Positions 1 through 64,000 of a stretch of DNA of 64,000 nt are shown piece by piece. The notes below the pieces were generated by a model. The model had not been told where the DNA came from. It did no database searches and saw nothing but the letters and a program-made list of their open reading frames with translations. Each line of letters starts with the position of its first letter. Within the stretch, counting starts at the first letter, position 1. The position numbers and the translations under genes were made by a program. Source of the stretch: an uncultured delta proteobacterium (GTDB lineage: Bacteria > Desulfobacterota > WTBG01); assembly GCA_963751515.1 (NCBI GenBank), contig CAVVUR010000013.1, forward strand, positions 132,829 through 196,828, given 5' to 3'.

Positions 1-446
1 GCGATGGTGTCGAGCTCGAACAGGCGGGGGCAGGCGGTGCGGAAGAAATTGGCCAGCGACTCATCGCTTCCCCATTGCCGGGCCAGGATGGAGATATTAT
101 CGAAGACATAGTAGAGACGCTTCCCATGTTCTTCCATCACCTCCCTGACGGACCGGTAGAAGTATTCGAAACCCTGGGTGGGATCGATGGAGACCACCTT
201 GCAGTGAGGGGTGATCACCGGGATGCTGTAGGTGTCAAAGTTGATATAGACCAGCTCAATATTCCTGGCGGCCGCGTCTTCAACAAAGGGGCCTACCAGC
301 CAGGAATATTCCAGGGCGGTGGTAACCTGCCACACCACATTGTCGCCCCATCGCAGGCGGCCGACCAGTTCATCGATAACCGGAACACCGGTGCTGGGAT
401 CAACCGTATACGTCTCCATGCCCTGCTCCCCCTGAATTTTGCTCAT
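1..446 (-). CDS. hypothetical protein, N-terminal part (gene runs off the left window edge)
   Basis: The minus-strand frame is open from ATG (446..444) to position 1, 148 codons: MSKIQGEQGMETYTVDPSTGVPVIDELVGRLRWGDNVVWQV...FRTACPRLFELDTIA. It is missing from the ORF track only because it is truncated. Track ORF 75..500(+) is its antisense shadow. Family not recognised. Confidence 0.5.
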   Translation of the reverse strand, partial: MSKIQGEQGMETYTVDPSTGVPVIDELVGRLRWGDNVVWQVTTALEYSWLVGPFVEDAAARNIELVYINFDTYSIPVITPHCKVVSIDPTQGFEYFYRSVREVMEEHGKRLYYVFDNISILARQWGSDESLANFFRTACPRLFELDTI

Positions 447-485
447 ATTGATTACATCCTGTCACGCCTGAAACAGATAACAGCC

Positions 486-1487
486 TTACGGCGCGGTTAA
501 TTCCCAGTAGGGGATCAGCCGGTTGAATTCGAGCAGCCCCTTCATGGCGGTATTCTCGGTGGCAATACCTGATTCTTCCACCGCCGCGATGGGGTTTAAC
601 CCGCCGGCAACAATCATGCCCACCCTTCCTTCCGATACCGGTATATCGAGAAGCGGACGGCCGGGTTTGCCGATCATTAAAATGCCGCCCAATCCCATCT
701 TGTCCATTCTATTTTTTATTGTTTCAACTTTCGAGATCGCTATGGAGGGAATTTCCCTAAAGCTGGCGCCGATCTTGCCGTTGCCGGTTATCGCCGCCTG
801 GCGGACGCTGGTCATGCCGCCCTTGATAAAAATTTCCAGCGGATCGATGGAGGAACCATCATAGGCGATGATTTCAGTAAAACGGAACGGGCGTCCGTTT
901 ACCAGCTCCAGAAGGCCCCCGAAGCGGGATGTGGCATGGATGCCTTCCTTTAACAATATCCCGTTGATGGTGACACTGCAAACGGTACCGATGCCCACCC
1001 GGTTTTCTTCCATGGCTATGCTTCCGATTTTTTCCCCGGGGCGTCCTAATGCTACCAATGTCCCCATACCCAGGGCTGCTCTATAGACCAATTGTATTTG
1101 TTGCAGCGCTTTGGCAAAGTACTCCTTTTCAATGGAAGATATGTTGACGATAACATCTCCCCTTAATTTTTTATAGAGAAAATTCATTTGATAGGTCAGG
1201 GTATCAATTTTTGCCGATACAAATCCCACCTTTTCAATGACAAAGGCGGTTTTCAGCTCGGATTCACCTTTCGCGGTTATCTTTCTGCCCCTTTTCCCAA
1301 AATTATGGGTAAGGCCCTCCTGATCCAGTTTCTGGAGATAGTACCGGACGGTTCTCTGGCTGAGATCAACCCCGAAATCCTCTAATTTCTTTGCAATCCT
1401 GGTAGCTCCCAGGGTCTTGCCGGCAGATTGCAGAGTATTGAGAATTGACATGCTTATTTTTCTTTGGGACATTTTGTCCACTGCCAT
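486..1487 (-). CDS. nrpR: NrpR-family nitrogen regulatory repressor (winged HTH + one NrpR/DUF128 domain)
   Basis: 333 aa. N-terminal wHTH (LGATRIAKKLEDFGVDLSQRTVRYYLQKLDQEGL) followed by a roughly 260-aa region that I recognise as the NrpR/DUF128 fold of methanogen nitrogen repressors (short NrpRI-like form). AAGGAGG lies immediately before ATG 1487 with very short spacing, so ATG 1472 is an alternative start. Confidence 0.75.
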   Translation of the reverse strand: MAVDKMSQRKISMSILNTLQSAGKTLGATRIAKKLEDFGVDLSQRTVRYYLQKLDQEGLTHNFGKRGRKITAKGESELKTAFVIEKVGFVSAKIDTLTYQMNFLYKKLRGDVIVNISSIEKEYFAKALQQIQLVYRAALGMGTLVALGRPGEKIGSIAMEENRVGIGTVCSVTINGILLKEGIHATSRFGGLLELVNGRPFRFTEIIAYDGSSIDPLEIFIKGGMTSVRQAAITGNGKIGASFREIPSIAISKVETIKNRMDKMGLGGILMIGKPGRPLLDIPVSEGRVGMIVAGGLNPIAAVEESGIATENTAMKGLLEFNRLIPYWELTAP

Positions 1488-1542
1488 ACCTCCTTGACTA
1501 TGGAGCCTTCTTATATCAAAAAATCCAAATTGTCAACCATAT

Positions 1543-1556
1543 AGGCAAAATTGCCT
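1543..1556. promoter_or_regulatory. palindrome AGGCAA-N2-TTGCCT in the nrpR/gdh divergent intergenic region (candidate operator)
   Basis: ATATAGGCAAAATTGCCT. The same ATATAGGCAA half-site recurs at 1663. No binding protein can be assigned from sequence. Confidence 0.3.
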
Positions 1557-1614
1557 TGTTTTAAGTAATAGATTATGAGGGGCAAAAAAAATAATTATAA
1601 AAAATTTTTATATA

Positions 1615-1643
1615 TTGACAGATAATCGAATTAATGATAAAAA
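1615..1643 (+). promoter_or_regulatory. candidate sigma70-type promoter for gdh (TTGACA-17-TAAAAA)
   Basis: TTGACA at 1615..1620, 17-nt spacer, TAAAAA at 1638..1643, in an AT-rich stretch about 90 nt upstream of the gdh ATG. Confidence 0.3.
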
Positions 1644-1662
1644 TTCCATCCGTTTTGTATAT

Positions 1663-1677
1663 AGGCAAGGTATTGCC
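1663..1677. promoter_or_regulatory. palindrome AGGCAA-N4-TTGCC (second candidate operator, downstream of the candidate gdh promoter)
   Basis: TATATAGGCAAGGTATTGCC shares the ATATAGGCAA half-site with 1543..1556. Confidence 0.3.
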
Positions 1678-1731
1678 GATACAAGGTTTAAACTATTGAT
1701 CAAAAGTTTAATCAAAAGGGAGGTACGATTT

Positions 1732-2979
1732 ATGGCAAAAACTAACCCGTTTGCAATGGCACAACAACAATTAGACGCGGCCGCGGAAAAACTGGGGCTG
1801 GAAAAATCGGTTCATGAATTCCTGCGCTGGCCCATGAAGGAAATTAAGGTGACCCTGCCGGTACGGATGGATGACGGGTCCACCAGGATATTTCACGGCT
1901 ACCGGGTTCAGTATAATACCGCCCGCGGTCCGGCTAAGGGCGGATTGCGATGGCACCCGGATGAAACACTGGATACGGTACGCGCCCTGAGCGCCTGGAT
2001 GACCTGGAAAACGTCGGTGGTTGATCTTCCGCTGGGCGGCGGTAAGGGTGGTGTCACCTGTAATCCCAAAGAGCTGTCCGACAATGAAAAAGAGCGCCTG
2101 GCACGCGCATACATTCGTGCCATATGGCAGAACCTGGGCGTGACCAAGGACGTGCCCGCGCCCGACGTCTATACCACCCCGCAGATCATGGCCTGGATGA
2201 TGGATGAGTACGAGACACTCGCCGGCGAGCATCATCCCGGTGTGATTACCGGCAAACCCCTGCCTGTCGGCGGTTCCGAAGGGCGCGGCGATGCTACGTC
2301 CCGCGGCGGCATGGCTGTAACCAGGGAAGCGGCAATGCGGTTGAACCTTGACCTCAATGGCGAGACCATGGCCATCCAGGGTTTCGGAAATGCCGGTCAA
2401 TATGCTGCAACGCTCGGGAATGAACTGCTCGGCCTCAAGCTGATTGCCGCGTCAGACTCCAAGGGCGGCATTTACAGCGATAAGGGCATCAATCCCCAGG
2501 CACTGGTAAAGTATAAGCTGCAGAACGATACTCTCCAGGGGTTTCCCAATACCGAGCCCATAAGCAATGAGGAGCTCCTTAAGCTGAAGGTTGCCGTTCT
2601 TTTCCCCTCCGCCCTGGAGCAGGTTATCACCGAGCGGAACGCCGGTGAGATTAAATGCAAGATCCTCTGCGAGCTTGCCAATGGCCCCACGACACCGGAA
2701 GCGGATGATATTCTCTACCAGAACAAGGTGTTTGTTCTCCCGGATTTTCTGGCCAATGCCGGCGGTGTCACGGTTTCATACTTTGAGCAGGTACAGAACA
2801 CCTACAATTATTACTGGGAACTCGACGAGATTCATCAAAAGCTCGATGTCAAGATGACCAAGGCCTTCCAGAGCGTCTATGCCATGAGCCAGAGAGAGAA
2901 GATCAACATGCGCCAGGCCGCGTACCTGGTTTCGGTCGCCCGGGTAGCCGAGGCATGCAGATTGCGTGGCTGGGTGTAG
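1732..2979 (+). CDS. gdhA: glutamate dehydrogenase (Glu/Leu/Phe/Val dehydrogenase family)
   Basis: 415 aa from ATG 1732 with GGGAGG upstream; the track ORF begins further upstream at TTG 1615. Motifs: [18 protein letters not shown], Rossmann GFGNAG. Confidence 0.9.
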
Positions 2980-3018
2980 CATAACCACTCGTTTTTAAAA
3001 TGGTAAATTGAGTGCTGG

Positions 3019-3050
3019 TAAAAAGGTCAGGAGTATTTCTTGACCTTTTT
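3019..3050 (+). terminator. intrinsic terminator after gdh
   Basis: AAAAAGGTCA-ggagtatttct-TGACCTTTTT stem-loop running into a T tract, 40 nt after the gdh stop. Confidence 0.6.
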
Positions 3051-3150
3051 ACATGGTGCTGCACTACGAGACAGCGTTTCGTGCCTTTGCCGGGTTGGCT
3101 GAGAGTTTACAAAGAATTTACACTGCAGAAATGATCCCGAAATAATTATG

Positions 3151-3164
3151 GGATATATATTTCC
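3151..3164. promoter_or_regulatory. NrpR-operator-like inverted repeat GGAT-N6-TTCC upstream of glnA
   Basis: GGATATATATTTCC matches 7 of the 8 specified positions, with the same spacing, of the methanogen nitrogen operator GGAA-N6-TTCC. It lies 56 nt upstream of the glnA ATG. Confidence 0.35.
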
Positions 3165-3219
3165 GCAACAGATGGATGGATGGAGCACTCATTACAACGC
3201 CGGCAAAGGAGGATTGAAC

Positions 3220-4551
3220 ATGGAAAAGAAAGATAAAGAGTATGTGTTGAAGATGGTCAAGGAACGGGATGTGGGGTTTATAAGGCTCTGGTTTACCGAC
3301 ATACTGGGATTCCTGAAGAGCTTTTCAATCACCCCTTATGAACTTGAGGGGGCGCTCAATGAAGGCATGGGGTTCGACGGATCTTCCATTCAGGGGTTTG
3401 CGCGGATTGACGAAAGCGACATGGTAGCCCTGCCTGATCCAAATACCTTTGCCATCCTGCCCTGGAGGCCGAAGGAAAAAGCTGTCGCCCGCATGTTCTG
3501 CGATGTTATTGAGCCGGATGGCACACCTTATAAGGGCGACCCGCGGTGGGTGCTGAAGAAGAATTTGAAGAAAGCGGCTGAAAAGGGTTTCACCTTTTAT
3601 GTCGGTCCGGAGCTGGAATTTTTTTATTTCAAGAGCTCTGAAGGTGTTCCACAGGTTTTGGATCGCGGCGGCTACTTTGACTTGACCCCGCTCGACGTGG
3701 CAAGCGACCTCCGGAGGGAAACCGTGCTTACCCTGGAAGAGATGGGCATACCCGTGGAGTACAGCCACCATGAGGTTGCTTCTAGCCAGCATGAAATTGA
3801 TCTGCGCTACGCCGATGCGCTTACCATGGCTGACAATGCCATGACCTACCGGCTGGTGGTGAAAGAAATTGCGATGAAACACGGGGTGTATGCCACCTTC
3901 ATGCCCAAGCCGATGTTCGGTGAAAATGGCAGCGGCATGCATGTGCACCAGTCTCTGTTTAAGGGCGATACCAATGCTTTTTTTGATGCCGAGGACAGGT
4001 ATCACCTGTCCCCAGTGGGGAGAAGCTATTTAGCCGGACTGCTGCTCCACGCCCGCGAGATGACCCTGATCACCAGTCAGTGGGTGAACTCCTACAAGCG
4101 CCTGGTGCCGGGCTATGAGGCCCCGGTTTATATATCCTGGGCGCAGAGAAACAGATCTGACCTCATCCGCATACCGGTCTATAAACCGGGCAAGGAAAAG
4201 GCGACCAGGCTTGAGTACCGGTCTCCCGACCCCGCCTGCAATCCCTATTTAGCCTTTTCCGTCATGCTGGCAGCGGGCCTTGACGGCATTGAGAAGAAGC
4301 TGACCCCGCCCCCGCCCATCGAGGAAAACGTCTATGAAATGACCCCCGAGAAGCGGACGCGGTTAAAGATCGGAACGCTGCCGGAGGACCTCTGGGAGGC
4401 GATTAAAGTTGCTGAAAAAAGCACTCTGCTCAAGGAATGCCTGGGAGATCACGTGTTTGAGAATTTTATTGAAAATAAAAAGATCGAGTGGGACAAGTTT
4501 CGCGTCCAGGTTACCAATTATGAGCTGGATCGCTACCTCTCAATTTTATAG
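3220..4551 (+). CDS. glnA: glutamine synthetase, type I (short, I-alpha-like form)
   Basis: 443 aa from ATG 3220 (AAAGGAGG upstream); the track ORF start 3148 is an upstream extension. Motifs: FDGSSIQGF, NGSGMHVHQS, EYRSPDPACNPY. Confidence 0.92.
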   Translation: MEKKDKEYVLKMVKERDVGFIRLWFTDILGFLKSFSITPYELEGALNEGMGFDGSSIQGFARIDESDMVALPDPNTFAILPWRPKEKAVARMFCDVIEPDGTPYKGDPRWVLKKNLKKAAEKGFTFYVGPELEFFYFKSSEGVPQVLDRGGYFDLTPLDVASDLRRETVLTLEEMGIPVEYSHHEVASSQHEIDLRYADALTMADNAMTYRLVVKEIAMKHGVYATFMPKPMFGENGSGMHVHQSLFKGDTNAFFDAEDRYHLSPVGRSYLAGLLLHAREMTLITSQWVNSYKRLVPGYEAPVYISWAQRNRSDLIRIPVYKPGKEKATRLEYRSPDPACNPYLAFSVMLAAGLDGIEKKLTPPPPIEENVYEMTPEKRTRLKIGTLPEDLWEAIKVAEKSTLLKECLGDHVFENFIENKKIEWDKFRVQVTNYELDRYLSIL

Positions 4552-4756
4552 ATGTTTCATGAAAAGTGGTGTAACCTTTAACGGCCCTTGACAGGGGCGA
4601 TGACAATGGGCTGAAAATGTACGGCGTCCTGTAATTGCATGAGAACGTGCTCATGGTGGAAGCAGATGGTTCCGTGAAGCAATCTTATCTTATGCTGTGT
4701 GATAGGATTGCTTTACTGCTCTCACTTATAAGGGAGGTGAGCCGCGTTCGATCTCC

Positions 4757-5194
4757 GTGGTCGTGAATACCATGTATAAAAACTTCAAGCTGAGAATAAC
4801 CATATTTCATTGCATCAATACCTTCAACGGCGCTATGGCCATGCCACGGGGCGAAGACGACGACATCGAGCTGAACCTCATAAAGCTCCCCTGCTCCAGC
4901 ATGGTGAAAGATGTTTTTCTGCTGCGGGCCTTTGAGGCGGGTGCGGACGCGGTGATTGTCCTGGTGTGTCCCGAGGGGGCATGCCGCTACGTGGAGGGAA
5001 ACCTGCGGGCCAAGAGACGGGTGCAGCGGGTGCAAAATGTGCTTGATGAAATCGGCCTCGGGAGCAGGAGACTGTCTCTTTTCAACGTCGCCCCGGGAGA
5101 TGAAGCGGCGGTTGCCGGGATCATACAGGAGATGCGGGCGGAGATAACCGCCCTGGGGCCCAATCCTGCGCACTACATCAGCAGGCTGGCGTAA
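4757..5194 (+). CDS. mvhD: MvhD/FlpD-like hydrogenase iron-sulfur subunit-type protein
   Basis: 145 aa. LPCSSMV...GADAVIVLVCPEGACRYVEGN pattern typical of the methyl-viologen-reducing hydrogenase delta subunit family. Start is GTG 4757 or ATG 4772. Confidence 0.7.
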   Translation: MVVNTMYKNFKLRITIFHCINTFNGAMAMPRGEDDDIELNLIKLPCSSMVKDVFLLRAFEAGADAVIVLVCPEGACRYVEGNLRAKRRVQRVQNVLDEIGLGSRRLSLFNVAPGDEAAVAGIIQEMRAEITALGPNPAHYISRLA

Positions 5195-5253
5195 GGTTGC
5201 AGCCAAGCTGCGGCCGCAGCCTGACCCCGGCTGCATTGACAGAGGAGTCTATC

Positions 5254-5922
5254 ATGATCGTTGGTGAGCAGAAAAAAATAGCCGAAATCAAGGAACTGGT
5301 TGAGCCGTACCGGAAGATTTTAATCCTGGGGTGCGGCACCTGTGTCAAGACCTGTTTTGCCGGCGGCGAAGACGAGGTGGCCACCCTTTCCTCCGCCCTG
5401 CGGCTCGCGCTGAGCATGGAAGGCAAAGAGATTGCCGTGGAGGAACTGACCGTGGAGCGCCAGTGCGAGGACGAATTTATCCAGGAGGCGGCAGAGGCGA
5501 TTTCCCGGAACGAAGCGGTGCTGTCTCTTGCCTGCGGCGCCGGCGTCCAGGACATCGCCCGGACGTTTCCGAAGGTGCCGGTGCTGCCCGGTGTCAATAC
5601 CACCTTCATCGGCATTCTTGAAAAACACGGGCTTTTCACCGAGGAGTGCCTGGGGTGCGGCGATTGCAAGCTCGCCATCTTTGGCAGCGTGTGTCCCATA
5701 GCCCGCTGTTCCAAAAAACTGTTGAATGGTCCCTGCGGGGGATCCAAGGACGGCAAATGCGAGGTTGACCCTGCCATCGATTGTGCTTGGCAGCTGATTA
5801 TCGACCGGATGAAAGAGCTGGGGCAGCTTGGCCGTCTTAAAAGCTATGTTGAACCCAAGGACTGGCGCCGGAGCAACGCAGGAGGCCCGCGAAAACTCGT
5901 GAGACAGGATCATATCGTATGA
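5254..5922 (+). CDS. metV: methylene-THF reductase C-terminal-domain protein (MetV-like)
   Basis: 222 aa from ATG 5254 (GAGGAG upstream). Cys-rich signature CPIARCSKKLLNGPCGGSKDGKCEV. ATGA start/stop overlap with metF. Confidence 0.75.
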   Translation: MIVGEQKKIAEIKELVEPYRKILILGCGTCVKTCFAGGEDEVATLSSALRLALSMEGKEIAVEELTVERQCEDEFIQEAAEAISRNEAVLSLACGAGVQDIARTFPKVPVLPGVNTTFIGILEKHGLFTEECLGCGDCKLAIFGSVCPIARCSKKLLNGPCGGSKDGKCEVDPAIDCAWQLIIDRMKELGQLGRLKSYVEPKDWRRSNAGGPRKLVRQDHIV

Positions 5923-6869
5923 GCACGCCAACAGCACCCATAAGCAATCTGCAGAACCTGTTGTCACAGGGAGAATTTGTCGTCACCGCTGAATGCGGTC
6001 CACCCCGGGGGGCCGATGCCGATGCCGTTGCCAAAAAGGTCGCATACCTCAAAGGCTTCGTTGACGCGGTAAACGTGACCGATAATCAAACCGCGATCGT
6101 GCGCATGTCCAGTATCGCCGCATCCACCCACCTCCTGCAGCAGGGGGTGGAGCCGGTCATGCAGATGGTCACCCGCGACCGCAACCGCATCGCCCTGCAA
6201 TCGGATATCATGGGGGCCTATTCCCTGGGCATACGTAACATTCTCTGCCTGTCGGGCGACCACCAGAGCTTTGGCAGCCAGCCCGATGCCCTGAATGTCT
6301 TCGATATCGATTCCCTGCATCTGATCCGGGCGGTGCGCACCATGCGCGATGAGGGAAAGGACATGAGCGGCTTCGAGCTGAAAGGCGCTCCCCGCATGTT
6401 CATCGGGGCCGCCGAAAATCCCTTCGCCGATCCCTTTGAATACCGGGTTATCCGGCTGGCAAAAAAGATTGATGCCGGTGTTGACTTCATACAGACGCAG
6501 TGCATCTATAACATGGAGCGCTTCAAGGCTTGGATGAAAATGGCCAGAGAAGAGGGACTGACCGAAAAGGTGCACATCCTGGCCGGCGTGACCCCCCTGA
6601 AATCGGCGGGGATGGCGAGTTACATGGCGCACAAGGTAGCGGGGATGGACATTCCCGAGAGCCTGCTCAAACGGATCGCCGACGTGCCCAAGGAGAAGGC
6701 GTCCAGGGAAGGCATTGCCGTATGCCTTGAGACTATTGAGGAACTCAAGACCATACCCGGGGTGCGCGGCATTCATATCATGGCCATCGAGTGGGAGCAA
6801 AAAGTGGAAGAGATTGTCAGGGCCGCGGGACTGCTGCCCCGACCGGCACAGGCACTAACAGGTTGTTGA
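5919..6869 (+). CDS. metF: 5,10-methylenetetrahydrofolate reductase (acetogen-type MetF)
   Basis: 316 aa, recognisable MTHFR family sequence (VNVTDNQTAIVRMSS, DFIQTQCIYN). The last codons and the TGA stop (6867..6869) lie inside repeat element R1. Confidence 0.88.
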   Translation: MSTPTAPISNLQNLLSQGEFVVTAECGPPRGADADAVAKKVAYLKGFVDAVNVTDNQTAIVRMSSIAASTHLLQQGVEPVMQMVTRDRNRIALQSDIMGAYSLGIRNILCLSGDHQSFGSQPDALNVFDIDSLHLIRAVRTMRDEGKDMSGFELKGAPRMFIGAAENPFADPFEYRVIRLAKKIDAGVDFIQTQCIYNMERFKAWMKMAREEGLTEKVHILAGVTPLKSAGMASYMAHKVAGMDIPESLLKRIADVPKEKASREGIAVCLETIEELKTIPGVRGIHIMAIEWEQKVEEIVRAAGLLPRPAQALTGC

Positions 6870-7144
6870 AAAATTATTTTTCCTCAGGCTGTTCAAGGGC
6901 TCAAGGGGGAGGGGCTTTTTAGCCACAACAAAATTATTCTGAACCTGTAGAACGGCAGCATCTCTTTAACTTTGTCCGACAGACCCGCATGGCAACAGCC
7001 GTATCGAAGCCTCTGCAAAGCTGCCTGTCTTCGGTTTAAGTCGAAGGCACCGGGTCGTGCCGTAAGTCGACAAACAAATTGTTGTGGCGTCAAAAGCCCC
7101 TCCCCCTTGAGCCACAAATCAGATGGGTGTTTTTCAACAGCCTG
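6859..7144 (-). mobile_element. family-1 type B element R1, full copy with both outer box extensions (non-coding, MITE/REP-like)
   Basis: Box CAGGTTGTTGAAAAA (6859), second box CAGGCTGTTCAA (6885), arm GGCTCAAGGGGGAGGGGCTTTTTAGCCACAACAAAA, about 145-nt core, arm TTGTTGTGGCGTCAAAAGCCCCTCCCCCTTGAGCCAC, extension AAATCAGATGGGTG, box TTTTTCAACAGCCTG (ends 7144). Homologous to 10152, 39256, 53948 and 62654. Confidence 0.85.
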
Positions 7145-7158
7145 CCAGGGAGTTTGCG

Positions 7159-8565
7159 ATGCCCAAGAAGTACCATATTGCCATAAAGACAACGCCGCCC
7201 CGGTTCAATCCTGTTGGCAAATACGCGACGGTTGAGTTTCGCGAAAACTGCGCGGGAAGCTGCAGGGAGTGTGTCAAGAAAAAGTGTGTCTATGATATTT
7301 TTAAAAATAATTATAGCTACATGAGCAGCATGAAGGAGCCGGAATACCGCTATACCTGCGAAAGCTGCTTCCGCTGCGTGCAGGAGTGCACCAAGGGGAT
7401 TTTCTCCCGGGTGATCAATCCCGAGTACCGGACGCTGGGCGACGGCTACTTCAGCCCGGACATTGTTCACCGCATCTGGTACCAGGCGCATACCGGCAAG
7501 ATCCCCGTTTCCGGCGCCGGTTACCGCGGCCCCTTTGTGGGACCGGGGTTCGACTCCATGTGGACGGACATGTCCGAGATTGTCCGGCCCACCCGCGACG
7601 GTATTCACGGGCGGGAGTATATCAATACCTGCATCGAGCTCTCCCGCCGGGTGTCCCGCCTCAGATTCAAAGAGGATATGAGCATTGACATGGAACTGCC
7701 TCCCATTCTGGAAATTCCCATTCCCATCCTGTTGCAGCGGCCGAACTTCGGGGTTTTCAATGAGAAGGTCTTAATTGCCATGGCGCTAGCAGCGAACGTT
7801 CTGGGCACCATGATGTTTGTAAAGCCTGAAGACTGCACCGGGGTGCTTGCTTCCTACGCGGCCAATCTCATCCCCTGCCTGAGCAAGTCCACCTTCAGCA
7901 GGTACACCGGCCTGATTCAAAAAAGCCGGATGGTTGAGCTGGGCTATGAATCGGGGATTGAGGAAACCATGGCCGCCCTGCGCGCCATGAAGCCGGATGT
8001 GATACTCTCGGTCGGCGTCCCGCTCGATGAAAATGCGGCGGGCCGGGCGGTTGATCTCACCCTGGCCGATGCGGACACCATCCACTTCTATGCCGACAAC
8101 CACGGCAATGAGCAGACGGCTCATAATCCCCGCTTTTTAAAAGAGATGATCAGGGAGATCCATCTCGCCCTGGTGGAGAAGTCCATCCGGCAAAAGGTGA
8201 AGCTTATCTTTACCGGGGGTATTGCCATGGCTGAACACGTTGCCAAGTCGATCATCTGCGGGGCCGACGGCGTTACCGCCGATACCGCGCTGCTCATCGC
8301 CCTGGAGTGCCGGGTGTGCTACCGGTGCCAGAAGGGCGAGCCCTGCCCGGTCCGGCTTGACGATTTTGATCCCTTCTGGGGCCGCCGGCGCATCACCAAC
8401 CTCATAGCCGCCTGGCGCAACCAGCTGATCGAGGTGATGGGTGCCATGGGCATACGTGAAATGCGCAGGCTTCGGGGAGAAGTCGGCCGTTCCATGTGGT
8501 TTGAGGACCTGGAGCGGGAAAGCTTCGGGCCGCTGTTCGGTGAAAGGAAAGTAAAGGGGCTTTAG
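7159..8565 (+). CDS. glutamate synthase-related Fe-S protein (divergent GltB FMN-domain paralogue)
   Basis: 468 aa from ATG 7159; track start 7123 lies in the repeat. N-terminal Cys clusters (CAGSCRECVKKKC, CESCFRCVQEC) and a GltB-like C-terminal segment GGIAMAEHVAKSIICGADGVTADTALLIALEC. I cannot find the EFKxAQGAKPGxGG loop that is present in the next gene. Confidence 0.65.
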   Translation: MPKKYHIAIKTTPPRFNPVGKYATVEFRENCAGSCRECVKKKCVYDIFKNNYSYMSSMKEPEYRYTCESCFRCVQECTKGIFSRVINPEYRTLGDGYFSPDIVHRIWYQAHTGKIPVSGAGYRGPFVGPGFDSMWTDMSEIVRPTRDGIHGREYINTCIELSRRVSRLRFKEDMSIDMELPPILEIPIPILLQRPNFGVFNEKVLIAMALAANVLGTMMFVKPEDCTGVLASYAANLIPCLSKSTFSRYTGLIQKSRMVELGYESGIEETMAALRAMKPDVILSVGVPLDENAAGRAVDLTLADADTIHFYADNHGNEQTAHNPRFLKEMIREIHLALVEKSIRQKVKLIFTGGIAMAEHVAKSIICGADGVTADTALLIALECRVCYRCQKGEPCPVRLDDFDPFWGRRRITNLIAAWRNQLIEVMGAMGIREMRRLRGEVGRSMWFEDLERESFGPLFGERKVKGL

Positions 8566-8572
8566 CTGACCG

Positions 8573-10123
8573 ATGAATACTGCTGAAAAAAAATCAACCC
8601 TGCCGGAGATTGCCGTAACCCCGTCACGGTTCCGCAACAGCATGGGTAAATATACCATCAGGCGAAACAGCCGCTGTATCTCCTGCGGCCTGTGCGCCAA
8701 GCTCTGTCCGTACGGGGTGCACCCCCGCTACGACAACTTCTCCCAGCCGATGCGGCCCCGGGAGCACAAGTGCATCGGCTTTGCATGTCAGAAAAATGAT
8801 TTTTTCTGTGTCAGCCGGTGTCCCGAACAGGCCCTGACCGTTCGTTTGAACCCCATACTGGAAACGCTGGGTGATTATCGCTGGACCTCGGAGATGATCC
8901 TGGGCCACTGGGAAATGGCGGAGACGGGGAACCTCCCCCTGGTTGATCTCGAGTACAGCCTGGGGTGCTCGGGGGGCGGTTTTGACAAGATGCGTTTCAG
9001 GCATCCCGATCCGGATGTGCGGCTCAGCTGCGGCGATGAAGAGATTGATACCAGCCTTGTCCTCAACCGGCGCCGTGACGGCAGAATCGAAAAAGTCCTC
9101 TCGCTGCCCTGCTATGGCGGCGGAATGTCCTTTGGTTCCACCGCCCTCTCGGCCATGGTGGGAAGGGCGCGGGCGGCAAAAAGGCTCAATACTCTGACCT
9201 GTACCGGTGAAGGCGGCTATCCCCAGGAGCTTACTCCCTATGCCGATCATGTTATCACCCAGGTGGCAACCGGCCTCTTCGGTGTCCGCGAGGAGACCAT
9301 TCTCCTGGCACCGGTGATTGAATTCAAGTATGCCCAGGGCGCAAAGCCGGGCCTGGGCGGGCACCTGCTCGGTGACAAGGTTACCCCGGAAGTTGCCGCC
9401 ATCAGGGAGACGGTGGTGGGCAGCGCCCTGTTTTCGCCCTTCCCCTTTCACAGCGTCTACTCGGTGGAAGACCACAAGAAGCATGTGGACTGGATGAAGG
9501 AGATCAATCCCCGGGCGCTGGTTTCGGTGAAGGTGTCCACCCCCACCGATGTGGATATGGTGGCGGTGGGGAGCTACTATGCCGGAGCGCACATCATCCA
9601 CATTGACGGGAGCTACGGCGGGACCGGGGCGGCCCCGGACATTGCCAAGAAGAACATCGCCATGCCCATTGAGTATGCCATCCCCAGGGTGCACAAGTTT
9701 CTCCGTGACGAAGGGGTGCGCGACAGCGTCTGCCTGATTGCCAGCGGGGGCATCCGCAATGCCATGGACGTGGCCAAGGCCATCGCCCTCGGGGCCGACG
9801 GGGTGGTCATCGGCACGGCGGAGATGGTGGCCCTGGAATGCGTACGCTGCGGAAAATGCGAGAGCGGCCGCGGCTGCGCGCGGGGCATTGCCTCAACCGA
9901 TCCTGAGCTGAGCAACATGATCACTGAGGCCTGGGCGGAACAGCGCATCGTCAATATGTACATGGCCTGGCGCAGGCAGTGGTGCGAGCTGCTCCGGGGA
10001 TTCGGCATGCGGAGCATACGCGAGCTGACGGGCCGCAGCGACCTGCTGGTGCACCTGGACTACCTTGACGAAGAGGAGCGGGCACGGTATCAGCCGGCCC
10101 CCAGCTATCGGATCGTTATTTAG
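8573..10123 (+). CDS. gltB: glutamate synthase FMN-binding subunit (archaeal-type GltB domain 2 with N-terminal ferredoxin-like domain)
   Basis: 516 aa. CISCGLCAKLCP; CYGGGMSFGS; EFKYAQGAKPGLGGHLLGDKV; GGTGAAP; ASGGIRNAMDVAKAIALGADGVVIGTA. Confidence 0.85.
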   Translation: MNTAEKKSTLPEIAVTPSRFRNSMGKYTIRRNSRCISCGLCAKLCPYGVHPRYDNFSQPMRPREHKCIGFACQKNDFFCVSRCPEQALTVRLNPILETLGDYRWTSEMILGHWEMAETGNLPLVDLEYSLGCSGGGFDKMRFRHPDPDVRLSCGDEEIDTSLVLNRRRDGRIEKVLSLPCYGGGMSFGSTALSAMVGRARAAKRLNTLTCTGEGGYPQELTPYADHVITQVATGLFGVREETILLAPVIEFKYAQGAKPGLGGHLLGDKVTPEVAAIRETVVGSALFSPFPFHSVYSVEDHKKHVDWMKEINPRALVSVKVSTPTDVDMVAVGSYYAGAHIIHIDGSYGGTGAAPDIAKKNIAMPIEYAIPRVHKFLRDEGVRDSVCLIASGGIRNAMDVAKAIALGADGVVIGTAEMVALECVRCGKCESGRGCARGIASTDPELSNMITEAWAEQRIVNMYMAWRRQWCELLRGFGMRSIRELTGRSDLLVHLDYLDEEERARYQPAPSYRIVI

Positions 10124-10151
10124 ATTTACGCGTGGTCTATAAAAATATTTG

Positions 10152-10377
10152 GTGGCCCGTGGGGCGGAGGGCCTTTTAAAGCCACAACAATTTGTTTGCG
10201 ACTTACGTCACGACCCCGTGCCTTACGTATTAAACCGGGGACAGGCAGCTTTCCAGAGACTTCGATAAAGGCTGTTGCTATGGGGTCTGTTAGAACAAAA
10301 TTACAAGGTCGCTGCCGTTCCACAAGCACCGAAGAATTTTGTTGTGGCTTTAAAAGGCCCTCCGCCCCACGGGCCAC
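10152..10377 (+). mobile_element. family-1 type B element R2, variant subfamily with concertedly changed arms
   Basis: Arms GTGGCCCGTGGGGCGGAGGGCCTTTTAAAGCCACAACAA (10152) and TTGTTGTGGCTTTAAAAGGCCCTCCGCCCCACGGGCCAC (ends 10377) are perfect inverted copies over about 38 nt. The core is homologous to the other type B copies but more diverged. Confidence 0.85.
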
Positions 10378-10421
10378 GTATCTATAGTCACAGGCAACCG
10401 TCGCAAAGGATTGATGAGAGC

Positions 10422-13043
10422 ATGAATCAGGATTACCGGTCCATTGATAAGATTATCGCATCGCGGGGACGGCTGCCAAGGCCGGATGTGACTGTCAGGA
10501 AAGCCGCGGAAGAGGGAGGGTGCGGCGTAACTGGCTTTATCGCCTCGATACCCGTGAGGGGACGCCACATTTTCGAGCCGTCGGTGCAGATGCACAACCG
10601 GGGTAACGGCAAGGGCGGGGGGATTGCCGCAGTGGGGTTATCGGCCCAAGACCTCGGGGTGACGCAGGAGGTGCTCGACAGCCACTACCTGCTGCAGATT
10701 GCCCTGCTTGAGCCCGGGGCGCGCCCGGACGTGGAATTGTCTTATATTGCCCCGTTTCTGGAAGTGCACAAGGCGGAGCGCATCCCCACGGTTGACGACT
10801 ACCGGGATATTGCGGGGCTGGAGGTCAGGCCCCCCGATGTGTGGCGATACTTTGTGCGGGTGAAAAAGAAGGTGCTCCAAAGATTTATTGAGGAGCACCG
10901 CCTTCACGACATGGATCCCTTAAGGGCGGAAGATGAATATATCTACCAGAATTCCTTCCTCATTAACCGGGCGTTTTATGCATCGCTGGGTGAAAAAAAG
11001 GCCTTTGTCCTTTCGCATGGCCGCAATATCATGATCCTCAAAATCGTCGGCTATGCCGAGCAGGTGGCCCAGTACTATCTGCTGGATGACTTCCGGGCCC
11101 ACGGCTGGATTGCGCATCAGCGCTATCCCACCAAGGGAAAGGTCTGGCATCCCGGCGGCGCCCACCCCTTTATCGGGATGGATGAGGCCCTGGTGCACAA
11201 CGGTGACTTTGCCAACTATCACGCGGTGAGCGAGTATCTGCGGCAGCATAACATCTTTCCCCAGTTTCTCACCGACACCGAGGTCTCGGTGCTCCTGTTT
11301 GATCTATGGAACCGCACCTTCGGTTATCCCATGGAGTATATCATCGAGGCCATAGCCCCGACCTCCGAGCATGATTTTGACCAGCTTCCCCCGGACAAGC
11401 AGCATGTGTACCGCTATATCCAGGCAGGTCACACCCAGTGCGCGCCCGACGGGCCCTGGTTTTTCATTATCGCGCGCAACAACCCCTATGAAAACTTTTT
11501 TCAACTCATCGGCATTACCGATACGGCCATGCTCCGCCCCCAGGTGTTTGCCCTGCAGGAGGGGGAGGTGCAGATAGGACTGATCTGTTCCGAGAAGCAG
11601 GCCATTGATGCCACGCTCCAGAATCTGGCCGCGGAAGACAGTCGCTTCTGCCCCATCGCCGACCGGTACTGGAACGCCCGCGGGGGCAGCTCCAGCGATG
11701 GCGGGGCCTTTCTTTTCACGGTCAGGGATGCAGGCAGGGGAGACGGAAGCAAGAAGCTGGTCTGCACCAATAAATTCGGTGAGGTGGTCAAGACCTCCTC
11801 AGAGCAGAAACATTACCGGCCGTCATCCGTGTCCGCGGTTTCCACGGACCAGCATAAGGGCTCCCAGGGCTTGCTGCGCGATGTAGGCGCAATGAACACA
11901 CTGGATTTAAAGGACTACTGCGTAAAGAACATGTCCATCTGGGATTATGCTGATCTTGAGCGGATGATTGAGTTCCTCTGCGACCACGCCCGGCAGGATG
12001 ATGAGGATAAGGCGCGCGCCATAGAAGTGCTGACCCATCTCAACGACCGCTATTTTGACACCGGCGCCAAGAAGCGCAGCTCGGTTTTGACCTTGGTGCG
12101 GGATGTGCTGAGCAGAATCTTCACCTCAACACCCAAACTTGATCACCATTCCACAAGCCGATACCGGCTGATTGACTGGACCACCAAGGGGAGCCTGCGG
12201 CCCCCGCGGCCGGGCGAGGGAATCCTGGTGCTTAATGCCCGGGACTTTCCTCCCGAGGGGGATGACTGTGACGCGCGGCTTATCTGCTCCGCCTTTGAGC
12301 TGGGCTGGCAACAATTTATCTGCTGCGGCTACCGCGGTCAGCGCTTCCTGGGCTGCGGCCTGGGCAAGGCCTCGGACGGGGTGAGGATAGATGTCTATGA
12401 CAGCTCGGGAGACTACCTGGCATCGGGCATAGACGGCCTGGAGCTGCACGTTCACGGCAATGCCCAGGACCAACTGGGCCAGATCATGAAACGGGGCAAG
12501 CTGGTGGTATATGGCGATGTGGGGCAGACATTCATGTACGGCGCAAAGGGCGGTGAGGTGTATGTGATGGGCAACGCGGCGGGCCGCCCGCTGATCAACG
12601 CCGTGGGCTATCCCCGGGTGGTGATTAACGGAACCTGCCTGGACTACCTGGCGGAGTCCTTCATGGCGGGGGACCCGTTAAACGGCGGCGGCTTTGTAAT
12701 CTTAAACGGCGTGCATTTCGATAACACCGGCAAGGTGGTGGGGCTTAAAAATCCCTATCCCGGCTCCAATCTCTTTTCGCTCGCATCAGGCGGTGCCATC
12801 TACGTGAGGGACCCCCAGCGAAAAGTTGTTGAAGAACAGCTCAACGGTGGTAGAATTACGGACATCTCCACCGCCGACTGGAGGCTGATCCGTCCCTATC
12901 TGGAAGAGAACGAGCGGCTGTTCGGGATTTCGGTAACGGCGGATCTGCTTACCGTGGGGAGAACATTGAAAAAGCCCCAGGAGGTCTACCGCAAGGTAAT
13001 GCCGGTTCCGGTTGAGGCACTGACCGAGGTGGAGGACGACTGA
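10422..13043 (+). CDS. glutamate synthase subunit: class-II glutamine amidotransferase domain fused to GXGXG (GltB domain 3) domain
   Basis: 873 aa from ATG 10422; track start 10275 lies inside R2. Ntn-type ...EEGGCGVTGFIA; RYPTKG; C-terminal YGDVGQTFMYGAKGGEVYVMGNAAGRP. Confidence 0.85.
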   Translation: MNQDYRSIDKIIASRGRLPRPDVTVRKAAEEGGCGVTGFIASIPVRGRHIFEPSVQMHNRGNGKGGGIAAVGLSAQDLGVTQEVLDSHYLLQIALLEPGARPDVELSYIAPFLEVHKAERIPTVDDYRDIAGLEVRPPDVWRYFVRVKKKVLQRFIEEHRLHDMDPLRAEDEYIYQNSFLINRAFYASLGEKKAFVLSHGRNIMILKIVGYAEQVAQYYLLDDFRAHGWIAHQRYPTKGKVWHPGGAHPFIGMDEALVHNGDFANYHAVSEYLRQHNIFPQFLTDTEVSVLLFDLWNRTFGYPMEYIIEAIAPTSEHDFDQLPPDKQHVYRYIQAGHTQCAPDGPWFFIIARNNPYENFFQLIGITDTAMLRPQVFALQEGEVQIGLICSEKQAIDATLQNLAAEDSRFCPIADRYWNARGGSSSDGGAFLFTVRDAGRGDGSKKLVCTNKFGEVVKTSSEQKHYRPSSVSAVSTDQHKGSQGLLRDVGAMNTLDLKDYCVKNMSIWDYADLERMIEFLCDHARQDDEDKARAIEVLTHLNDRYFDTGAKKRSSVLTLVRDVLSRIFTSTPKLDHHSTSRYRLIDWTTKGSLRPPRPGEGILVLNARDFPPEGDDCDARLICSAFELGWQQFICCGYRGQRFLGCGLGKASDGVRIDVYDSSGDYLASGIDGLELHVHGNAQDQLGQIMKRGKLVVYGDVGQTFMYGAKGGEVYVMGNAAGRPLINAVGYPRVVINGTCLDYLAESFMAGDPLNGGGFVILNGVHFDNTGKVVGLKNPYPGSNLFSLASGGAIYVRDPQRKVVEEQLNGGRITDISTADWRLIRPYLEENERLFGISVTADLLTVGRTLKKPQEVYRKVMPVPVEALTEVEDD

Positions 13044-13159
13044 CCGGCTGTTGAAAAAGTAGTGGCGCAGGCTGATAAAGCTTGCTGAATAGTATGTGGC
13101 GTCAAAAGCCCGTCCACTTGAGCCACGAATCAGCTGGGTGTTTTTCAAAAGCCTGCTAG
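13044..13159 (-). repeat. family-1 mini element R3 (box + filler + one arm + extension + box)
   Basis: CCGGCTGTTGAAAAA (13044) ... GTGGCGTCAAAAGCCCGTCCACTTGAGCCACGAATCAGCTGGGTGTTTTTCAAAAGCCTGCTAG (ends 13159). It starts 1 nt after the TGA of the upstream gene and ends 19 nt before the nadE ATG. Confidence 0.8.
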
Positions 13160-13177
13160 CGTTTGACCGCGGGGGCA

Positions 13178-13918
13178 ATGGCCATGGATACTATCAACGC
13201 AGCAATTTCCTGGATCAGGGAGCAGGTGGTAAAGGCCGGGGCCAAAGGGATCGTGCTGGGCTTAAGCGGCGGGATTGATTCCGCCGTGGTAGCAGCCCTT
13301 TCCCGGCGGGCTCTGGGCCCTGATGTGCTGGGGCTGCTGCTTCCCTGCCACAGTCACCGGCAGGACACCGAGGACGCCCTCACGGTTGCCGGCCAGCTGG
13401 GACTGGAGACGGTAACCGTCGACCTGACTCCTGCCTTTGATCTGCTGCTCACCCTTCTTCCCTCCGCCGATGTCATGGTAACCGCCAACCTCAAGCCGCG
13501 CTTGCGCATGATGACCCTCTATCACGTCGCGGGCTTAAAAAAATACCTGGTGGCGGGCACCGGCAACAAAAGCGAGATTTCGGTGGGCTACTTTACCAAA
13601 TATGGCGATGGAGGAGCAGATCTCCTTCCTCTGGGAGACATGCTCAAATCTGAAGTGTGGGCTATGGCCGCGCAGCTTGGACTACCGGAGGCCATTATCA
13701 AAAAACCGCCTTCAGCGGGGCTGCTGCCCGGCCAAACGGACGAGGGCGAGCTGAACATTTCCTATGCTGAGCTCGATCAGGCACTCAAAGCCATCGCAGA
13801 CAGGCGTAATGAGACAATACCCCCCGGCCTCCGCCAGCGGGTGGAGCAGCTTATGAAGATTGCCGAGCACAAGCGGATGCCCGTTCCTGTATTTAAAATG
13901 GAACCTGCCCGCAGGTAG
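13178..13918 (+). CDS. nadE: NH3-dependent NAD+ synthetase
   Basis: About 246 aa. PP-loop GLSGGIDSAVVAAL; GTGNKSE; YFTKYGDGG. Start is ATG 13178 or 13184; track start 13163 is TTG. Confidence 0.88.
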   Translation: MAMDTINAAISWIREQVVKAGAKGIVLGLSGGIDSAVVAALSRRALGPDVLGLLLPCHSHRQDTEDALTVAGQLGLETVTVDLTPAFDLLLTLLPSADVMVTANLKPRLRMMTLYHVAGLKKYLVAGTGNKSEISVGYFTKYGDGGADLLPLGDMLKSEVWAMAAQLGLPEAIIKKPPSAGLLPGQTDEGELNISYAELDQALKAIADRRNETIPPGLRQRVEQLMKIAEHKRMPVPVFKMEPARR

Positions 13919-14030
13919 GTGGGTACGATACGTGCTAATTCCCGGGTATGATAGAGTGGTGATACGCCATCATCACAAACAGGTATTTTCTGACGGGTCA
14001 GGCTGCGGTGCAGCGGGGAGGGGTCCCGGC

Positions 14031-15941
14031 GTGTCAACCGGGCCTGCGTGTAACCTGCGCAGCCGGATAGCGCGAGCGGCGGTTGCCCTTCTCCTGGTTG
14101 CCGGCCAGCACGCGGTTACGGGGCGGGACGCCAACGCCGCCCGCAAGCCGGTGAACATAACCGTTCCCTTTCGCCTGTCGCTGCAGAAGGTTGAGCGGGG
14201 CATCACAGAGCAGCTGTTTACCGGCCCGGAGGGCACCTGCACCATCGCTGAAGACAAGCCGGGCTGTCGCCGCTTGTCCCTGAGCGCGCCGCAGGTCACC
14301 TCGGTGAAAAAGTTACTCCGCATCACATGCGACACCGCGGCACAATACGGGGGTGACGGTGGGCGTGATTGCAACCATCCTCGGCAGTGGCAGGGAAAGC
14401 TTGAACTTTCCGTTAAGCCCCTGTTTGAAACCGCCGGCCGCGTCCTTACCTTTCAGGTGGTGGAAATAGCCTTCTATGATAAGAACCGCCGGGCGGCATC
14501 GGCGCCGGGGGTGCCGGGCGATAGTTTGAAGAAGCTCATCGGTGAGCGCTTTGAGCGGGCGGCACTTGATTGCAAGCCCGCCCTTGACCGTTTTGCGGGT
14601 TTGCTCGCGGCGCTGCTGCCGGGAGGACGCGAGCGGGCCGATCAGGCGCTCGGTTCGCTCAGCATCAGCCAGCCGCAGGTTTATACATTCAGCCTGGCCA
14701 TGAAGCTCTCTTTTGCCATCGAGCCCCTGCCGTCAGGTCAAAAACCGCCTGCAACGATGGTCCGTGAGAGGCGGGAAGAGCGGCTGAAGCGCTGGGATGC
14801 CTTTGTCACCTTTGTAATCAAACGGCTGGGACGCAACCGGCAGCAGGAACAGCAGCACAACGTTGCCGGTGTTCTGCTGGATGCCCGCTATGACCTGGCA
14901 GCGGCACATGAGAGCCCAAAAGACGCATCTTCCGATCCGGTGCCGGGACTACTTGTGCGAACCTGGAAACGCCTGAAACCGGTAGCCCTGGCACAGTCCC
15001 GCGAGTCACCCTCCGGGCCGGGCCCCGATCTGGAAAACTTTATTACCGCGGGCAGCGTGCTTGCCTCACTGAGCGCCCAGGAGAAGGCTCTTAACTATCA
15101 GGTGTCCGATGAAGGCATGCGCGCGGTTGCGCGGATTGCGGACCCGGAAGGAGCCGAAGATCCTCTTGCCTACAGCACGGAGGTGGACCCTGAGCTGCGC
15201 AGACTGCTCGGTTTCGGCGATCCTCTTCCGGCACCGGTCATTTCTCCGTTCATGGCAGTACAACACGACCCTGGGGGTAACCAGGCCGTGCTTCGCCTGC
15301 TTGACTCCATGATACCGCGGCAGGCATGGCTTCTTGCCTCCGCATATGCAGCGGAGGAACCTGATGCGGCTGCAAAACTCAATTCCTGGGTGCCCCTGAA
15401 AAGTGAGCTCACTGCATACCTGGAGATGGTGCGGACCCTGCTGGTCGAAGTTCGGGGGGAAACCCTGGCAAAGCGCCCGCTTGCGGACCCGTATGCGCAG
15501 GTCTACCGGGACCTGGTGCTGGCCACCGCATGGCAGGAGAGCTGCTGGCGGCAGTTCATCCGCAAGGGAGATTCTATTACCCCCCTGGTATCCTCAGCCA
15601 GTTCGGTGGGGTTGATGCAGGTCAATCCTCGGGTCTGGCGCGGGGTGTATGATGTGGAGGGGCTGTACGGAGATATCCGCTACAACGGCCGCGCCGGGTG
15701 CGAAATTCTGCTCCACTATTTGCGTGACTACGCAATCGCAAAAGGCGAAGACAAGCTTGCCGGCGGCATTGACAATCTGCCCCGGGCCACCTATGCCATC
15801 TATAATGGCGGGCCCGGGCACCGGTCACGCTACCGCACGTCCACCACCAGTGCAAGTTTGAAAAAGATTGATGCCGCCCTCTGGCAGAAGTACACCGCGG
15901 TGAGGGAGGGAAAAGAGATGGAGGTTGCGGGCTGCTTTTAG
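14031..15941 (+). CDS. secreted protein with C-terminal lytic transglycosylase (SLT) domain
   Basis: C-terminal QESCWRQF...SSVGLMQVNPRVW...AIYNGG pattern. Roughly 470 N-terminal residues are unassigned. The start is uncertain: GTG 14031 after GGGGAGGGG, followed by the hydrophobic AAVALLLVAG. Confidence 0.6.
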   Translation: MSTGPACNLRSRIARAAVALLLVAGQHAVTGRDANAARKPVNITVPFRLSLQKVERGITEQLFTGPEGTCTIAEDKPGCRRLSLSAPQVTSVKKLLRITCDTAAQYGGDGGRDCNHPRQWQGKLELSVKPLFETAGRVLTFQVVEIAFYDKNRRAASAPGVPGDSLKKLIGERFERAALDCKPALDRFAGLLAALLPGGRERADQALGSLSISQPQVYTFSLAMKLSFAIEPLPSGQKPPATMVRERREERLKRWDAFVTFVIKRLGRNRQQEQQHNVAGVLLDARYDLAAAHESPKDASSDPVPGLLVRTWKRLKPVALAQSRESPSGPGPDLENFITAGSVLASLSAQEKALNYQVSDEGMRAVARIADPEGAEDPLAYSTEVDPELRRLLGFGDPLPAPVISPFMAVQHDPGGNQAVLRLLDSMIPRQAWLLASAYAAEEPDAAAKLNSWVPLKSELTAYLEMVRTLLVEVRGETLAKRPLADPYAQVYRDLVLATAWQESCWRQFIRKGDSITPLVSSASSVGLMQVNPRVWRGVYDVEGLYGDIRYNGRAGCEILLHYLRDYAIAKGEDKLAGGIDNLPRATYAIYNGGPGHRSRYRTSTTSASLKKIDAALWQKYTAVREGKEMEVAGCF

Positions 15942-16002
15942 CGGCAGCCTCGCATGCACTGAGGCAGCAGCGCTGTGCTGCCGGCCGATGAAGGAGATCG
16001 CT

Positions 16003-16236
16003 ATGGGGAAAATGCTGCTGTACCTTATGCTTGCCGCATCCTTTCTGGCCGGGGGGCCGGGCTGCGCTCAAAAACAGGGTGAAGAAGAGGAGAAAAGCGG
16101 GATTGAAGCGCTTACGGAACAGGTGGGGCGCGATGCGGCGGAAGAGATAAAAAAGCCCATCGGCAAGGCCCGCGCCATTGAGGACCTGGCAAAAAAACAC
16201 GTGCAGGAAATGGATGTGGCCGAAGAATCCGAGTAA
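16003..16236 (+). CDS. small putative lipoprotein
   Basis: 77 aa from ATG 16003 (AAGGAGA upstream). Signal peptide MGKMLLYLMLAASFLAGGPGC with a lipobox-like Cys, then an acidic/lysine-rich tail. Confidence 0.5.
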   Translation: MGKMLLYLMLAASFLAGGPGCAQKQGEEEEKSGIEALTEQVGRDAAEEIKKPIGKARAIEDLAKKHVQEMDVAEESE

Positions 16237-16396
16237 CAGCAGAGGACTGCGTGATGCATCCTGGTCTGCTCAATGGGCGGACATCTTTAAGTTGCAGCGC
16301 ATGGGGAAAAGTGGTAGTACTGCAGCAGCATAACCGTGTGCGAGGTACCGGAAGCGTTTACATAAACAATTGTAACGAGGTAAGGACTTGAAAACC

Positions 16397-17638
16397 ATGC
16401 ATGAGAGAAATGTAAAGTGGATTGAAGAAGTCGTTTCCCAGCAGAACGAGTGGCGGCTCGGCACCATCAACCTCATTGCCAGCGAAAACGTGATGAGCGG
16501 GCGCGCCCGCGCTATCATGGGTTCTGATTTTGCCCACCGCTATGCTGAAGGGCACCCCGGAGAGCGCTACTATCAGGGGACCGACAAGATTGATGAGATA
16601 GAAAGCTGGATCAAGCTGCAGCTGAAGACCCTCTTCAACTGCCAGCACATGGAAGTGAGGCCCATAAGCGGCACGATTGCCAATGATGCGGTGTTCAGCA
16701 GGTATATACAACCCGGTGATGTAGTGATGGTGAACTCCACCGCGGGGGGAGGTCACATCAGCCACCACAAATCGGGCTCGGTGGGCAAGTACACAAAGAA
16801 TATCGTTGACTTTCCCCTCACCCCCGACGGCTACCACATCGACTGCGAGGGGACGGAAAAGCTGATCAGCAAGCTGCATCCCAAGGTGCTCATTCTGGGC
16901 AAGAGCCTCTTCCTCTTTCCCGAGCCGGTACGCCAATTGAGGTCAGTCTGCAGCGATAACGGAACCACGGTTATCTATGACGCCGCCCACGTGCTGGGCT
17001 TGATCGCCGGAAAGCGCTTCCAGGACCCCCTGGCCGAGGGGGCGGACATCATGACCGCCAGCACCCACAAAACCTTTTTCGGCTCGCAGCGGGGGCTGAT
17101 CATGAGCAACATGAACAACAAGGAATGGTGGAAAATCGATAAGGGCGCCTTCCCCGGGTCCTCATCCAACCATCACCTGGATACCCTGGTCTCGCTGGCC
17201 ATCAGCACCTGTGAGGTCATTGCCTTTGCCGAAGCGTACGCCGCGCAGACCATTGCCAATGCCAAGACGCTGGCCCGGAGCCTCTCCGACATGGGTTTTA
17301 ATGTGCAGGCCAAGGAATTCGACTTTACCGAGTCGCACCAGGTTGCCATCGATGTGTCGGAGCTGGGCGGCGGCAATGAGGTGGCCCGCATTCTGAAAGA
17401 GAATGGCATCATCCTCAACATGAACCTTCTCCCCTTTGAGCCCCTCGAGAGAGTGACCAACCCCGCGGGCATTCGCATCGGCGTGCAGGAGATGACCCGG
17501 TTCGGCATGAAAGAGGGTGAGATGGAGAAGATCGCGGCACTGTTCAGAAAGTGCCTCAAGGAATCGCGTTCCGTCAACAGCGAGGTGCGGGAGCTGCGGA
17601 GCCCCTTTCAAAAGGTGCAGTACTCGTTTGACGAATGA
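16397..17638 (+). CDS. glyA: serine hydroxymethyltransferase
   Basis: About 413 aa. LIASENV, YYQG, ASTHKTFFG (PLP lysine). Start is ATG 16397 (TTG 16388 possible). Confidence 0.9.
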   Translation: MHERNVKWIEEVVSQQNEWRLGTINLIASENVMSGRARAIMGSDFAHRYAEGHPGERYYQGTDKIDEIESWIKLQLKTLFNCQHMEVRPISGTIANDAVFSRYIQPGDVVMVNSTAGGGHISHHKSGSVGKYTKNIVDFPLTPDGYHIDCEGTEKLISKLHPKVLILGKSLFLFPEPVRQLRSVCSDNGTTVIYDAAHVLGLIAGKRFQDPLAEGADIMTASTHKTFFGSQRGLIMSNMNNKEWWKIDKGAFPGSSSNHHLDTLVSLAISTCEVIAFAEAYAAQTIANAKTLARSLSDMGFNVQAKEFDFTESHQVAIDVSELGGGNEVARILKENGIILNMNLLPFEPLERVTNPAGIRIGVQEMTRFGMKEGEMEKIAALFRKCLKESRSVNSEVRELRSPFQKVQYSFDE

Positions 17639-17676
17639 TCTCTTCCATCGCGAGGCGGAGCGCTGTCTCTTTCTAC

Positions 17677-17826
17677 CAGGCTGTTGAAAAACACCATCTG
17701 CGGCGTTACGCGCATCCTTGGTCATTGCGGCGTACCGGAATGTACGCCTCATTCCTCGGGATTTCGCGTGCCTTGCATCTGGACGTTTTTGAACAGCCTG
17801 GGGAAAAATACTTTTTCAACAATCTG
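17677..17826 (+). mobile_element. family-1 type A element R4 (non-coding, shares terminal box with type B) plus trailing box
   Basis: CAGGCTGTTGAAAAACACCATCTG...GGCGTAC-CGGAAT-GTACGCC...CATCTGGACGTTTTTGAACAGCCTG (to 17800), then GGGAAAAATAC-TTTTTCAACAATCTG. Homologous to 23747 and 54130. Confidence 0.8.
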
Positions 17827-17951
17827 CTCCCTGTCATCTTCCGCCGTTTAACCTCTCAGACACATCTGCGGCTGCAGCAGAGCCGCCGGTAGCGGTTTCG
17901 TGTTCACATGCTCCGGGCAAACGATTGCGAAGGTCCGGTGCGAGGTCTCCC

Positions 17952-19054
17952 ATGAAGGCCATGCTGGCTTTAGAAGACGGAACAATTTTCAGGGGCATCG
18001 CATGCGGCGCCGCCGGCGAACGGGCGGGAGAAGTGGTGTTTAACACCAGCATGACCGGCTACCAGGAAATCCTCACCGATCCTTCCTACAAGGGCCAGAT
18101 CGTTACCATGACCTACCCGATGATCGGCAACTACGGCGTCAACGATGAGGACCTGGAATCATCAGGCCCCCGGGCCGAAGGGTATGTCGTCAGGGAATTA
18201 AGCAGGATTGCCAGCAGCTGGCGCTCCCGCGGGGGACTGTCGGACTACCTGGAGCGGCACGGGGTGGTGGGAATTGAGGGTGTGGATACCCGGGCGCTTA
18301 CCCGGCACATCAGAACCGCGGGCGCCATGAAGGCGGTGATTTCGACCGAGTGATCTCGACGAAAAAGAGCTCATCAGCAGAGCACAATCCTCGCCCGGTA
18401 TAGTCGGGCGTGACCTGGTACAGGAGGTCACCTGCGAGGCCGTATATCGGTGGGAGGGGCCGGACAGACAGGTGCCTCCCGGATACCGGGTGGTGGTTCT
18501 GGACTGCGGCGCTAAAAGGAATATCATGCGCATGCTTGCTCATTCGGGATGTGAGGTTACCGTGGTTCCCGCTCATACCTGTGCGGAGGAGATCATGGCC
18601 CTCAAGCCCCACGGAGTGGTACTTTCCAATGGTCCCGGCGACCCCGCCGCAGTACCCTACGTGGTGGACACGGTTCGGGCGCTGATCGGCAAACTTCCCC
18701 TGCTTCGGCATCTGCCTGGGGCATCAGATGCTGGGACTTGCCCTGGGCGGGAAGACCTATAAGCTGAAGTTCGGCCACCGGGGAGGTAACCAGCCGGTCA
18801 AAGATCTGGCCAGCGGGAAGGTGAGCATCACCTCCCAGAACCACGGTTTTTGCGTGGATATGGAAAGCCTTAAGGACCGCGAGATAGAGCTGACCCATAT
18901 CAATCTCAATGACGATACCCCGGAAGGCATGCGGCATAAGAAGCTGCCTGTTTTTTCGGTGCAGTATCACCCGGAAGCCTCTCCCGGGCCCCATGACGCT
19001 TCGTATCTCTTCGCGGAGTTCGTGAACATGATGCAGCGGTGGGCACGTGCCTAG
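17952..19054 (+). pseudogene. carA: carbamoyl-phosphate synthase small subunit, interrupted by two +1 frameshifts (pseudogene or sequence error)
   Basis: CarA-homologous peptides sit in three successive frames: 17952..18353 ([15 protein letters not shown]...), 18472..18762 and 18728..19054 ([24 protein letters not shown]...). Removing t at about 18351 and c at about 18703 restores ...VISTEDLDEKE... and ...[15 protein letters not shown]... Confidence 0.85.
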
Positions 19055-22000
19055 GCGGACAGATATCAACAAAATCCTGATCATCGGTTCCGGGCCCTAT
19101 CGTAATCGGCCAGGCCTGCGAATTCGACTATTCCGGCACCCAGGCCTGCAAGGCGCTTGAAGGAAGAGGGCTATGAGGTGGTGCTGGTCAACAGCAACCC
19201 CGCGACCATCATGACCGATCCCGAAATGGCCGACCGCACCTATATCGAGCCCATCACCCCGGAGATCGTCGAGAAGATCATCGTAAAGAGCGGCCGGATG
19301 CCCTGCTTCCCACCCTCGGCGGCCAGACGGCGCTTAACCTGGCCATCCGTGCTGGCGGAGAAGGGCGTCCTCGACAAGTCCATGGCGTTGAGCATGATCG
19401 GCGCCGATTATGATGCCATACAAGAAGGCGGAGGACCGGGAGCTTTTCAAAGAGGCCATGCAGCGCATCGGCCTGGAGGTGCCGCGAAGCGGCCTCGCCC
19501 GCACCATGGAGGAGGCCCGTGAGGGCCGAGGAAATCGGCTATCCCCTCATCATCCGGCCCAGCTTCACCCTGGGCGGCACAGGCGGCGGCATGGCCTACA
19601 ATGTGGAGGAATTTGAGATGATTGCGGCGCGCGGGCTGGAATGCAGCATGATCAGCGAAATACTGATCGAGGAGTCGGTGCTGGGATGGAAGGAATACGA
19701 GCTGGAGGTGATGCGGGACCTCAAGGACAACGTGGTCATCATCTGCTCCATCGAGAACTTCGATCCCATGGGCATTCACACCGGCGACAGCATCACCGTT
19801 GCGCCCGCGCAGACGCTGACCGACAGGGAATATCAGGAGATGCGCGACGCTGCCTGCCTGATCATCCGGGAGATCGGGGTTGAGACCGGGCGGATCGAAC
19901 ATCCAGTTTGCCGTTGATCCCGAAACCGGCCGCATGGTGGTGATTGAGATGAATCCCCGCGTTTCGCGCAGTTCCGCCCTGGCGTCCAAGGCCACGGGCT
20001 TTCCCATCGCCAAGATCGCGGCAAAACTGGCGGTCGGCTACACGCTGGACGAGATACGCGAACGACATCACCCGGGAGACGCCCGCTTCCTTTGAGCCCA
20101 CCATCGATTACTGCGTGGTGAAAATTCCCCGCTTTACTTTTGAAAAATTCCCCAGGCGCCGACGATGTGCTGGGCATCTCCATGAAATCGGTGGGCGAGA
20201 CCATGGCCATCGGCCGGACCTTCAAGGAGGCCCTGCAAAAAGGGCTGCGTTCGCTGGAAATCGGCCGGCACGGTCTGGGGGCCGACGGCAAAGACCTGAT
20301 GAGCATTGTGCCGGGCATGAGCGCCGCCGCGAGACGGAAGCTGCGCGAGAGCTGAAGCTGCGCATAGCCAAGCGCTGCGGTGCCCCGCGCGAACGGCTCT
20401 TTTACATTAAGTATGGATTGCAGCTGGGGCATGAGCGTGGATGAGATCATGACGCTTACCGGCATTGATCCCTGGTTTCATTGATAACATAGCGGCAATT
20501 ATCGAGATCGGAGAAGGAAATTGCCGCTGCCGCTGCGGAATAAACTGGGAGGAGGGCGCGGGCAGCCCCTGTCCCTTCCGCCCGATCTCCTGCGCGCGTG
20601 CGAAGCGGCAGGGCTTTTCGATGTCCAGCTTGCTCACCTGCTGGGGTCGAATGAGGATGCGGTGAGACAGCTGCGAAGGGATGTCGGTGTTCAGCCCGTC
20701 TTCAAGCTGGTTGATACCTGCGCGGCCGAATTCGAGGCCTATACCCCCTACTACTATTCCACCTATGAAGAGGAAAACGAGAGCACCAGGACGGACCTGA
20801 AGAAAGATCATGATCCTGGGCGGCGGACCCAACCGCATCGGCCAGGGGATTGAATTTGATTATTGCTGTGTCCACGCCTCCTTTGCCCTCCGGGAACTGG
20901 GCTACGAAACCATCATGGTCAACAGCAACCCCGAGACGGTGAGCACGGATTACGATACCTCGACAAGCTCTACTTTGAGCCGCTGACCCTGGAGGACGTG
21001 CTGGACATTGTCGAGCGCGAAAAACCCGACGGTGTGATCGTGCAGTTCGGCGGACAGACCCCGCTCAACCTGGCGGTCCCGCTGGCACGAAAGCCGGGGT
21101 TCCCATCATCGGGACCAGCCCCGACAGCATAGACCGGGCGGAGGACCGGGAGCGCTTCACGCAGCTGCTGAAGAAGCTTAACCTCAATCAGCCGGTCAAC
21201 GACACGGCCGGCAGCCTGGAAGAGGCCCGGCTCAAGGCGCTGGGCATAGGGTTATCCCGTGGTGGTCCGGCCCTCTTACGTGCTGGGGGGAAGGGCCATG
21301 AAGATCGCTTACAACGAAGAGTCTCTCCTGGAATTTGCTGCTGCCGCGCTTCAGGTTTCACCGCAGTACCCCCTGCTGATTGATAAATTTCTCGAGGACG
21401 CCATTGAGGTTGATGTGGACGCGGTCGCCGACGGAGAGCGCTGCGTCATCGCGGGTATCATGGAGCACATTGAAGAGGCGGGGATTCACTCCGGCGACAG
21501 CGCCTGTGTCATTCCGCCCTACACCCTCGGGGACGAGATGATCCAGGCCATTAAAGAAAGCACCGTCCGGCTTGCCCGCGAACTTGAAGTGGTGGGATTG
21601 ATGAACATACAGTATGCGATAAAAAATGATGTTCTCTATGTCCTGGAGGTAAACCCCCGGGCCTCCCGTACCGTGCCCTTTGTGAGCAAGGCAACCGGAG
21701 TGCCCTGGGCGAAGATAGCAGCCACGGTGATGGCGGGCCGGAAGCTTAAGGAACTCGGAGTCAGGGACGAATACCCGTTAAACCACATCGCGGTCAAAGA
21801 GGCTGTCTTTCCCTTCAGTCGCTTTGCCGGGGTGGACCCGGTGCTGGGGCCGGAGATGAAATCCACCGGGGAGGTAATGGGGATCGACATTGATTTCGGA
21901 AGGGCGTACGCCAAATCACAGATTGCCGCGGGGCAGCTGCTGCCCACCGCGGGAAAAGTATTTCTCAGCGTCAGAAGCCAGGATAAGCGGTCCATCATCT

Positions 22001-22350
22001 TCATTGCCAAAAAGCTTTTTGATCTGGGTTTTACCCTGCTTGCAACCGGGGGCACGACCAGGGTCCTCACCCGTACTGGGCTGGAGGTGACGCGGGTCCT
22101 GAAAATTATCGAGGGCAGGCCCAATATCGCAGACCTGATTAAAAGCGGCGGGGTCGATTTGATTATCAATACGCCCTCGGGGACAGAGGCCTATGCCGAC
22201 CAGCTCAGCCTGAGAAGCCTTGCGGTCATGTATAATGTACCCTACATCACCACCATATCAGGCGCCTCGGCGGCGGTCAACGGCATTGAATTTCTGCAGA
22301 AGGGGAGCCTGGAGGTCCAGGCCCTACAGGATTACCATGCGCAGGGATGA
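19047..22350 (+). pseudogene. carB: carbamoyl-phosphate synthase large subunit, N-terminal 2.2 kb broken by about 19 single-base indels; C-terminal third intact
   Basis: Starts GTG 19047 ([17 protein letters not shown]). CarB-like peptides then hop through track ORFs 19157(f2), 19410(f0), 19519(f1), 19880(f2), 20115(f0), 20140(f1), 20465(f2), 20521(f1), 20863(f1), and the intact 21259..22350(f1). The translated fragments retain canonical CarB motifs ([52 protein letters not shown]). Confidence 0.85.
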
Positions 22351-22357
22351 AGGAGTG

Positions 22358-23749
22358 ATGGTATCAACTATGAGTCACCCACCGACAAATGAGATGGAAC
22401 GGCCGCTGCGGGAAGCATGCGGCATATTTGGCATCTTCGGCCATGAAGATGCCGCCCGCATTGCCTACCTCGGCCTGTATGCACTGCAGCACCGGGGGCA
22501 GGAGAGTGCGGGCATTGTGGTTTCCGACGGGAAGCATCTCACCGGCTACCGGGGTATGGGGCTGGTGCCCGAGATCTTTCACGAAGAGGGGCTGAAAAAG
22601 CTGAAAGGAGACCGGGCCATTGGCCACGTGCGCTATTCCACCACGGGCAGCTCGGAGATAAAAAATGCGCAGCCTTTTCAGGTTGAGTATTTGCGGGGAT
22701 CACTTGCCATAGCCCACAACGGCAACCTGGTCAACACGCTTGATCTCAAAAGAGCGCTGGAAAAAGCAGGGTCGATCTTTCAGTCCACCATGGACAGCGA
22801 GATCATTGTTCACCTGCTCGCCCGTTCAAAAGGCGCTGTCCTCGAAGACGCGCTGATTGAATCCCTCCCCCAGCTTAAAGGGGCCTATGCCCTGGTCCTG
22901 CTTACCCCGCATGAGATGATCGGCATCAGGGATCCTCACGGGCTGAGGCCTCTCTGCATCGGCATGCTTGACGGATCCTACGTCTTCGCCTCGGAGACCT
23001 GCGCCCTGGATCTCATCCAGGCCGACTATGTACGCGAAGTTGAGCCGGGGGAGATAGTCACCGTCGATGAAAACGGGCTGCGTTCGCTTAAGCCCTTTCC
23101 CGCGGCACGGCCTGCGCTCTGCATATTTGAGTTCATCTATTTTGCCCGGCCCGACAGCAGTGTCTTCGGCGGGGGCGTTTACCAGGCGCGCAAGCTACTG
23201 GGCAGGGAGCTGGCCCGTGAGCAGCCGGTTAATGTCGATCTGGTGATACCCATGCCAGATTCCGGCAACTGTGCCGCCCTCGGCTTTGCTGAAGCCTCAC
23301 AAATACCCTTCGAAATGGCCATGACCAGGAATCACTACGTGGGCCGCACCTTTATTCAGCCCACCCAGATCAGCAGGGACCTGGCGGTAAAGGTGAAGCT
23401 GAATCCGGTCAAGGATGTGATAAGGGACAAGCGGATCGTGGTCATCGAGGATTCCATTGTCCGGGGTACCACCAGCAAGATCAGGGTGAGAAATTTGCGG
23501 GAGGCCGGCGCGCGGGAAGTGCACATGCGGATAAGCTGCCCTCCCCACCGCCACCCCTGCTACTATGGCATTGATTTTCCCACCCGCAAGGAACTCATTG
23601 CCTCCTCCCACTCGGTGGACGAGATTGCCCGTTTCATGGGGCTGGACAGCCTGGGATACCTCAGCCCGGAAGGCATGATGAAAGCCATGCCCTTCGACCG
23701 GGGGAAATTTTGCCTCTCCTGCTTTGACGGCCGGTATCCGGTAATCTAG
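22358..23749 (+). CDS. purF: amidophosphoribosyltransferase
   Basis: About 463 aa from ATG 22358 (AAGGAG upstream; ATG 22370 is an alternative). Ntn Cys in CGIFGIFG; PRTase loop VVIEDSIVRGTT. The TAG stop at 23747..23749 is the first triplet of repeat R5. Confidence 0.9.
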   Translation: MVSTMSHPPTNEMERPLREACGIFGIFGHEDAARIAYLGLYALQHRGQESAGIVVSDGKHLTGYRGMGLVPEIFHEEGLKKLKGDRAIGHVRYSTTGSSEIKNAQPFQVEYLRGSLAIAHNGNLVNTLDLKRALEKAGSIFQSTMDSEIIVHLLARSKGAVLEDALIESLPQLKGAYALVLLTPHEMIGIRDPHGLRPLCIGMLDGSYVFASETCALDLIQADYVREVEPGEIVTVDENGLRSLKPFPAARPALCIFEFIYFARPDSSVFGGGVYQARKLLGRELAREQPVNVDLVIPMPDSGNCAALGFAEASQIPFEMAMTRNHYVGRTFIQPTQISRDLAVKVKLNPVKDVIRDKRIVVIEDSIVRGTTSKIRVRNLREAGAREVHMRISCPPHRHPCYYGIDFPTRKELIASSHSVDEIARFMGLDSLGYLSPEGMMKAMPFDRGKFCLSCFDGRYPVI

Positions 23750-23872
23750 CAGGCTGCTGAAAAACACCCATCTGCGGCGTACTCACATGTACGCCTCATT
23801 CCTCAGAATTTCGCGAGCCTTGCATCTGGATGTTTTTGAACAGCCTGCCAAAAGCTGATTTTTCAACAGCTG
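23747..23872 (+). mobile_element. family-1 type A element R5 (shorter variant) plus trailing box
   Basis: TAGCAGGCTGCTGAAAAACACCCATCTGCGGCGTAC-TCACAT-GTACGCC...CATCTGGATGTTTTTGAACAGCCTG, then CCAAAAGCTGA-TTTTTCAACAGCTG. It lacks about 26 nt present in R4 between the direct repeats GCGGCGT(T)AC. Confidence 0.8.
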
Positions 23873-23930
23873 TTAGAATCACTACCTGGGTTGCTTGAAG
23901 GATAACCCTGCCAGAGAAAGGAGATAATGC

Positions 23931-25511
23931 ATGAAGGTGCTCATCGCGGATGGTCTGGAAAAGGAAGGCATCGAACTCTTCGCGGGAGAGAGCAGGGTCA
24001 AGGCTGATGTCTATGCATCCCTGTCTCCCGAAGAGCTCAAGGAAAAAATTCCTAACTACGAGGGCCTCATTGTCCGCAGCGCCAGCAAGGTGACGGCCGC
24101 TGTTATGGAGTCAGGCCGCCGGCTCAAGGTTATCGGCCGGGCGGGCATCGGCTATGATAACATTGATGCGGATGCCGCGAGCAGAAAGGGCATCGTGGTG
24201 ATGAACACGCCGGGCGCCAATGCCATCACCACCGCAGAACATGCCGTAAGCCTGCTCCTGGCGCTTTCCCGTCATATTCCCCAGGCCGCGGCCTCCCTTA
24301 AAAGCGGCAAGTGGGAAAAAAAGAAATTCATGGGTGTGGAGGTGTTCAATCAGACGCTGGGCATCATCGGCCTTGGCAATATCGGTCAGGTGGTGGCGGA
24401 CCGCGCCCGGGGATTGAAAATGCGGGTAATAGCGTTTGACCCCTTTCTCTCCGAGGAAGCCATGGCAAAAAGGGGAGGTGACCGTGTGACCTTTGAACAG
24501 CTGCTTGCGCAGTCTGACTATATTACCGTCCATACCCCCCTTACCGATTCCACCAGAAACCTGATCGATAAAAGCGCGTTCAGGCAAATGAAAAAGGGCG
24601 TACGCATTATCAACTGCGCACGGGGAGGGATCGTCAATGAAGGGGACCTCTACGACGCCATTAAGCAGGGCATGGTTGCAGGTGCCGCGCTGGATGTGTT
24701 CGAACATGAGCCGCCGGAAGGGAGTCCTTTGCTCGGCCTCGATGAGGTGATTGCCACGCCCCATCTCGGCGCTTCAACTACGCAGGGGCAGACCAGGGTC
24801 GCGGAGGCGATTGCCCGTCAGGTAAAGGATTACCTGGAAAAGGGAATTATTACCAATGCGGTCAACGTTCCATCGGTGAGCCCGGAGCTGCTGGAGCAGG
24901 TGCGGCCCTACCTCATCCTCGCAGAAAAGATGGGCAGCTTCCAGGCGCAGACAGCAGAGGGCAGCATACGGCAGGTGACCGTGGAGTACAGCGGGGAGGT
25001 GGCAGCGTACGACCCGGCACCGCTTACCATTTGCATATTAAAGGGTCTTCTGGAACGTGCGCTTGCCGAGGGGGTGAATTACGTCAATGCCGCTCCCATC
25101 GCAAAAGAGCGGGGGATTAAGGTGAGTGAGGTCAAGACCAGGGACAGCGAGGGCTTTACCAGTCTCATCACGCTGCGCACCAGAACGGAAGAGGGCGAGC
25201 ACTCTATCGCCGGCACCCTCTTCGGCAGGGGGGACCCGCGGATCGTGCGGGTTGACAACTTCCTGACCGAGGCCGTGCCCGAGGGCACCATGCTGCTCAT
25301 GCACAACAATGATAAGCCGGGCGTGATCGGCGCCATCGGGAAGGCGCTGGGGAACAAGGGGATCAACATTGCCAGGATGCACTTGAGCAGGCAGAAAATC
25401 GGGGGCGTGGCCATTTCTCTTATCCACGTTGATAAACCGGTGGAGGATGCCGTGCTGCGCAGGCTTTCCAAGGTGGACAACATCCTGTCGGTTAAGCAGA
25501 TCACCCTTTGA
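23931..25511 (+). CDS. serA: D-3-phosphoglycerate dehydrogenase (with C-terminal ACT domain)
   Basis: 526 aa. 2-hydroxyacid dehydrogenase NAD motif GIIGLGNIGQ; catalytic region ARGGIV...TPHLGAST; long C-terminal regulatory extension. Confidence 0.9.
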   Translation: MKVLIADGLEKEGIELFAGESRVKADVYASLSPEELKEKIPNYEGLIVRSASKVTAAVMESGRRLKVIGRAGIGYDNIDADAASRKGIVVMNTPGANAITTAEHAVSLLLALSRHIPQAAASLKSGKWEKKKFMGVEVFNQTLGIIGLGNIGQVVADRARGLKMRVIAFDPFLSEEAMAKRGGDRVTFEQLLAQSDYITVHTPLTDSTRNLIDKSAFRQMKKGVRIINCARGGIVNEGDLYDAIKQGMVAGAALDVFEHEPPEGSPLLGLDEVIATPHLGASTTQGQTRVAEAIARQVKDYLEKGIITNAVNVPSVSPELLEQVRPYLILAEKMGSFQAQTAEGSIRQVTVEYSGEVAAYDPAPLTICILKGLLERALAEGVNYVNAAPIAKERGIKVSEVKTRDSEGFTSLITLRTRTEEGEHSIAGTLFGRGDPRIVRVDNFLTEAVPEGTMLLMHNNDKPGVIGAIGKALGNKGINIARMHLSRQKIGGVAISLIHVDKPVEDAVLRRLSKVDNILSVKQITL

Positions 25512-25545
25512 TCACATTGTGTAAACGGCACACGAGGTAACGGAC

Positions 25546-26043
25546 ATGGCGGACAGCAGGCTGGTGGGCATCATCTCGGATACCCATGATAATCGCAGGG
25601 CAATAGAGAAAGCGGTGTCTCTCTTTAACCGGCGGGAGGTGGGAATGGTTTTTCACGCGGGCGATATTGTCTCTCCCTTTACGGTGCGCGATTTCTCCAG
25701 GCTGACCTGCGGCATGGCGGTGGTCTTCGGCAACAATGACGGCGAGCGGATCGGTTTGCAGAAGACATTCAGCCCGCTGGGTACCATTGCCGTGGGGCCC
25801 TACCAGTGCGAGTTTGAAGGCAGGCGGTTTGTCCTCATGCACGAGCCTGCTTGTCTGGAGGCATTAGCGGCAGGCGGCGGGGTGGATGTGATCATCTACG
25901 GGCACACTCACGAGATCGATGTTAAAACCGGCGGGACCCTGATTATCAATCCCGGCGAGGGCGGGGGCTGGCTCAGCGGGCGGGCAACCGCCGCCATCCT
26001 TGACCTGGCCACCATGAAGGTGGAGATTGAGGAGATCGGATGA
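25546..26043 (+). CDS. YfcE/MJ0936-family metallophosphoesterase
   Basis: 165 aa. ISDTHDN, HAGD, GNNDGE, GHTHE motifs in the canonical order. Confidence 0.8.
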   Translation: MADSRLVGIISDTHDNRRAIEKAVSLFNRREVGMVFHAGDIVSPFTVRDFSRLTCGMAVVFGNNDGERIGLQKTFSPLGTIAVGPYQCEFEGRRFVLMHEPACLEALAAGGGVDVIIYGHTHEIDVKTGGTLIINPGEGGGWLSGRATAAILDLATMKVEIEEIG

Positions 26044-26101
26044 CAAGATCCTTCAATGTCGGAAAGGATGCATTGTGCAGGATTCACGATGCAGTGTACA
26101 C

Positions 26102-26230
26102 ATTGGGGTCAGCCCTTGACATTGGACATTTTCAGGAAGCGGAATCAAGAAGAGAACATACGGCGGTCAGTGTGCAGTCGACCGTGAACTTCTCCTGCCA
26201 TTTTGTCCAATGTCAAGGGCTGACCCCAAT
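26102..26230. repeat. perfect 27-bp inverted repeat with 75-nt spacer between convergent genes
   Basis: ATTGGGGTCAGCCCTTGACATTGGACA (26102..26128) and its exact reverse complement TGTCCAATGTCAAGGGCTGACCCCAAT (26204..26230). I found no other copy in the window. Confidence 0.9.
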
Positions 26231-26252
26231 AACATCCCCTCACGCGAGCGGT

Positions 26253-26858
26253 TCACCACTCTGACGGGGCCGGCGGCTTTCCGCCCAGCTTTGCCAGCAA
26301 CGATCTGAAATACCGGACTATGCTGGGCAGCAGAAAAAGCGAAAGGATGAGACCGGTCACAACCACGATTAACAGCAGTACCGGATAAAACGCGGCCAGC
26401 AGTACCGAACCCACCGCAAGGCCATCCTCGGCCAGGCTCGCTGCCACATTGGTTGCCGGTTCAGGGCTGGTGTTGACCACCATGCGCGCGGCCGCCTTCG
26501 TTCCGTGTGAGCTTAATGCAAGTCCTCCCCCCAGCAGAAACGCCACCACCTGCACGCTCCTGTCAAAATCTCCGAATGACGCTGCCGCGAGTACCGCGCC
26601 GGCAGGAACCCGAATGAAAGTGTGGATCGCATCCCAGATACTGTCAACCACCGGTATCTTGTCGGCGATAAACTCGATCAGATACAGCACCACCGCGACC
26701 CCGATCACCCACCAGCCCGTCAATAGCGATAGATCACCGGGCAGCTGGAGATGTGCAAAGCGGCCCAGCAGACCGAGCGTTGCCACCGAGGCATAGAGGT
26801 TAATGCCCGATACCCAGGCAGATCCCAGTGCGAACGCAAGTGTGCTTAAGAAGCTCAT
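26253..26858 (-). CDS. DUF4126-family integral membrane protein
   Basis: About 201 aa from ATG 26858 (MSFLSTLAFALGSAWVSGINLYA...). Multiple hydrophobic helices. The track ORF start 26927 adds an unlikely N-terminal extension. Confidence 0.6.
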   Translation of the reverse strand: MSFLSTLAFALGSAWVSGINLYASVATLGLLGRFAHLQLPGDLSLLTGWWVIGVAVVLYLIEFIADKIPVVDSIWDAIHTFIRVPAGAVLAAASFGDFDRSVQVVAFLLGGGLALSSHGTKAAARMVVNTSPEPATNVAASLAEDGLAVGSVLLAAFYPVLLLIVVVTGLILSLFLLPSIVRYFRSLLAKLGGKPPAPSEW

Positions 26859-26940
26859 AGTTTTTTTACTATTATTGCAGGGGATCGGTGAGAAAAGCCG
26901 ATTGAAGCGGAAGACGGCAATGGTCAACCATTATTACAAA

Positions 26941-27159
26941 TCAGATCAGCCCTTTGCTTTCAAGATAGTTTAATATCCGGTGAAGATACATGCGGCAGGG
27001 CGCTTCCTTGGCACTCCGGCAGGAAATTTTTTCCTTGTCATCCAGCCAGAAGCAGTCTTTGCAGCTTTCAGGGATGCAGGAGCTGATAAAAATCCTCAAT
27101 TCTTCCGGGTTCATTAAGCCGTTTTTCTCAACTTTTCTGAGCAATGAATCTACGTTCAC
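26941..27159 (-). CDS. small Cys-containing hypothetical protein
   Basis: 72-aa ORF (MNVDSLLRKVEKNGLMNPEELRIFISSCIPESCKDCFWLDDKEKISCRSAKEAPCRMY...). AT-richer codon usage than its neighbours. No family recognised. Confidence 0.35.
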   Translation of the reverse strand: MNVDSLLRKVEKNGLMNPEELRIFISSCIPESCKDCFWLDDKEKISCRSAKEAPCRMYLHRILNYLESKGLI

Positions 27160-27273
27160 GTTAAATCCCGGTTTTGATTGAATGGAGCATGGTCTGTATT
27201 AAAAACTCTACAGCAATATAAATGCCAGATTCCGAAAAATTGTCCCTTATAGCTATTTAATTGAATTTTAAAT

Positions 27274-27298
27274 AAAAAACGGCATGGAGCCATCGGCC
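27274..27298 (-). terminator. candidate intrinsic terminator downstream of mutL
   Basis: The minus strand reads GGCCGATGGCTCCATGCC followed by GTTTTTTATTT. The stem is short and imperfect. Confidence 0.3.
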
Positions 27299-27466
27299 TG
27301 CACGCACCGCTTCCTGTGCCAAAGTTGGTACATGCTTGAGCGACAGGGGAGCGGCAAGCAAATAAACAAATATTTTTAAATAGTTATGTTATGTGCTGAA
27401 AAGGACACAATACAGATAGATGAGCTGTATCTCTTTTTCTTATTAGATGTTACTTAAAGCAAATAG

Positions 27467-29251
27467 TTACTTTCTTTTGAATTGTTTGTCAAGGTCGTCC
27501 AGGGGCAGCTTGATAAAGGTGGGGCGTCCATGGGGGCAGGTGAAAGGTATTTTAGTCCCTTCGAGCCTTCTGATGAGATGTTCCATTTCCTCTCTGCTCA
27601 ATCCTGCATTGGCTTTGACCGTGCGGGACTTGCAGGCCAGTATCCTGGCGCTCTGTTCCCGCCGTTCATGAACCGTGCTTTCTCCCCTGCCGTCAGCTAC
27701 CTCCTCGATGAAGTCGCGAATGATATCCCCCGCGGCCATATTTTCCATCCAGGCGGGCGCGGCGTCGATGCAATAGGTGTTTTTCCCCAGGTGGCGTATG
27801 ACAAAACCGGTGCCGGTGAGTAGGGGGAGGTACTCTTCAAGCAGCCGGGATTCATTGAAACTGAACTCAAGCGTAATGGGAAACAGCAGGGCCTGGGACG
27901 CGGGAGCGCCCCGTTCCATGGCGGACAGTATGTCCTCAAAGATGATGCGCTCGTGCGCGGCGTGCTGGTCGATGATGATGAGACCCCCTTCAGATTCCGC
28001 AACAATATAGCTCTGTCCGATCTGTCCCAGAATCACCTGTACCTTAAGTGTCGGCTCACCGCCATGTGCCGTAAAGCTGTCAGGTTGTTCCGCCGCACGC
28101 GGCAGAGGCAGATCGCCCTGGCCTGCGCCGGCCAATCCGGATATCTCCCTGACGCCGATGCCTTCTTTGGCAATGATGAACGGCGGGGCATCAGTGGTGC
28201 CGGGGGAGTATTTTTTATTTTTGTCCAGCGCGTAGGTGAATGAAATGGAGGGGGCATGGTTCGTCCGCTTGAGATGTTCCCGCACGGCATGGGCCAGCTG
28301 GTCGAGCACACACCGCTCATCCTGCAGCCTGACCTCCCGCTTGGTGGGATGCACATTGACGTCAACCAGGGCCGGATCAATGGTGAGCATTATAATGGCA
28401 ACCGGAAAATGGCCCGGGGGCAAATATCCGTCATAGCCCCGCTGCAGGGCATAACTCAAGGGAAGGCTCTTTATGGGACGCTTGTTGATGAAAAAGAGCT
28501 GGGCGGTGCGGTTGGTGCGGGACAGTTCCGCCGTGGCAATATATCCCTGCAGGGAAACGCCTCCCTGCGCGGCATCGAGCGGCAGCAGGTGGGTGTCCCA
28601 CGCGCGGTAGTGGGTCTGAAGAACGCGCTCCTTAAGATGGGATGCGGGAGGATAATCGAATATCACCTCGCTGTCCCTGGAAAGCTTAAAGGCAACGCCG
28701 GGGTGCGCCAGGCTGGCGGTGGTGATGGTTTCCGCGATGGCGGCATACTCGGCCCGCTCCCCCTTGAGGAATTTTTTCCTGGCGGGGGTGTTGAAGAAGA
28801 GGTCGCTCACTTCCACGCTGGTCCCGACCGGAATGCCGACCTCCCTGATGCGGTTTCCGCCGTTCCGCCGTCCAGGTGGATCTCGGTTCCCACCGGCTGA
28901 GACATGGTCCCTGGTGGTAAGGGTGAGCCTGGATACGGCCGCGATGGAAGCGAGCGCTTCACCCCTGAAGCCGAGGCTGGCGATGGAAAAGATATCCTCA
29001 ACCGCCCTGATCTTGCTGGTGGTGTGGCTTTTCACACAGAGCAGGGCATCCTCCCGGTCCATGCCCCGGCCGTTATCGGTCACCTTGATGAAGCTTTTCC
29101 CCCCGTGCCTGATGCTCACGGAAATCCTGGTGGCCTGAGCGTCCAGCGCGTTTTCCAGCAGCTCCTTGACCACCGATCCCGGACGCTCGACCACTTCACC
29201 GGCAGCGATCTTGTTGGTGAGCTCTTCCGGCAAAACCCTGATGATTCCCAT
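27467..29251 (-). CDS. mutL: DNA mismatch repair protein MutL (with a probable compensated double frameshift at about 28860-28910)
   Basis: 594 aa. GHKL ATPase motifs AAGEVVERPGSVVKELLENALDA, DNGRGM, FRGEAL; C-terminal DQHAAHERI. See the finding for the out-of-frame patch. Confidence 0.9.
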   Translation of the reverse strand: MGIIRVLPEELTNKIAAGEVVERPGSVVKELLENALDAQATRISVSIRHGGKSFIKVTDNGRGMDREDALLCVKSHTTSKIRAVEDIFSIASLGFRGEALASIAAVSRLTLTTRDHVSAGGNRDPPGRRNGGNRIREVGIPVGTSVEVSDLFFNTPARKKFLKGERAEYAAIAETITTASLAHPGVAFKLSRDSEVIFDYPPASHLKERVLQTHYRAWDTHLLPLDAAQGGVSLQGYIATAELSRTNRTAQLFFINKRPIKSLPLSYALQRGYDGYLPPGHFPVAIIMLTIDPALVDVNVHPTKREVRLQDERCVLDQLAHAVREHLKRTNHAPSISFTYALDKNKKYSPGTTDAPPFIIAKEGIGVREISGLAGAGQGDLPLPRAAEQPDSFTAHGGEPTLKVQVILGQIGQSYIVAESEGGLIIIDQHAAHERIIFEDILSAMERGAPASQALLFPITLEFSFNESRLLEEYLPLLTGTGFVIRHLGKNTYCIDAAPAWMENMAAGDIIRDFIEEVADGRGESTVHERREQSARILACKSRTVKANAGLSREEMEHLIRRLEGTKIPFTCPHGRPTFIKLPLDDLDKQFKRK

Positions 29252-29290
29252 GCGTGTTCCTCCGAGCAGGCACGCTCTGAATCAAAGCAC

Positions 29291-29362
29291 TAGCAGGTTG
29301 TTGAAAAACAACCATCTGATTTGTGGCGCAAGGGGGAGGGGCTTTTGACGCCACAACAATGT
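29291..29362 (+). repeat. family-1 solo unit R6 (TAG-box + extension + one arm)
   Basis: TAGCAGGTTGTTGAAAAACAACCATCTGATTTGTGGCGCAAGGGGGAGGGGCTTTTGACGCCACAACAATG, between the mutS stop (29408) and the mutL start (29251). Confidence 0.8.
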
Positions 29363-29407
29363 TTCTTCCAGCGCTCCATCACTCCAATACCCCAGCGTCT
29401 ACAAACC

Positions 29408-32126
29408 CTAGGAGCTTTTTTTAGACTGCGGGCAAAGAGGCGAAGCGGCAAGCAGCTTCTGCTTGAAGGCGTGCAGGTGATTGAGGGCCTCAAGCGGGGT
29501 CATCGCTTCAAGGTTAAGCTGCCTGATCTCCTCAAGCAGGGGGTGGCTGATGATATCAGAGCCGGCAAGGGCGGCGCCCTGAGGCGTCTTTTTAAACTCC
29601 AGAAGCTCGGGCGCGCTTACCGTTCCCCGCTGGTTGAAAAGCGGAAGCGGGGTGACCGTTTCCCGCCGCCTGCGGGTGCTCAGCTTTTTTGCCAGCGCCT
29701 CTTCGGAGATCTTTTCCTCCTCGAGGTAGAGAAGCACCTCTTTTGACCGCTGCACCACCTCTTCGGGAAGGCCGGCCAGCCTGCCCACCTGGATGCCGTA
29801 GCTCTTGTCCGCCACACCCGGCGCGATTTTCCTCATGAACACGATCTCATCGCCCGCCTCCCGGGCGGTGATATTGTAGTTTTTGATACCCTCAAGGGAG
29901 CGCTCCAGTTCACCCAGCTCGTGAAAGTGGGTGGCAAACAGCGTCTTGGGCCTGGCGCCGCTTTTTTTATTAAGAAACTCGCACACCGCCCAGGCAATGC
30001 TTACCCCGTCAAAGGTTGATGTGCCGCGGCCGATCTCATCGAGGATGACCAGGGATTTGGGCCCCGGCGTTGTTGAGAATGTTCGAGGTTTCAAGCATCT
30101 CCACCATAAAGGTGCTTTCTCCCCGGGCCAGGTTCTCGTTGGCGCCGATCCGGGTGTAGATGGTGTCAACCAGACCGATGTGCGCCGCCTCCGCCGGGAC
30201 AAAAGAGCCCATCTGGGCCATGATGGCAATAAGCGCCACCTGCCTGATATAGGTGGATTTCCCCGCCATGTTGGGACCGGTGATGATGAGCAGCTGGTTT
30301 TTTGCCTGGTCGAGCGCGGTGTCGTTGGAAACGAACTGCCCCTCCTCGAGCACCCGTTCCACAACCGGGTGCCTGCCGCCCGTAATGGTAATGGCGGATC
30401 CCTCATCGATCTCGGGCTTCACGTAGTTGTTGCTCAGGGCCACCCTGGCCAGGCAGAAGAGCACGTCCACCAGGGCGAGGGCTTCCGCGATGCGCTGGAC
30501 CTGAGGAACGTAGTTCAGCAGCGCCTGCCGCACCTCTTCGAACAGCGTATACTCCAGCGCGTTTGCCTTCTCCTCCGCACCCAGGATGCTGTCCTCCCAT
30601 TCCTTCAGCTCGGCGGTGATGAACCGCTCCGCGTTGACCAGCGTCTGCTTGCGGATGTAATCGGACGGCGCGAGGGAAAGATTGGGCCTGGTGATTTCGA
30701 TGTAGTAACCGAACACCCTGTTGTACTGCACCTTCAGCGACTTGATGCCGGTTCGCTGCCGCTCATTCTCCTGGAAGGCGGCAACCCACTGCTTACCCTG
30801 GCGCGCCCTGCCGCGCAGCTCATCGAGACCTTCATGGTAGTGCTGCCTGATGATGCCGCCCTCCTTAACCGGGAAGGGCGGGTCATCGACGATCGCTTTT
30901 TCTATGAGGGCGGTGAGCTCCTTCAGCTCGACCAGCGCCTCCCGCCTGTCGGTCAGCAGGGGCGAGGTGAGGCAGGCAAGGGCGCTTTTTATTTCCGGGA
31001 CCGCCTTGAGCGAGTCCTTCATGGCCACCAGCTCCCTGGCCGAGCATACCCCGCAGGCGATCCGCGAGAGCAGCCGCTCCATGTCGCGCACCGGTTTGAG
31101 CAGCGCCGGCAGTGCGCTCAGTCCGTCCCGTTGTGCCAGGAGGTCGTCAATGGCCGCGTGGCGCTCCCGGATGAGCCGCGTGGAAAGGAGGGGCTGCTTG
31201 ATCCATTGCGCAAGCAGGCGTCCCCCCATGGGGGTCAGGGTTTTGTTCAGGACGGAAAAAAGGGTGAAGCTTTTGCCGTCGCCGGAGAGCGACTCCGTCA
31301 GCTCCAGGTTTCTCTGGGTCCGACGGTCCAGCACCATGAACTGGGACGAGCGGTAGGGAAGCGGCCGCTTGAGGTGGCCGAGGGAGGTGAGCAGGTTGTC
31401 CTTGAGAAAGTAGAGCAGGGCGCCGGCGGCCCCGATGCCTGCGCTGTAGGAGGATAATCCGAGCCCTTCCAGCGACGTGAGCCCAAACTGCCGCTCCAGG
31501 TTTTTTTCGGCCGCCTCCGGATCGAAGACCCACTCCTGGTAATGATTCACCACCGGCGAGCCCGCCTGGGCGAGGATGTGCATGAAGGGCCGGTTTTGCT
31601 TCAGTTCCTCGGAAATGATGAACTCCCGGGGACGCAGCCGGCAGATCTCGTCCAGAAGATCTGCATCCTTCTCAAGCTCGGTAAGCCTGAAATCGCCGGT
31701 GGAGAGATCAAGATAGCTGAGCCCCCACACCCCGCCCTTCCCGCAGCAGGCCGCGATGTAGCTGTTGTGCGCCCGGGTGAGCTCATCGTCTTCCAGGTTG
31801 GTGCCGGGGGTGATGATGCGCACCACTTCTCTTTTGACAATGCCTTTGGCGGCCTGGGGGTCTTCCGTCTGCTCACAGATGGCCACCTTGAAGCCTTCCC
31901 GGGTGAGGCGATTGATGTAGCCCTTTGCCGCGTGATAGGGAACACCGCACATGGGCACCTTGCCGGCGCTGCCCCCGTCCCGTGAGGTGAGGGTAATGTC
32001 AAGGATGGCGGATGCCTTCAGGGCATCTTCAAAAAACATTTCATAAAAATCTCCCAGCCGGAAAAAGAGAATGGCGTCCTTCAGCTTTTCCTTGATGGAT
32101 AGGTATTGCCTGAGCATGGGAGTCAT
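29408..32126 (-). pseudogene. mutS: DNA mismatch repair protein MutS, single +1 frameshift in a 4-nt homopolymer (pseudogene, phase-off allele or sequence error)
   Basis: The N-terminal part lies in track ORF 30036..32171 (true start ATG 32126, MTPMLRQYLSIKEKL...; Walker A TGPNMAGKST). The C-terminal part (SLVILDEIGRGTSTFDG...FATHFHEL...) is in the frame of ORF 29408..30406. Deleting one base of the CCCC run at 30062..30065 gives ...ILNNAGPKSLVILDEIGRGTS... Confidence 0.85.
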
Positions 32127-32243
32127 AGTATTATGCCTGAGGAAACTGCTTTTACAACAACCCTTGATCAATCTTTCTACTTTATTCCGAACGAACTCAC
32201 GCAGCAGGTGGGATTAATTGCACCCTATAATGCAATATATGGT

Positions 32244-32720
32244 ATGTCAAGGCTAAAAAACAGAAAAAAACGCGCTGCTCTCTGCCTGGTTCTGCTCCTG
32301 CTTACCGTTGTGTCGGGCTGCTGCTTTTTGCCGCACCGGATGGAAGAGGACGAAGATGTCCGGAGAGAAGAAGTGGTCATGGTGGTAACCGCCTATTGTC
32401 CCTGCGGGAAATGCTGTGCCTGGAAGAGAAGCATCTGGAGCTGCTGGCTGGTTCCGGTCCACAGCAGCGGGCCGTTCAAGGGAAAGAGAAAGAAGGTGGG
32501 GATAACCGCCGACGGGACCAGGGCCCAAAAAGGGGTTATCGCGGCCGATATCAGTAAATATCCTTACGGCACCAGGATGTATGTGCCGGGGTACGGCTGG
32601 GGAGAGGTGCATGACCGGGGACGGGAGATGCAGGGAAACCGCATTGATGTCTTTTTCGAGGATCACGACGACGCCCTGAAATGGGGAAAGCAGAAGCTCA
32701 CGGTGACGGTCATACGGTGA
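32244..32720 (+). CDS. 3D-domain (MltA/RlpA-like) lipoprotein
   Basis: 158 aa from ATG 32244. Signal/lipobox LLLLTVVSGC. C-terminal ...GVIAAD...PYGTRMYVPGYGWGEVHDRG..GNRIDVFF typical of 3D domains. Confidence 0.65.
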   Translation: MSRLKNRKKRAALCLVLLLLTVVSGCCFLPHRMEEDEDVRREEVVMVVTAYCPCGKCCAWKRSIWSCWLVPVHSSGPFKGKRKKVGITADGTRAQKGVIAADISKYPYGTRMYVPGYGWGEVHDRGREMQGNRIDVFFEDHDDALKWGKQKLTVTVIR

Positions 32721-32753
32721 AGAGCCTGGCGGCGATGAGTTTCGTCGGGCTTT

Positions 32754-32870
32754 AAATCCGAAATTCGAAACCACATAATGATGTGTGATCTGTGATATGA
32801 GATTAAAGATTTTTTAGCCCACATCCCACATCGCATATCCCATATCTCAGGGATTTCGTGCTTCGGATTT
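32754..32870. repeat. family-2 AT-rich repeat (AAATCCGAA..CGAAAC / GTTTCGTGCTTCGGATTT ends)
   Basis: AAATCCGAAATTCGAAAC at the left end and GGATTTCGTGCTTCGGATTT at the right end, in the convergent gap between the 3D-domain gene and uvrD. Related ends occur at 61162 and 61373..61535. Confidence 0.6.
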
Positions 32871-32917
32871 ATGATACCTTGTAAATCTTCCAATATGATC
32901 GGCCTGTCGTTCCGCCC

Positions 32918-34900
32918 CTATTCTTCCAGCACGCACTTGGTGTAGCGGGCGCGGGGAATCTCCTGGATGAAGCGCGAAGGCTGCATGAGCGGGGAGAGAT
33001 CGCCGCGGGCATAGTCCCAGAGCGGGTGGGTCAGGTACAGTTCGTCGCGGGCGCGGGTGGCGGCAACGTAAAAAAGCCTCCGCTCTTCCTCTTCCCCTTC
33101 GATGTCCTGCAGACTTTTGTGTGAGGGGAATCGCCCCTCAACCAGCCAGATGATAAAAACGACGTCCCACTCCAGGCCCTTCGCCTGGTGGATGGTGGTG
33201 AGGGTTAGCCGTTCATACCCCGGATCATCGTCGGTCACGTCCTCCGAGGCGACGCTGGTCAGGAGGGCGAGCTCGCTTAAAAAATCATCTGCCGACCCGA
33301 ACTGGCGGGAGAAATCTATCAGCCGGCCTATGTCCTCCAGCCGGGTCCTGGAGTCGGGGTAGTGGGCAAAGAGATAATCTTCATACTCCTGCCTCAGCAC
33401 GGTTTGCAGCATCTCTGCGGGTGCCCCGCGCCATTCAGGCAGGTTGAGATGGCGCAGCAGGGCGGCCCGCTCCTGCCAGTCCCTGCGGTATGGCCTGGGA
33501 ATCAGTTTTTCAATGGCCTCGCTCTGCAGGTTCTTGAGGGGATCCCCTGAACTCGAGAGGGCAGTCCAGATTTTTTCCGCCCGGGCAGTGCCTATTTTGG
33601 GAAGCATCTTGGTGATTCTTTTCCAGGACGGCTCATCGTAAGGGTTGACGATAACCTTGAGATAGCTGGTGATGTCTTTTATGTGCGCCTGCTCGAAAAA
33701 TCGCAGCCCGGATCGAACCTCAAAGGGCACGCCGTGACGGGTCAGTTCCATCTGGAGTTCCATGCTGTGGTAGTGAGCCCGGTAGAGAACCGCTATTTCA
33801 TTGAGCGATCTGCCCTCGACCTGCAGTTCCATGATTTTTTGCCTCACAAAACCTGACTGCTGCTGCGCATGATCGCAGGGGACCAGTATCGGCTGGGGAC
33901 CGCTTTCCCTGATGGCCCGCAGCTTTTTGTGAAACTGGTGCTGGTTGTTCACGATGCTGGCATTGGCCAGTCCCAGTATTTCCGGCGTGCTGCGGTAGTT
34001 GGTCTGGAGCTTAAAGAGATGGGAGCCGGGATAACGCTTGGGGAAGTCGAGGATGTTGGCGAAGTGGGCTCCCCGGAAGCTGTATATGCTCTGCGAGTCG
34101 TCTCCCACCACCATGATGCTCCCGCCACCGGACGCGAGCAGGTCGATCATTTCGGCCTGGATGCGGTTGGTGTCCTGGTATTCATCGACCAGAATGTGAT
34201 GAAATCTTCCCGCATAGTAGTCGCGCACCGGGTCGTGTTCGGCGAGCAGGGTGAGACAGTTGAGCAGCAGGTCGTCAAAATCCATCAGCATCTCTTTTTT
34301 CTTGCGCTCCCGGTAGGCGAGGGCGACCGATTGAATGTCATCGGTTGCGTCCATGAAAAAAGGGTAGCGCGCGTCAATCAGGTCCGGCAGGCTTTTCCGG
34401 GTGTTGACCGACAGGCTGATGATCTCCTGGATGACCGAGCTCTGCGGAAACCTCCGGTCCCTGCTTTTGAGGCCGAGGCCCGCCATGCAGTCGCCCAGCA
34501 GCTCCCTGGAATCATCCCTGTCCAGGATGGTAAAGGACCGGTCATAGCCGATGAGGTCGCCCCTGCTTCTTAAGATTCGATTGGCAACATGGTGGAAGGT
34601 CCCTCCCCACAGCCTGGCGATATCCAGCCTGATCAGCCCCTCCACCCGTCCGAGCATCTCCTTGGCCGCCTTATTGGTAAAGGTGAGCAGCAGGATGGCA
34701 TCGGGCGGGGTGCCGGATTCCATGAGGCGGGCCACGCGGTAGGTCAGGGTCCGGGTTTTGCCGCTGCCGGCCCCCGCGATGACCAGGAGCGGGCTTTCGT
34801 CGCTCATCACCACTTCCAGCTGCTCATCATTGAGCTCGCGGCGATAGTCGATCTTAAAGGGCTGGTGTGCCGGCGGCGCGGCGGGCGTGTGCTGCTTCAT
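32918..34900 (-). CDS. uvrD: UvrD/PcrA/Rep-family ATP-dependent DNA helicase
   Basis: 660 aa. Walker A AGAGSGKTRT, LLLTFTNKAA, VDEYQDTN, and TIHQAKGLEW motifs in SF1 order. Confidence 0.88.
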   Translation of the reverse strand: MKQHTPAAPPAHQPFKIDYRRELNDEQLEVVMSDESPLLVIAGAGSGKTRTLTYRVARLMESGTPPDAILLLTFTNKAAKEMLGRVEGLIRLDIARLWGGTFHHVANRILRSRGDLIGYDRSFTILDRDDSRELLGDCMAGLGLKSRDRRFPQSSVIQEIISLSVNTRKSLPDLIDARYPFFMDATDDIQSVALAYRERKKKEMLMDFDDLLLNCLTLLAEHDPVRDYYAGRFHHILVDEYQDTNRIQAEMIDLLASGGGSIMVVGDDSQSIYSFRGAHFANILDFPKRYPGSHLFKLQTNYRSTPEILGLANASIVNNQHQFHKKLRAIRESGPQPILVPCDHAQQQSGFVRQKIMELQVEGRSLNEIAVLYRAHYHSMELQMELTRHGVPFEVRSGLRFFEQAHIKDITSYLKVIVNPYDEPSWKRITKMLPKIGTARAEKIWTALSSSGDPLKNLQSEAIEKLIPRPYRRDWQERAALLRHLNLPEWRGAPAEMLQTVLRQEYEDYLFAHYPDSRTRLEDIGRLIDFSRQFGSADDFLSELALLTSVASEDVTDDDPGYERLTLTTIHQAKGLEWDVVFIIWLVEGRFPSHKSLQDIEGEEEERRLFYVAATRARDELYLTHPLWDYARGDLSPLMQPSRFIQEIPRARYTKCVLEE

Positions 34901-34933
34901 ACAGTATCAGGGTATACAGCGACGGAATGTTGA

Positions 34934-35005
34934 CAGGCTGTTGAAATAATATTTTTCCTTAGGCCGTTCAAAAGCCTGCGCCACTTCTTTTTCAACAACC
35001 TGCTA
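34934..35005. repeat. family-1 boxes-only remnant R7
   Basis: CAGGCTGTTGAAA-taatatttttcctt-AGGCCGTTCAAAAGCCTGCGCCACTTC-TTTTTCAACAACCTGCTA. The final CTA (35003..35005) is the TAG stop of lpxK on the minus strand. Confidence 0.7.
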
Positions 35006-36109
35006 ATGATCGCGCCGGGAAATGTGTTTAAAGAGGGCATCCATAAAAGCCGGTTCGTCATCCATCTCTAGCATAATATCAAGCACGAGTATAGGCAAAT
35101 GATTGAATCCCGCTCCGTCCATCTTGCAGCCGTCCTTTGCGGTGGTGATAATGCAGTCGACGCGGGGGAGGAAAGCGGCGAGCCGTTCGGCATCCCGGGC
35201 AGTGTAGCGGTGGTGATCGGGCAGGATCATCTCTTCGGCAATCCTGATGCCATGGGTGCGCAGGAGGTGGGTAAAGGAGCCGGGGTTACCGATGCCGGCG
35301 AGGGCAAGCGCGTTTTTGCCCGCGAGACCTTTGATATCTCCCGCGGGGGATCCGTCAAGGGTGCTGAGCCCCTTGATGGCGTAGCGGGCGGAGAAAATTG
35401 AAGCGTGCGGTCTTTGCGCGGAGATGATCCCCTCTGCGGGTTGTCCTTGGGTATCCTCAGTTTTTTTTGTGAGTATGATGATATCGGCCGCCTGCAGGGC
35501 ACTGAGCGGTTCCCGCAGGATGCCCCGCGGTATGAGGCAGCCGTTGCCGAACCCGTAGTGCCGGTCCACCAGAACTATATCCGCGTCCCTTTTCAGCCGC
35601 AGGTGCTGGAACCCGTCATCAAGCAGGATGACGTCCGGGGAATACAGCGAAACCGCCAGGAGGCCCGAACGCACCCGGTCGCGCCCGATAATTACCGGCG
35701 TGCCGGGAAGGGCTTTTGCAAGCATCGCCGGTTCATCGCCGGCTTCCCGGGCGGTGAGCAGCATATGCTTCCCGTCGGATACCACCGCGACCGCTTCTTT
35801 GCTGTGCGACCGGTATCCGCGGCTGAGCACCGCTGCCTTGAGCCCGCGCTTCCGGAAGAGCTGCGCCAGATAGATAACCGTGGGTGTTTTGCCCGTTCCC
35901 CCCACGGTTATATTTCCGACGCTGACCACCCGGCAGGGAAGATCACGGGAGGCACACATCCCCGTGCGATACAGCATCCGTCGCGCACGCATGACAAGTT
36001 TATAGAGGAGGGAGAGAAGATAGATCGGGAAGAGCACAATGCGCCTGAGCAGGCTTTCCCGCTTTGTGCCCGAATACAGCAATTCCTGGATGAGTAAGCG
36101 TGGGTTCAT
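35003..36109 (-). CDS. lpxK: tetraacyldisaccharide 4'-kinase
   Basis: About 368 aa from ATG 36109 (MNPRLLIQELLY...). P-loop GNITVGGTGKTP; DDGFQH. Confidence 0.88.
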   Translation of the reverse strand: MNPRLLIQELLYSGTKRESLLRRIVLFPIYLLSLLYKLVMRARRMLYRTGMCASRDLPCRVVSVGNITVGGTGKTPTVIYLAQLFRKRGLKAAVLSRGYRSHSKEAVAVVSDGKHMLLTAREAGDEPAMLAKALPGTPVIIGRDRVRSGLLAVSLYSPDVILLDDGFQHLRLKRDADIVLVDRHYGFGNGCLIPRGILREPLSALQAADIIILTKKTEDTQGQPAEGIISAQRPHASIFSARYAIKGLSTLDGSPAGDIKGLAGKNALALAGIGNPGSFTHLLRTHGIRIAEEMILPDHHRYTARDAERLAAFLPRVDCIITTAKDGCKMDGAGFNHLPILVLDIMLEMDDEPAFMDALFKHISRRDH

Positions 36110-36122
36110 TGCCCTGCCGGTA

Positions 36123-37409
36123 TCACAGAAAGGAGCTAATGGCCTCCATGGCCTTCCGGGTGGTCCCCTGGTTGCGTGCAATTATGTGGAAGGCCTTTTC
36201 TCCCAGCTCGATGCGCAACGATTCATTATCGAGGAGGCTTCTGGCTTTCAGAAAGAGCTCTTCCCGGTCCTGTACCTGCAGGCCTCCGCCGCTTTCGATC
36301 AGGCAGCCGGCTATCTCCATAAAATTGTCCATGTGCGGCCCGAAAAGCACCGCTTTCCGGTAGGCGGCCGGCTCGAGCACATTGTGTCCCCCGGTCGGCA
36401 CCAGGCTGCCTCCCACAAAAATAACCGTGCCGATGCTGTAGAGCTTTGAGAGCTCTCCGATGGTATCAAGCAGGATAACGCTTTGTCCCTGCCTTGCTTC
36501 CTGCCTCGCCAGTTCTGTTTTTCGCACGCAGGCAAAGCCGGAGCGGGAGACAAGATTGGCCACTTCGCTGAAGCGCTCGGGATGCCGGGGGGCAAGTATC
36601 AGCGTCAGATCAGCGCAGCTCCCCTTAAGCCGCTTAAACACCTCCAGCACCATCTCTTCCTCACCCCGGTGGGTGCTGCCGGCGATAAAAATGTTCTGGC
36701 CCTCACGGAGATTAAGGCTGTCGTACAGTCGGGCCTTTTCCCCGCCCGTCAAAAGAGGGACTTCCTGATCGCATTTGAGGTTGCCCAGGGTGATGACCCG
36801 GCTGCTGTCGGCGCCGATGCTGATAATCCGCCGGGCGTCTTCCTCGGTCTGCATGTAGAAGGCATCGATGTTGGCCAGGACCCTGCTGAAGAAATGGCGG
36901 GCCAGCCGGTATTTGTTGTATGAGTGATTTGAGATGCGGCCGCTTACCACCACGGAGGGAATGCCGTTTCGCTTCATCGCCCGCAGAAAATTAGGCCAGA
37001 GTTCGGTCTCCATGGTTATAAAAAGCCGGGGATGGATCTGCTTGATGGCCCGCCCCACCATAAAGGGATAATCGAAGGGGAAATAGATGACCGCGTCAGC
37101 CTGGTGGGCCTTCAGCGCGGCGGTATGGTTCCCGGTGGCCGTCACCGTGGAGAGCACAATCGTCTGGCCGGGGTAGCGCCCCTTCATTTCCTGCAGGAGG
37201 GGGATGGCGGCCAGCACCTCGCCCACGGACACCGCGTGGATCCAGACCGGCCTGCTGCCAGAAAGCTTTCGGGTGACGGAGGGGGACACGAATCCCAGTT
37301 TTTGAGAGATGCCGCTGCGGTATTTCCTGGCGCTCACGGCGGCAACCATCATCAGCAGGCCTAAAACCGGGGAAGCAGCCAGGAGCAGTATATTGTAGAG
37401 TAGGTACAT
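36123..37409 (-). CDS. waaA: 3-deoxy-D-manno-octulosonic acid (Kdo) transferase
   Basis: 428 aa. N-terminal TM helix, then WIHAVSVGE... and the GGSL..GGHN region typical of KdtA/WaaA. Confidence 0.85.
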   Translation of the reverse strand: MYLLYNILLLAASPVLGLLMMVAAVSARKYRSGISQKLGFVSPSVTRKLSGSRPVWIHAVSVGEVLAAIPLLQEMKGRYPGQTIVLSTVTATGNHTAALKAHQADAVIYFPFDYPFMVGRAIKQIHPRLFITMETELWPNFLRAMKRNGIPSVVVSGRISNHSYNKYRLARHFFSRVLANIDAFYMQTEEDARRIISIGADSSRVITLGNLKCDQEVPLLTGGEKARLYDSLNLREGQNIFIAGSTHRGEEEMVLEVFKRLKGSCADLTLILAPRHPERFSEVANLVSRSGFACVRKTELARQEARQGQSVILLDTIGELSKLYSIGTVIFVGGSLVPTGGHNVLEPAAYRKAVLFGPHMDNFMEIAGCLIESGGGLQVQDREELFLKARSLLDNESLRIELGEKAFHIIARNQGTTRKAMEAISSFL

Positions 37410-37432
37410 AGGTTAGCCGCCGCCCGGACCGG

Positions 37433-39220
37433 CTAGGAAACGCCGGCAGTGGAGCCGCCCTGCGCCGGGACGTCTTCCTCATGATATTGGGTGGTATACA
37501 GCTTGTGGTATTCTCCCTGGCCCGCCATGAGATCGCCGTGGGTCCCCTGTTCCGCTATCCTTCCTTCCGAAAGCACGATGATGCGGTCGGCCTTTTTAAT
37601 GGTGGAGAGGCGGTGGGCAATGATGAAGGTGGTCCGGCCTTCCATGAGGCGCTCCAGGGCCACCTGCACCTCGGCCTCGGCCTTGCTGTCGAGCGAGGAG
37701 GTTGCCTCATCCAGGATGAGGATGGGGGCGTTCTTGAGCAGCGCGCGGGCAATGGCAATCCGCTGCTTCTGGCCGCCGGAGAGCTTGACCCCGTGTTCGC
37801 CGATGACCGCGTCATATCCCCCGGGGTTATCCATGATGAAGTCGTGGGCGTGGGCGGCCTCGGCAGCGGCCCTGATCTCCGCTTCGGGTTTGTCCATGCT
37901 GCCGTAGGAGATGTTGTGCCGTATAGTGTCGTTGAAGAGTATTATTTCCTGGGTTACCATGCTGATCCGGCTGCGCAGCGATCTGATGGTCACATCCCTG
38001 ATGTCGACGCCATCGATGAGAATGGCCCCCGAGGTCACGTCGTAGAATCGGGGTATGAGGTTGGCCATGGTTGATTTTCCCGCCCCGCTGCCGCCCACGA
38101 TGGCGATGATCTGGCCCACCGGGACATTCAGCGTAATGTGCTCCAGGACCGGCTGCGCGTCATACTGAAAGCAGACGTCCCTGAATTCGATCCCTTCACT
38201 GACCGGCGGCAGCTCACGCGCGTCGGGCTTGTCCACGATATCCGCTTTGGTGTCGAGAATTTCAAAGGTTCGTACCGCCGCGGCAAGCCCTTCCTGCATG
38301 GTCTGGTTGAGCTTGTTGAGCTCGCGCACCGGGCGGTACATCATGGCAAACGCCGCCACAAATGAGAAAAAGTCCCCCGAGGTGATCTCTCCCCTGAGAA
38401 CGCTGTGCCCGCCGAAGTAGAGAATGACCGCGGAGGCGATGCCGCCCAGCGTTTCCATGGTGGGGGAGGCGAGGGCGCGGATGCGCATCCGCTTTACCCT
38501 GATCCTGAGCAAGCGGTGATTTTCATCGGAGAAGCGGCGGCTTTCATACTCCTCCATGCAAAAGGCCTTGACGATGCGGATGCCGGAGATGGTCTCGTAG
38601 AGAAATTTGGCGATGTCCGCCATTTTCACCTGGCTCTTGGTGCTGAACTTCCGGCTTTTGATGCCGAAGATGCGGATGGGCACCAGGGCCCAGAGAATGA
38701 CCAGGTAGGACATGGCGGCAAGCTTCCAGTTTACCCAGAAGGTGTAGCCGGTTAGGCCCGCGATGGTGAGCGCGTCGCGCAGGAAGTTGGTGATGCTGTC
38801 CGATACCGTGGACTGCAGCAGGTTGGTGTCGTTGCTGATGCGCGACATGATTATACCGGTGGGATTCCTGATGAAGAAGGCGAGGGACAGCTTCTGCAGG
38901 TGGCAATAGATTTCGTCCCGGATGTCAGTGACCACTTTAACCGCCACATATCCCATCAGGTATTCTTGGAAATAGTCAAACAGTCCCTTGAGCAGGTAGA
39001 GGCCGACGATGGCCAGGGGTACGAGCCGGAGCATGGTAAGATTCTTCTGCACGAAGATGTCGTCCATCACTTTCTTGACGATCCCGGCGATGCCGGTATT
39101 GGCACCCGCCAGCCCCACGGCGGAGAGGACTGCAAGGAGCATCAGCAGCCAGTAGGGCTTGATGTACCTGATCAGGCGCTTGTACAGCCTGATGGAATCT
39201 TTGGTTGATATCTTTTTCAT
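37433..39220 (-). CDS. msbA: lipid A export ABC transporter MsbA-like (TMD+NBD)
   Basis: About 595 aa from ATG 39220; track start 39286 lies in repeat R8. Six predicted TM helices; GGSGAGKST, LSGGQKQRIAIARA, ILILDEATSSLD. Confidence 0.85.
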   Translation of the reverse strand: MKKISTKDSIRLYKRLIRYIKPYWLLMLLAVLSAVGLAGANTGIAGIVKKVMDDIFVQKNLTMLRLVPLAIVGLYLLKGLFDYFQEYLMGYVAVKVVTDIRDEIYCHLQKLSLAFFIRNPTGIIMSRISNDTNLLQSTVSDSITNFLRDALTIAGLTGYTFWVNWKLAAMSYLVILWALVPIRIFGIKSRKFSTKSQVKMADIAKFLYETISGIRIVKAFCMEEYESRRFSDENHRLLRIRVKRMRIRALASPTMETLGGIASAVILYFGGHSVLRGEITSGDFFSFVAAFAMMYRPVRELNKLNQTMQEGLAAAVRTFEILDTKADIVDKPDARELPPVSEGIEFRDVCFQYDAQPVLEHITLNVPVGQIIAIVGGSGAGKSTMANLIPRFYDVTSGAILIDGVDIRDVTIRSLRSRISMVTQEIILFNDTIRHNISYGSMDKPEAEIRAAAEAAHAHDFIMDNPGGYDAVIGEHGVKLSGGQKQRIAIARALLKNAPILILDEATSSLDSKAEAEVQVALERLMEGRTTFIIAHRLSTIKKADRIIVLSEGRIAEQGTHGDLMAGQGEYHKLYTTQYHEEDVPAQGGSTAGVS

Positions 39221-39255
39221 CCCTCTTCCTTTAAGAGATTTGTCATAATGTATTC

Positions 39256-39474
39256 GTGGCTCAAGGGGAGGGGCTTTTGACGCCACAACAATTTGTCTTG
39301 AGGCTTACGGCACGACCCGTTGCCTTACGACTTAAACCGCAGACAGGCAGCATTACAGAGGCTTCGATACGGGCTGTTGCCATGCGGGTCTGTCGGACAA
39401 AGTTAGAGAGATGCTGCCGTTCTACCGGCTCCGAATAATTTTGTTGTGGCGTCAAAAGCCCCTCCCCTTGAGCC
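39256..39474 (+). mobile_element. family-1 type B element R8, cleanest full copy (arms + core, no outer boxes)
   Basis: GTGGCTCAAGGGGAGGGGCTTTTGACGCCACAACAATTTG - core - AATTTTGTTGTGGCGTCAAAAGCCCCTCCCCTTGAGCC, between lpxB (end 39507) and msbA (start 39220). Confidence 0.88.
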
Positions 39475-39506
39475 TACATATTATTCAGCACGTTATATAG
39501 ACCGAT

Positions 39507-40664
39507 TCAGGCGGGCCGGCGCTTAAGCATGCCAAGCGCGATCCGGGCCGCCCGCGCCGATGCCCCCGGTTCGCCGAGCTTCTTTTTGATCAACTCCAGT
39601 TCCGCATGAACGGTTCGGTAATACTGAGTATCGGAGAGCAGTCGGGCGGCTTCGGCGGCAATCCGCTCCCCGCTGGCCTCGTCCTGGATCAGCTCCGGCA
39701 CCACTTTTTTGCCGGCAATGATGTTGGCCATCCCGATGTAAGGTACCTTGACCAGCAGCCGGGCGATGCCATAGCTGAGCGTTGACATCCGGTACACGAT
39801 AACCATGGGCCTGGCGAGCAGCGCCGTTTCCAGGCTGGCCGTCCCCGACGCCACGATGACCAGGTATGAGCTGTCGATGACATCATAGATGCTGTTTTCG
39901 ACCAGGGTTGCCGAAACGGCGGCGCCCCGGATCAGCTGCTCCATCTCCGCCTTGTGCAGGCCCGGCGCTACGGGTATGATGAACTGCAGGTCCGCGCGCT
40001 CCATGCTCAGCCGGCGGGCGGCATCCAGCATGGGCGGCAGTATGCGCTTTACTTCACTGAGCCTGCTGCCGGGCAGCAGGCCGATGGCGGTGCGGCCCGG
40101 CGCAATGCCCAGGCGCTTGCTGTTCTCCTCCCGCGAACGGGAAACCTTCACGATGTCCAGAAGGGGATGACCCACGAAATGCGCGTCAACGCCGGCCTCC
40201 CGGTACAGGGAAAGTTCAAAGGGAAACACCACCACCATGGTGCTGACCGACGCGGCAATCTGCTTAATGCGACCGGTTCGCCAGGCCCAGATCTGGGGGC
40301 TGACGTAGTACATAACCGGTATGCGGTACTTTTTGGCGACCCTGGCCAGGCGCAGGTTAAAATCAGGGTAATCGACCAGGATGAGCAGGTCCGGCCGGTC
40401 GCGCTTGAGGGTGAGCGTCAGCTTCCTGAAGGCGCCGTAGATGGTTCCCAGGTGTCCGATCACTTCGGTGATGCCCATCACCGCGTGCCGGGATATGTCA
40501 ACGATGATCTCCGCGCCCGCTTCCCGCAACCCATCGCCGCCCATGGCGGAGACGGAAAGCGCGGAGTTCTCCGCGCGCATGGCCTTCACCAGATGGGAGG
40601 CCAGGAGATCTCCGGAAGCCTCGCCGGCGACGATGAGAATCCGCTGTGCCGTGTCGCTATTCAA
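39507..40664 (-). CDS. lpxB: lipid-A-disaccharide synthase
   Basis: 385 aa. ILIVAGEASGD, DYPDFNLRLA, YYVSPQIWAWR motifs. Confidence 0.9.
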   Translation of the reverse strand: MNSDTAQRILIVAGEASGDLLASHLVKAMRAENSALSVSAMGGDGLREAGAEIIVDISRHAVMGITEVIGHLGTIYGAFRKLTLTLKRDRPDLLILVDYPDFNLRLARVAKKYRIPVMYYVSPQIWAWRTGRIKQIAASVSTMVVVFPFELSLYREAGVDAHFVGHPLLDIVKVSRSREENSKRLGIAPGRTAIGLLPGSRLSEVKRILPPMLDAARRLSMERADLQFIIPVAPGLHKAEMEQLIRGAAVSATLVENSIYDVIDSSYLVIVASGTASLETALLARPMVIVYRMSTLSYGIARLLVKVPYIGMANIIAGKKVVPELIQDEASGERIAAEAARLLSDTQYYRTVHAELELIKKKLGEPGASARAARIALGMLKRRPA

Positions 40665-41607
40665 CCAGCCTCCGGGTGGTGTTCTTTATCTGCTCGGTAA
40701 TCTCCAGGGCGACTTTCAGCGCCCGCATCCCCGCCTCGCCGGGCACCGGGGGAATGCTCCGCTGCCTGACCGCGGTGAGGAACGCTTTGATTTCATCCCG
40801 GAGTGAGTCCCCGGGCTCGATGGCAAGCTTCTCGCTAACAATGTAGGGAATCCTTCCCTCCTCTTCTATCTTGCGGTAGAGCGAAACCCCCTGGGCGGCA
40901 AAATCAATGGAAATGTAGGCATCGGGCTGGAAGATGCGGATCTTCCTCATCCCCTTGTCGGATATGCGGCTGGCGGTGACGTTCACCACGCACCCGCGCT
41001 CGAATTCCAGCCGCGCATTGGCGATGTCGCTCATGGTGGAAATAACCGGGATCCCCACCGCGTGGATCGTCTTTACCTCATCATGGACCAGATTGAGGAT
41101 GAGGTCAATATCATGGATCATGATGTCGAGGATGACGTCCACCTCGGTCCCCCGCTCCTGAAATGAGTTCAGGCGATGGGACTCGATGAACAGGGGATTT
41201 TTCACCTTGTCCGCCACGGCCAGGTAGGCGGGGTTGAAGCGCTCCAGATGGCCGATCTGCAGGATGAGGTTCCGTTCGCGGGCAAGGGCGTTTAATTCCT
41301 GCGCCTCCGCGAGGGTGACGGTCATTGGCTTTTCCAAAAGCAGGTGGATGCCGTGCTCCAGCAGGTCTTTGGCAATGGCGTGGTGCAGGGGTGTGGGGAC
41401 CACCACGCTCGCTGCCTGGATCTGCGAGTAGAGGTCCCGGTAATCGCTCAGGGCGGTGCTGCCGGTTTCAGCGGCCAGGGCCTTCGCCCTCCCGCTGTCG
41501 GTGTCCACAACCGCCACAAGCGCTGCTTCAGGATGGCCCGCATACTTCTGGGCATGGAATTTCCCCAGGTAGCCGCAGCCGATGACTGCAACCGGTAACC
41601 TGTCCAT
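40657..41607 (-). CDS. Gfo/Idh/MocA-family NAD(P) oxidoreductase embedded in the lpx cluster (GnnA-like position)
   Basis: 316 aa. N-terminal Rossmann VAVIGCGYLGKFHA. Located between lpxA and lpxB, with an 8-nt overlap with lpxB. Confidence 0.7.
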   Translation of the reverse strand: MDRLPVAVIGCGYLGKFHAQKYAGHPEAALVAVVDTDSGRAKALAAETGSTALSDYRDLYSQIQAASVVVPTPLHHAIAKDLLEHGIHLLLEKPMTVTLAEAQELNALARERNLILQIGHLERFNPAYLAVADKVKNPLFIESHRLNSFQERGTEVDVILDIMIHDIDLILNLVHDEVKTIHAVGIPVISTMSDIANARLEFERGCVVNVTASRISDKGMRKIRIFQPDAYISIDFAAQGVSLYRKIEEEGRIPYIVSEKLAIEPGDSLRDEIKAFLTAVRQRSIPPVPGEAGMRALKVALEITEQIKNTTRRLVE

Positions 41608-42378
41608 CTAGCGTGCAATGCCCCGTTTTGAAGCCTTGATAAAGGTTATGAGATGGTTGACCTCCGCCGAATTTTGTATCTCCGATTCCAGCTGCTCAAG
41701 GGCCTTCTCAACCGTGAGGCCCGACCTGAAGATGAGGCGGTAGGCTTTTTTCAGATTGTTCACCGCCTCCTCCGGGAAGCGGTGCCGCTTCAGCCCTTCA
41801 ATGTTTAATCCGTACAGCTGGGCCCGCTGGCCGTTGGCCATCATGTACGGCGGAATGTCCTGGCTCACCCCGGAGCAGCCGCCGATGATGCAGTAGCTCC
41901 CCAGCCGCACAAACTGGTGGACTGCCGCCAGCCCTCCCACGATGGCGTGGTCTTCCATCTCGATGTGCCCGGCCAGGGTGGCGGCGTTGGCCAGGACCAC
42001 GTGGCTGCCGATCCTGCAGTCGTGGGCGACATGGCAGTAGGCCATGAGCAGGTTGTTGCTGCCGAGGCGCGTTTCCCCGCCCGCTTGAGCGGTCCCGCGG
42101 TTGATGGTGACGAATTCCCGGATGGTGTTGTTGCTGCCGATGATCACCCGGGATTCCTCTCCCCGGTATTTGAGGTCCTGGGGAACAGCCCCGAGGGAGG
42201 CGAATTGAAAAATCGTGCACTCCTCACCGATTTCCGTCCAGCCGTCAATGACCACGTGCGGTCCGATGCGGGTGTTTTTCCCGATTTTGACCCGGGGGCC
42301 GATAATGGAGTAGGGCCCGACCTCAACCCCGCTGTCCAGCTCGGCGCTGGCGTCGATGATCGCCGTTGAATGTATCAT
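41608..42378 (-). CDS. lpxA: acyl-ACP--UDP-N-acetylglucosamine O-acyltransferase
   Basis: 256 aa. Left-handed beta-helix hexapeptide repeats and the C-terminal helical domain typical of LpxA (MIHSTAIID...GLNIEGLKRHRF). Confidence 0.9.
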   Translation of the reverse strand: MIHSTAIIDASAELDSGVEVGPYSIIGPRVKIGKNTRIGPHVVIDGWTEIGEECTIFQFASLGAVPQDLKYRGEESRVIIGSNNTIREFVTINRGTAQAGGETRLGSNNLLMAYCHVAHDCRIGSHVVLANAATLAGHIEMEDHAIVGGLAAVHQFVRLGSYCIIGGCSGVSQDIPPYMMANGQRAQLYGLNIEGLKRHRFPEEAVNNLKKAYRLIFRSGLTVEKALEQLESEIQNSAEVNHLITFIKASKRGIAR

Positions 42379-42422
42379 GCGTGTGCCTTTCCTGCGATCT
42401 CAAAAGGAGGGATGGCGTGTTG

Positions 42423-42863
42423 TTACGCCTGTTTGTCAGCGATGGTGGCCATGAGCTCCGCTTCGGCCACCAGCTCTCCGTTCACAAAGGCCTCCCCCTT
42501 GAACTTCCAGATGGAGCGCTTCAGGTTGAGCGCCTGCAGCTCAAAGCGGAGCTGGTCACCCGGATAGACCGGCTTGCGGAAGCGCGCGTTGTCGATGCCG
42601 AGGAAGAGGATGTTCTTGCTCCCCGCCTTGTCGCGGTCGGACGAGAGCACCAGGATGCCCCAGGTCTGGGCCATTGCCTCGATGATCAGCACGCCGGGCA
42701 TGATGGGAGATCCGGGGAAGTGCCCCTGGAAGAAGGGCTCGTTGATGGTCACGTTTTTAATGCCCACGATTCTTTTACCCTCTTCCATCTCCAGAATTTT
42801 GTCGACCAGAAGGAAGGGGTAGCGGTGCGGAAGCAGACTCATGATCTCCTGTATGTCTTTCAT
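42423..42863 (-). CDS. fabZ: 3-hydroxyacyl-ACP dehydratase FabZ
   Basis: 146 aa. [11 protein letters not shown]...[24 protein letters not shown]. Confidence 0.92.
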
Positions 42864-42893
42864 TTCTTCTCTCCAACTCGGTGTTGTAGCTTC

Positions 42894-42983
42894 TAGCAGG
42901 TTGTTAAAAAAGTGTTTTCCTCAGGCTGTTCTAAAGGCTCAAAAGCCCCTTCCCCTTGAGCCACAAATCAGATGGTTAAAAAT
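42894..42983 (-). repeat. family-1 internally deleted element R9 (outer boxes + fused arms, core missing)
   Basis: TAGCAGGTTGTTAAAAAAGTGTTTTCCTCAGGCTGTTCTAAAGGCTCAAAAGCCCCTTCCCCTTGAGCCACAAATCAGATGGTTAAAAA. It is collinear with R1 except for loss of everything between GGCTCAA and AAAGCCCC. It ends 1 nt before the lpxD stop codon. Confidence 0.8.
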
Positions 42984-44024
42984 TCACGTATGCTTATTCA
43001 GCATCTCCTCCAGCTTTGCAAGCCGCTCCTCCAGCGCCCTGAGGGTTTTTCTCATCTGGGGCAGCAGGGGGAAACAGCGGGATGCCTTCAGCCACTCACG
43101 GTGCGGCATATGCGGATAGCCGGAAACAATGCTGTTGGCGGGCACGCTGCCGCTTATTCCGGTCTGGGCGCCGACCATGACGTTATCCCCGATTTCCACG
43201 TGCCCGACCACCCCCACCTGGCCGGCAAGGGTGACGTGGTTGCCGATGACGGTGCTTCCCGAAATGCCCACCTGGGCGACAAGCAAGGTGTCTTCTCCCA
43301 CCACCACGTTGTGGGCTATGTGCACCAGGTTGTCCGTTTTCACCCCCCGCTTGATCCAGGTCCTGCCCAGGGCTCCCCGGTCAATGGTATTGCCGGCCCC
43401 GATCTCCACGTCATCATCGATCTGGACAGTGCCCACCTGGGGTATCTTGTGGTAGCGCGTGCCTTCGGGGGCAAAGCCGAACCCGTCGCTGCCGATGACG
43501 CTTCCCGCGTGGATGATCACCCGCTTGCCGATGCGGCATCGCTCCCGTACGGAGACATTGGAGTAGAGTACCGTCCCCTCGTCAATGAAGCAGTCGTCCC
43601 CGACAAAGGTATGGGGGTAGATGACCACCCGGTCGCCGACGGTGACCCGGTTTCCGAGCACGACCAGGGGATGGATGGATACGTCGTTCCCGACGCGGGT
43701 GTCTTTCCCGATGACGGCGCTCCGGTCAATGCCCGGCGGCCGGTCGGAGGGCCGGTGGAACAGGGTGGCTATCTGCGCGTAGGCAAGATAGGGGTTGGCG
43801 GTTATGAGCAGCGATTTGCCCGGCGCCTCGATTTTCTGGGAGACGATGATGGCGGAGGCTTTGGTCGTGTCGGCCTTGGCCAGGTAAGCGGGCTTGGCGA
43901 TGAAGGTGATTTCTCCCGTCCCGGCATCATCCAGGCTGGAGATGCCGGAAATGGCCAGGCTCTCATCACCGATGATCTTGCCTCCCACCAGTGCCCGCAG
44001 CTCTTTGAGCGTGACTGTCTGCAT
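42984..44024 (-). CDS. lpxD: UDP-3-O-acylglucosamine N-acyltransferase
   Basis: 346 aa. N-terminal UDP-binding domain followed by hexapeptide repeats. Confidence 0.9.
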   Translation of the reverse strand: MQTVTLKELRALVGGKIIGDESLAISGISSLDDAGTGEITFIAKPAYLAKADTTKASAIIVSQKIEAPGKSLLITANPYLAYAQIATLFHRPSDRPPGIDRSAVIGKDTRVGNDVSIHPLVVLGNRVTVGDRVVIYPHTFVGDDCFIDEGTVLYSNVSVRERCRIGKRVIIHAGSVIGSDGFGFAPEGTRYHKIPQVGTVQIDDDVEIGAGNTIDRGALGRTWIKRGVKTDNLVHIAHNVVVGEDTLLVAQVGISGSTVIGNHVTLAGQVGVVGHVEIGDNVMVGAQTGISGSVPANSIVSGYPHMPHREWLKASRCFPLLPQMRKTLRALEERLAKLEEMLNKHT

Positions 44025-44050
44025 GATTCAACCGTCTCGTGCTGATCCGC

Positions 44051-44587
44051 TTACTTGCCGCCTTGGGCATAGGATGCGTCGTAGCGCTTGATGATCTCGT
44101 CGGTTATTTCCATGGTCTCGTCGGCGAAGAGAAGGGCGCTCTCGCTCTTTTCAAAGACAAAGGTAAAGCCCTTCTCCTTTCCGTAGCTCTGGGTGATTTT
44201 CACCAGCTCGGAAAGGATCTCCTTGACCGCGTCGTTGTCCTGCGCCTTCAGCTCGTCCTGGGACTCGTCGTAGAGCCGCTTAAAATCTCTGAGCTTTGCC
44301 TCATAGTCCTTCTTCTTTTCCTTTAGTGCCGCTTCATTGAGCATGGACCCCTGCTTTTCAAGGGACTCCTGTAACTTTTTCAGCTCCTCCTGCCTGCCGG
44401 CAAGGCTCTGCTCCGCCTTTTCCACCTTCTTGGCAAATTTTTCCTTCGCGTCCTGCCCGGCCTTGCAAAGGTTGAGTGCCTTTTGCAGGTCCACGTAGGC
44501 GAGCCGGTACTCGGCTGCCGGCAGGAAGGCAGGCTGCATGATCATCGACAGCATTAGAGCGGCACCTATCAAACATCCTTTTTTCAT
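44051..44587 (-). CDS. skp: OmpH/Skp-family periplasmic chaperone
   Basis: 178 aa from ATG 44587 (AAGGAGA upstream). Signal peptide, then the coiled-coil-rich K/E sequence typical of Skp. Position between bamA and lpxD. Confidence 0.8.
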   Translation of the reverse strand: MKKGCLIGAALMLSMIMQPAFLPAAEYRLAYVDLQKALNLCKAGQDAKEKFAKKVEKAEQSLAGRQEELKKLQESLEKQGSMLNEAALKEKKKDYEAKLRDFKRLYDESQDELKAQDNDAVKEILSELVKITQSYGKEKGFTFVFEKSESALLFADETMEITDEIIKRYDASYAQGGK

Positions 44588-44646
44588 GTGCTTTCTCCTT
44601 GTGTGTTCATTCAAAATTGTCTGACAAAAGGTTGAAACAATTTTTT

Positions 44647-44712
44647 CAGGCTGTTCAAAAGCCCCTCCCCCTTGAGCCACAAATCAGATAGGTGTTTTTC
44701 AAAAGCCTGCTA
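44647..44712 (-). repeat. family-1 internally deleted mini element R10
   Basis: CAGGCTGTTCAAAAGCCCCTCCCCCTTGAGCCACAAATCAGATAGGTGTTTTTCAAAAGCCTGCTA. The terminal CTA (44710..44712) is the TAG stop of bamA. Confidence 0.8.
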
Positions 44713-47373
44713 AAACATGGTTCCCATAGTAAAGTGAATCTGGCTGCTGTCCTCATCCTCTTTGGGAGAGAGGTTCAGACCCCACTCCACCCGCAGGGGG
44801 CCGAAGGGAGACTGCCAGCGTATGCCGGCCCCCACGCTCTTCCGCATATCCGAGAAATAGCTTTCGCTCTGCCGGTAAGCGTTCCCGGTATCAAAAAAGA
44901 TGTCCCCCCGGATGCCCGCGCTCTTGACGATGGGAAAGATATATTCAAAGTTGAAAAAGAGCTCCTTTTCTCCTCCCACCACGTCGTAGTCGTTGGGATC
45001 GGTTATGAAACGGTTGTATTCGCTTCGCTTGACCCGGGGGCCGACGGACCTTTCTTCAAAACCGCGCAGGCTGTCCAGCCCGCCCAGAAAGAATTTCTCA
45101 AAAATGGGTATGTCGTCCCCGCCGTATCCGAATATGTAGCCGATGGTCCCCCGGATCATGAAGGCCGTATCCCAGGGGAGGGGAAAAAACCTGCTGCTGC
45201 TGGCCTCGAGGGTGACGAAGCTGCTGTCTCCCCCCGCTCCGGCGAACTTCCCGGTCAGGGAGTTGAGGGTTCCCCTGCGGGGGGTAAAGCGGTTGTCCAG
45301 GGTGTTGCGGATAATCCCCGCGTTGAAGGCGCCGACGGAGGTGCTGCCCTCCTGCTCCAGAATTTCAACGGCAGCTTCATCGTCCACGTTTGATACATCG
45401 ACGGTTTCGTACTCGTAGCCCAGGTTAAACTTGGTGTACTCACCGACGGGATGCCCGATGCGAACGCCCCCGCCCGTGCTCTCACTGTCAAAGTCCTCGT
45501 ACCAGCGCTCCATGTTGTAAAGGTCAAAGCCAGCGCTCCACCGGGTGTCGCGGAACCAAGGCTCGGTGAAGGAGAACATGAACCGGTTGGTGCCACCCAG
45601 CTGGGCTGAGATGTCAAAGCGCTGCCCCTTGCCCCGGAAGTTTTCCTGGGAAAACTGGATCATGCCCACCAGGCTGTCCACGGAGCTGTAGCCCGCGCCG
45701 AAGCTGATGGACCCGGTCGGCTTTTCCTCCACCTCCACATTGAGATTGACCTTGCTGCTGCTGCTTCCCGCGGAAGTGGTGAGATTGGTCTTCTTGAAGT
45801 AGCCCAGATTTTCAAGCTCCTGCTGGCTCCGCTTGATTTTGCTGTTGCTGAACAGATCCCCCTCCGCAACCCTTACCTCGCGCCGGATCACCTTGTCCCG
45901 GGTGCGGTTGTTGCCGGTGATGTTGATTTTTTCGAAATAGACCTTTTCTCCCTGGGCAATGTCATAGGTGATGTCGACGGTTTTCTGCTCGTCATGAATC
46001 GCGGTCAGGGGGGAGATGTCCACGTTGGCGTATCCCTTGTCCGCATAGAGCTCCCGGAGGTTCACCATGTCCTTGTTGAGATAATTGCTGCTGAACACCT
46101 TTCCCTCGATGGCTAAAAGGTCCTTGGCGAGCGATTCGCGCGGGAGGATGAGGTCCCCGGTCAGGTCAACCGTGCCGATGTTGAAGCGGTCGCCTTCCTC
46201 AACGGGTATGGTGATGAAGATATCCTTGCCCTCGTGGGTGACGGTGGGATTGCTCACCGTGGCCTTGATGTAGCCCTGGTAATAATAATAGGCCATGAGC
46301 TTTTCCACGTCCTTTTGCAGCGCCTCCTCCTTGAATATGCCCGCGCTGGTAATGAAGGAGAGGAGGTTTTTCTGGCGGGTTTCCATGATGCCCCTGAGCT
46401 GCTTGCTCTTGATCTGGGTATTGCCCACAAAGGATATTTTCTTAATCTTGGAGATTTCATTTTCCCGGATGTAGTAATCCACCGAGGTTTCACCCTCGCC
46501 GGAGGACGTGAGTTTGTACTCGATCTCGGCGCTCAGGTAGCCCTTGTCCGTGTACAGCTTTCTGATGCCCTCCGCGTCTTTCCGCACCTGGTTCTGATCC
46601 AGCACCCTCCCCAGCTTGACGCCCAGCGTCTTCTGTATGTCCGGCGTCTTGATCTGCTTGTTGCCCTGGATCTTGATCTGGCTTACCACCGGACGCTCCA
46701 CCACCATGAAGGTGACCAGCTTTCCTCCGGGTACATCCTCGCTTTCAATTTGCACGTCGCTGAAATAGCCCATCCCGTACACCTGGCGCAGATCCTCCTG
46801 GAGGGCATCGGGAGCATAGAGGTCGCCTTCCCTGCTCTTGAGCACCAGCATGATGGCGTCCTTTTCTATGTAGCGATTGCCCCGCACGGCAATGCCGGCA
46901 ATGACCTCCTTGTCGAGTATGGTGAGATCCAGCTGCCGCGCGAGCTGGGCGATGCGGGCGGGAAGAACCTCCAGGCTCTCGCACTGCACGTAGACGTGCC
47001 GGTTCTCTTTCTGCCCGGAGGCGTCGATGAGGAGCGCGTCGACGCTGGCGGCGGCGCCGATCTTGGTGAAGCTGCCGGTGATGGCGTACTCCGCCCCCAC
47101 CGCGCGCGAGAGCTCGCGCACCAGGCGCTCGTCCATCGGTCCCCTGTCCGGGGTCAGCGCCGATTTCAGGGTGTGCTTGTCGACAGTCACGATGTCGGCG
47201 CCCTCCTCCATGCGGGTGAGGAGCATGTCGGCTATGCCCTGGCCGAGGTAGTCGAGCTTTTCCCGGCTGTGAATCGCGAAGGGAAACACTGCAACCGTTC
47301 GCGGCGCATTGCCCCAGGCGCTGCCTGACAGCAGGCAGCAGGCCACCACCAGGAGGAGTTTTTTGGTCATCAT
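44710..47373 (-). CDS. bamA: outer membrane protein assembly factor BamA
   Basis: 887 aa. Signal peptide, an extra roughly 170-aa N-terminal region, POTRA repeats, and a C-terminal beta-barrel ending ...IHFTMGTMF. Confidence 0.9.
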   Translation of the reverse strand: MMTKKLLLVVACCLLSGSAWGNAPRTVAVFPFAIHSREKLDYLGQGIADMLLTRMEEGADIVTVDKHTLKSALTPDRGPMDERLVRELSRAVGAEYAITGSFTKIGAAASVDALLIDASGQKENRHVYVQCESLEVLPARIAQLARQLDLTILDKEVIAGIAVRGNRYIEKDAIMLVLKSREGDLYAPDALQEDLRQVYGMGYFSDVQIESEDVPGGKLVTFMVVERPVVSQIKIQGNKQIKTPDIQKTLGVKLGRVLDQNQVRKDAEGIRKLYTDKGYLSAEIEYKLTSSGEGETSVDYYIRENEISKIKKISFVGNTQIKSKQLRGIMETRQKNLLSFITSAGIFKEEALQKDVEKLMAYYYYQGYIKATVSNPTVTHEGKDIFITIPVEEGDRFNIGTVDLTGDLILPRESLAKDLLAIEGKVFSSNYLNKDMVNLRELYADKGYANVDISPLTAIHDEQKTVDITYDIAQGEKVYFEKINITGNNRTRDKVIRREVRVAEGDLFSNSKIKRSQQELENLGYFKKTNLTTSAGSSSSKVNLNVEVEEKPTGSISFGAGYSSVDSLVGMIQFSQENFRGKGQRFDISAQLGGTNRFMFSFTEPWFRDTRWSAGFDLYNMERWYEDFDSESTGGGVRIGHPVGEYTKFNLGYEYETVDVSNVDDEAAVEILEQEGSTSVGAFNAGIIRNTLDNRFTPRRGTLNSLTGKFAGAGGDSSFVTLEASSSRFFPLPWDTAFMIRGTIGYIFGYGGDDIPIFEKFFLGGLDSLRGFEERSVGPRVKRSEYNRFITDPNDYDVVGGEKELFFNFEYIFPIVKSAGIRGDIFFDTGNAYRQSESYFSDMRKSVGAGIRWQSPFGPLRVEWGLNLSPKEDEDSSQIHFTMGTMF

Positions 47374-48122
47374 GGTTTTCGTTCGCTCGCGGACGGTTCC
47401 GGGGTGTTGCTGCTCATCCGGCCGTCGGTGAGGGTGATACGCCGGGGAATTCTTGATGCCATGCCCTCGTTATGGGTTACCAGCACCACGGTGATGCGCA
47501 ATTCGCGGTTCAGCGACACCAGGAGCTCGAAGATCGATTCTCCGGTCCGCGAATCAAGGTTTCCGGTGGGTTCGTCCGCCAGGACGATCCCGGGCTTGAG
47601 CACCAGCGCCCGGGCAACGGCCACCCGCTGCTGCTCCCCGCCGGAGAGCTCCGACTGCCGGTGGGTCAGCCGGTCTTTAAGCCCCACAAAGGTCAGTATC
47701 GATTCCGCCGCCTCAAGCGCCTCGGCCCGCCTGTATCCCCTGATGAGAGCGGGCATCATGGTATTTTCGAGCGCCGTAAATTCGGGCAGCAGGTAGTGAA
47801 ACTGAAAGATAAATCCCACGTTTTTATTCCTGAAATCAGCCAGCTGCACATCGCTTAAGGAAAAGAGGCTGGCCCCCCGGTAGAGGATGTCTCCCTCGGT
47901 GGGGTGGTCCAGCGCGCCCAGCAGATGCAGCAGGGTGCTCTTGCCCGCTCCCGAGGCCCCCACGATGGTCACCAGCTCACCCTCCGCCAGCGAGAAGCTT
48001 ATATCCTTCAGCGCCTCAACGGTTTTGTGATTCATTCCGTAGATTTTGCAGAGGCTCTTCACCTCGATGAGCATTTTCTCTCCCGTTGCCGGCCCGGCCT
48101 GTTTGAGGGGGGGATTATTCAT
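47370..48122 (-). CDS. lolD: lipoprotein-releasing system ATP-binding protein LolD-like
   Basis: 250 aa. GASGAGKST, LSGGEQQRVAVARA, VLADEPTGNLD. ATGA-type overlaps with both neighbours. Confidence 0.8.
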   Translation of the reverse strand: MNNPPLKQAGPATGEKMLIEVKSLCKIYGMNHKTVEALKDISFSLAEGELVTIVGASGAGKSTLLHLLGALDHPTEGDILYRGASLFSLSDVQLADFRNKNVGFIFQFHYLLPEFTALENTMMPALIRGYRRAEALEAAESILTFVGLKDRLTHRQSELSGGEQQRVAVARALVLKPGIVLADEPTGNLDSRTGESIFELLVSLNRELRITVVLVTHNEGMASRIPRRITLTDGRMSSNTPEPSASERKP

Positions 48123-49353
48123 AGCGCAGTGTCTCCGCCGGGTCCAGCTGTGCAGCCTGCCAGGAAGGATAGAGGGTGGCCATGAGGCTAATGCTTATAG
48201 CAGAAACGGTCACCAAAATCAAATCCCTGGGCGTAATTTTTATGATGAGATGAGATATGTAATACACGTCGGGGGGCAGGCCTACGATGTGGTAGGTGTT
48301 CTGCAGCGCGGCGACAACGAAGCTGCCCAGGATGCCCAGCACGGTGCCGGTGAGGCCGATGATCAGCCCTTCCAGAATGAATATTTTCATGATGCTCAGC
48401 GACTGCGCCCCCATGGACTTGAGGATGGCGATGTCCTTGTGCTTGTCCCGCACCACCATGATCAGGGTCCCCACGATGTTGAAGGAGGCCACCAGGATAA
48501 TCAGCACCAGGATGATAAACATGGCCATTTTCTCAAGCTTCAGCGCCGCGTAGAGGTTCTTGTGCATCTCCATCCAGTCCCGCACCTGGTAGCGCGCGCC
48601 CAGGTGCTCCTGGATCTTCAGGGAGAGCTGCTTGACCCGGTATATGTCCTCCACCTTGACCTCTATCTCCGTGGCCACGTCGGGCTGATTGAAAAAGCTC
48701 TGCGCCTGCGCCAGCGAGACGTAGGCCAGCGAGGAGTCGTATTCATACATGCCCGAGTCAAAGATCCCCACCACCTGGAAGCGGGAAGCGCGCGGAACCA
48801 TGCCCGCCGGGGTCATGGTGCCGAAGGGTGATATGATCTTGACTTCATCTCCGGTGACCACCCCGAGAATCATTGCCAGTTCCTTGCCCAGTATGATTCC
48901 CGGAAGGCCCGAGGGCAGCTCTTTGTCAAGGTCCTGCAGAGTTCCCTCCTTGATAATGGATCCGAGGTTGGTCACTGTGGGGGCGCTTGCCGGGTCGATG
49001 CCCTTGATCATCGGCCCGACGGTGTTGGACGGGGAGGAAATCATCACCTGGTTTAAAATGGCGGGGGTGGCGGATACAACCCCGGCGACGGTTTTGACTT
49101 CTTTTATTATCTCGCGGTAGTCGGGCATGCCCGCGCCAAGCTGGTAAATGACCAGGTGGGACTTGGCCCCGAGAATCTTGGTCCGCAGGTCATCGCTGAA
49201 GCCGGTCATGACGCCCAGCACAATGATCAGGGCCATAACCCCGATGGCCACCCCGCCTATGGAAATGAAGCTGATGACCGAGACGAAGGCCTGCTTTCTC
49301 CGCGCCTTGAGGTAGCGCAGGCTGATAAAGAGCTCGTAGGGTATGTTCCGCAT
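48115..49353 (-). CDS. lolC: lipoprotein-releasing system permease LolC/E (FtsX/MacB-type)
   Basis: 412 aa. Four TM helices with a large periplasmic loop, plus a C-terminal FtsX-like domain. Confidence 0.8.
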   Translation of the reverse strand: MRNIPYELFISLRYLKARRKQAFVSVISFISIGGVAIGVMALIIVLGVMTGFSDDLRTKILGAKSHLVIYQLGAGMPDYREIIKEVKTVAGVVSATPAILNQVMISSPSNTVGPMIKGIDPASAPTVTNLGSIIKEGTLQDLDKELPSGLPGIILGKELAMILGVVTGDEVKIISPFGTMTPAGMVPRASRFQVVGIFDSGMYEYDSSLAYVSLAQAQSFFNQPDVATEIEVKVEDIYRVKQLSLKIQEHLGARYQVRDWMEMHKNLYAALKLEKMAMFIILVLIILVASFNIVGTLIMVVRDKHKDIAILKSMGAQSLSIMKIFILEGLIIGLTGTVLGILGSFVVAALQNTYHIVGLPPDVYYISHLIIKITPRDLILVTVSAISISLMATLYPSWQAAQLDPAETLRYE

Positions 49354-49359
49354 CAGGGC

Positions 49360-50838
49360 TTACCTTTCAGGCTTGAGCAGGGGGAAAAGGATCACATCGC
49401 GTATGGAGGAGGCATTGCAGAGCAGCATCACCAGGCGGTCGATGCCGATGCCTTCGCCCGCCGCCGGGGGCATGCCGTATTCCAGCGCCTCGATAAAGTC
49501 CTCGTCCAGCCTTCCTGCTTCTTCGCCGTGTTCCCTGACCGCGGGCTGGTTTTTGAAGCGCCGGTGCTGCTCCAGTGGATCGTTCAGCTCCGAAAAGGCG
49601 TTGGCTATCTCCTGCCCGTTGATGAACAGTTCAAAGCGGTCAACCCGGTCCGGGTTGGCGTCGTTGTTCCGCGCGAGGGGGGAGATGGAGGTGGGGTAGC
49701 TGGTGATGAACGTCGGCCTGATGAGGCGGGGCTGGACGATTTCCTCGAAGAGATCATTGATGCAGTTTCCCGGGTCCCGGGGGTCGGTCGGGGTCAGGCC
49801 GAGGCGGTGGAGCACCTGCAGGGCCCTCCCGCTATCCTTCAGGTCCGCGGGGTCCAAGCGGCCGTAATGGACAATCGCCTCTTCCATGGTAAAGCGCGGC
49901 CAGGGAGGGGTGAAGTCTATTTCTCCCTCAAGATAGGGAACGCGCAGGGCTGAATGCAGGCTGCGCGCGAGGTGGCAGATAAGCTCCTCGGTCAGATTCA
50001 TGCAGTCTTCGTAGGTGGCGTAGGCCTGATAGAATTCGAGCATGGTGAATTCGGGATTGTGCTGGGTGGAAACGCCCTCATTTCTGAAATTGCGGTTGAT
50101 TTCAAAAACTTTTTCCATGCCCCCCACCAGGAGCCGCTTCAGGTACAGCTCCGGGGATATGCGCAGGTAGAGGTTGAGCTTGTAGGTGTTGTGGTAGGTT
50201 TGAAAAGGGCGGGCGGTGGCGCCCCCCGGTATGGCCTGCATCATGGGCGTTTCCACCTCGACGAATCCCCGCTCCTGCAAAAAAGTCCGTATGAGATTGA
50301 TGATCCGGGAGCGGTTGAGGAAGACCGCCTTGACGCCGGGATTCATGAGCAGGTCCAAATAGCGCTGCCGGTAGCGGATTTCAATGTTTGACAGGCCGTG
50401 CCACTTCTCGGGAAGCGGGCGCAGGGATTTGACCAGCAGCTGCAGCCGGTCCCCTTTTATGGTGAGCTCCCCGGTGCGGGTGACAAATGTGGTTCCCTCG
50501 ATGCCGATAAAATCGCCGACATCAAGTTTTTTGATCAGGCTGAAGTCGCCGTCGCTGAGCAGCCCTTTTTGCAGGTAGGCCTGGATCCTGCCGCTGCCGT
50601 CCTGCAGGTGCAGAAAGGCGGCCTTGCCGAAGTTGCGCATGGACATGATGCGTCCGCCCAGGCGGAACTTCTCCTGCACCTGCTCCACAGCTTCGGGCGG
50701 CATCTCCCTGAAACGCCCGGCAATTTCGGCCGCGGTGTGCGAGACCCTGAAATCATTGGGAAAGGGATTGATACCGAGAAGCATGCACTCTTCGAGTTTC
50801 TTCCTGCGCAGCTCCATCAGGGTGCTTATTTCCTCCAT
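49360..50838 (-). CDS. lysS: lysine--tRNA ligase (class II)
   Basis: 492 aa. OB-fold N-terminus, class II motifs (FRNEG, ...GIGIDRLVMLL). Confidence 0.92.
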   Translation of the reverse strand: MEEISTLMELRRKKLEECMLLGINPFPNDFRVSHTAAEIAGRFREMPPEAVEQVQEKFRLGGRIMSMRNFGKAAFLHLQDGSGRIQAYLQKGLLSDGDFSLIKKLDVGDFIGIEGTTFVTRTGELTIKGDRLQLLVKSLRPLPEKWHGLSNIEIRYRQRYLDLLMNPGVKAVFLNRSRIINLIRTFLQERGFVEVETPMMQAIPGGATARPFQTYHNTYKLNLYLRISPELYLKRLLVGGMEKVFEINRNFRNEGVSTQHNPEFTMLEFYQAYATYEDCMNLTEELICHLARSLHSALRVPYLEGEIDFTPPWPRFTMEEAIVHYGRLDPADLKDSGRALQVLHRLGLTPTDPRDPGNCINDLFEEIVQPRLIRPTFITSYPTSISPLARNNDANPDRVDRFELFINGQEIANAFSELNDPLEQHRRFKNQPAVREHGEEAGRLDEDFIEALEYGMPPAAGEGIGIDRLVMLLCNASSIRDVILFPLLKPER

Positions 50839-50867
50839 GCAGTTCCTCCCGGATAAAAAAATGCCTA

Positions 50868-50896
50868 ATGGTATCGTACCCGCACGGCCGAGTCAA
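50868..50896 (-). promoter_or_regulatory. candidate sigma70-type promoter for lysS (TTGACT-17-TACCAT)
   Basis: On the minus strand: TTGACT (50896..50891), 17-nt spacer, TACCAT (50873..50868), 30 nt upstream of the ATG, with GGGAGG in between. Confidence 0.3.
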
Positions 50897-51005
50897 GGCA
50901 AATATCCGGAATATACCGATATTTATTGAGGAAATGCCGGAGGTAGTCCTTGGGTGGGACGCAGAAAGGCTTTGTTCGGCGATGGTGAAAGACCGGCAGC
51001 TTCCG

Positions 51006-52214
51006 TTACTGGATGGCCCCGGCAATCTTGAAGATGGGCATGTACATGGCGAGAAGCATAAACCCTATGGTGCCGCCCAGAAAAACCATCATGAAGGGTT
51101 CGATCAGCGCGGTGAGGGCATCTACCGCAGCGTTCACTTCATCTTCATAGAAATCGGCGATTTTACCCAGCATGGTATCCAGCGCGCCGGTTGATTCGCC
51201 CACCGAGATCATCTGGGTCACCATGGGCGGGAAGATGCCGCTTTTGGAAAGTGGCTCGGCAATGGTTTTACCTTCGCTGATGCTGGTCCTGGTGTCTATG
51301 ATGGCCTTCTCGACAACTTTGTTGCCCGCGGTGGCGGCCACAATGCCCAGGCCTTCCAGGATGGGCACGCCGCTTGAGGTCATGGTCTGCAGGGTTCTGG
51401 TAAAATTGGCAATGGCCGATTTTCTCAATAAACTGCCGAAGATGGGGAGGCCCAGCAGTATTTTATCCACTGTTACCCTTCCCTTTTCGGTAGCCTTAAA
51501 CCGGGTGAAGGCAAAAAACGACAGGCCGAGGGCGGCGATGATATAGATAATGTTGTTCCGCAGAAACGAGCTCAGGTCGACGACGAATTGCGTGATACCG
51601 GGGAGCTCCCCTCCCAGCCCCTCAAACATTTCCTGAAAAACGGGTATGACAAAGATGAGCAAAATGGCGATGACGATGAGGGCGATGGATAAAACGACGC
51701 TGGGGTAGACCATGGCCCCTTTCACTTTTCGCTTCAGCTTTTCGGCCTTTTCGATGTAGGTCGCCAGCCGGTTCAGAATGGTGTCCAGCATGCCCCCCAT
51801 TTCTCCGGCAGAGACAAGGCTGACATAGAGATCGCTGAATATCTTGGGGTGCTTTTTCAGCGCGTTGGAAAGGGTTGAGCCGCTTTCAACATCACCCCTG
51901 ATGGTTCCCACGGCCTTTTTCAGGGTGAGATTCGGCTCCTGCGATCCCAGTATTTCCAGGCCCTGGATAAGCGGCAGTCCGGCATCGATCATGGTGGCAA
52001 ACTGGCGGGTGAAGACGCAGAGGCTTTTACCGCTCACCTTGGATCTGAGGAAGCGCAGGTTTTCCAGGATATCCTTGGGCTTCACTTTGACCTTGGTGAC
52101 CTGGATTTTCTGCCCCCGCAGGGTGGTTCTGACCGCAGCTTCATTGTTTGCAGTCATCTCGCCCTTCTGCAGCATGCCCCGTGCGTTTTTGCCTTCCCAT
52201 ACGTAAGCTTGCAT
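51006..52214 (-). CDS. pilC: type IV pilus assembly / type II secretion platform protein PilC (GspF family)
   Basis: 402 aa. Duplicated GspF domains, three TM segments. Confidence 0.85.
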   Translation of the reverse strand: MQAYVWEGKNARGMLQKGEMTANNEAAVRTTLRGQKIQVTKVKVKPKDILENLRFLRSKVSGKSLCVFTRQFATMIDAGLPLIQGLEILGSQEPNLTLKKAVGTIRGDVESGSTLSNALKKHPKIFSDLYVSLVSAGEMGGMLDTILNRLATYIEKAEKLKRKVKGAMVYPSVVLSIALIVIAILLIFVIPVFQEMFEGLGGELPGITQFVVDLSSFLRNNIIYIIAALGLSFFAFTRFKATEKGRVTVDKILLGLPIFGSLLRKSAIANFTRTLQTMTSSGVPILEGLGIVAATAGNKVVEKAIIDTRTSISEGKTIAEPLSKSGIFPPMVTQMISVGESTGALDTMLGKIADFYEDEVNAAVDALTALIEPFMMVFLGGTIGFMLLAMYMPIFKIAGAIQ

Positions 52215-52323
52215 TATGTCATCCTCTTAATAAAAGTTAAAAGGTATCGTTTGTTTATTTTTTTCAACCGTTCTTATCGGAAAACGGGCAAATAACTTTA
52301 GCAGTTAGTTTCATCGGCTCAAA

Positions 52324-53874
52324 CTATTGGGCATGGGTCGCCCGAAGCACTTCTTCGGGTGTGGTAAGCCCCTGTCGCATTTTCTTGACGGCGCTGTCCC
52401 GCAGGCTTGACATGCCGCTTCTCATCGCTTCTTTCTTAAAATCGGAAAGGGAGGCCCTTTTCAGTATCAGCTCCCTGCCCTGTTCATTTATGAACAGTAC
52501 CTCGTAGATGGCCACGCGGCCTTTAAAGCCGGTGTTGTTGCAGTCCCGGCAGCCGGCACCCCTGTAAAGAGCGGCCGTGCCGGGCTCACCGGAAACAATG
52601 CCCAGGGAGCGGTACGCGGCCCCGGGCGGACTCAGCGGAACCTTGCAGTGCGGACAAACTTTTCTCACCAGCCGCTGGGCTACGACCAGCGTCAGGGCGG
52701 AGGAGATAAGGTAGGGCTCGATGCCCATTTGTATGAGCCGGTTCACGGTGCCAGGGGCATCATTGGTGTGGAGGGTGCTCAGCACCAGGTGGCCGGTAAG
52801 AGCCGCCTTTATGGCTATCTCCGCCGTTTCAGCATCCCGGATTTCTCCCACCAGGATAATGTCGGGGTCCTGCCTCAGAAATGCCCGCAGCACATGGGCA
52901 AAGGTAAGACCGATTTCTTCGTGAATCTGGACCTGGTTGATCCCCGGCAGGTTGTATTCAACCGGGTCTTCGACGGTACAGATGTTCTTTGAGGCATTAT
53001 TTAAAGCGTTGAGGGCGGAGTAAAGGGTAGTGGTCTTGCCGCTTCCGGTGGGGCCGGTGACCAGGACCATCCCGAAGGGATAGTTAATCACCTCTTTGAA
53101 TAAAATCAGGTCATGCTCTTCAAATCCCAGCCGGGTCATGTCCGGCTGCAGGCTTGACTTGTCCAGCAGGCGCAGCACCGCCTTTTCGCCGAACAGGGTG
53201 GGCAGCACGGAAACGCGCACGTCCACCTCCTGTGCCTTTTCGGTCCGTATCTTTATCCGTCCGTCCTGGGGCAGTCTCCGTTCGGCAATATCAAGCCGGG
53301 CGATGATTTTAATGCGGGAGAGGATGGCGTTTTTGAGCTTCAGGGAGGGCTGCATGACATCATAGAGCACGCCGTCGATGCGAAAACGAACCCTGAGCGT
53401 GTGCTCATAGGGCTCTATGTGAATGTCGCTGGCCCCCCTGCTGATGGCGTCGTTGATCATGCCGTTAACCAGCCTGATGACCGGTACCTGCTCGCCCGCG
53501 CTTTTCGGCTCGCTCCGCCCCGCGTCCCCTTCCCGGTCAATCATGTGCACCCCGCTTTCCGCGCCGGCCGGCTCCCCGTCTCTCACGCGCGCCGGCTTTT
53601 CATAGCAGGAGTCAAGCAGATTGCGCAGGGTGTCCTCGGGCGCGGCGCAGGTCTCAATTCTGTATCCGGTAAGAAATTTTATGTCATCGATGGCAAAGAT
53701 GTTTGACGGATCGGCCATGGCCACGACCAGGGTGCTGCCGTTTAAGGCAACGGGGAGAACCCCGTATTTGTAGGCCAGGTCAGCCGGAATGAGTTTCATC
53801 AGCCGGGGGTTTGTCCGGAGCTGCGAAAGGTCCATGGCGGAAGGTTCAATCTGATTGCCGATCAGGGGCTGCAC
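52324..53874 (-). CDS. pilB: type IV pilus assembly ATPase PilB (GspE family)
   Basis: 516 aa. N-terminal GSPII_E_N-like segment, Walker A GPTGSGKTT, Asp/His boxes, tetracysteine CPHC...CRDC. Confidence 0.88.
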   Translation of the reverse strand: MQPLIGNQIEPSAMDLSQLRTNPRLMKLIPADLAYKYGVLPVALNGSTLVVAMADPSNIFAIDDIKFLTGYRIETCAAPEDTLRNLLDSCYEKPARVRDGEPAGAESGVHMIDREGDAGRSEPKSAGEQVPVIRLVNGMINDAISRGASDIHIEPYEHTLRVRFRIDGVLYDVMQPSLKLKNAILSRIKIIARLDIAERRLPQDGRIKIRTEKAQEVDVRVSVLPTLFGEKAVLRLLDKSSLQPDMTRLGFEEHDLILFKEVINYPFGMVLVTGPTGSGKTTTLYSALNALNNASKNICTVEDPVEYNLPGINQVQIHEEIGLTFAHVLRAFLRQDPDIILVGEIRDAETAEIAIKAALTGHLVLSTLHTNDAPGTVNRLIQMGIEPYLISSALTLVVAQRLVRKVCPHCKVPLSPPGAAYRSLGIVSGEPGTAALYRGAGCRDCNNTGFKGRVAIYEVLFINEQGRELILKRASLSDFKKEAMRSGMSSLRDSAVKKMRQGLTTPEEVLRATHAQ

Positions 53875-53947
53875 GGTGTCCTCTTACAAACATCGGTCAT
53901 GACCCTCCCGGGGCGCATGTGTCCCGACAGGGATTGGGCAAGAACTC

Positions 53948-54371
53948 TAGCAGGTTGTTGAAATACACCCATCTGATTTGTGGCTCAAGGGGGAGGGGCT
54001 TTTGACGCCACAACAATGTGTCTTAACGCTTACGGCACGACCCGGTGCCTTCGACGTGAGCCGAAAGCAGGCAGCTTTGCAGAGGCTTCGATCGGCTGGT
54101 GCCGGACGGGTCTGTCTGACAAAGTTAGACAGGCTGTTGAAAAATCCCCAGCTGCTGCGTTACGCTCATCCTTCGTCATTGCAGCGTACCTGAATGTACG
54201 CCTCATTCCTCAGGATTTCGCGTGCCTTGCATCTGGTGGTTTTTGAACAGCCTGAAAACCAGCAAGAAAGTTGCTGCCGTTCTACAGGCTCGGAATAATT
54301 TTGTTGTGGCTAAAAAGCCCCTCCCCCTTGAGCCTTTGACAGCCTGAGAAAAATACTTTTTCAACAACCTG
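53948..54371 (+). mobile_element. family-1 type B element R11, full copy with outer boxes, interrupted by a nested type A element
   Basis: TAGCAGGTTGTTGAAATACACCCATCTGATTTGTGGCTCAAGGGGGAGGGGCTTTTGACGCCACAACAATG - core up to GACAAAGTTAGA | type A | AAAACCAGCAAGAAAGTTGCTGCCGTTCTACAGG - arm - TTTGACAGCCTG-agaaaaatac-TTTTTCAACAACCTG. Confidence 0.85.
54130..54254 (+). mobile_element. family-1 type A element nested inside R11
   Basis: CAGGCTGTTGAAAAATCCCCAGCTGCTGCGTTACGCTCATCCTTCGTCATTGCAGCGTAC-CTGAAT-GTACGCC...CATCTGGTGGTTTTTGAACAGCCTG splits the type B core at a position that is contiguous in the other four copies. Confidence 0.85.
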
Positions 54372-54595
54372 GTAGAAAACAATGCAGGTTTCATACCAGT
54401 TCGTGCCGGCGGCAACATGGAGAAAAGGTGAACACCTTGTAACCGTTTTTTGCACGGGGAAAAAGTGCTGCGTGAGGGCAATGCTGGTCATTACCGGCAG
54501 TGTCAGCTTCAGCCACGAATCTATCACGCTGATATGTGCTTCCATCGGAATTTTAATTATTTTCCATACCGTTCTGTATCCTCCAGCAATAGTGA

Positions 54596-54624
54596 TTGCT
54601 TAAAAAATTGTTTCATGCTATATT
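54596..54624 (+). promoter_or_regulatory. candidate sigma70-type promoter (TTGCTT-17-TATATT) upstream of tRNA-Leu/tig
   Basis: TTGCTT 54596..54601, exactly 17-nt spacer, TATATT 54619..54624, in an AT-rich stretch 150 nt upstream of the tRNA. Confidence 0.4.
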
Positions 54625-54776
54625 TTTTAAGTGAAGCAGGCATTCAGCAGGGTTCCGAATTTCTGAAAACTATCAAGCGGTTGAACCTGCTCACCTATTT
54701 TTTTTGCCGAAAATGCCAGAGCTCACGCATCCAAAAGAGCGCTGGTTTTCAGTCAGGTGCTTCGGGCGTTTTAACT

Positions 54777-54860
54777 GCGAGAGTGGCGGAATCTGGCAGA
54801 CGCACTGGATTTAGGATCCAGCGGGAAACCGTGGGGGTTCAATTCCCCCCTCTCGCACCA
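54777..54860 (+). tRNA. tRNA-Leu (anticodon UAG)
   Basis: GCGAGAG/CTCTCGC acceptor stem. Anticodon stem CTGGA/TCCAG with loop TTTAGGA. Long variable arm CGGGAAACCG. T arm GGGGG-TTCAATT-CCCCC. Encoded CCA end. Confidence 0.93.
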
Positions 54861-54900
54861 CTATTAACCATGGTTGTTTAACAGAAAGGGATTGTATTCG

Positions 54901-56202
54901 ATGCAGGTTACCGTTGAGCAGTTAGGGCCGGTCAAAAAGAAGATTAATGTGGTCATTCCTCCCGACAAGGTGGCGGAGGAGGTAGCGCTGACCTACCAGA
55001 AGCTGCGGCAGCAGATCAGGATAAGAGGTTTTCGCCAGGGCAAGGTTCCCGAGGACATGTTGCGGAAATATTACAAGGAGCAGGTCGAGGGAGAGGTGGT
55101 GTCGCGGCTCATCCAGGAGTCTTATCCCGAGGCGTTAAAAACCGTGCAGGCGATGCCCATATCGCAGCCGGTGGTTGAAAACGGCATCTTTGAAGAGGGA
55201 AAGGAGTTTTCCTATTCCGCCAGCTTCGAAGTAAAGCCGAAAATCAGCCTGCAGGGCTACCTCGGCCTTGAGGTGGAAAAAGAAAAGCTGAAGGTTTCGG
55301 CGGAAGATGTCGAAAAGAGATTGTCGATGATCAGGGAATCCCACGCCTCCTTCAGGGAGGTGGAGGAGGACCGGCCGGTCAGGGCCGGTGATTTTATCGT
55401 CGCTGACGTGGACGGAACGGTGGAGTCAAAGCCCTTTGAAGGCGGGAGCCTCAGGGACTATCTGTTTGAGGTGGGCGTCGATCACTATCTTCCGGGGCTG
55501 AGCGAAAAGCTGACAGGGCTTTCCAAAGGGGCGGAACAGGAGATCGTGCTCAACCTGCCCGGGGATTTCAAGCGCCAGGAGCTCGCGGGCCGGGAGGTCA
55601 GGCTGAAGGTGGCCGTCAAGGGGTTGAAGAGCAAGGTGCTCCCTGAACTCGATGATGCCTTTGCCCGGGACCTCGGCGAGTACCGGGGGCTGGAAGATTT
55701 AAAGCTGAAGGTGCGGGAGGGCATGGAACAGGAGGAGCGGGAGCGCATTGACGCCGAGATGAAAAGAAGCCTGATTGCTGCGCTGATCAAAAAAAACCCC
55801 CTTGACCTGCCGCCCCTGATGGTGGAGCGGAAGATTGAATTCATGATGGCCGATGCCCAGCGGACGCTGATGGCGCAGGGATCAAGCCTGGAGAAGCTGG
55901 GCATACCCGCTGAAAGCATGATGGCCAGCTTCAGGCCGGAGGCGGAGCGGCAGGTGAAGTGCTCACTCCTGGTTGAGGAGATTGCCAGGCGCGAGAACCT
56001 CAGCGTCGGTGACGGGGAGGTTGAGGAAAAGCTTGACGAGATCGCCCGGTCGACCGACAAGAGCAGGGAGCAGGTCAGCAATTTTTATAAACGAGAGGGG
56101 CTCTGGGAGGGCCTCAAGTTCAGGCTGCTCGAAAACAAAACCATTGATTTTCTGCTGGGCGGGGCTACAATACGTGAAATCGAAAAACCCGCGCAGCAGT
56201 GA
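54901..56202 (+). CDS. tig: trigger factor
   Basis: 433 aa from ATG 54901 ([20 protein letters not shown]...). Ribosome-binding GFRxGKxP motif (RGFRQGKVP). Upstream of clpP-clpX. Confidence 0.92.
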
Positions 56203-56215
56203 GGAGAACGCATAC

Positions 56216-56848
56216 ATGACCCTGATTCCGATGGTGGTGGAGCAAACCAACCGGGGCGAGAGGGCGTACGATATCTACTCCCGCCTCCTGAAAGACCGCA
56301 TCATTTTCCTGGGCAGCGTGATTGATGATGACGAAGCCAATATCATCATCGCCCAGATGCTTTTCCTGGAATCCGAGGACCCGGACAAGGACATCCACCT
56401 CTACCTTAATTCGCCCGGCGGGGTGGTGACCTCGGGCCTGGCCATTTACGACACCATGCAGTACATCAAGCCCGATGTCTCAACGCTCTGCATGGGGCAG
56501 TGCGCCAGCATGGGGGCGGTGCTGCTGGCGGCGGGGGCGAAGGGAAAGCGCTTCGCGCTCCCCCATTCCCGGATTATGCTCCATCAACCCCTGGGAGGGT
56601 TTCAGGGGCAGGCCACCGATATCGACATCCACGCCAGGGAAATCCTGCGCATGCGGGAGGAGCTGGATTCAATCCTGATGAAGCACACCCAGCAGCCCCT
56701 GGAAAGGATCCGCGCCGATACCGAGAGGGATTTTTTCATGAGCGGCCAGCAGGCCAGGGAGTACGGCATCATCGACGAGGTGATCGCCAAGGCGGAACGG
56801 CTGACAGGCATAGAGGGGAAAACACCAGGCAAGGGAGGAAAGCGGTGA
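56216..56848 (+). CDS. clpP: ATP-dependent Clp protease proteolytic subunit
   Basis: 210 aa from ATG 56216 (GAGGAG upstream). Catalytic context GQCASMG (Ser), MLHQP (His). Confidence 0.93.
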
Positions 56849-58098
56849 ACCGGAAAGATGCTGGCAAATACGGCAATCTCTTTTGCTCATTCTGCGGGAA
56901 AAACCAGGACGAGGTGCGCAAGCTCATCGCCGGGCCCTCGGTCTACATCTGCGATGAATGCATCGAGCTCTGCAATGACATCATTGCAGAGGAAAATGAG
57001 CGGGAGGCCATAAGCCGCAGGAAGTCGACCATACCCAAGCCTTACGAGATAAAGGCGGCGCTCGACGAATACGTCATCGGCCAGGACCGGGCCAAGAAGA
57101 TCCTCTCGGTGGCGGTGCACAATCACTACAAGCGGGTTGATTCCTCCGGACAGCTGGACGGGGTGGAGCTGCAGAAGAGCAACATTCTGCTCATCGGGCC
57201 CACCGGGACCGGCAAGACCCTGCTGGCCCAGACCCTGGCCCGGATTCTGAACGTGCCCTTCACCATCGCCGATGCCACCAGCCTCACCGAGGCGGGATAC
57301 GTGGGCGAGGACGTGGAGAACATCATCCTGAGCCTGCTCCAGGCCTCCGAGTATAACATCGAGAAGGCCTCCCGCGGCATCGTCTACATTGATGAGATTG
57401 ACAAGATTTCCCGCAAGTCCGATACCCCCTCCATCACCCGCGACGTATCCGGGGAAGGGGTGCAGCAGGCGCTCTTAAAAATCATCGAAGGCACGGTTGC
57501 CAACATACCGCCCAAGGGGGGTAGAAAGCATCCCCAGCAGGAGTTCCTCCAGGTTGACACCACCAACATTCTCTTCATCTGCGGCGGCGCCTTCTGCGGG
57601 CTTGAGAACATTATCCAGCACCGCGTCGGCACCAAGACCATGGGGTTCGGCGCCGACATCAAGGGGCGGGAGGAAAAGCGGGTGGGCGAGGTCCTGAAAT
57701 CGATTCAGACCGAGGACCTGCTCAAGTACGGCCTGATTCCCGAGTTTGTGGGAAGGCTCCCGGTGATCGCCACCCTGGAGGACCTGAGCGAGCAGGCGCT
57801 GGTCGACATCATCGCCAAGCCCAGGAACGCGCTGCTCAAGCAGTACACCAAGATTTTCGAGTTCGAGAACGTCAAGCTCAAGTTTAAGGATGACGCCCTG
57901 TGGGCGGTAGCCCGGGAGGCCATAGCCCGCAAGTCCGGGGCGAGGGGTTTGAGGGCCATTCTGGAAGAAATCATGCTTGACATCATGTACGACATTCCCT
58001 CCCAGGAAAATGTGAAGGAGTGCGTCATCAGCGAAGAGGTGATCCTCAAAAGGGAAAAGCCGCTGATCGTGTATGAAAACAGGACAAAAACCGCGTAG
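56845..58098 (+). CDS. clpX: ATP-dependent Clp protease ATP-binding subunit ClpX
   Basis: About 417 aa from GTG 56845 (GTGA overlap with the clpP stop, AGGGAGGA upstream). Zinc finger CSFCGK...CDEC; Walker A GPTGTGKT. Confidence 0.92.
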
Positions 58099-58112
58099 GA
58101 GGATAAACAGCC

Positions 58113-60563
<2,451 letters not shown>

Positions 60564-60601
60564 CCGCCGGGGGTGAATGGCTGTTCCCGGGGCGGGTGCG
60601 G

Positions 60602-61084
60602 TCAGAGCTTGTATCCGATCTTTCTCAGGAAGCTTTTGCGCGCGTCCCTGTCCCCCTGCGATTCCGTTCCCTTCGGCCTTGAGCCGTCAATCACGCCGAG
60701 TATTCCCCTGCCTTGCGCTGTTTCAGCGACAATCACCTCCACCGGGTTGGCCGTCGCGCAGTAGAGCGAGCACACCTCGGGGCACTGCTTGATGGCATTT
60801 AAGACATTGACGGGAAAGGCGTGCCTGAGCACGATCACAAAGCTGTGCCCCGATGCAAGGGCGTGGGCGTTTTTAACCGCCGCCGCCGTGAGCGCTTCAT
60901 CATTGCCTTCCGCCCGCACCAGGCACGGTCCCGACGCCTCACAAAAGGCAATGCCGAATTTTGCCTGGGGGACGGACGTGACCATTATCTCATAAAGGTC
61001 TTCAGCCGTTTTGATGAAGTGGGATTGCCCGACAATCAGGTTGGTTTCATCGGGGATTTCCATGGCAACGGTTGTAAGATCCAT
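60602..61084 (-). CDS. adenosine-specific kinase-like protein (PAE2307/PF04008-type)
   Basis: 160 aa. The overall sequence (HFIKTAEDLYE...FGIAFCEASG..LVR..GND...NVLNAIK) matches my memory of this small archaeal/bacterial family. The assignment is by recollection only. Confidence 0.5.
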   Translation of the reverse strand: MDLTTVAMEIPDETNLIVGQSHFIKTAEDLYEIMVTSVPQAKFGIAFCEASGPCLVRAEGNDEALTAAAVKNAHALASGHSFVIVLRHAFPVNVLNAIKQCPEVCSLYCATANPVEVIVAETAQGRGILGVIDGSRPKGTESQGDRDARKSFLRKIGYKL

Positions 61085-61161
61085 CCTGTTACTCCTGTTG
61101 TGCGGTGGGGTGCTGGTTGGAGGTTTGCGCTAAAAGAGATGAAGATCTGCCTTTGAGATTT

Positions 61162-61226
61162 AAATCCGGAATCAGCATATCGAAGCACGAAACAAATCAA
61201 AATACCAAATGACCAAAATTCAAAAC
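61162..61226. repeat. family-2 repeat, left half only
   Basis: AAATCCGGAATCAGCATATCGAAGCACGAAACAAATCAAAATACCAAATGACCAAAATTCAAAACC parallels the left half of 61373..61535. Confidence 0.55.
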
Positions 61227-61372
61227 CGGGCTTGATGCGGCTGATGCAAATGATTATATAAAATTCTGCAAAGGTCAAGTCAAGATTAAGCCTGGACGTG
61301 GAGCTGCTCCATTTTAGCGCTTGAATTATTGACAGGCCGGGTATACCATACGAGGAAGTTGAAATGCTCGGA

Positions 61373-61535
61373 TGCAAATTCGAAATCCGAAGCACGAAAC
61401 AAAGCCGAGCAATGAATGACAAAGTTCAAATGACGAAAATATAAAAACGGACCTGCGCCCACGGATGTTTTGGACATTTGAAAATTTGAATTTTGGATTT
61501 GTTTCGAATTTCGGATTCGTGCTTCGGATTTTGCA
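61373..61535. repeat. family-2 repeat, complete imperfect-palindromic copy (about 163 bp)
   Basis: The left end TGCAAATTCGAAATCCGAAGCACGAAACAAA and right end TTTGTTTCGAATTTCGGATTCGTGCTTCGGATTTTGCA are inverted. Internal CAAAGTTCAAATGAC / GACATTTGAAAATTTG are also inverted. Confidence 0.65.
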
Positions 61536-61618
61536 ACAGCAGTGTATGCATCGATAAATGTTTTCCCTCAGAGATGTGTTGGGTGTGATGGAATCATGTT
61601 CAGTTTAAGGGGAGGCGG

Positions 61619-62656
61619 ATGATGAAGAGAATCGGCATTCTTACCGGCGGCGGCGACTGTCCCGGGCTCAATGCGGTCATACGGGCGGTGGTGAAACGGG
61701 CCATTGATACCTACAAGTTTGAGGTGATCGGCATCAGGGAAGGGTGGGCCGGCCTGATCAAAGGGCAGGTGGAGCCGCTTACCCTTTTTTCCGTCACCGG
61801 AATACTTCCCCGCGGGGGGACCATCCTGGGCACCTCCCGGACCAACCCCTTTAAGGCCGAGGAAACCCTGCAGAAAATGCTCAACAACATCAAGCGCTAT
61901 GGCATAGAGGGCTTCATCTGCGTGGGCGGCGAGGATACCCTTGGCGTTGCAAGCCGGCTGCATGAGATGGGCATTCCGGTGGTGGGTATTCCTAAAACCA
62001 TTGACAATGACCTTCCCTGCACCGATTATACCTTCGGGTTCGATACGGCAGTCAGCATCGTTACCGAGGCGATTGACCGGCTGCACACCACGGCGGAATC
62101 CCATCACCGGGTCATGGTGGTTGAAGTCATGGGGAGGCACACCGGGTGGATTGCCACCGTCGCCGGCATTGCCGGCGGAGCCGATTGCATCCTCATTCCC
62201 GAAGTGCCGTTCAGGCTTGAAGAGGTGGCCGAATTGCTCAAGCAGCGCCGCAAACGCGGCAAGACCTTCAGCATCATTGTGGTGGCGGAGGGGGTGGAGC
62301 TCAATCACGACAGCGGCGTGGTGGTGCAGGACGAAAAGACCGATGAATTCGGCCACGCGCTCCTGGGGGGCATAGGCAATATCATAGCCAGGAAGCTCGA
62401 AGACCTGACGGGCATGGAGACTAGGGTTACCAACCTGGGATATGTGCAGAGGGGAGGCACGCCCACTGCGTTCGACCGGGTGCTGGCCACGCGCTTCGGG
62501 GTGAAGGCGGTGGATATGCTGGCAAACAAGGAATTCGGCAAAATGGCCTGTCTGCGGGGTACTAGCATTGAAGCCATTGACCTGAAGGAAGTGGCCTCCG
62601 GCAATAAGAAAATCAACCCGGACTTGTATAAGGTTGCCGAGCTTTTCTTCGGCTAG
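61619..62656 (+). CDS. pfk: 6-phosphofructokinase (ATP- or PPi-dependent, not resolved)
   Basis: 345 aa. GILTGGGDCPGLNA, VGGEDTL, PKTIDNDL, VMGRHTGW. The TAG stop 62654..62656 is the first triplet of repeat R12. Confidence 0.88.
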   Translation: MMKRIGILTGGGDCPGLNAVIRAVVKRAIDTYKFEVIGIREGWAGLIKGQVEPLTLFSVTGILPRGGTILGTSRTNPFKAEETLQKMLNNIKRYGIEGFICVGGEDTLGVASRLHEMGIPVVGIPKTIDNDLPCTDYTFGFDTAVSIVTEAIDRLHTTAESHHRVMVVEVMGRHTGWIATVAGIAGGADCILIPEVPFRLEEVAELLKQRRKRGKTFSIIVVAEGVELNHDSGVVVQDEKTDEFGHALLGGIGNIIARKLEDLTGMETRVTNLGYVQRGGTPTAFDRVLATRFGVKAVDMLANKEFGKMACLRGTSIEAIDLKEVASGNKKINPDLYKVAELFFG

Positions 62657-62904
62657 CAGGCTGTTATAAAAACCATCTGATTCGTGGCGCAAAGGGAGGC
62701 TATTTTGACGCCACAACAATGTGTCTTTACGCTTACGGCACGACCCGGTGTCTTACGACTTAAACCGCAGACAGGCAGCTTTGCAGGGGCTTGAATACGG
62801 GCTGTTGCCCTACGGGCCTGTCGGACAAAATTAGAAAGTCGCTGCCGTTCTACAGGCTCCGAATAATTTTGTTGTGGCTAAAAAGCCCTTCCCCCTTGAG
62901 CCAC
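62654..62904 (+). mobile_element. family-1 type B element R12, full copy with left outer box
   Basis: TAGCAGGCTGTTATAAAAACCATCTGATTCGTGGCGCAAAGGGAGGCTATTTTGACGCCACAACAATG - core - AATTTTGTTGTGGCTAAAAAGCCCTTCCCCCTTGAGCCAC. Confidence 0.88.
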
Positions 62905-63015
62905 ATACTACTTTTATGCTTTTATCTTGACTTTTTCGCTACCTGTCGATAATATGCACCCCGCCGGTGAGTTAACCGGCGATGTTGGTTTATGGTGAAG
63001 AGAAGGAAATCGCAA

Positions 63016-63771
<756 letters not shown>

Positions 63772-63813
63772 TCGCGCCGCGGTCATGATTTCAGAAGAAA
63801 GGATGGATCAAAC

Positions 63814-64000
63814 ATGTTTGTATTTATCACTGTTGTACACATAGTCATCTGCGTGGTTCTGATCATGGTGGTGCTGCTTCAGACGGGCAAGGGGGCGGAA
63901 ATGGGCGCCGCTTTCGGAGGCTCCACGCAAACGGTATTCGGCAGCAGCGGACCGGCCGGCTTTTTGAGCAAGATGACCACCGCGGTTGCCGTTCTCTTTA
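63814..64000 (+). CDS. secG: preprotein translocase subunit SecG (partial, runs off the right edge)
   Basis: MFVFITVVHIVICVVLIMVVLLQTGKGAEMGAAFGGSTQTVFGSSG... typical SecG N-terminus. Conserved tpiA-secG linkage. Confidence 0.85.
   Translation, partial: MFVFITVVHIVICVVLIMVVLLQTGKGAEMGAAFGGSTQTVFGSSGPAGFLSKMTTAVAVLF

What the first reader, a model, noticed from the sequence alone, without database searches (positions are those of the whole stretch)
23747..23872. Element termini coincide with stop codons of flanking genes ((C)TAGCAGGYTGTTGAAAAA end)
**The conserved terminus.** The outer 15-nt box CAGGYTGTTGAAAAA is usually preceded by TAG.

**Cases where that TAG is the gene stop.**
- purF (23747..23749)
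- pfk (62654..62656)
- lpxK (35003..35005, minus strand)
- bamA (44710..44712, minus strand)

**Other cases touching a stop codon.**
- metF reads into the element and stops at the TGA inside GTTGTTGAA (6867..6869), so its last residues are element-encoded.
- The amidotransferase/GXGXG glutamate synthase gene (10422..13043) stops at TGA 13041..13043, and the box starts at 13044.
- The other end of R9 stops 1 nt before the lpxD stop codon.

**Copies not at a stop.** R6 (29291), R9 (42894) and R11 (53948) still begin (C)TAGCAGG.

**Interpretation.** TAG is therefore either part of the element or its target (TAG/CTAG/TA). Either the element prefers stop codons or TA-containing sites at gene 3' ends, or insertions replaced native 3' ends and stops. 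Both would be notable for an element this abundant in essential operons.
Basis: seen in the sequence. Interest (0 to 1): 0.65.

Follow-up and report, generated by a model that had tools for sequence, protein, structure and literature searches.

The report
IS5-type MITEs sitting on stop codons
The repeat is a miniature, transposase-less relative of IS5-family insertion sequences that inserts at CTAG/CTAA/TTAG and duplicates those four bases, so it often lands on a gene's TAG or TAA stop codon and restores it: a neat but expected result of known IS5 behaviour.

Summary
In the window, five of the seven box termini that face a gene's 3' end abut its stop codon (purF, pfk, lpxK and bamA at TAG; the GXGXG gene at TGA). 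metF stops at the TGA inside the box.

The 15-nt box CAGGYTGTTGAAAAA is the terminal inverted repeat of an IS5-family insertion sequence. A full-length 1362-bp copy in another genome carries the same ends, CTAG on both sides, and an IS5-family DDE transposase. The window copies (63-421 nt) have no transposase, so they are MITEs.

The (C)TAG is not part of the element. It is the 4-bp target-site duplication (consensus Py-T-A-Pu), shown by non-palindromic direct repeats (18 direct against 2 inverted).

Orthologous sites without the box element keep a stop at the same codon for purF, bamA, the GXGXG gene and pfk. So the elements went into native stops, and the duplication restored them. metF and lpxD did get altered 3' ends.

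CTAG is scarce here: 15 in 64 kb, and every non-coding copy is a stop codon or an element flank. In 117 independent metagenomic copies, 27% of termini abut a long ORF's stop. Availability of YTAR sites near stops explains most of this (35% expected, 56% observed).

It is a new member of a known kind, of modest interest.

The parts
23746..23749 (+). Left copy of the 4-bp target-site duplication (CTAG). Bases 23747-23749 are the purF stop codon TAG.
   Evidence: The same codon is a stop in orthologues without the box element: L124 has TAG, and a contig in metagenome run X6 has TAG followed by 28 unrelated nt.
23750..23764 (+). Left terminal inverted repeat, CAGGCTGCTGAAAAA (1 mismatch to the box).
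   Evidence: The same box ends a full-length IS5-family element at L092:870-2231.
23765..23832 (+). Body of the MITE (CACCCATCTGCGGCG... end). It has a 24-nt internal deletion relative to the orthologous copies in L120, L121 and L122.
   Evidence: The RNA fold of 23746-23876 gives -47.6 kcal/mol, z = -5.4.
23833..23847 (-). Inner box CAGGCTGTTCAAAAA, a second repeat-like site just inside the right end.
   Evidence: The same two-box end occurs in copies from other phyla.
23859..23872 (-). Right outer terminal inverted repeat, CAGCTGTTGAAAAA (one base missing).
23873..23876 (+). Right copy of the target-site duplication, now TTAG (1 change from CTAG).
   Evidence: TTAG is also found here in relatives L120-L122.
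6855..7148 (.). Composite copy: box element carrying the second MITE 'core B' (6898-7115). Flanks are CTAA and CCAG. metF reads 4 codons (LTGC) into the repeat and stops at TGA 6867-6869.
13040..13159 (.). Short copy after the GXGXG glutamate-synthase-like gene. Flanks are CTGA and CTAG. The relative L120 has perfect CTAG/CTAG flanks and a TAG stop.
17673..17830 (.). Canonical 150-nt copy (17677-17826), 38 nt after the glyA stop. Flanks are CTAC and CTCC.
29290..29367 (.). Truncated copy between mutL and mutS. Left flank CTAG; the right end is lost.
34930..35006 (.). 69-nt copy (34934-35002). Its right flank CTAA contains the lpxK stop (TAG on the minus strand, 35003-35005).
42893..42983 (.). 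Truncated composite copy between fabZ and lpxD. Left flank CTAG. The right end is degenerate and sits beside the lpxD TGA (42984-42986).
44647..44713 (.). Internally deleted 63-nt copy. Its right flank CTAA contains the bamA stop (TAG on the minus strand, 44710-44712).
   Evidence: L125 and L126 have no element and the same TAG stop.
53947..54375 (.). Composite copy (53951-54371) holding core B and, nested in it, a 125-nt box element (54130-54254). Flanks are CTAG and GTAG; the relative L132 has CTAG/CTAG.
62653..62905 (.). Composite copy after pfk. The left flank CTAG contains the pfk stop (62654-62656). The right outer repeat is lost here but present in strain L134 (flank TTAG).
10150..10377 (.). 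Second MITE family ('core B') on its own, without the box.
39252..39474 (.). Second MITE family ('core B') on its own, between lpxB and msbA.

Best explanation
The elements are MITEs: non-autonomous derivatives of an IS5-family insertion sequence from an ISAzs10-like clade.

**Mechanism.** Their 15-nt ends, CAGGYTGTTGAAAAA, are the repeats that a DDE transposase of that family recognises. The transposase would be supplied in trans. It cuts a 4-bp target with staggered nicks (consensus Py-T-A-Pu; CTAG, CTAA and TTAG are favoured), and gap repair duplicates those four bases on both sides.

**Why stop codons.** A TAG or TAA stop preceded by a pyrimidine is itself such a target. In compact operons of a genome depleted in CTAG/CTAA/TTAG, it is often the only target between two genes. 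Insertion there costs nothing, because the left copy of the duplication restores the stop. Such insertions survive, while insertions inside genes, promoters or ribosome-binding sites are lost.

**When the target is just off the stop.** The element itself closes two of the three reading frames within about 11 nt: TAG in the flank, or the TGA in TGTTGAA. This explains the short element-encoded tail of metF.

**Shown.**
- The repeat identity with a full-length IS.
- The 4-bp direct duplication.
- The sites without the box element, with stops at the same codon.
- The site statistics.

**Inferred.**
- That a transposase in this genome moved these copies.
- That purifying selection, not active targeting of stops, gives the remaining enrichment.
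For: **The box is an IS5-family end.**
- L092:870-2231 is a 1362-bp element, CTAG|CAGGCTGTTGAAAAA...TTTTTCAACAGCCTG|CTAG, with one 365-aa ORF.
- The ORF matches DUF772 and DDE_Tnp_1. It also matches NF033581 'IS5 family transposase' at 240.8 bits against a cut-off of 140.
- Four more TA-flanked boxes run into homologous transposase genes: L094, L095, L098 and L100.
- The closest named element, ISAzs10 (57% identical transposase), ends TTAG|CAGGCCGCGGAAAAAGG...CCTTTTTCCGCGTCCTG|TTAG.

**The flank is a 4-bp direct duplication.**
- Genome scan: CTAG/CTAG x8, CTAA/CTAA x6, ATAG/ATAG, CTAT/CTAT, ATAA/ATAA, TTAA/TTAA.
- Metagenome scan, 58 copies of canonical length (about 151 nt): 18 identical non-palindromic direct pairs against 2 inverted.
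- Relatives of the window: L120 has CTAG/CTAG; L132 has CTAG/CTAG and CTAA/CTAA.
- Flank conservation stops at -4.

**Orthologous sites without the box element keep a stop at the same codon.**
- purF: L124, and the X6 contig that skips 23750-23917.
- bamA: L125, L126 and L127.
- GXGXG gene: L128 has TAA, L120 has TAG, the window has TGA.
- pfk: the C-terminus ...FFG aligns end to end with 7 distant homologues. Strain L132 has TAA at the same codon, followed by a degenerate core-B-like repeat but no box.

**Target scarcity in the window.**
- 15 CTAG in 64 kb: 6 coding, 5 overlapping stops, and 4 intergenic that all flank elements.
- Observed/expected: CTAG 0.35, CTAA 0.36, TTAG 0.45.

**Generality.**
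- Of 117 unique metagenomic termini, 83 have N-TA-N flanks and 32 abut the stop of an ORF of at least 100 codons (or at least 50 codons if the ORF runs to the contig edge). Two more have an ORF reading in and stopping at +11.
- Of YTAR sites 0-60 nt from such stops, 35% are the stop itself, against 56% observed.

**Published precedent.**
- IS5 duplicates Py-T-A-Pu, most often CTAG (PMC5493358).
- MITEPsy1, derived from an IS5-family element, duplicates CTAG or YTAA (PMC3189936).
Against: - No transposase gene lies in the window, in the 10 kb beyond its right end (from the near-identical-strain contig L131), or in the relatives' loci. An autonomous partner in this genome is therefore unproven.
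- Most window copies have imperfect duplications (for example CTAG/TTAG, CTAA/CCAG) or have lost one end. They are old, and their duplications are inferred partly from relatives.
- Stop-codon use exceeds simple site availability. The excess is 1.6-fold against the local null (p = 0.0025). It is 5-10-fold against a cruder 'all non-coding YTAR' null.
- I attribute that excess to selection and to a preference among tetramers, but I did not show this.
- Gene calls for the statistics are crude ORF-based calls.
Confidence: 0.87

Rival explanations
1. CTAG/TAG is the outermost part of the element. The element brings its own stop codon and replaces the native 3' ends of genes.
For: - The palindromic CTAG on both sides (L012, L049, L092) could be read as an extension of the inverted repeat.
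- metF ends 4 residues inside the element, and lpxD is 4 codons shorter than in L127.
- The element closes two of three incoming frames within about 11 nt.
Against: - Non-palindromic flanks are direct repeats, not inverted: 18 against 2. Examples are CTAA/CTAA, ATAG/ATAG and CTAT/CTAT.
- Flank tetramers vary between copies: CTAA 23, TTAG 20, CTAG 14, CTAT 7 and others.
- Sites without the box element already have a stop at the same codon for purF, bamA, the GXGXG gene and pfk.
Confidence: 0.04
2. The element is an IS630/Tc1-mariner-type MITE that targets CTAG and duplicates only the central TA.
For: - C-TA-[element]-TA-G fits the CTAG-flanked copies equally well.
- From memory: IS630 and IS870 insert at CTAG with a TA duplication.
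Against: - Full-length copies with this repeat encode DUF772 and DDE_Tnp_1, an NF033581 IS5-family transposase, not an IS630-type one.
- CTAA/CTAA, TTAG/TTAG and ATAG/ATAG flanks need all four bases to be duplicated.
Confidence: 0.03
3. The position at stop codons is kept, or even targeted, because the element works there. Examples would be an mRNA-stabilising or attenuating hairpin between operon genes (as with REP/BIME), or transposase targeting of 3' ends.
For: - The RNA hairpin is strong (-47.6 kcal/mol, z = -5.4).
- The purF copy is retained in relatives with 92-96% identical purF.
- Stop codons are used 1.6-fold more than local YTAR availability predicts (p = 0.0025).
- Copies sit in essential operons (lpx/bamA, purF-serA).
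- Element sequence is present in a metatranscriptome.
Against: - Hairpins follow automatically from inverted repeats.
- Copies decay freely: internal deletions and lost ends in the window, and spacers of 168-361 nt among strains whose pfk proteins are identical.
- Close relatives do without the element at the same junctions (L125 and L126 for bamA; the X6 contig for purF).
- A different MITE occupies the same purF CTAG in L123.
- No terminator or promoter consensus is found.
- Many copies lie between divergent genes.
Confidence: 0.08

Closest known systems
IS5 and the IS5 family (E. coli IS5 as type)
   Same: - DDE transposase of the same NCBIfam family (NF033581).
- 4-bp target duplication with consensus Py-T-A-Pu, CTAG commonest (PMC5493358).
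- Short terminal inverted repeats.
   Different: - The repeat sequence differs.
- The window copies are 63-421 nt long and encode no transposase.
ISAzs10 (IS5-like element of Azospirillum sp. B510, plasmid pAB510f)
   Same: - Its transposase is 57% identical to that of the full-length box element L092.
- Its ends, CAGGCCGCGGAAAAAGG, share CAGG...GAAAAA with the box.
- Its flanks are TTAG/TTAG.
   Different: - 3-4 of the 15 repeat positions differ.
- It is autonomous, and from an alphaproteobacterial plasmid.
MITEPsy1 of Pseudomonas syringae pv. phaseolicola (PMC3189936)
   Same: - An IS5-family-derived MITE.
- It makes a 4-nt duplication of CTAG or YTAA.
- It has been shown to transpose.
- One copy sits in the 3' end of an effector gene.
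   Different: - Different repeat (GGAAGGTCTGAAAAAGCC), 100 nt long, only about 6 copies.
- No link with stop codons was reported.
- No two-box end and no nesting.
Chunjie MITE of Geobacter uraniireducens (as summarised in PMC3184786)
   Same: A MITE of a related bacterial group, found inside an operon without breaking it.
   Different: 21-bp repeats and 9-bp direct repeats, so a different transposase family and no TA-centred target.
IS630/IS870 and Correia elements (recalled from memory, not tested here)
   Same: - TA-centred targets; CTAG for IS630 and IS870.
- IS870 is reported to use the target's TAG as a stop codon.
   Different: - 2-bp TA duplication and an IS630-type (or unknown) transposase.
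- Here the duplication is 4 bp and the transposase is IS5-type.
REP/BIME elements
   Same: Abundant, hairpin-forming repeats between operon genes.
   Different: REPs have no terminal inverted repeats with target duplications, and they go with RAYT (Y1) transposases. Neither applies here.

Membership tests
IS5-family-derived MITE | Terminal inverted repeats that match those of an autonomous IS5-family element. | tested here: met
   L092:870-2231 has the exact box at both ends and an NF033581 IS5-family transposase. Four further box-plus-transposase loci were found. ISAzs10 has related ends.
IS5-family-derived MITE | 4-bp direct target-site duplication, consensus Py-T-A-Pu. | tested here: met
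   Identical non-palindromic flanks are direct in 18 cases and inverted in 2. Flank tetramers: CTAA 23, TTAG 20, CTAG 14 of 117.
IS5-family-derived MITE | Small size and no transposase coding capacity. | tested here: met
   Window copies are 63-421 nt. tblastn with the L092 transposase finds nothing in the window or in the relatives' loci. The canonical copy is about 151 nt.
IS5-family-derived MITE | Presence/absence polymorphism at orthologous sites (evidence of past mobility). | tested here: met
   - bamA: L125 and L126 have no element.
- purF: the X6 contig has no element; L123 carries a different MITE.
- GXGXG gene: L128 has no element.
- pfk: strains differ in what follows the stop.
IS5-family-derived MITE | An autonomous partner with matching repeats in the same genome. 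| not testable with these tools
   Only the 64-kb window and about 10 kb beyond its right end (from the near-identical-strain contig L131) could be read.
IS5-family-derived MITE | Transposition catalysed in trans by the family's transposase. | not testable with these tools
   This needs an experiment. The precedent is MITEPsy1 (PMC3189936).
IS630/Tc1-mariner-type MITE | 2-bp TA duplication and an IS630-type transposase in full-length copies. | tested here: not met
   The duplication is 4 bp and the transposase is IS5-type.
REP/BIME (RAYT-associated) | Short imperfect palindromes without target duplications, associated with a Y1 transposase. | tested here: not met
   The elements have 15-nt terminal inverted repeats and target duplications. 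The associated gene is a DDE transposase.
Described structured RNA family (Rfam) | A match to an Rfam covariance model at the gathering score. | tested here: not met
   The only hit in the window is a tRNA at 54777-54857.

The most novel reading that the evidence does not exclude
The excess of stop-codon insertions over what YTAR availability predicts may be real targeting or retention. It is 1.6-fold against the local null and 5-10-fold against all non-coding sites.

One reading is that this IS5 clade senses something at gene 3' ends. Another is that the hairpin-forming copies are kept as operon punctuation.

A related idea is that the strong depletion of CTAG, CTAA and TTAG in this genome is partly a response to saturation by such elements. 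Every non-coding CTAG in the window is either a stop codon or an element flank.
Probability: 0.1. Interest if true: 0.6.

Novelty: new member of a known kind. Interest (0 to 1): 0.3.

Why it matters
**For annotation.** The result explains why an abundant repeat sits exactly at the ends of essential genes without harming them. It also warns that the last residues of some proteins (metF here) are read from a transposon end.

**As a general rule.** Any transposon whose target contains TAG or TAA and that duplicates it can settle on stop codons for free. In genomes poor in CTAG these become its main safe landing sites.

**Spread of the repeat.** The same 15-nt repeat is found in many bacterial phyla, so the rule is probably widespread.

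**Limits.** No new mechanism is involved.

Tried and rejected
- **Genome-collection scan with the bare 15-mer.** A true whole-genome census was therefore impossible. The scan still gave the cross-phylum flank bias and the full-length IS.
- **First background model for the metagenome loci.** It used a GC3-GC2 coding filter that fails on genomes of about 50% GC, so I discarded it. I replaced it with a longest-ORF model and a local null.
- **TA-only duplication (IS630-like).** My first reading of the termini; rejected on the direct 4-bp repeats and the transposase type.
- **lpxK native stop.** The only outgroup (L127, 53% identical) ends 3 residues after the last aligned position, against 7 in the window. 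Inconclusive.
- **Rfam and promoter/terminator scans.** Nothing on the elements.
- **Literature.** Searches for the box sequence and for ISAzs10 found no paper. MITE reviews do not mention stop codons.
- **RNA runs.** Too few words were held to test co-transcription across the junction.
- **Exact origin of the inner box and of the nested copy's flanks (54130-54254).** Could not be resolved.
Full report
**Observation.** The region 23747-23872 reads ...GTA ATC TAG | CAGGCTGCTGAAAAA ... TTTTTGAACAGCCTG CCAAAAGCTGA TTTTTCAACAGCTG | TTAG AATC.... The box CAGGYTGTTGAAAAA occurs 20 times in the window with at most two mismatches, against 0.2 expected. NCBIfam confirms the flanking genes as purF, serA, pfk, lpxK, lpxD, fabZ, bamA, msbA, lpxB, a methylenetetrahydrofolate reductase (metF) and a GXGXG glutamate-synthase-like gene. 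Seven box termini face the 3' end of a gene. Five abut the stop codon: purF, pfk, lpxK and bamA at TAG, and the GXGXG gene at TGA. One has the stop inside the box (metF, TGA 6867-6869), and one lies 38 nt away (glyA). In an alignment of 16 outer termini, conservation outside the box covers exactly four bases, consensus C-T-A-G, and is at background from -5 outward.

**What the box is.** A scan of species-representative genomes with the bare 15-mer gave 126 matches in 119 loci from many phyla. The three bases before the box were TAG in 38, TAA in 13 and TAT in 6. That is far from random, so the TA-flanked box is a widespread terminus.

- One locus, L092 (an Ignavibacteriota genome), has two inverted boxes 1362 bp apart, with CTAG on both sides and a single 365-aa ORF between them.
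- That ORF matches Pfam DUF772 and DDE_Tnp_1. It also matches NCBIfam NF033581 'IS5 family transposase' at 240.8 bits against a cut-off of 140.
- Four more TA-flanked boxes (L094, L095, L098, L100) lead directly into homologous transposase genes.
- The closest named element in the plasmid collection is ISAzs10 of Azospirillum sp. B510 (57% identity). Its ends read TTAG|CAGGCCGCGGAAAAAGG ... CCTTTTTCCGCGTCCTG|TTAG.

The box is therefore the terminal inverted repeat of a clade of IS5-family insertion sequences. The window copies are 63-421 nt and encode no transposase, so they are MITEs.

**TAG is target, not element.**

- Paired repeats in the genome-scan loci are flanked by direct 4-bp repeats: CTAG/CTAG eight times, CTAA/CTAA six times, and also ATAG/ATAG, CTAT/CTAT, ATAA/ATAA and TTAA/TTAA.
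- A second, unbiased scan of metagenome contigs used a longer pattern that does not include the flank. It gave 117 termini with unique flanks: CTAA 23, TTAG 20, CTAG 14, CTAT 7, ATAG 5, TTAA 5, GTAG 4.
- Among 58 copies of canonical length, identical non-palindromic flanks were direct in 18 cases and inverted in 2. Copies with perfect duplications cluster at about 151 nt.
- Relatives of the window organism show perfect duplications where the window copy has drifted: CTAG/CTAG at the GXGXG gene in L120, and CTAG/CTAG and CTAA/CTAA in L132.

This is the hallmark of IS5, which duplicates Py-T-A-Pu and most often CTAG (PMC5493358). It is also seen in the IS5-derived, experimentally mobile MITEPsy1, which duplicates CTAG or YTAA (PMC3189936).

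**Orthologous sites without the box element.**

- *purF.* Relatives with 92-96% identical purF (L120-L122) carry the same element with a TAA stop. A relative at 88% (L123) has a different MITE in the same ATC-TAG site. A relative at 77% (L124) has no element and a TAG stop at the same codon. A contig in freshwater metagenome run X6 joins 23749 to 23918 through 28 unrelated bases. This is a site without the element, and TAG is still the purF stop.
- *bamA.* L125 and L126 lack the element and read ATG TTT TAG at the same codon. L127 has TAA there.
- *GXGXG gene.* The element-free L128 has GAC GAC TAA. L120 has TAG and the window has TGA, so a stop has been kept at this codon.
- *pfk.* The C-terminus ...FFG aligns end to end with seven distant homologues. 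Strain L132 has TAA at the same codon, followed by a degenerate core-B-like repeat but no box.
- *Exceptions.* Element-free metF orthologues end ...PRPE(Q/K)S, whereas the window and its closest relatives read four further residues (LTGC) from the repeat. lpxD overlaps the fabZ start in L127 but ends four codons earlier, beside the inserted repeats, in the window and in L125.
- *lpxK.* Could not be decided.

**Why stop codons.** CTAG occurs only 15 times in the 64 kb. Six are inside genes and five overlap stop codons. The four intergenic ones all flank elements. CTAG, CTAA and TTAG are the most depleted of the tetramers tested (observed/expected 0.35-0.45). In the reconstructed pre-insertion operon spacers, the stop codon is often the only Py-T-A-Pu site (my reading of the sequences). 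Because the four bases are duplicated, the gene keeps its stop, so the insertion is harmless.

In the metagenome set, 32 of the 117 termini (27%) abut the stop of an ORF of at least 100 codons (or at least 50 codons if the ORF runs to the contig edge), and two more have an ORF reading in and stopping at the TGA of the repeat. Among Py-T-A-Pu sites lying 0-60 nt from such stops, 35% are the stop itself. Among termini in that range, 56% are (odds ratio 2.3, p = 0.0025). Site availability therefore explains most of the effect. The rest I attribute, by inference only, to selection against insertions near ribosome-binding sites and promoters, and to preferences among tetramers. A cruder null that uses all non-coding sites gives a 5-10-fold excess, but it rests on rough gene calls.

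**Anatomy and surroundings.**

- The canonical unit is about 151 nt. It has an outer repeat, a CACCCATCTG... end, a body that folds into a long hairpin, an inner box CAGGCTGTTCAAAAA, about 10 nt of linker, and the second outer repeat.
- The two-box end recurs in copies from Binatia, Nitrospirota and Syntrophaceae genomes.
- Several window copies are composites that carry a second MITE family ('core B', about 225 nt). Core B also occurs alone at 10150-10377 and 39252-39474.
- One composite has a further box element nested inside it (54130-54254).
- Strains whose pfk proteins are identical differ in what follows the stop (spacers of 168-361 nt), so the copies decay and rearrange quickly.
- In wetland and freshwater metagenomes, the word depth over the element is 100-1000 times that of the flanking genes. 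Contig homology breaks at 23745-23747, the edge of the duplication.
- No Rfam family, promoter consensus or terminator consensus matches the elements.

**Verdict.** This is an IS5-family MITE with the family's known CTAG/Py-T-A-Pu target and 4-bp duplication. It sits on native stop codons, and the duplication restores them. The family itself appears undescribed: no paper holds the box sequence. The quantified link to stop codons is a tidy general point, but no new mechanism is needed. The source organism is an uncultured member of the Thermodesulfobacteriota (deltaproteobacterial lineage), judging from the names of its nearest homologues, and it is seen in wetland and freshwater sediment metagenomes.

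Noticed in passing
window 10150-10377, 39252-39474; nested at 6898-7115, 53978-54335, 62680-62905: A second MITE family ('core B', about 225 nt, own inverted repeat ATTCGTGGCTCAAGGGGGAGGGGCTTTTGACGCCACAACAA). It occurs alone and inside box elements, so composites were propagated by the outer repeats. In strain L133 it has collapsed to its two ends.
   Followed up: partly
window 54130-54254: A 125-nt box element is nested inside core B, which itself lies inside a box element: three levels of nesting. Its flanks (TAGA / AAGA?) and its missing outer right repeat could not be explained cleanly.
   Followed up: partly
window 23833-23847, 17786-17800, 54240-54254; L006, L031, L060, L093, L096, L115: One end of the canonical MITE has a second, inner box (CAGGCTGTTCAAAAA) about 10 nt inside the outer repeat. 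The same asymmetric architecture appears in genomes of several phyla. It may be a second transposase-binding site.
   Followed up: partly
L123:5560-5830 (orthologue of window 23747): A different MITE (inverted repeat TGTAGTGCGTC..., flanks CTAG / CTGG) occupies exactly the same purF CTAG stop site in a relative. This CTAG is therefore a hot spot for more than one element family.
   Followed up: partly
window 17925-22350 and 29408-32171: carA/carB and mutS are broken into several ORFs by frameshifts. The relative L120 shows similar breaks. These are probably indel errors of long-read assemblies, or possibly pseudogenes.
   Followed up: no
whole window: TAG is the commonest stop codon among my 42 curated gene calls (18 TAG, 14 TGA, 10 TAA), which is unusual for bacteria. 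Only 4 of the 18 are next to elements.
   Followed up: no
whole window: CTAG, CTAA and TTAG are the most depleted of 18 tetramers tested (observed/expected 0.35, 0.36, 0.45), while TTAA is enriched (1.37). These three are the element's favoured targets.
   Followed up: partly
L004, L007, L018, L054, L084, L104, L106 (Pokkaliibacter, Pseudomonas); L034, L041, L076 (Nitrospira); L049 (Chelatococcus); L098 (Bradyrhizobium): The identical 15-nt repeat, with TA-centred flanks, ends unrelated MITE bodies in many phyla. The transposase clade and its repeat are unusually widespread and conserved.
   Followed up: partly
window 6855-6869 and proteins P0241-P0243: The last four residues of metF (LTGC) are encoded by the transposon repeat. 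They are conserved in relatives with 94-96% identical metF (RTGC in one), so the extension is real and not an assembly error.
   Followed up: yes
window 23742-23877 in runs X1, X6, X7, X25: Element word depth is 100-1000 times that of the flanks in wetland and freshwater metagenomes. Element-like contigs are also present in a sediment metatranscriptome.
   Followed up: partly

Follow-up and report, generated by a model that had tools for sequence, protein, structure and literature searches.

The window analysed here, a 64-kb stretch of DNA, carries housekeeping genes, including those for MTHFR, a glutamate-synthase-like protein, lpxB-msbA, bamA, pilB and tig. Within the spacer between lpxB (stop at 39507) and msbA (start at 39220), both on the - strand, lies a repeat of ~220 bp, in which inverted arms of ~38 nt (GTGGC...GCCAC) enclose a core of ~145 nt. 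Repeat finding, alignment and blastn identified five full copies and four arm remnants of this element in the window, in agreement with the five copies reported by a first-pass annotation made from the sequence alone. Most copies lie within further repeat modules, referred to below as shells of type 1 and type 2. The features are as follows:

39256..39474, + strand: the full copy under study, with 34-nt arms that are 100% complementary; from the sequence, left arm ~39256-39293, core ~39294-39436 and right arm ~39437-39474.
6898..7115, - strand: full copy in a type-1 shell (~6859-7148) with ends CAGGYTGTTGAAAAA...
10152..10377, + strand: divergent stand-alone full copy with perfectly complementary 39-nt arms.
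53980..54334, + strand: full copy with its core interrupted by a member of a second MITE family at ~54129-54260.
62684..62904, + strand: full copy with decayed arms (77% complementary), preceded by a left type-1 module at 62654-62683.
13095..13126, - strand: solo hairpin GTGGC...GACGCCAC in type-1 shell remnants, with the structure expected from a GCCAC-GCCAC deletion.
29323..29372, + strand: left arm and first ~13 nt of the core, then truncated, next to a type-1 left module at 29290-29322.
42939..42977, - strand: solo arm from an internal TTGA...TTGA deletion, in a type-1 shell in the lpxD-fabZ spacer.
44655..44712, - strand: solo arm from a TTTGA...TTTGA deletion, fused to a type-1 shell end (repeat finding).
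37410..37432, no strand: empty site, the 23-nt msbA-kdtA spacer, filled in the related loci L128 and L130.

The 6898 copy occupies the spacer that separates the glutamate-synthase-like gene from that for MTHFR, and the 53980 copy is enclosed by a type-1 shell at 53948-54371. The 10152 copy is 81% identical to the 39256 copy, and has unique flanks without a target-site duplication. Pairwise identity of the window copies is 68-91%, their flanks differ, and 1-nt indels as well as substitutions separate them. This excludes assembly duplication, a possibility that had been raised for them, and also a coding function, since no reading frame is kept, as had been proposed. A 22-nt arm motif occurs six times in the window, with 0.01 occurrences expected by chance. 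The spans originally assigned to three of the copies (6859-7144, 53948-54371 and 62654-62904) contain real copies together with adjoining outer repeat modules. Similarly, the earlier estimate of 12 loci, 2.7 kb and 4% of the window is reached only if other repeat families are counted too, whereas the nhmmer model of the element alone covers 1,163 nt (1.8%) in 6 loci, to which 3 short solo arms are added. An apparently non-coding direct repeat of 36 nt with 75% identity (CGAAGCACGAAACAAA...) is also present at 61181-61216 and 61388-61423, 207 nt apart.

Related copies are present in uncultured Thermodesulfobacteriota MAGs, and the core pattern matches at least 120 metagenome contigs. A contig scan with an exact consensus 30-mer, which has no exact match in any window copy, yielded 4 loci. 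The MAG and metagenome loci compared with the window are designated by L-numbers (e.g., L127). A census with nhmmer of the window and 126 such loci, of the kind proposed at the outset, gave 142 non-overlapping matches, 81 of them full length (214-225 nt), with about 75 full-length copies in MAG and metagenome loci beyond the window. Seventy-one unique full copies constitute the alignment referred to here as A2. Alignment and census together bear out the description of the element as intergenic, non-coding and present in many copies, with inverted arms able to form hairpins.

The host, a bacterium of the sediment type, belongs to an uncultured Thermodesulfobacteriota lineage and is not a Geobacter, as the closest named LpxB ("Deltaproteobacteria bacterium DG_8") is only 64% identical. 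The BamA of the window has a match only in a Logan metagenome assembly, and a look-up of the exact MsbA protein of the window found no record. An identity with the Geobacter multicopy sequences was rejected, because the catalogues of such sequences that supplement the genome papers of G. metallireducens and G. bemidjiensis do not contain the arm motifs. A phage or plasmid origin was likewise rejected: PLSDB contained no match to the element, and three pattern matches in IMG/VR (L126, L133 and L134) arose by chance in sequences that lack the element. Rfam models at gathering scores matched the window solely at a tRNA (54777), and a search of 39200-39520 at E<=10 returned solely a chance snoRNA match of 16 bits, so the element has no Rfam match at either level, consistent with the failure of the first-pass annotation to place it in an Rfam family.

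Many metagenome contigs end inside a copy. As contigs often stop at the start of the element, the family visibly fragments assemblies of the host lineage. One contig (L131) stops at the first bases of the element, ...AAATATTTGG, corresponding to window position 10153. For annotation, this means that the repeat family breaks metagenome assemblies and lengthens spacers within housekeeping operons (lpxB-msbA, lpxD-fabZ and MTHFR-glt), and that a naive reading could take it for an sRNA gene family.

The arms measure 34-39 nt, in line with the inverted arms of about 38 bp originally described, and those of the 39256 and 10152 copies show 100% complementarity. Because of these arms, the whole copy has a predicted folding energy of -121 kcal/mol (z = -11), whichever strand is folded. 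Across the 71 copies of A2 an arm-arm helix is predicted with compensatory changes: UA to GC in 7 copies, CG to UA in 5, AU to UA, CG or GC in 15, and GC to AU in 18. Over the outer 22 nt, arms of the same copy are 0.846 identical and those of different copies 0.775, a difference reached in 0 of 2000 permutations. Selection for pairing could underlie this co-variation of the arms, as could a copying mechanism, quasi-palindrome (template-switch) correction or subfamily descent. The stem that was proposed to close within each arm, GTGGC with GCCAC, is conserved in A2, but comprises only five invariant pairs that never co-vary; additional TCAA/TTGA pairs occur in the main subfamily only and are lost in the others. 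The 39256 copy has two perfectly complementary arms of the GACGCCAC type (window 39441-39474). Most copies, in contrast, have a right arm of the TTTTTAGCCAC type, to which the solo hairpin found at this site in two relatives (L127:4191-4228) also belongs; this suggests that the arms were recently homogenised in the lineage of the window.

The ends of the element are exact (GTGGC...GCCAC), and no target-site duplication was found in any context, with at least 10 independent contexts represented. The modular architecture recognised in the first-pass annotation was confirmed, as the element is nested with other repeats. Type-1 shells have the form CAGGYTGTTGAAAAACACCCATCTGATTy, element, ...TTTTTCAACAACCTG, with YTAR on either side. 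The four bases flanking them vary as direct repeats (TTAG/TTAG, CTAA/CTAA and CTGG/CTGG), indicating a target-site duplication of the IS5 kind for the shell. Type-2 shells, whose ends are unrelated to those of type 1, begin with TGTAGTGCGTC... after CTAG and end with ...GACGCACTACAC before TAG. They are found at L128:3486-3805, L130:6192-6511 and many other loci (e.g., L013, L046 and L084), and contained the element or a solo hairpin in 31 of 31 occurrences, a proportion biased by the choice of loci for the core. At least five copies (window 10152, L039, L067, L069 and L122) lie in unique DNA, with flanks found nowhere else in the ~590 kb compared. A screen of the flanks for palindromic flanks or hairpin-tip targeting found no complementary flank base in 45 of 53 scored copies, a tentative negative since its boundary detection missed known cases, L039 among them.

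Both orientations of the element occur at identical junctions, in type-2 shells (L078 and L073) as well as type-1 shells (window 6898 compared with L127). The simplest explanation is that the inverted arms recombine within their outer portion, and for this reason we did not count the flips as evidence of transposition. The insertion in the core of the 53980 copy is a 125-bp MITE of the second family with ends CAGGCTGTTGAAAAA...TTTTTGAACAGCCTG, flanked by TTAG and CAAG in the window copy, whereas in L045 TTAG stands at either end. L036, L096, L045 and L105 carry this insertion too, at an unchanged position in the core, within both shell types and in differing outer contexts; five copies sharing one nested insertion imply that the element moves, or is converted, as a unit.

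This second MITE family has members of ~115-125 bp in the window (17687-17826, 23734-23870 and 54129-54260), with ends CAGGCTGTTGAAAAACACC...GGTTTTTGAACAGCCTG and flanking repeats of the YTAR type. Its terminal 25 nt equal the type-1 shell ends, which suggests that one IS5-like transposase serves several cargo types. A small unit composed of two shell termini in tandem (CAGGTTGTTGAAAAAttaTTTTTCCTCAGGCTGTTCAA) is present at 6859-6896 and 17789-17826; it recurs at the right edge of the type-1 shell and looks like a minimal or empty shell.

Syntenic relatives were reached through homologues of LpxB and of the glutamate-synthase-like protein, and comparison of the same sites revealed both full versus solo and filled versus empty differences, the presence/absence polymorphism whose examination had been proposed. 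The lpxB-msbA spacer holds the full 219-nt copy in the window and a solo hairpin in L127 (LpxB 98% identical) and L128 (85%). In these two relatives the spacer is 95 nt long and contains the solo GT(A)GGCTCAAGGGGAGGGGCTTTTTAGCCAC, with GCCAC joined to GAATAC at the junction; the solo hairpin of the 98%-identical relative measures 31 nt. The direction of this change, gain or loss, is ambiguous because the solo is of the TTTTTAGCCAC arm type and both window arms are of the GACGCCAC type. In the lpxB-msbA spacer of an 84% relative (L130:4180-4404), a different, unrelated insert of ~225 nt was observed. It is rich in CCCCTC/GGGGAG runs, contains internal inverted repeats CCACAGCAGAGCTGC...CCACAGCAGAGTTGTGG, and may represent another repeat family.

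In the lpxD-fabZ spacer, L127 has a full shell with the element where the window (42939-42977) has the TTGA...TTGA deletion, and the flanks are nearly identical. The 23-nt msbA-kdtA spacer is empty in the window (37410-37432) and L127; in L128 and L130 a type-2 shell with the element is inserted at CCTAG, with TAG repeated. The MTHFR-glt spacer measures 13 nt in L132, an 85% relative, versus a composite of 290 nt in the window. The element is thus gained, lost and truncated between close relatives. Solo hairpins of a first type correspond to deletion between the GCCACs that end the arms (window 13095, L044 and L127/L128), at sites or in contexts where full copies are also found, and those of a second type to deletion between TTGA microhomologies (window 42939 and 44655). 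A palindromic element without target-site duplication is thereby seen turning over between 98%-identical genomes, outside the well-studied Proteobacteria.

The element behaves like selfish miniature mobile DNA. We regard the unit as probably a REPIN/MITE-like, palindromic, non-autonomous and non-coding mobile element of ~220 bp, and favour a REPIN-like single-strand route for its movement. The lack of a target-site duplication argues against a classical cut-and-paste MITE of the DDE type and favours such a single-strand route, and a REPIN/RAYT-like route best accounts for hairpin arms in inverted orientation, for the compensatory changes and for the GCCAC singlets (PMC3116915, PMC3337134). In the mechanism that we propose, the two ~38-nt inverted arms can pair into a single long hairpin, and each arm may weakly fold on itself through GTGGC/GCCAC. 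A trans-acting HUH/Y1 enzyme (RAYT- or IS200-like) would act at the foot of each arm hairpin, allowing the element to move alone, with exact GTGGC...GCCAC ends and without duplicating its target. In addition it spreads, as the filled and empty sites show, as a passenger of the two unrelated outer shell MITEs, which insert by (C)TAG/YTAR duplication in the manner of IS5-type elements. Solo hairpins arise by deletion between the GCCACs at the 3' ends of the arms or between TTGA microhomologies, as the junctions in the window and its relatives show, and recombination of the inverted arms would flip the element within its shells. Where the element lies in an operon spacer such as lpxB-msbA, its 34-39-bp stem may, when transcribed, serve as an RNase III or mRNA-stability site.

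The first-pass annotation had seen no transposase in the vicinity. Consistent with this, none was found nearby, two regular-expression screens of all ORFs in the ~590 kb compared detected no HUH/Y1-like ORF, and a search of the same DNA for an autonomous parent found no arm pair flanking a segment of 0.3-5 kb.

Independent movement is the part of the preferred reading that is contested by the one clean empty-versus-filled pair, at msbA-kdtA, where shell and element were inserted as one unit at (C)TAG. The element could instead be immobile by itself: the central cargo of IS5-like MITEs, with stand-alone copies being eroded shells and the flips being arm inversions. The location of most copies within shells is in keeping with this, as are the direct 4-nt repeats that vary at the shell flanks and the occurrence of both orientations at identical junctions, which arm-to-arm inversion predicts. 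Recombination or gene conversion between copies, instead of transposition, could also account for the flips in orientation and for the way the nested insertion spread. We nevertheless consider this explanation unlikely, on two grounds. Shells with unrelated ends (CAGGYTGTTGAAAAA... and TGTAGTGCGTC...) share the element with the same exact GTGGC/GCCAC boundaries, which requires at least one precise transfer between shells, and the copies in unique DNA, at least five in number, are bounded by exact ends, with no trace of a shell to the left or right.

A bolder version of the REPIN-like reading, which we consider distinctly doubtful, holds that the family represents a class of REPIN-like replicator not described before, moved by a trans-acting, non-duplicating enzyme (of the HUH/Y1 type or another), carrying a sequence-conserved cargo of 145 nt and colonising other MITEs to give nested mosaics. 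The cargo would then be kept for a reason other than RNA covariation, for example as a protein-binding platform or mobilisation signal.

It is quite improbable, in our assessment, that the element is a classical MITE, moved in cut-and-paste fashion by an unseen DDE insertion sequence whose terminal inverted repeats the 38-nt arms would represent. The long, nearly perfect terminal inverted repeats, the non-coding length of ~220 bp, and the many copies with presence/absence differences among relatives would suit such an origin. Against it, the element lacks a target-site duplication in all of the contexts compared (at least 10 of them independent), whereas the neighbouring shells clearly duplicate their targets; no parent insertion sequence or arm-flanked gene was found in the ~590 kb compared; and the arms co-vary and are not fixed for one binding protein.

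The core was originally interpreted as a possible transcribed, structured RNA or strand-specific intermediate. The consensus given for it at that time agrees with the aligned copies, the mean pairwise identity of the core over many copies and genomes is 84%, and blocks such as GCTGTTGCCATGCGGGTCTGTCGGAC and CTGCCGTTCTAC are nearly invariant in A2; this conservation would be compatible with an RNA function. The core (0.84) is not, however, better conserved than the arms (0.88). With RNAalifold, just GGCA/UGCC and tiny hairpins are kept in the core in A2, without compensatory change. Covariation in the minimum-energy structure of the core, the support for which had been left to be checked, amounts to 0.075 versus 0.079 for shuffled controls, with 484 of 500 shuffles reaching at least the value of the core. 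Folds of the core alone vary among copies, with z-scores from -2.0 to +0.3.

The specific argument for a transcribed strand had been that differences between copies in the GACAGGC/GYCTGTC segments remain G:U-compatible on one strand only. This did not hold, as departures in the core helices are of the G:U type in 87 cases and of the A:C type in 78. The GACAGGC/GYCTGTC helix itself has uncompensated G to A changes (giving A:C) in 16 copies and A to G changes (giving G:U) in 20, and in the GGCAC/GTGCC helix one pair is lost in 14 copies. A scan of two copies for promoters and terminators found none inside them, with matches solely in the flank of the 62684 copy; the consensus left arm of A2 includes a promoter-like match, TTGACG-17-TACGCT, that reads into the core and scores 8/12, under the threshold of the scan. 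Between co-directional genes, the element lies in sense orientation in 10 cases and antisense in 13, and thus shows no orientation bias.

Given the null outcome of the tests on covariation, folding, G:U versus A:C departures and orientation, and with no Rfam match and a core that still reached five sites when broken by the 125-bp insertion, we consider it highly improbable that a functional structured RNA, whether an sRNA, a cis-regulator or a guide-like RNA, is encoded in the core with the arms as processing or stabilising stems, in spite of the conserved blocks and the weak promoter-like match. In our preferred reading the core is conserved by common descent and not by RNA structure, and we class the element as palindromic, non-autonomous mobile DNA instead of the structured-RNA family suspected earlier.

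The first-pass annotation was unable to assign the element to a REP, BIME or MITE family. It overlooked the absence of a target-site duplication, the IS5-like shells that duplicate (C)TAG, the presence/absence and full/solo differences between relatives at the same sites, and the close resemblance to REPINs in inverted arms, singlets and compensatory changes. Among the known systems, the BIME and BOX mosaics (BIMEs of E. coli and the pneumococcal boxA-boxB-boxC elements) are similar in that a few modules occur in intergenic regions in variable arrangement and orientation. Unlike these, the mosaic described here consists of separable units nested in one another, all with ends of their own, and there is no sequence similarity and no match to an Rfam family. 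In PATEs derived from IS200/IS605, the subterminal hairpins of the left and right ends share one orientation, and insertion takes place 3' of a fixed tetra- or pentanucleotide. The arms of the element are true inverted repeats and the last bases of its left flank vary (TTCA, ATTC, ATAT, TTTG, ACAC, CTCA and others), on the basis of which an identity with PATEs was rejected. IS5 elements target YTAR with a 4-bp duplication. The outer shells and the nested MITE of the second family resemble IS5-family MITEs in their short terminal repeats (CAGGYTGTTGAAAAA) and direct repeats of 3-4 nt ((C)TAG/TTAG); the likeness is restricted to the shells, as the ends of the element itself have no duplication.

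With classical MITEs, such as Chunjie and the Correia/NEMIS elements of Neisseria, the element shares a length of ~220 bp, terminal inverted repeats, a non-coding nature and insertion in operon spacers, as well as a very stable predicted hairpin (-121 kcal/mol) and the occurrence of full-length beside truncated copies. It differs from classical MITEs as a class in that it has no target-site duplication and no known parent insertion sequence. Chunjie, a MITE of Geobacter uraniireducens, is described as 178-235 bp long and A+T-rich, with 21-bp TIRs and 9-bp direct repeats (PMC3184786, PMC10969869). By that description the element is set apart from Chunjie: its arms are 38 nt instead of 21, it lacks a target-site duplication, and it is not, by eye, visibly A+T-rich.

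The closest resemblance is to REPINs. REPINs, like the element, are not known to make a target-site duplication. Each REP has its own imperfect palindrome, allowing an alternative 'clover' fold, and the genome carries one cognate RAYT (Y1/HUH) gene, in a single copy, with these repeats on both sides. REPINs consist of two REPs in inverted orientation, which pair into a hairpin and show compensatory changes (PMC3116915); they are moved by transposases of the RAYT Y1 type (Bertels & Rainey 2011, PMC3116915, PMC3337134), and leave a palindromic singlet upon excision at the 3' end of both palindromes (PMC3337134). Like REPINs, the element consists of two inverted, hairpin-capable repeats that pair into one long hairpin, with compensatory changes between the two sides; its copies are intergenic and numerous, its singlets are decayed remnants, and its solos at window 13095, L044 and L127/L128 fit deletion at the 3' ends of both palindromes. 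Unlike REPINs, in which spacers of ~35-110 nt are conserved only in length or pairing, it has a sequence-conserved spacer of 145 nt. Its ~38-nt arms are longer than typical REPs with an intra-arm palindrome of just 5-9 bp, many copies are embedded in other MITEs, and no RAYT was found in the ~590 kb compared. The element therefore departs from REPINs in one defining trait, because its spacer is long (~145 nt), 84% identical and does not pair across itself, and agrees with them in its inverted, mutually pairing repeats and in its palindromic singlets. An excision signature like that of REPINs is thus combined with a spacer that is long and conserved; should the genome encode a cognate RAYT-like protein, the REPIN/RAYT system would be extended to a new lineage and a new architecture, and otherwise the element would be ordinary selfish DNA.
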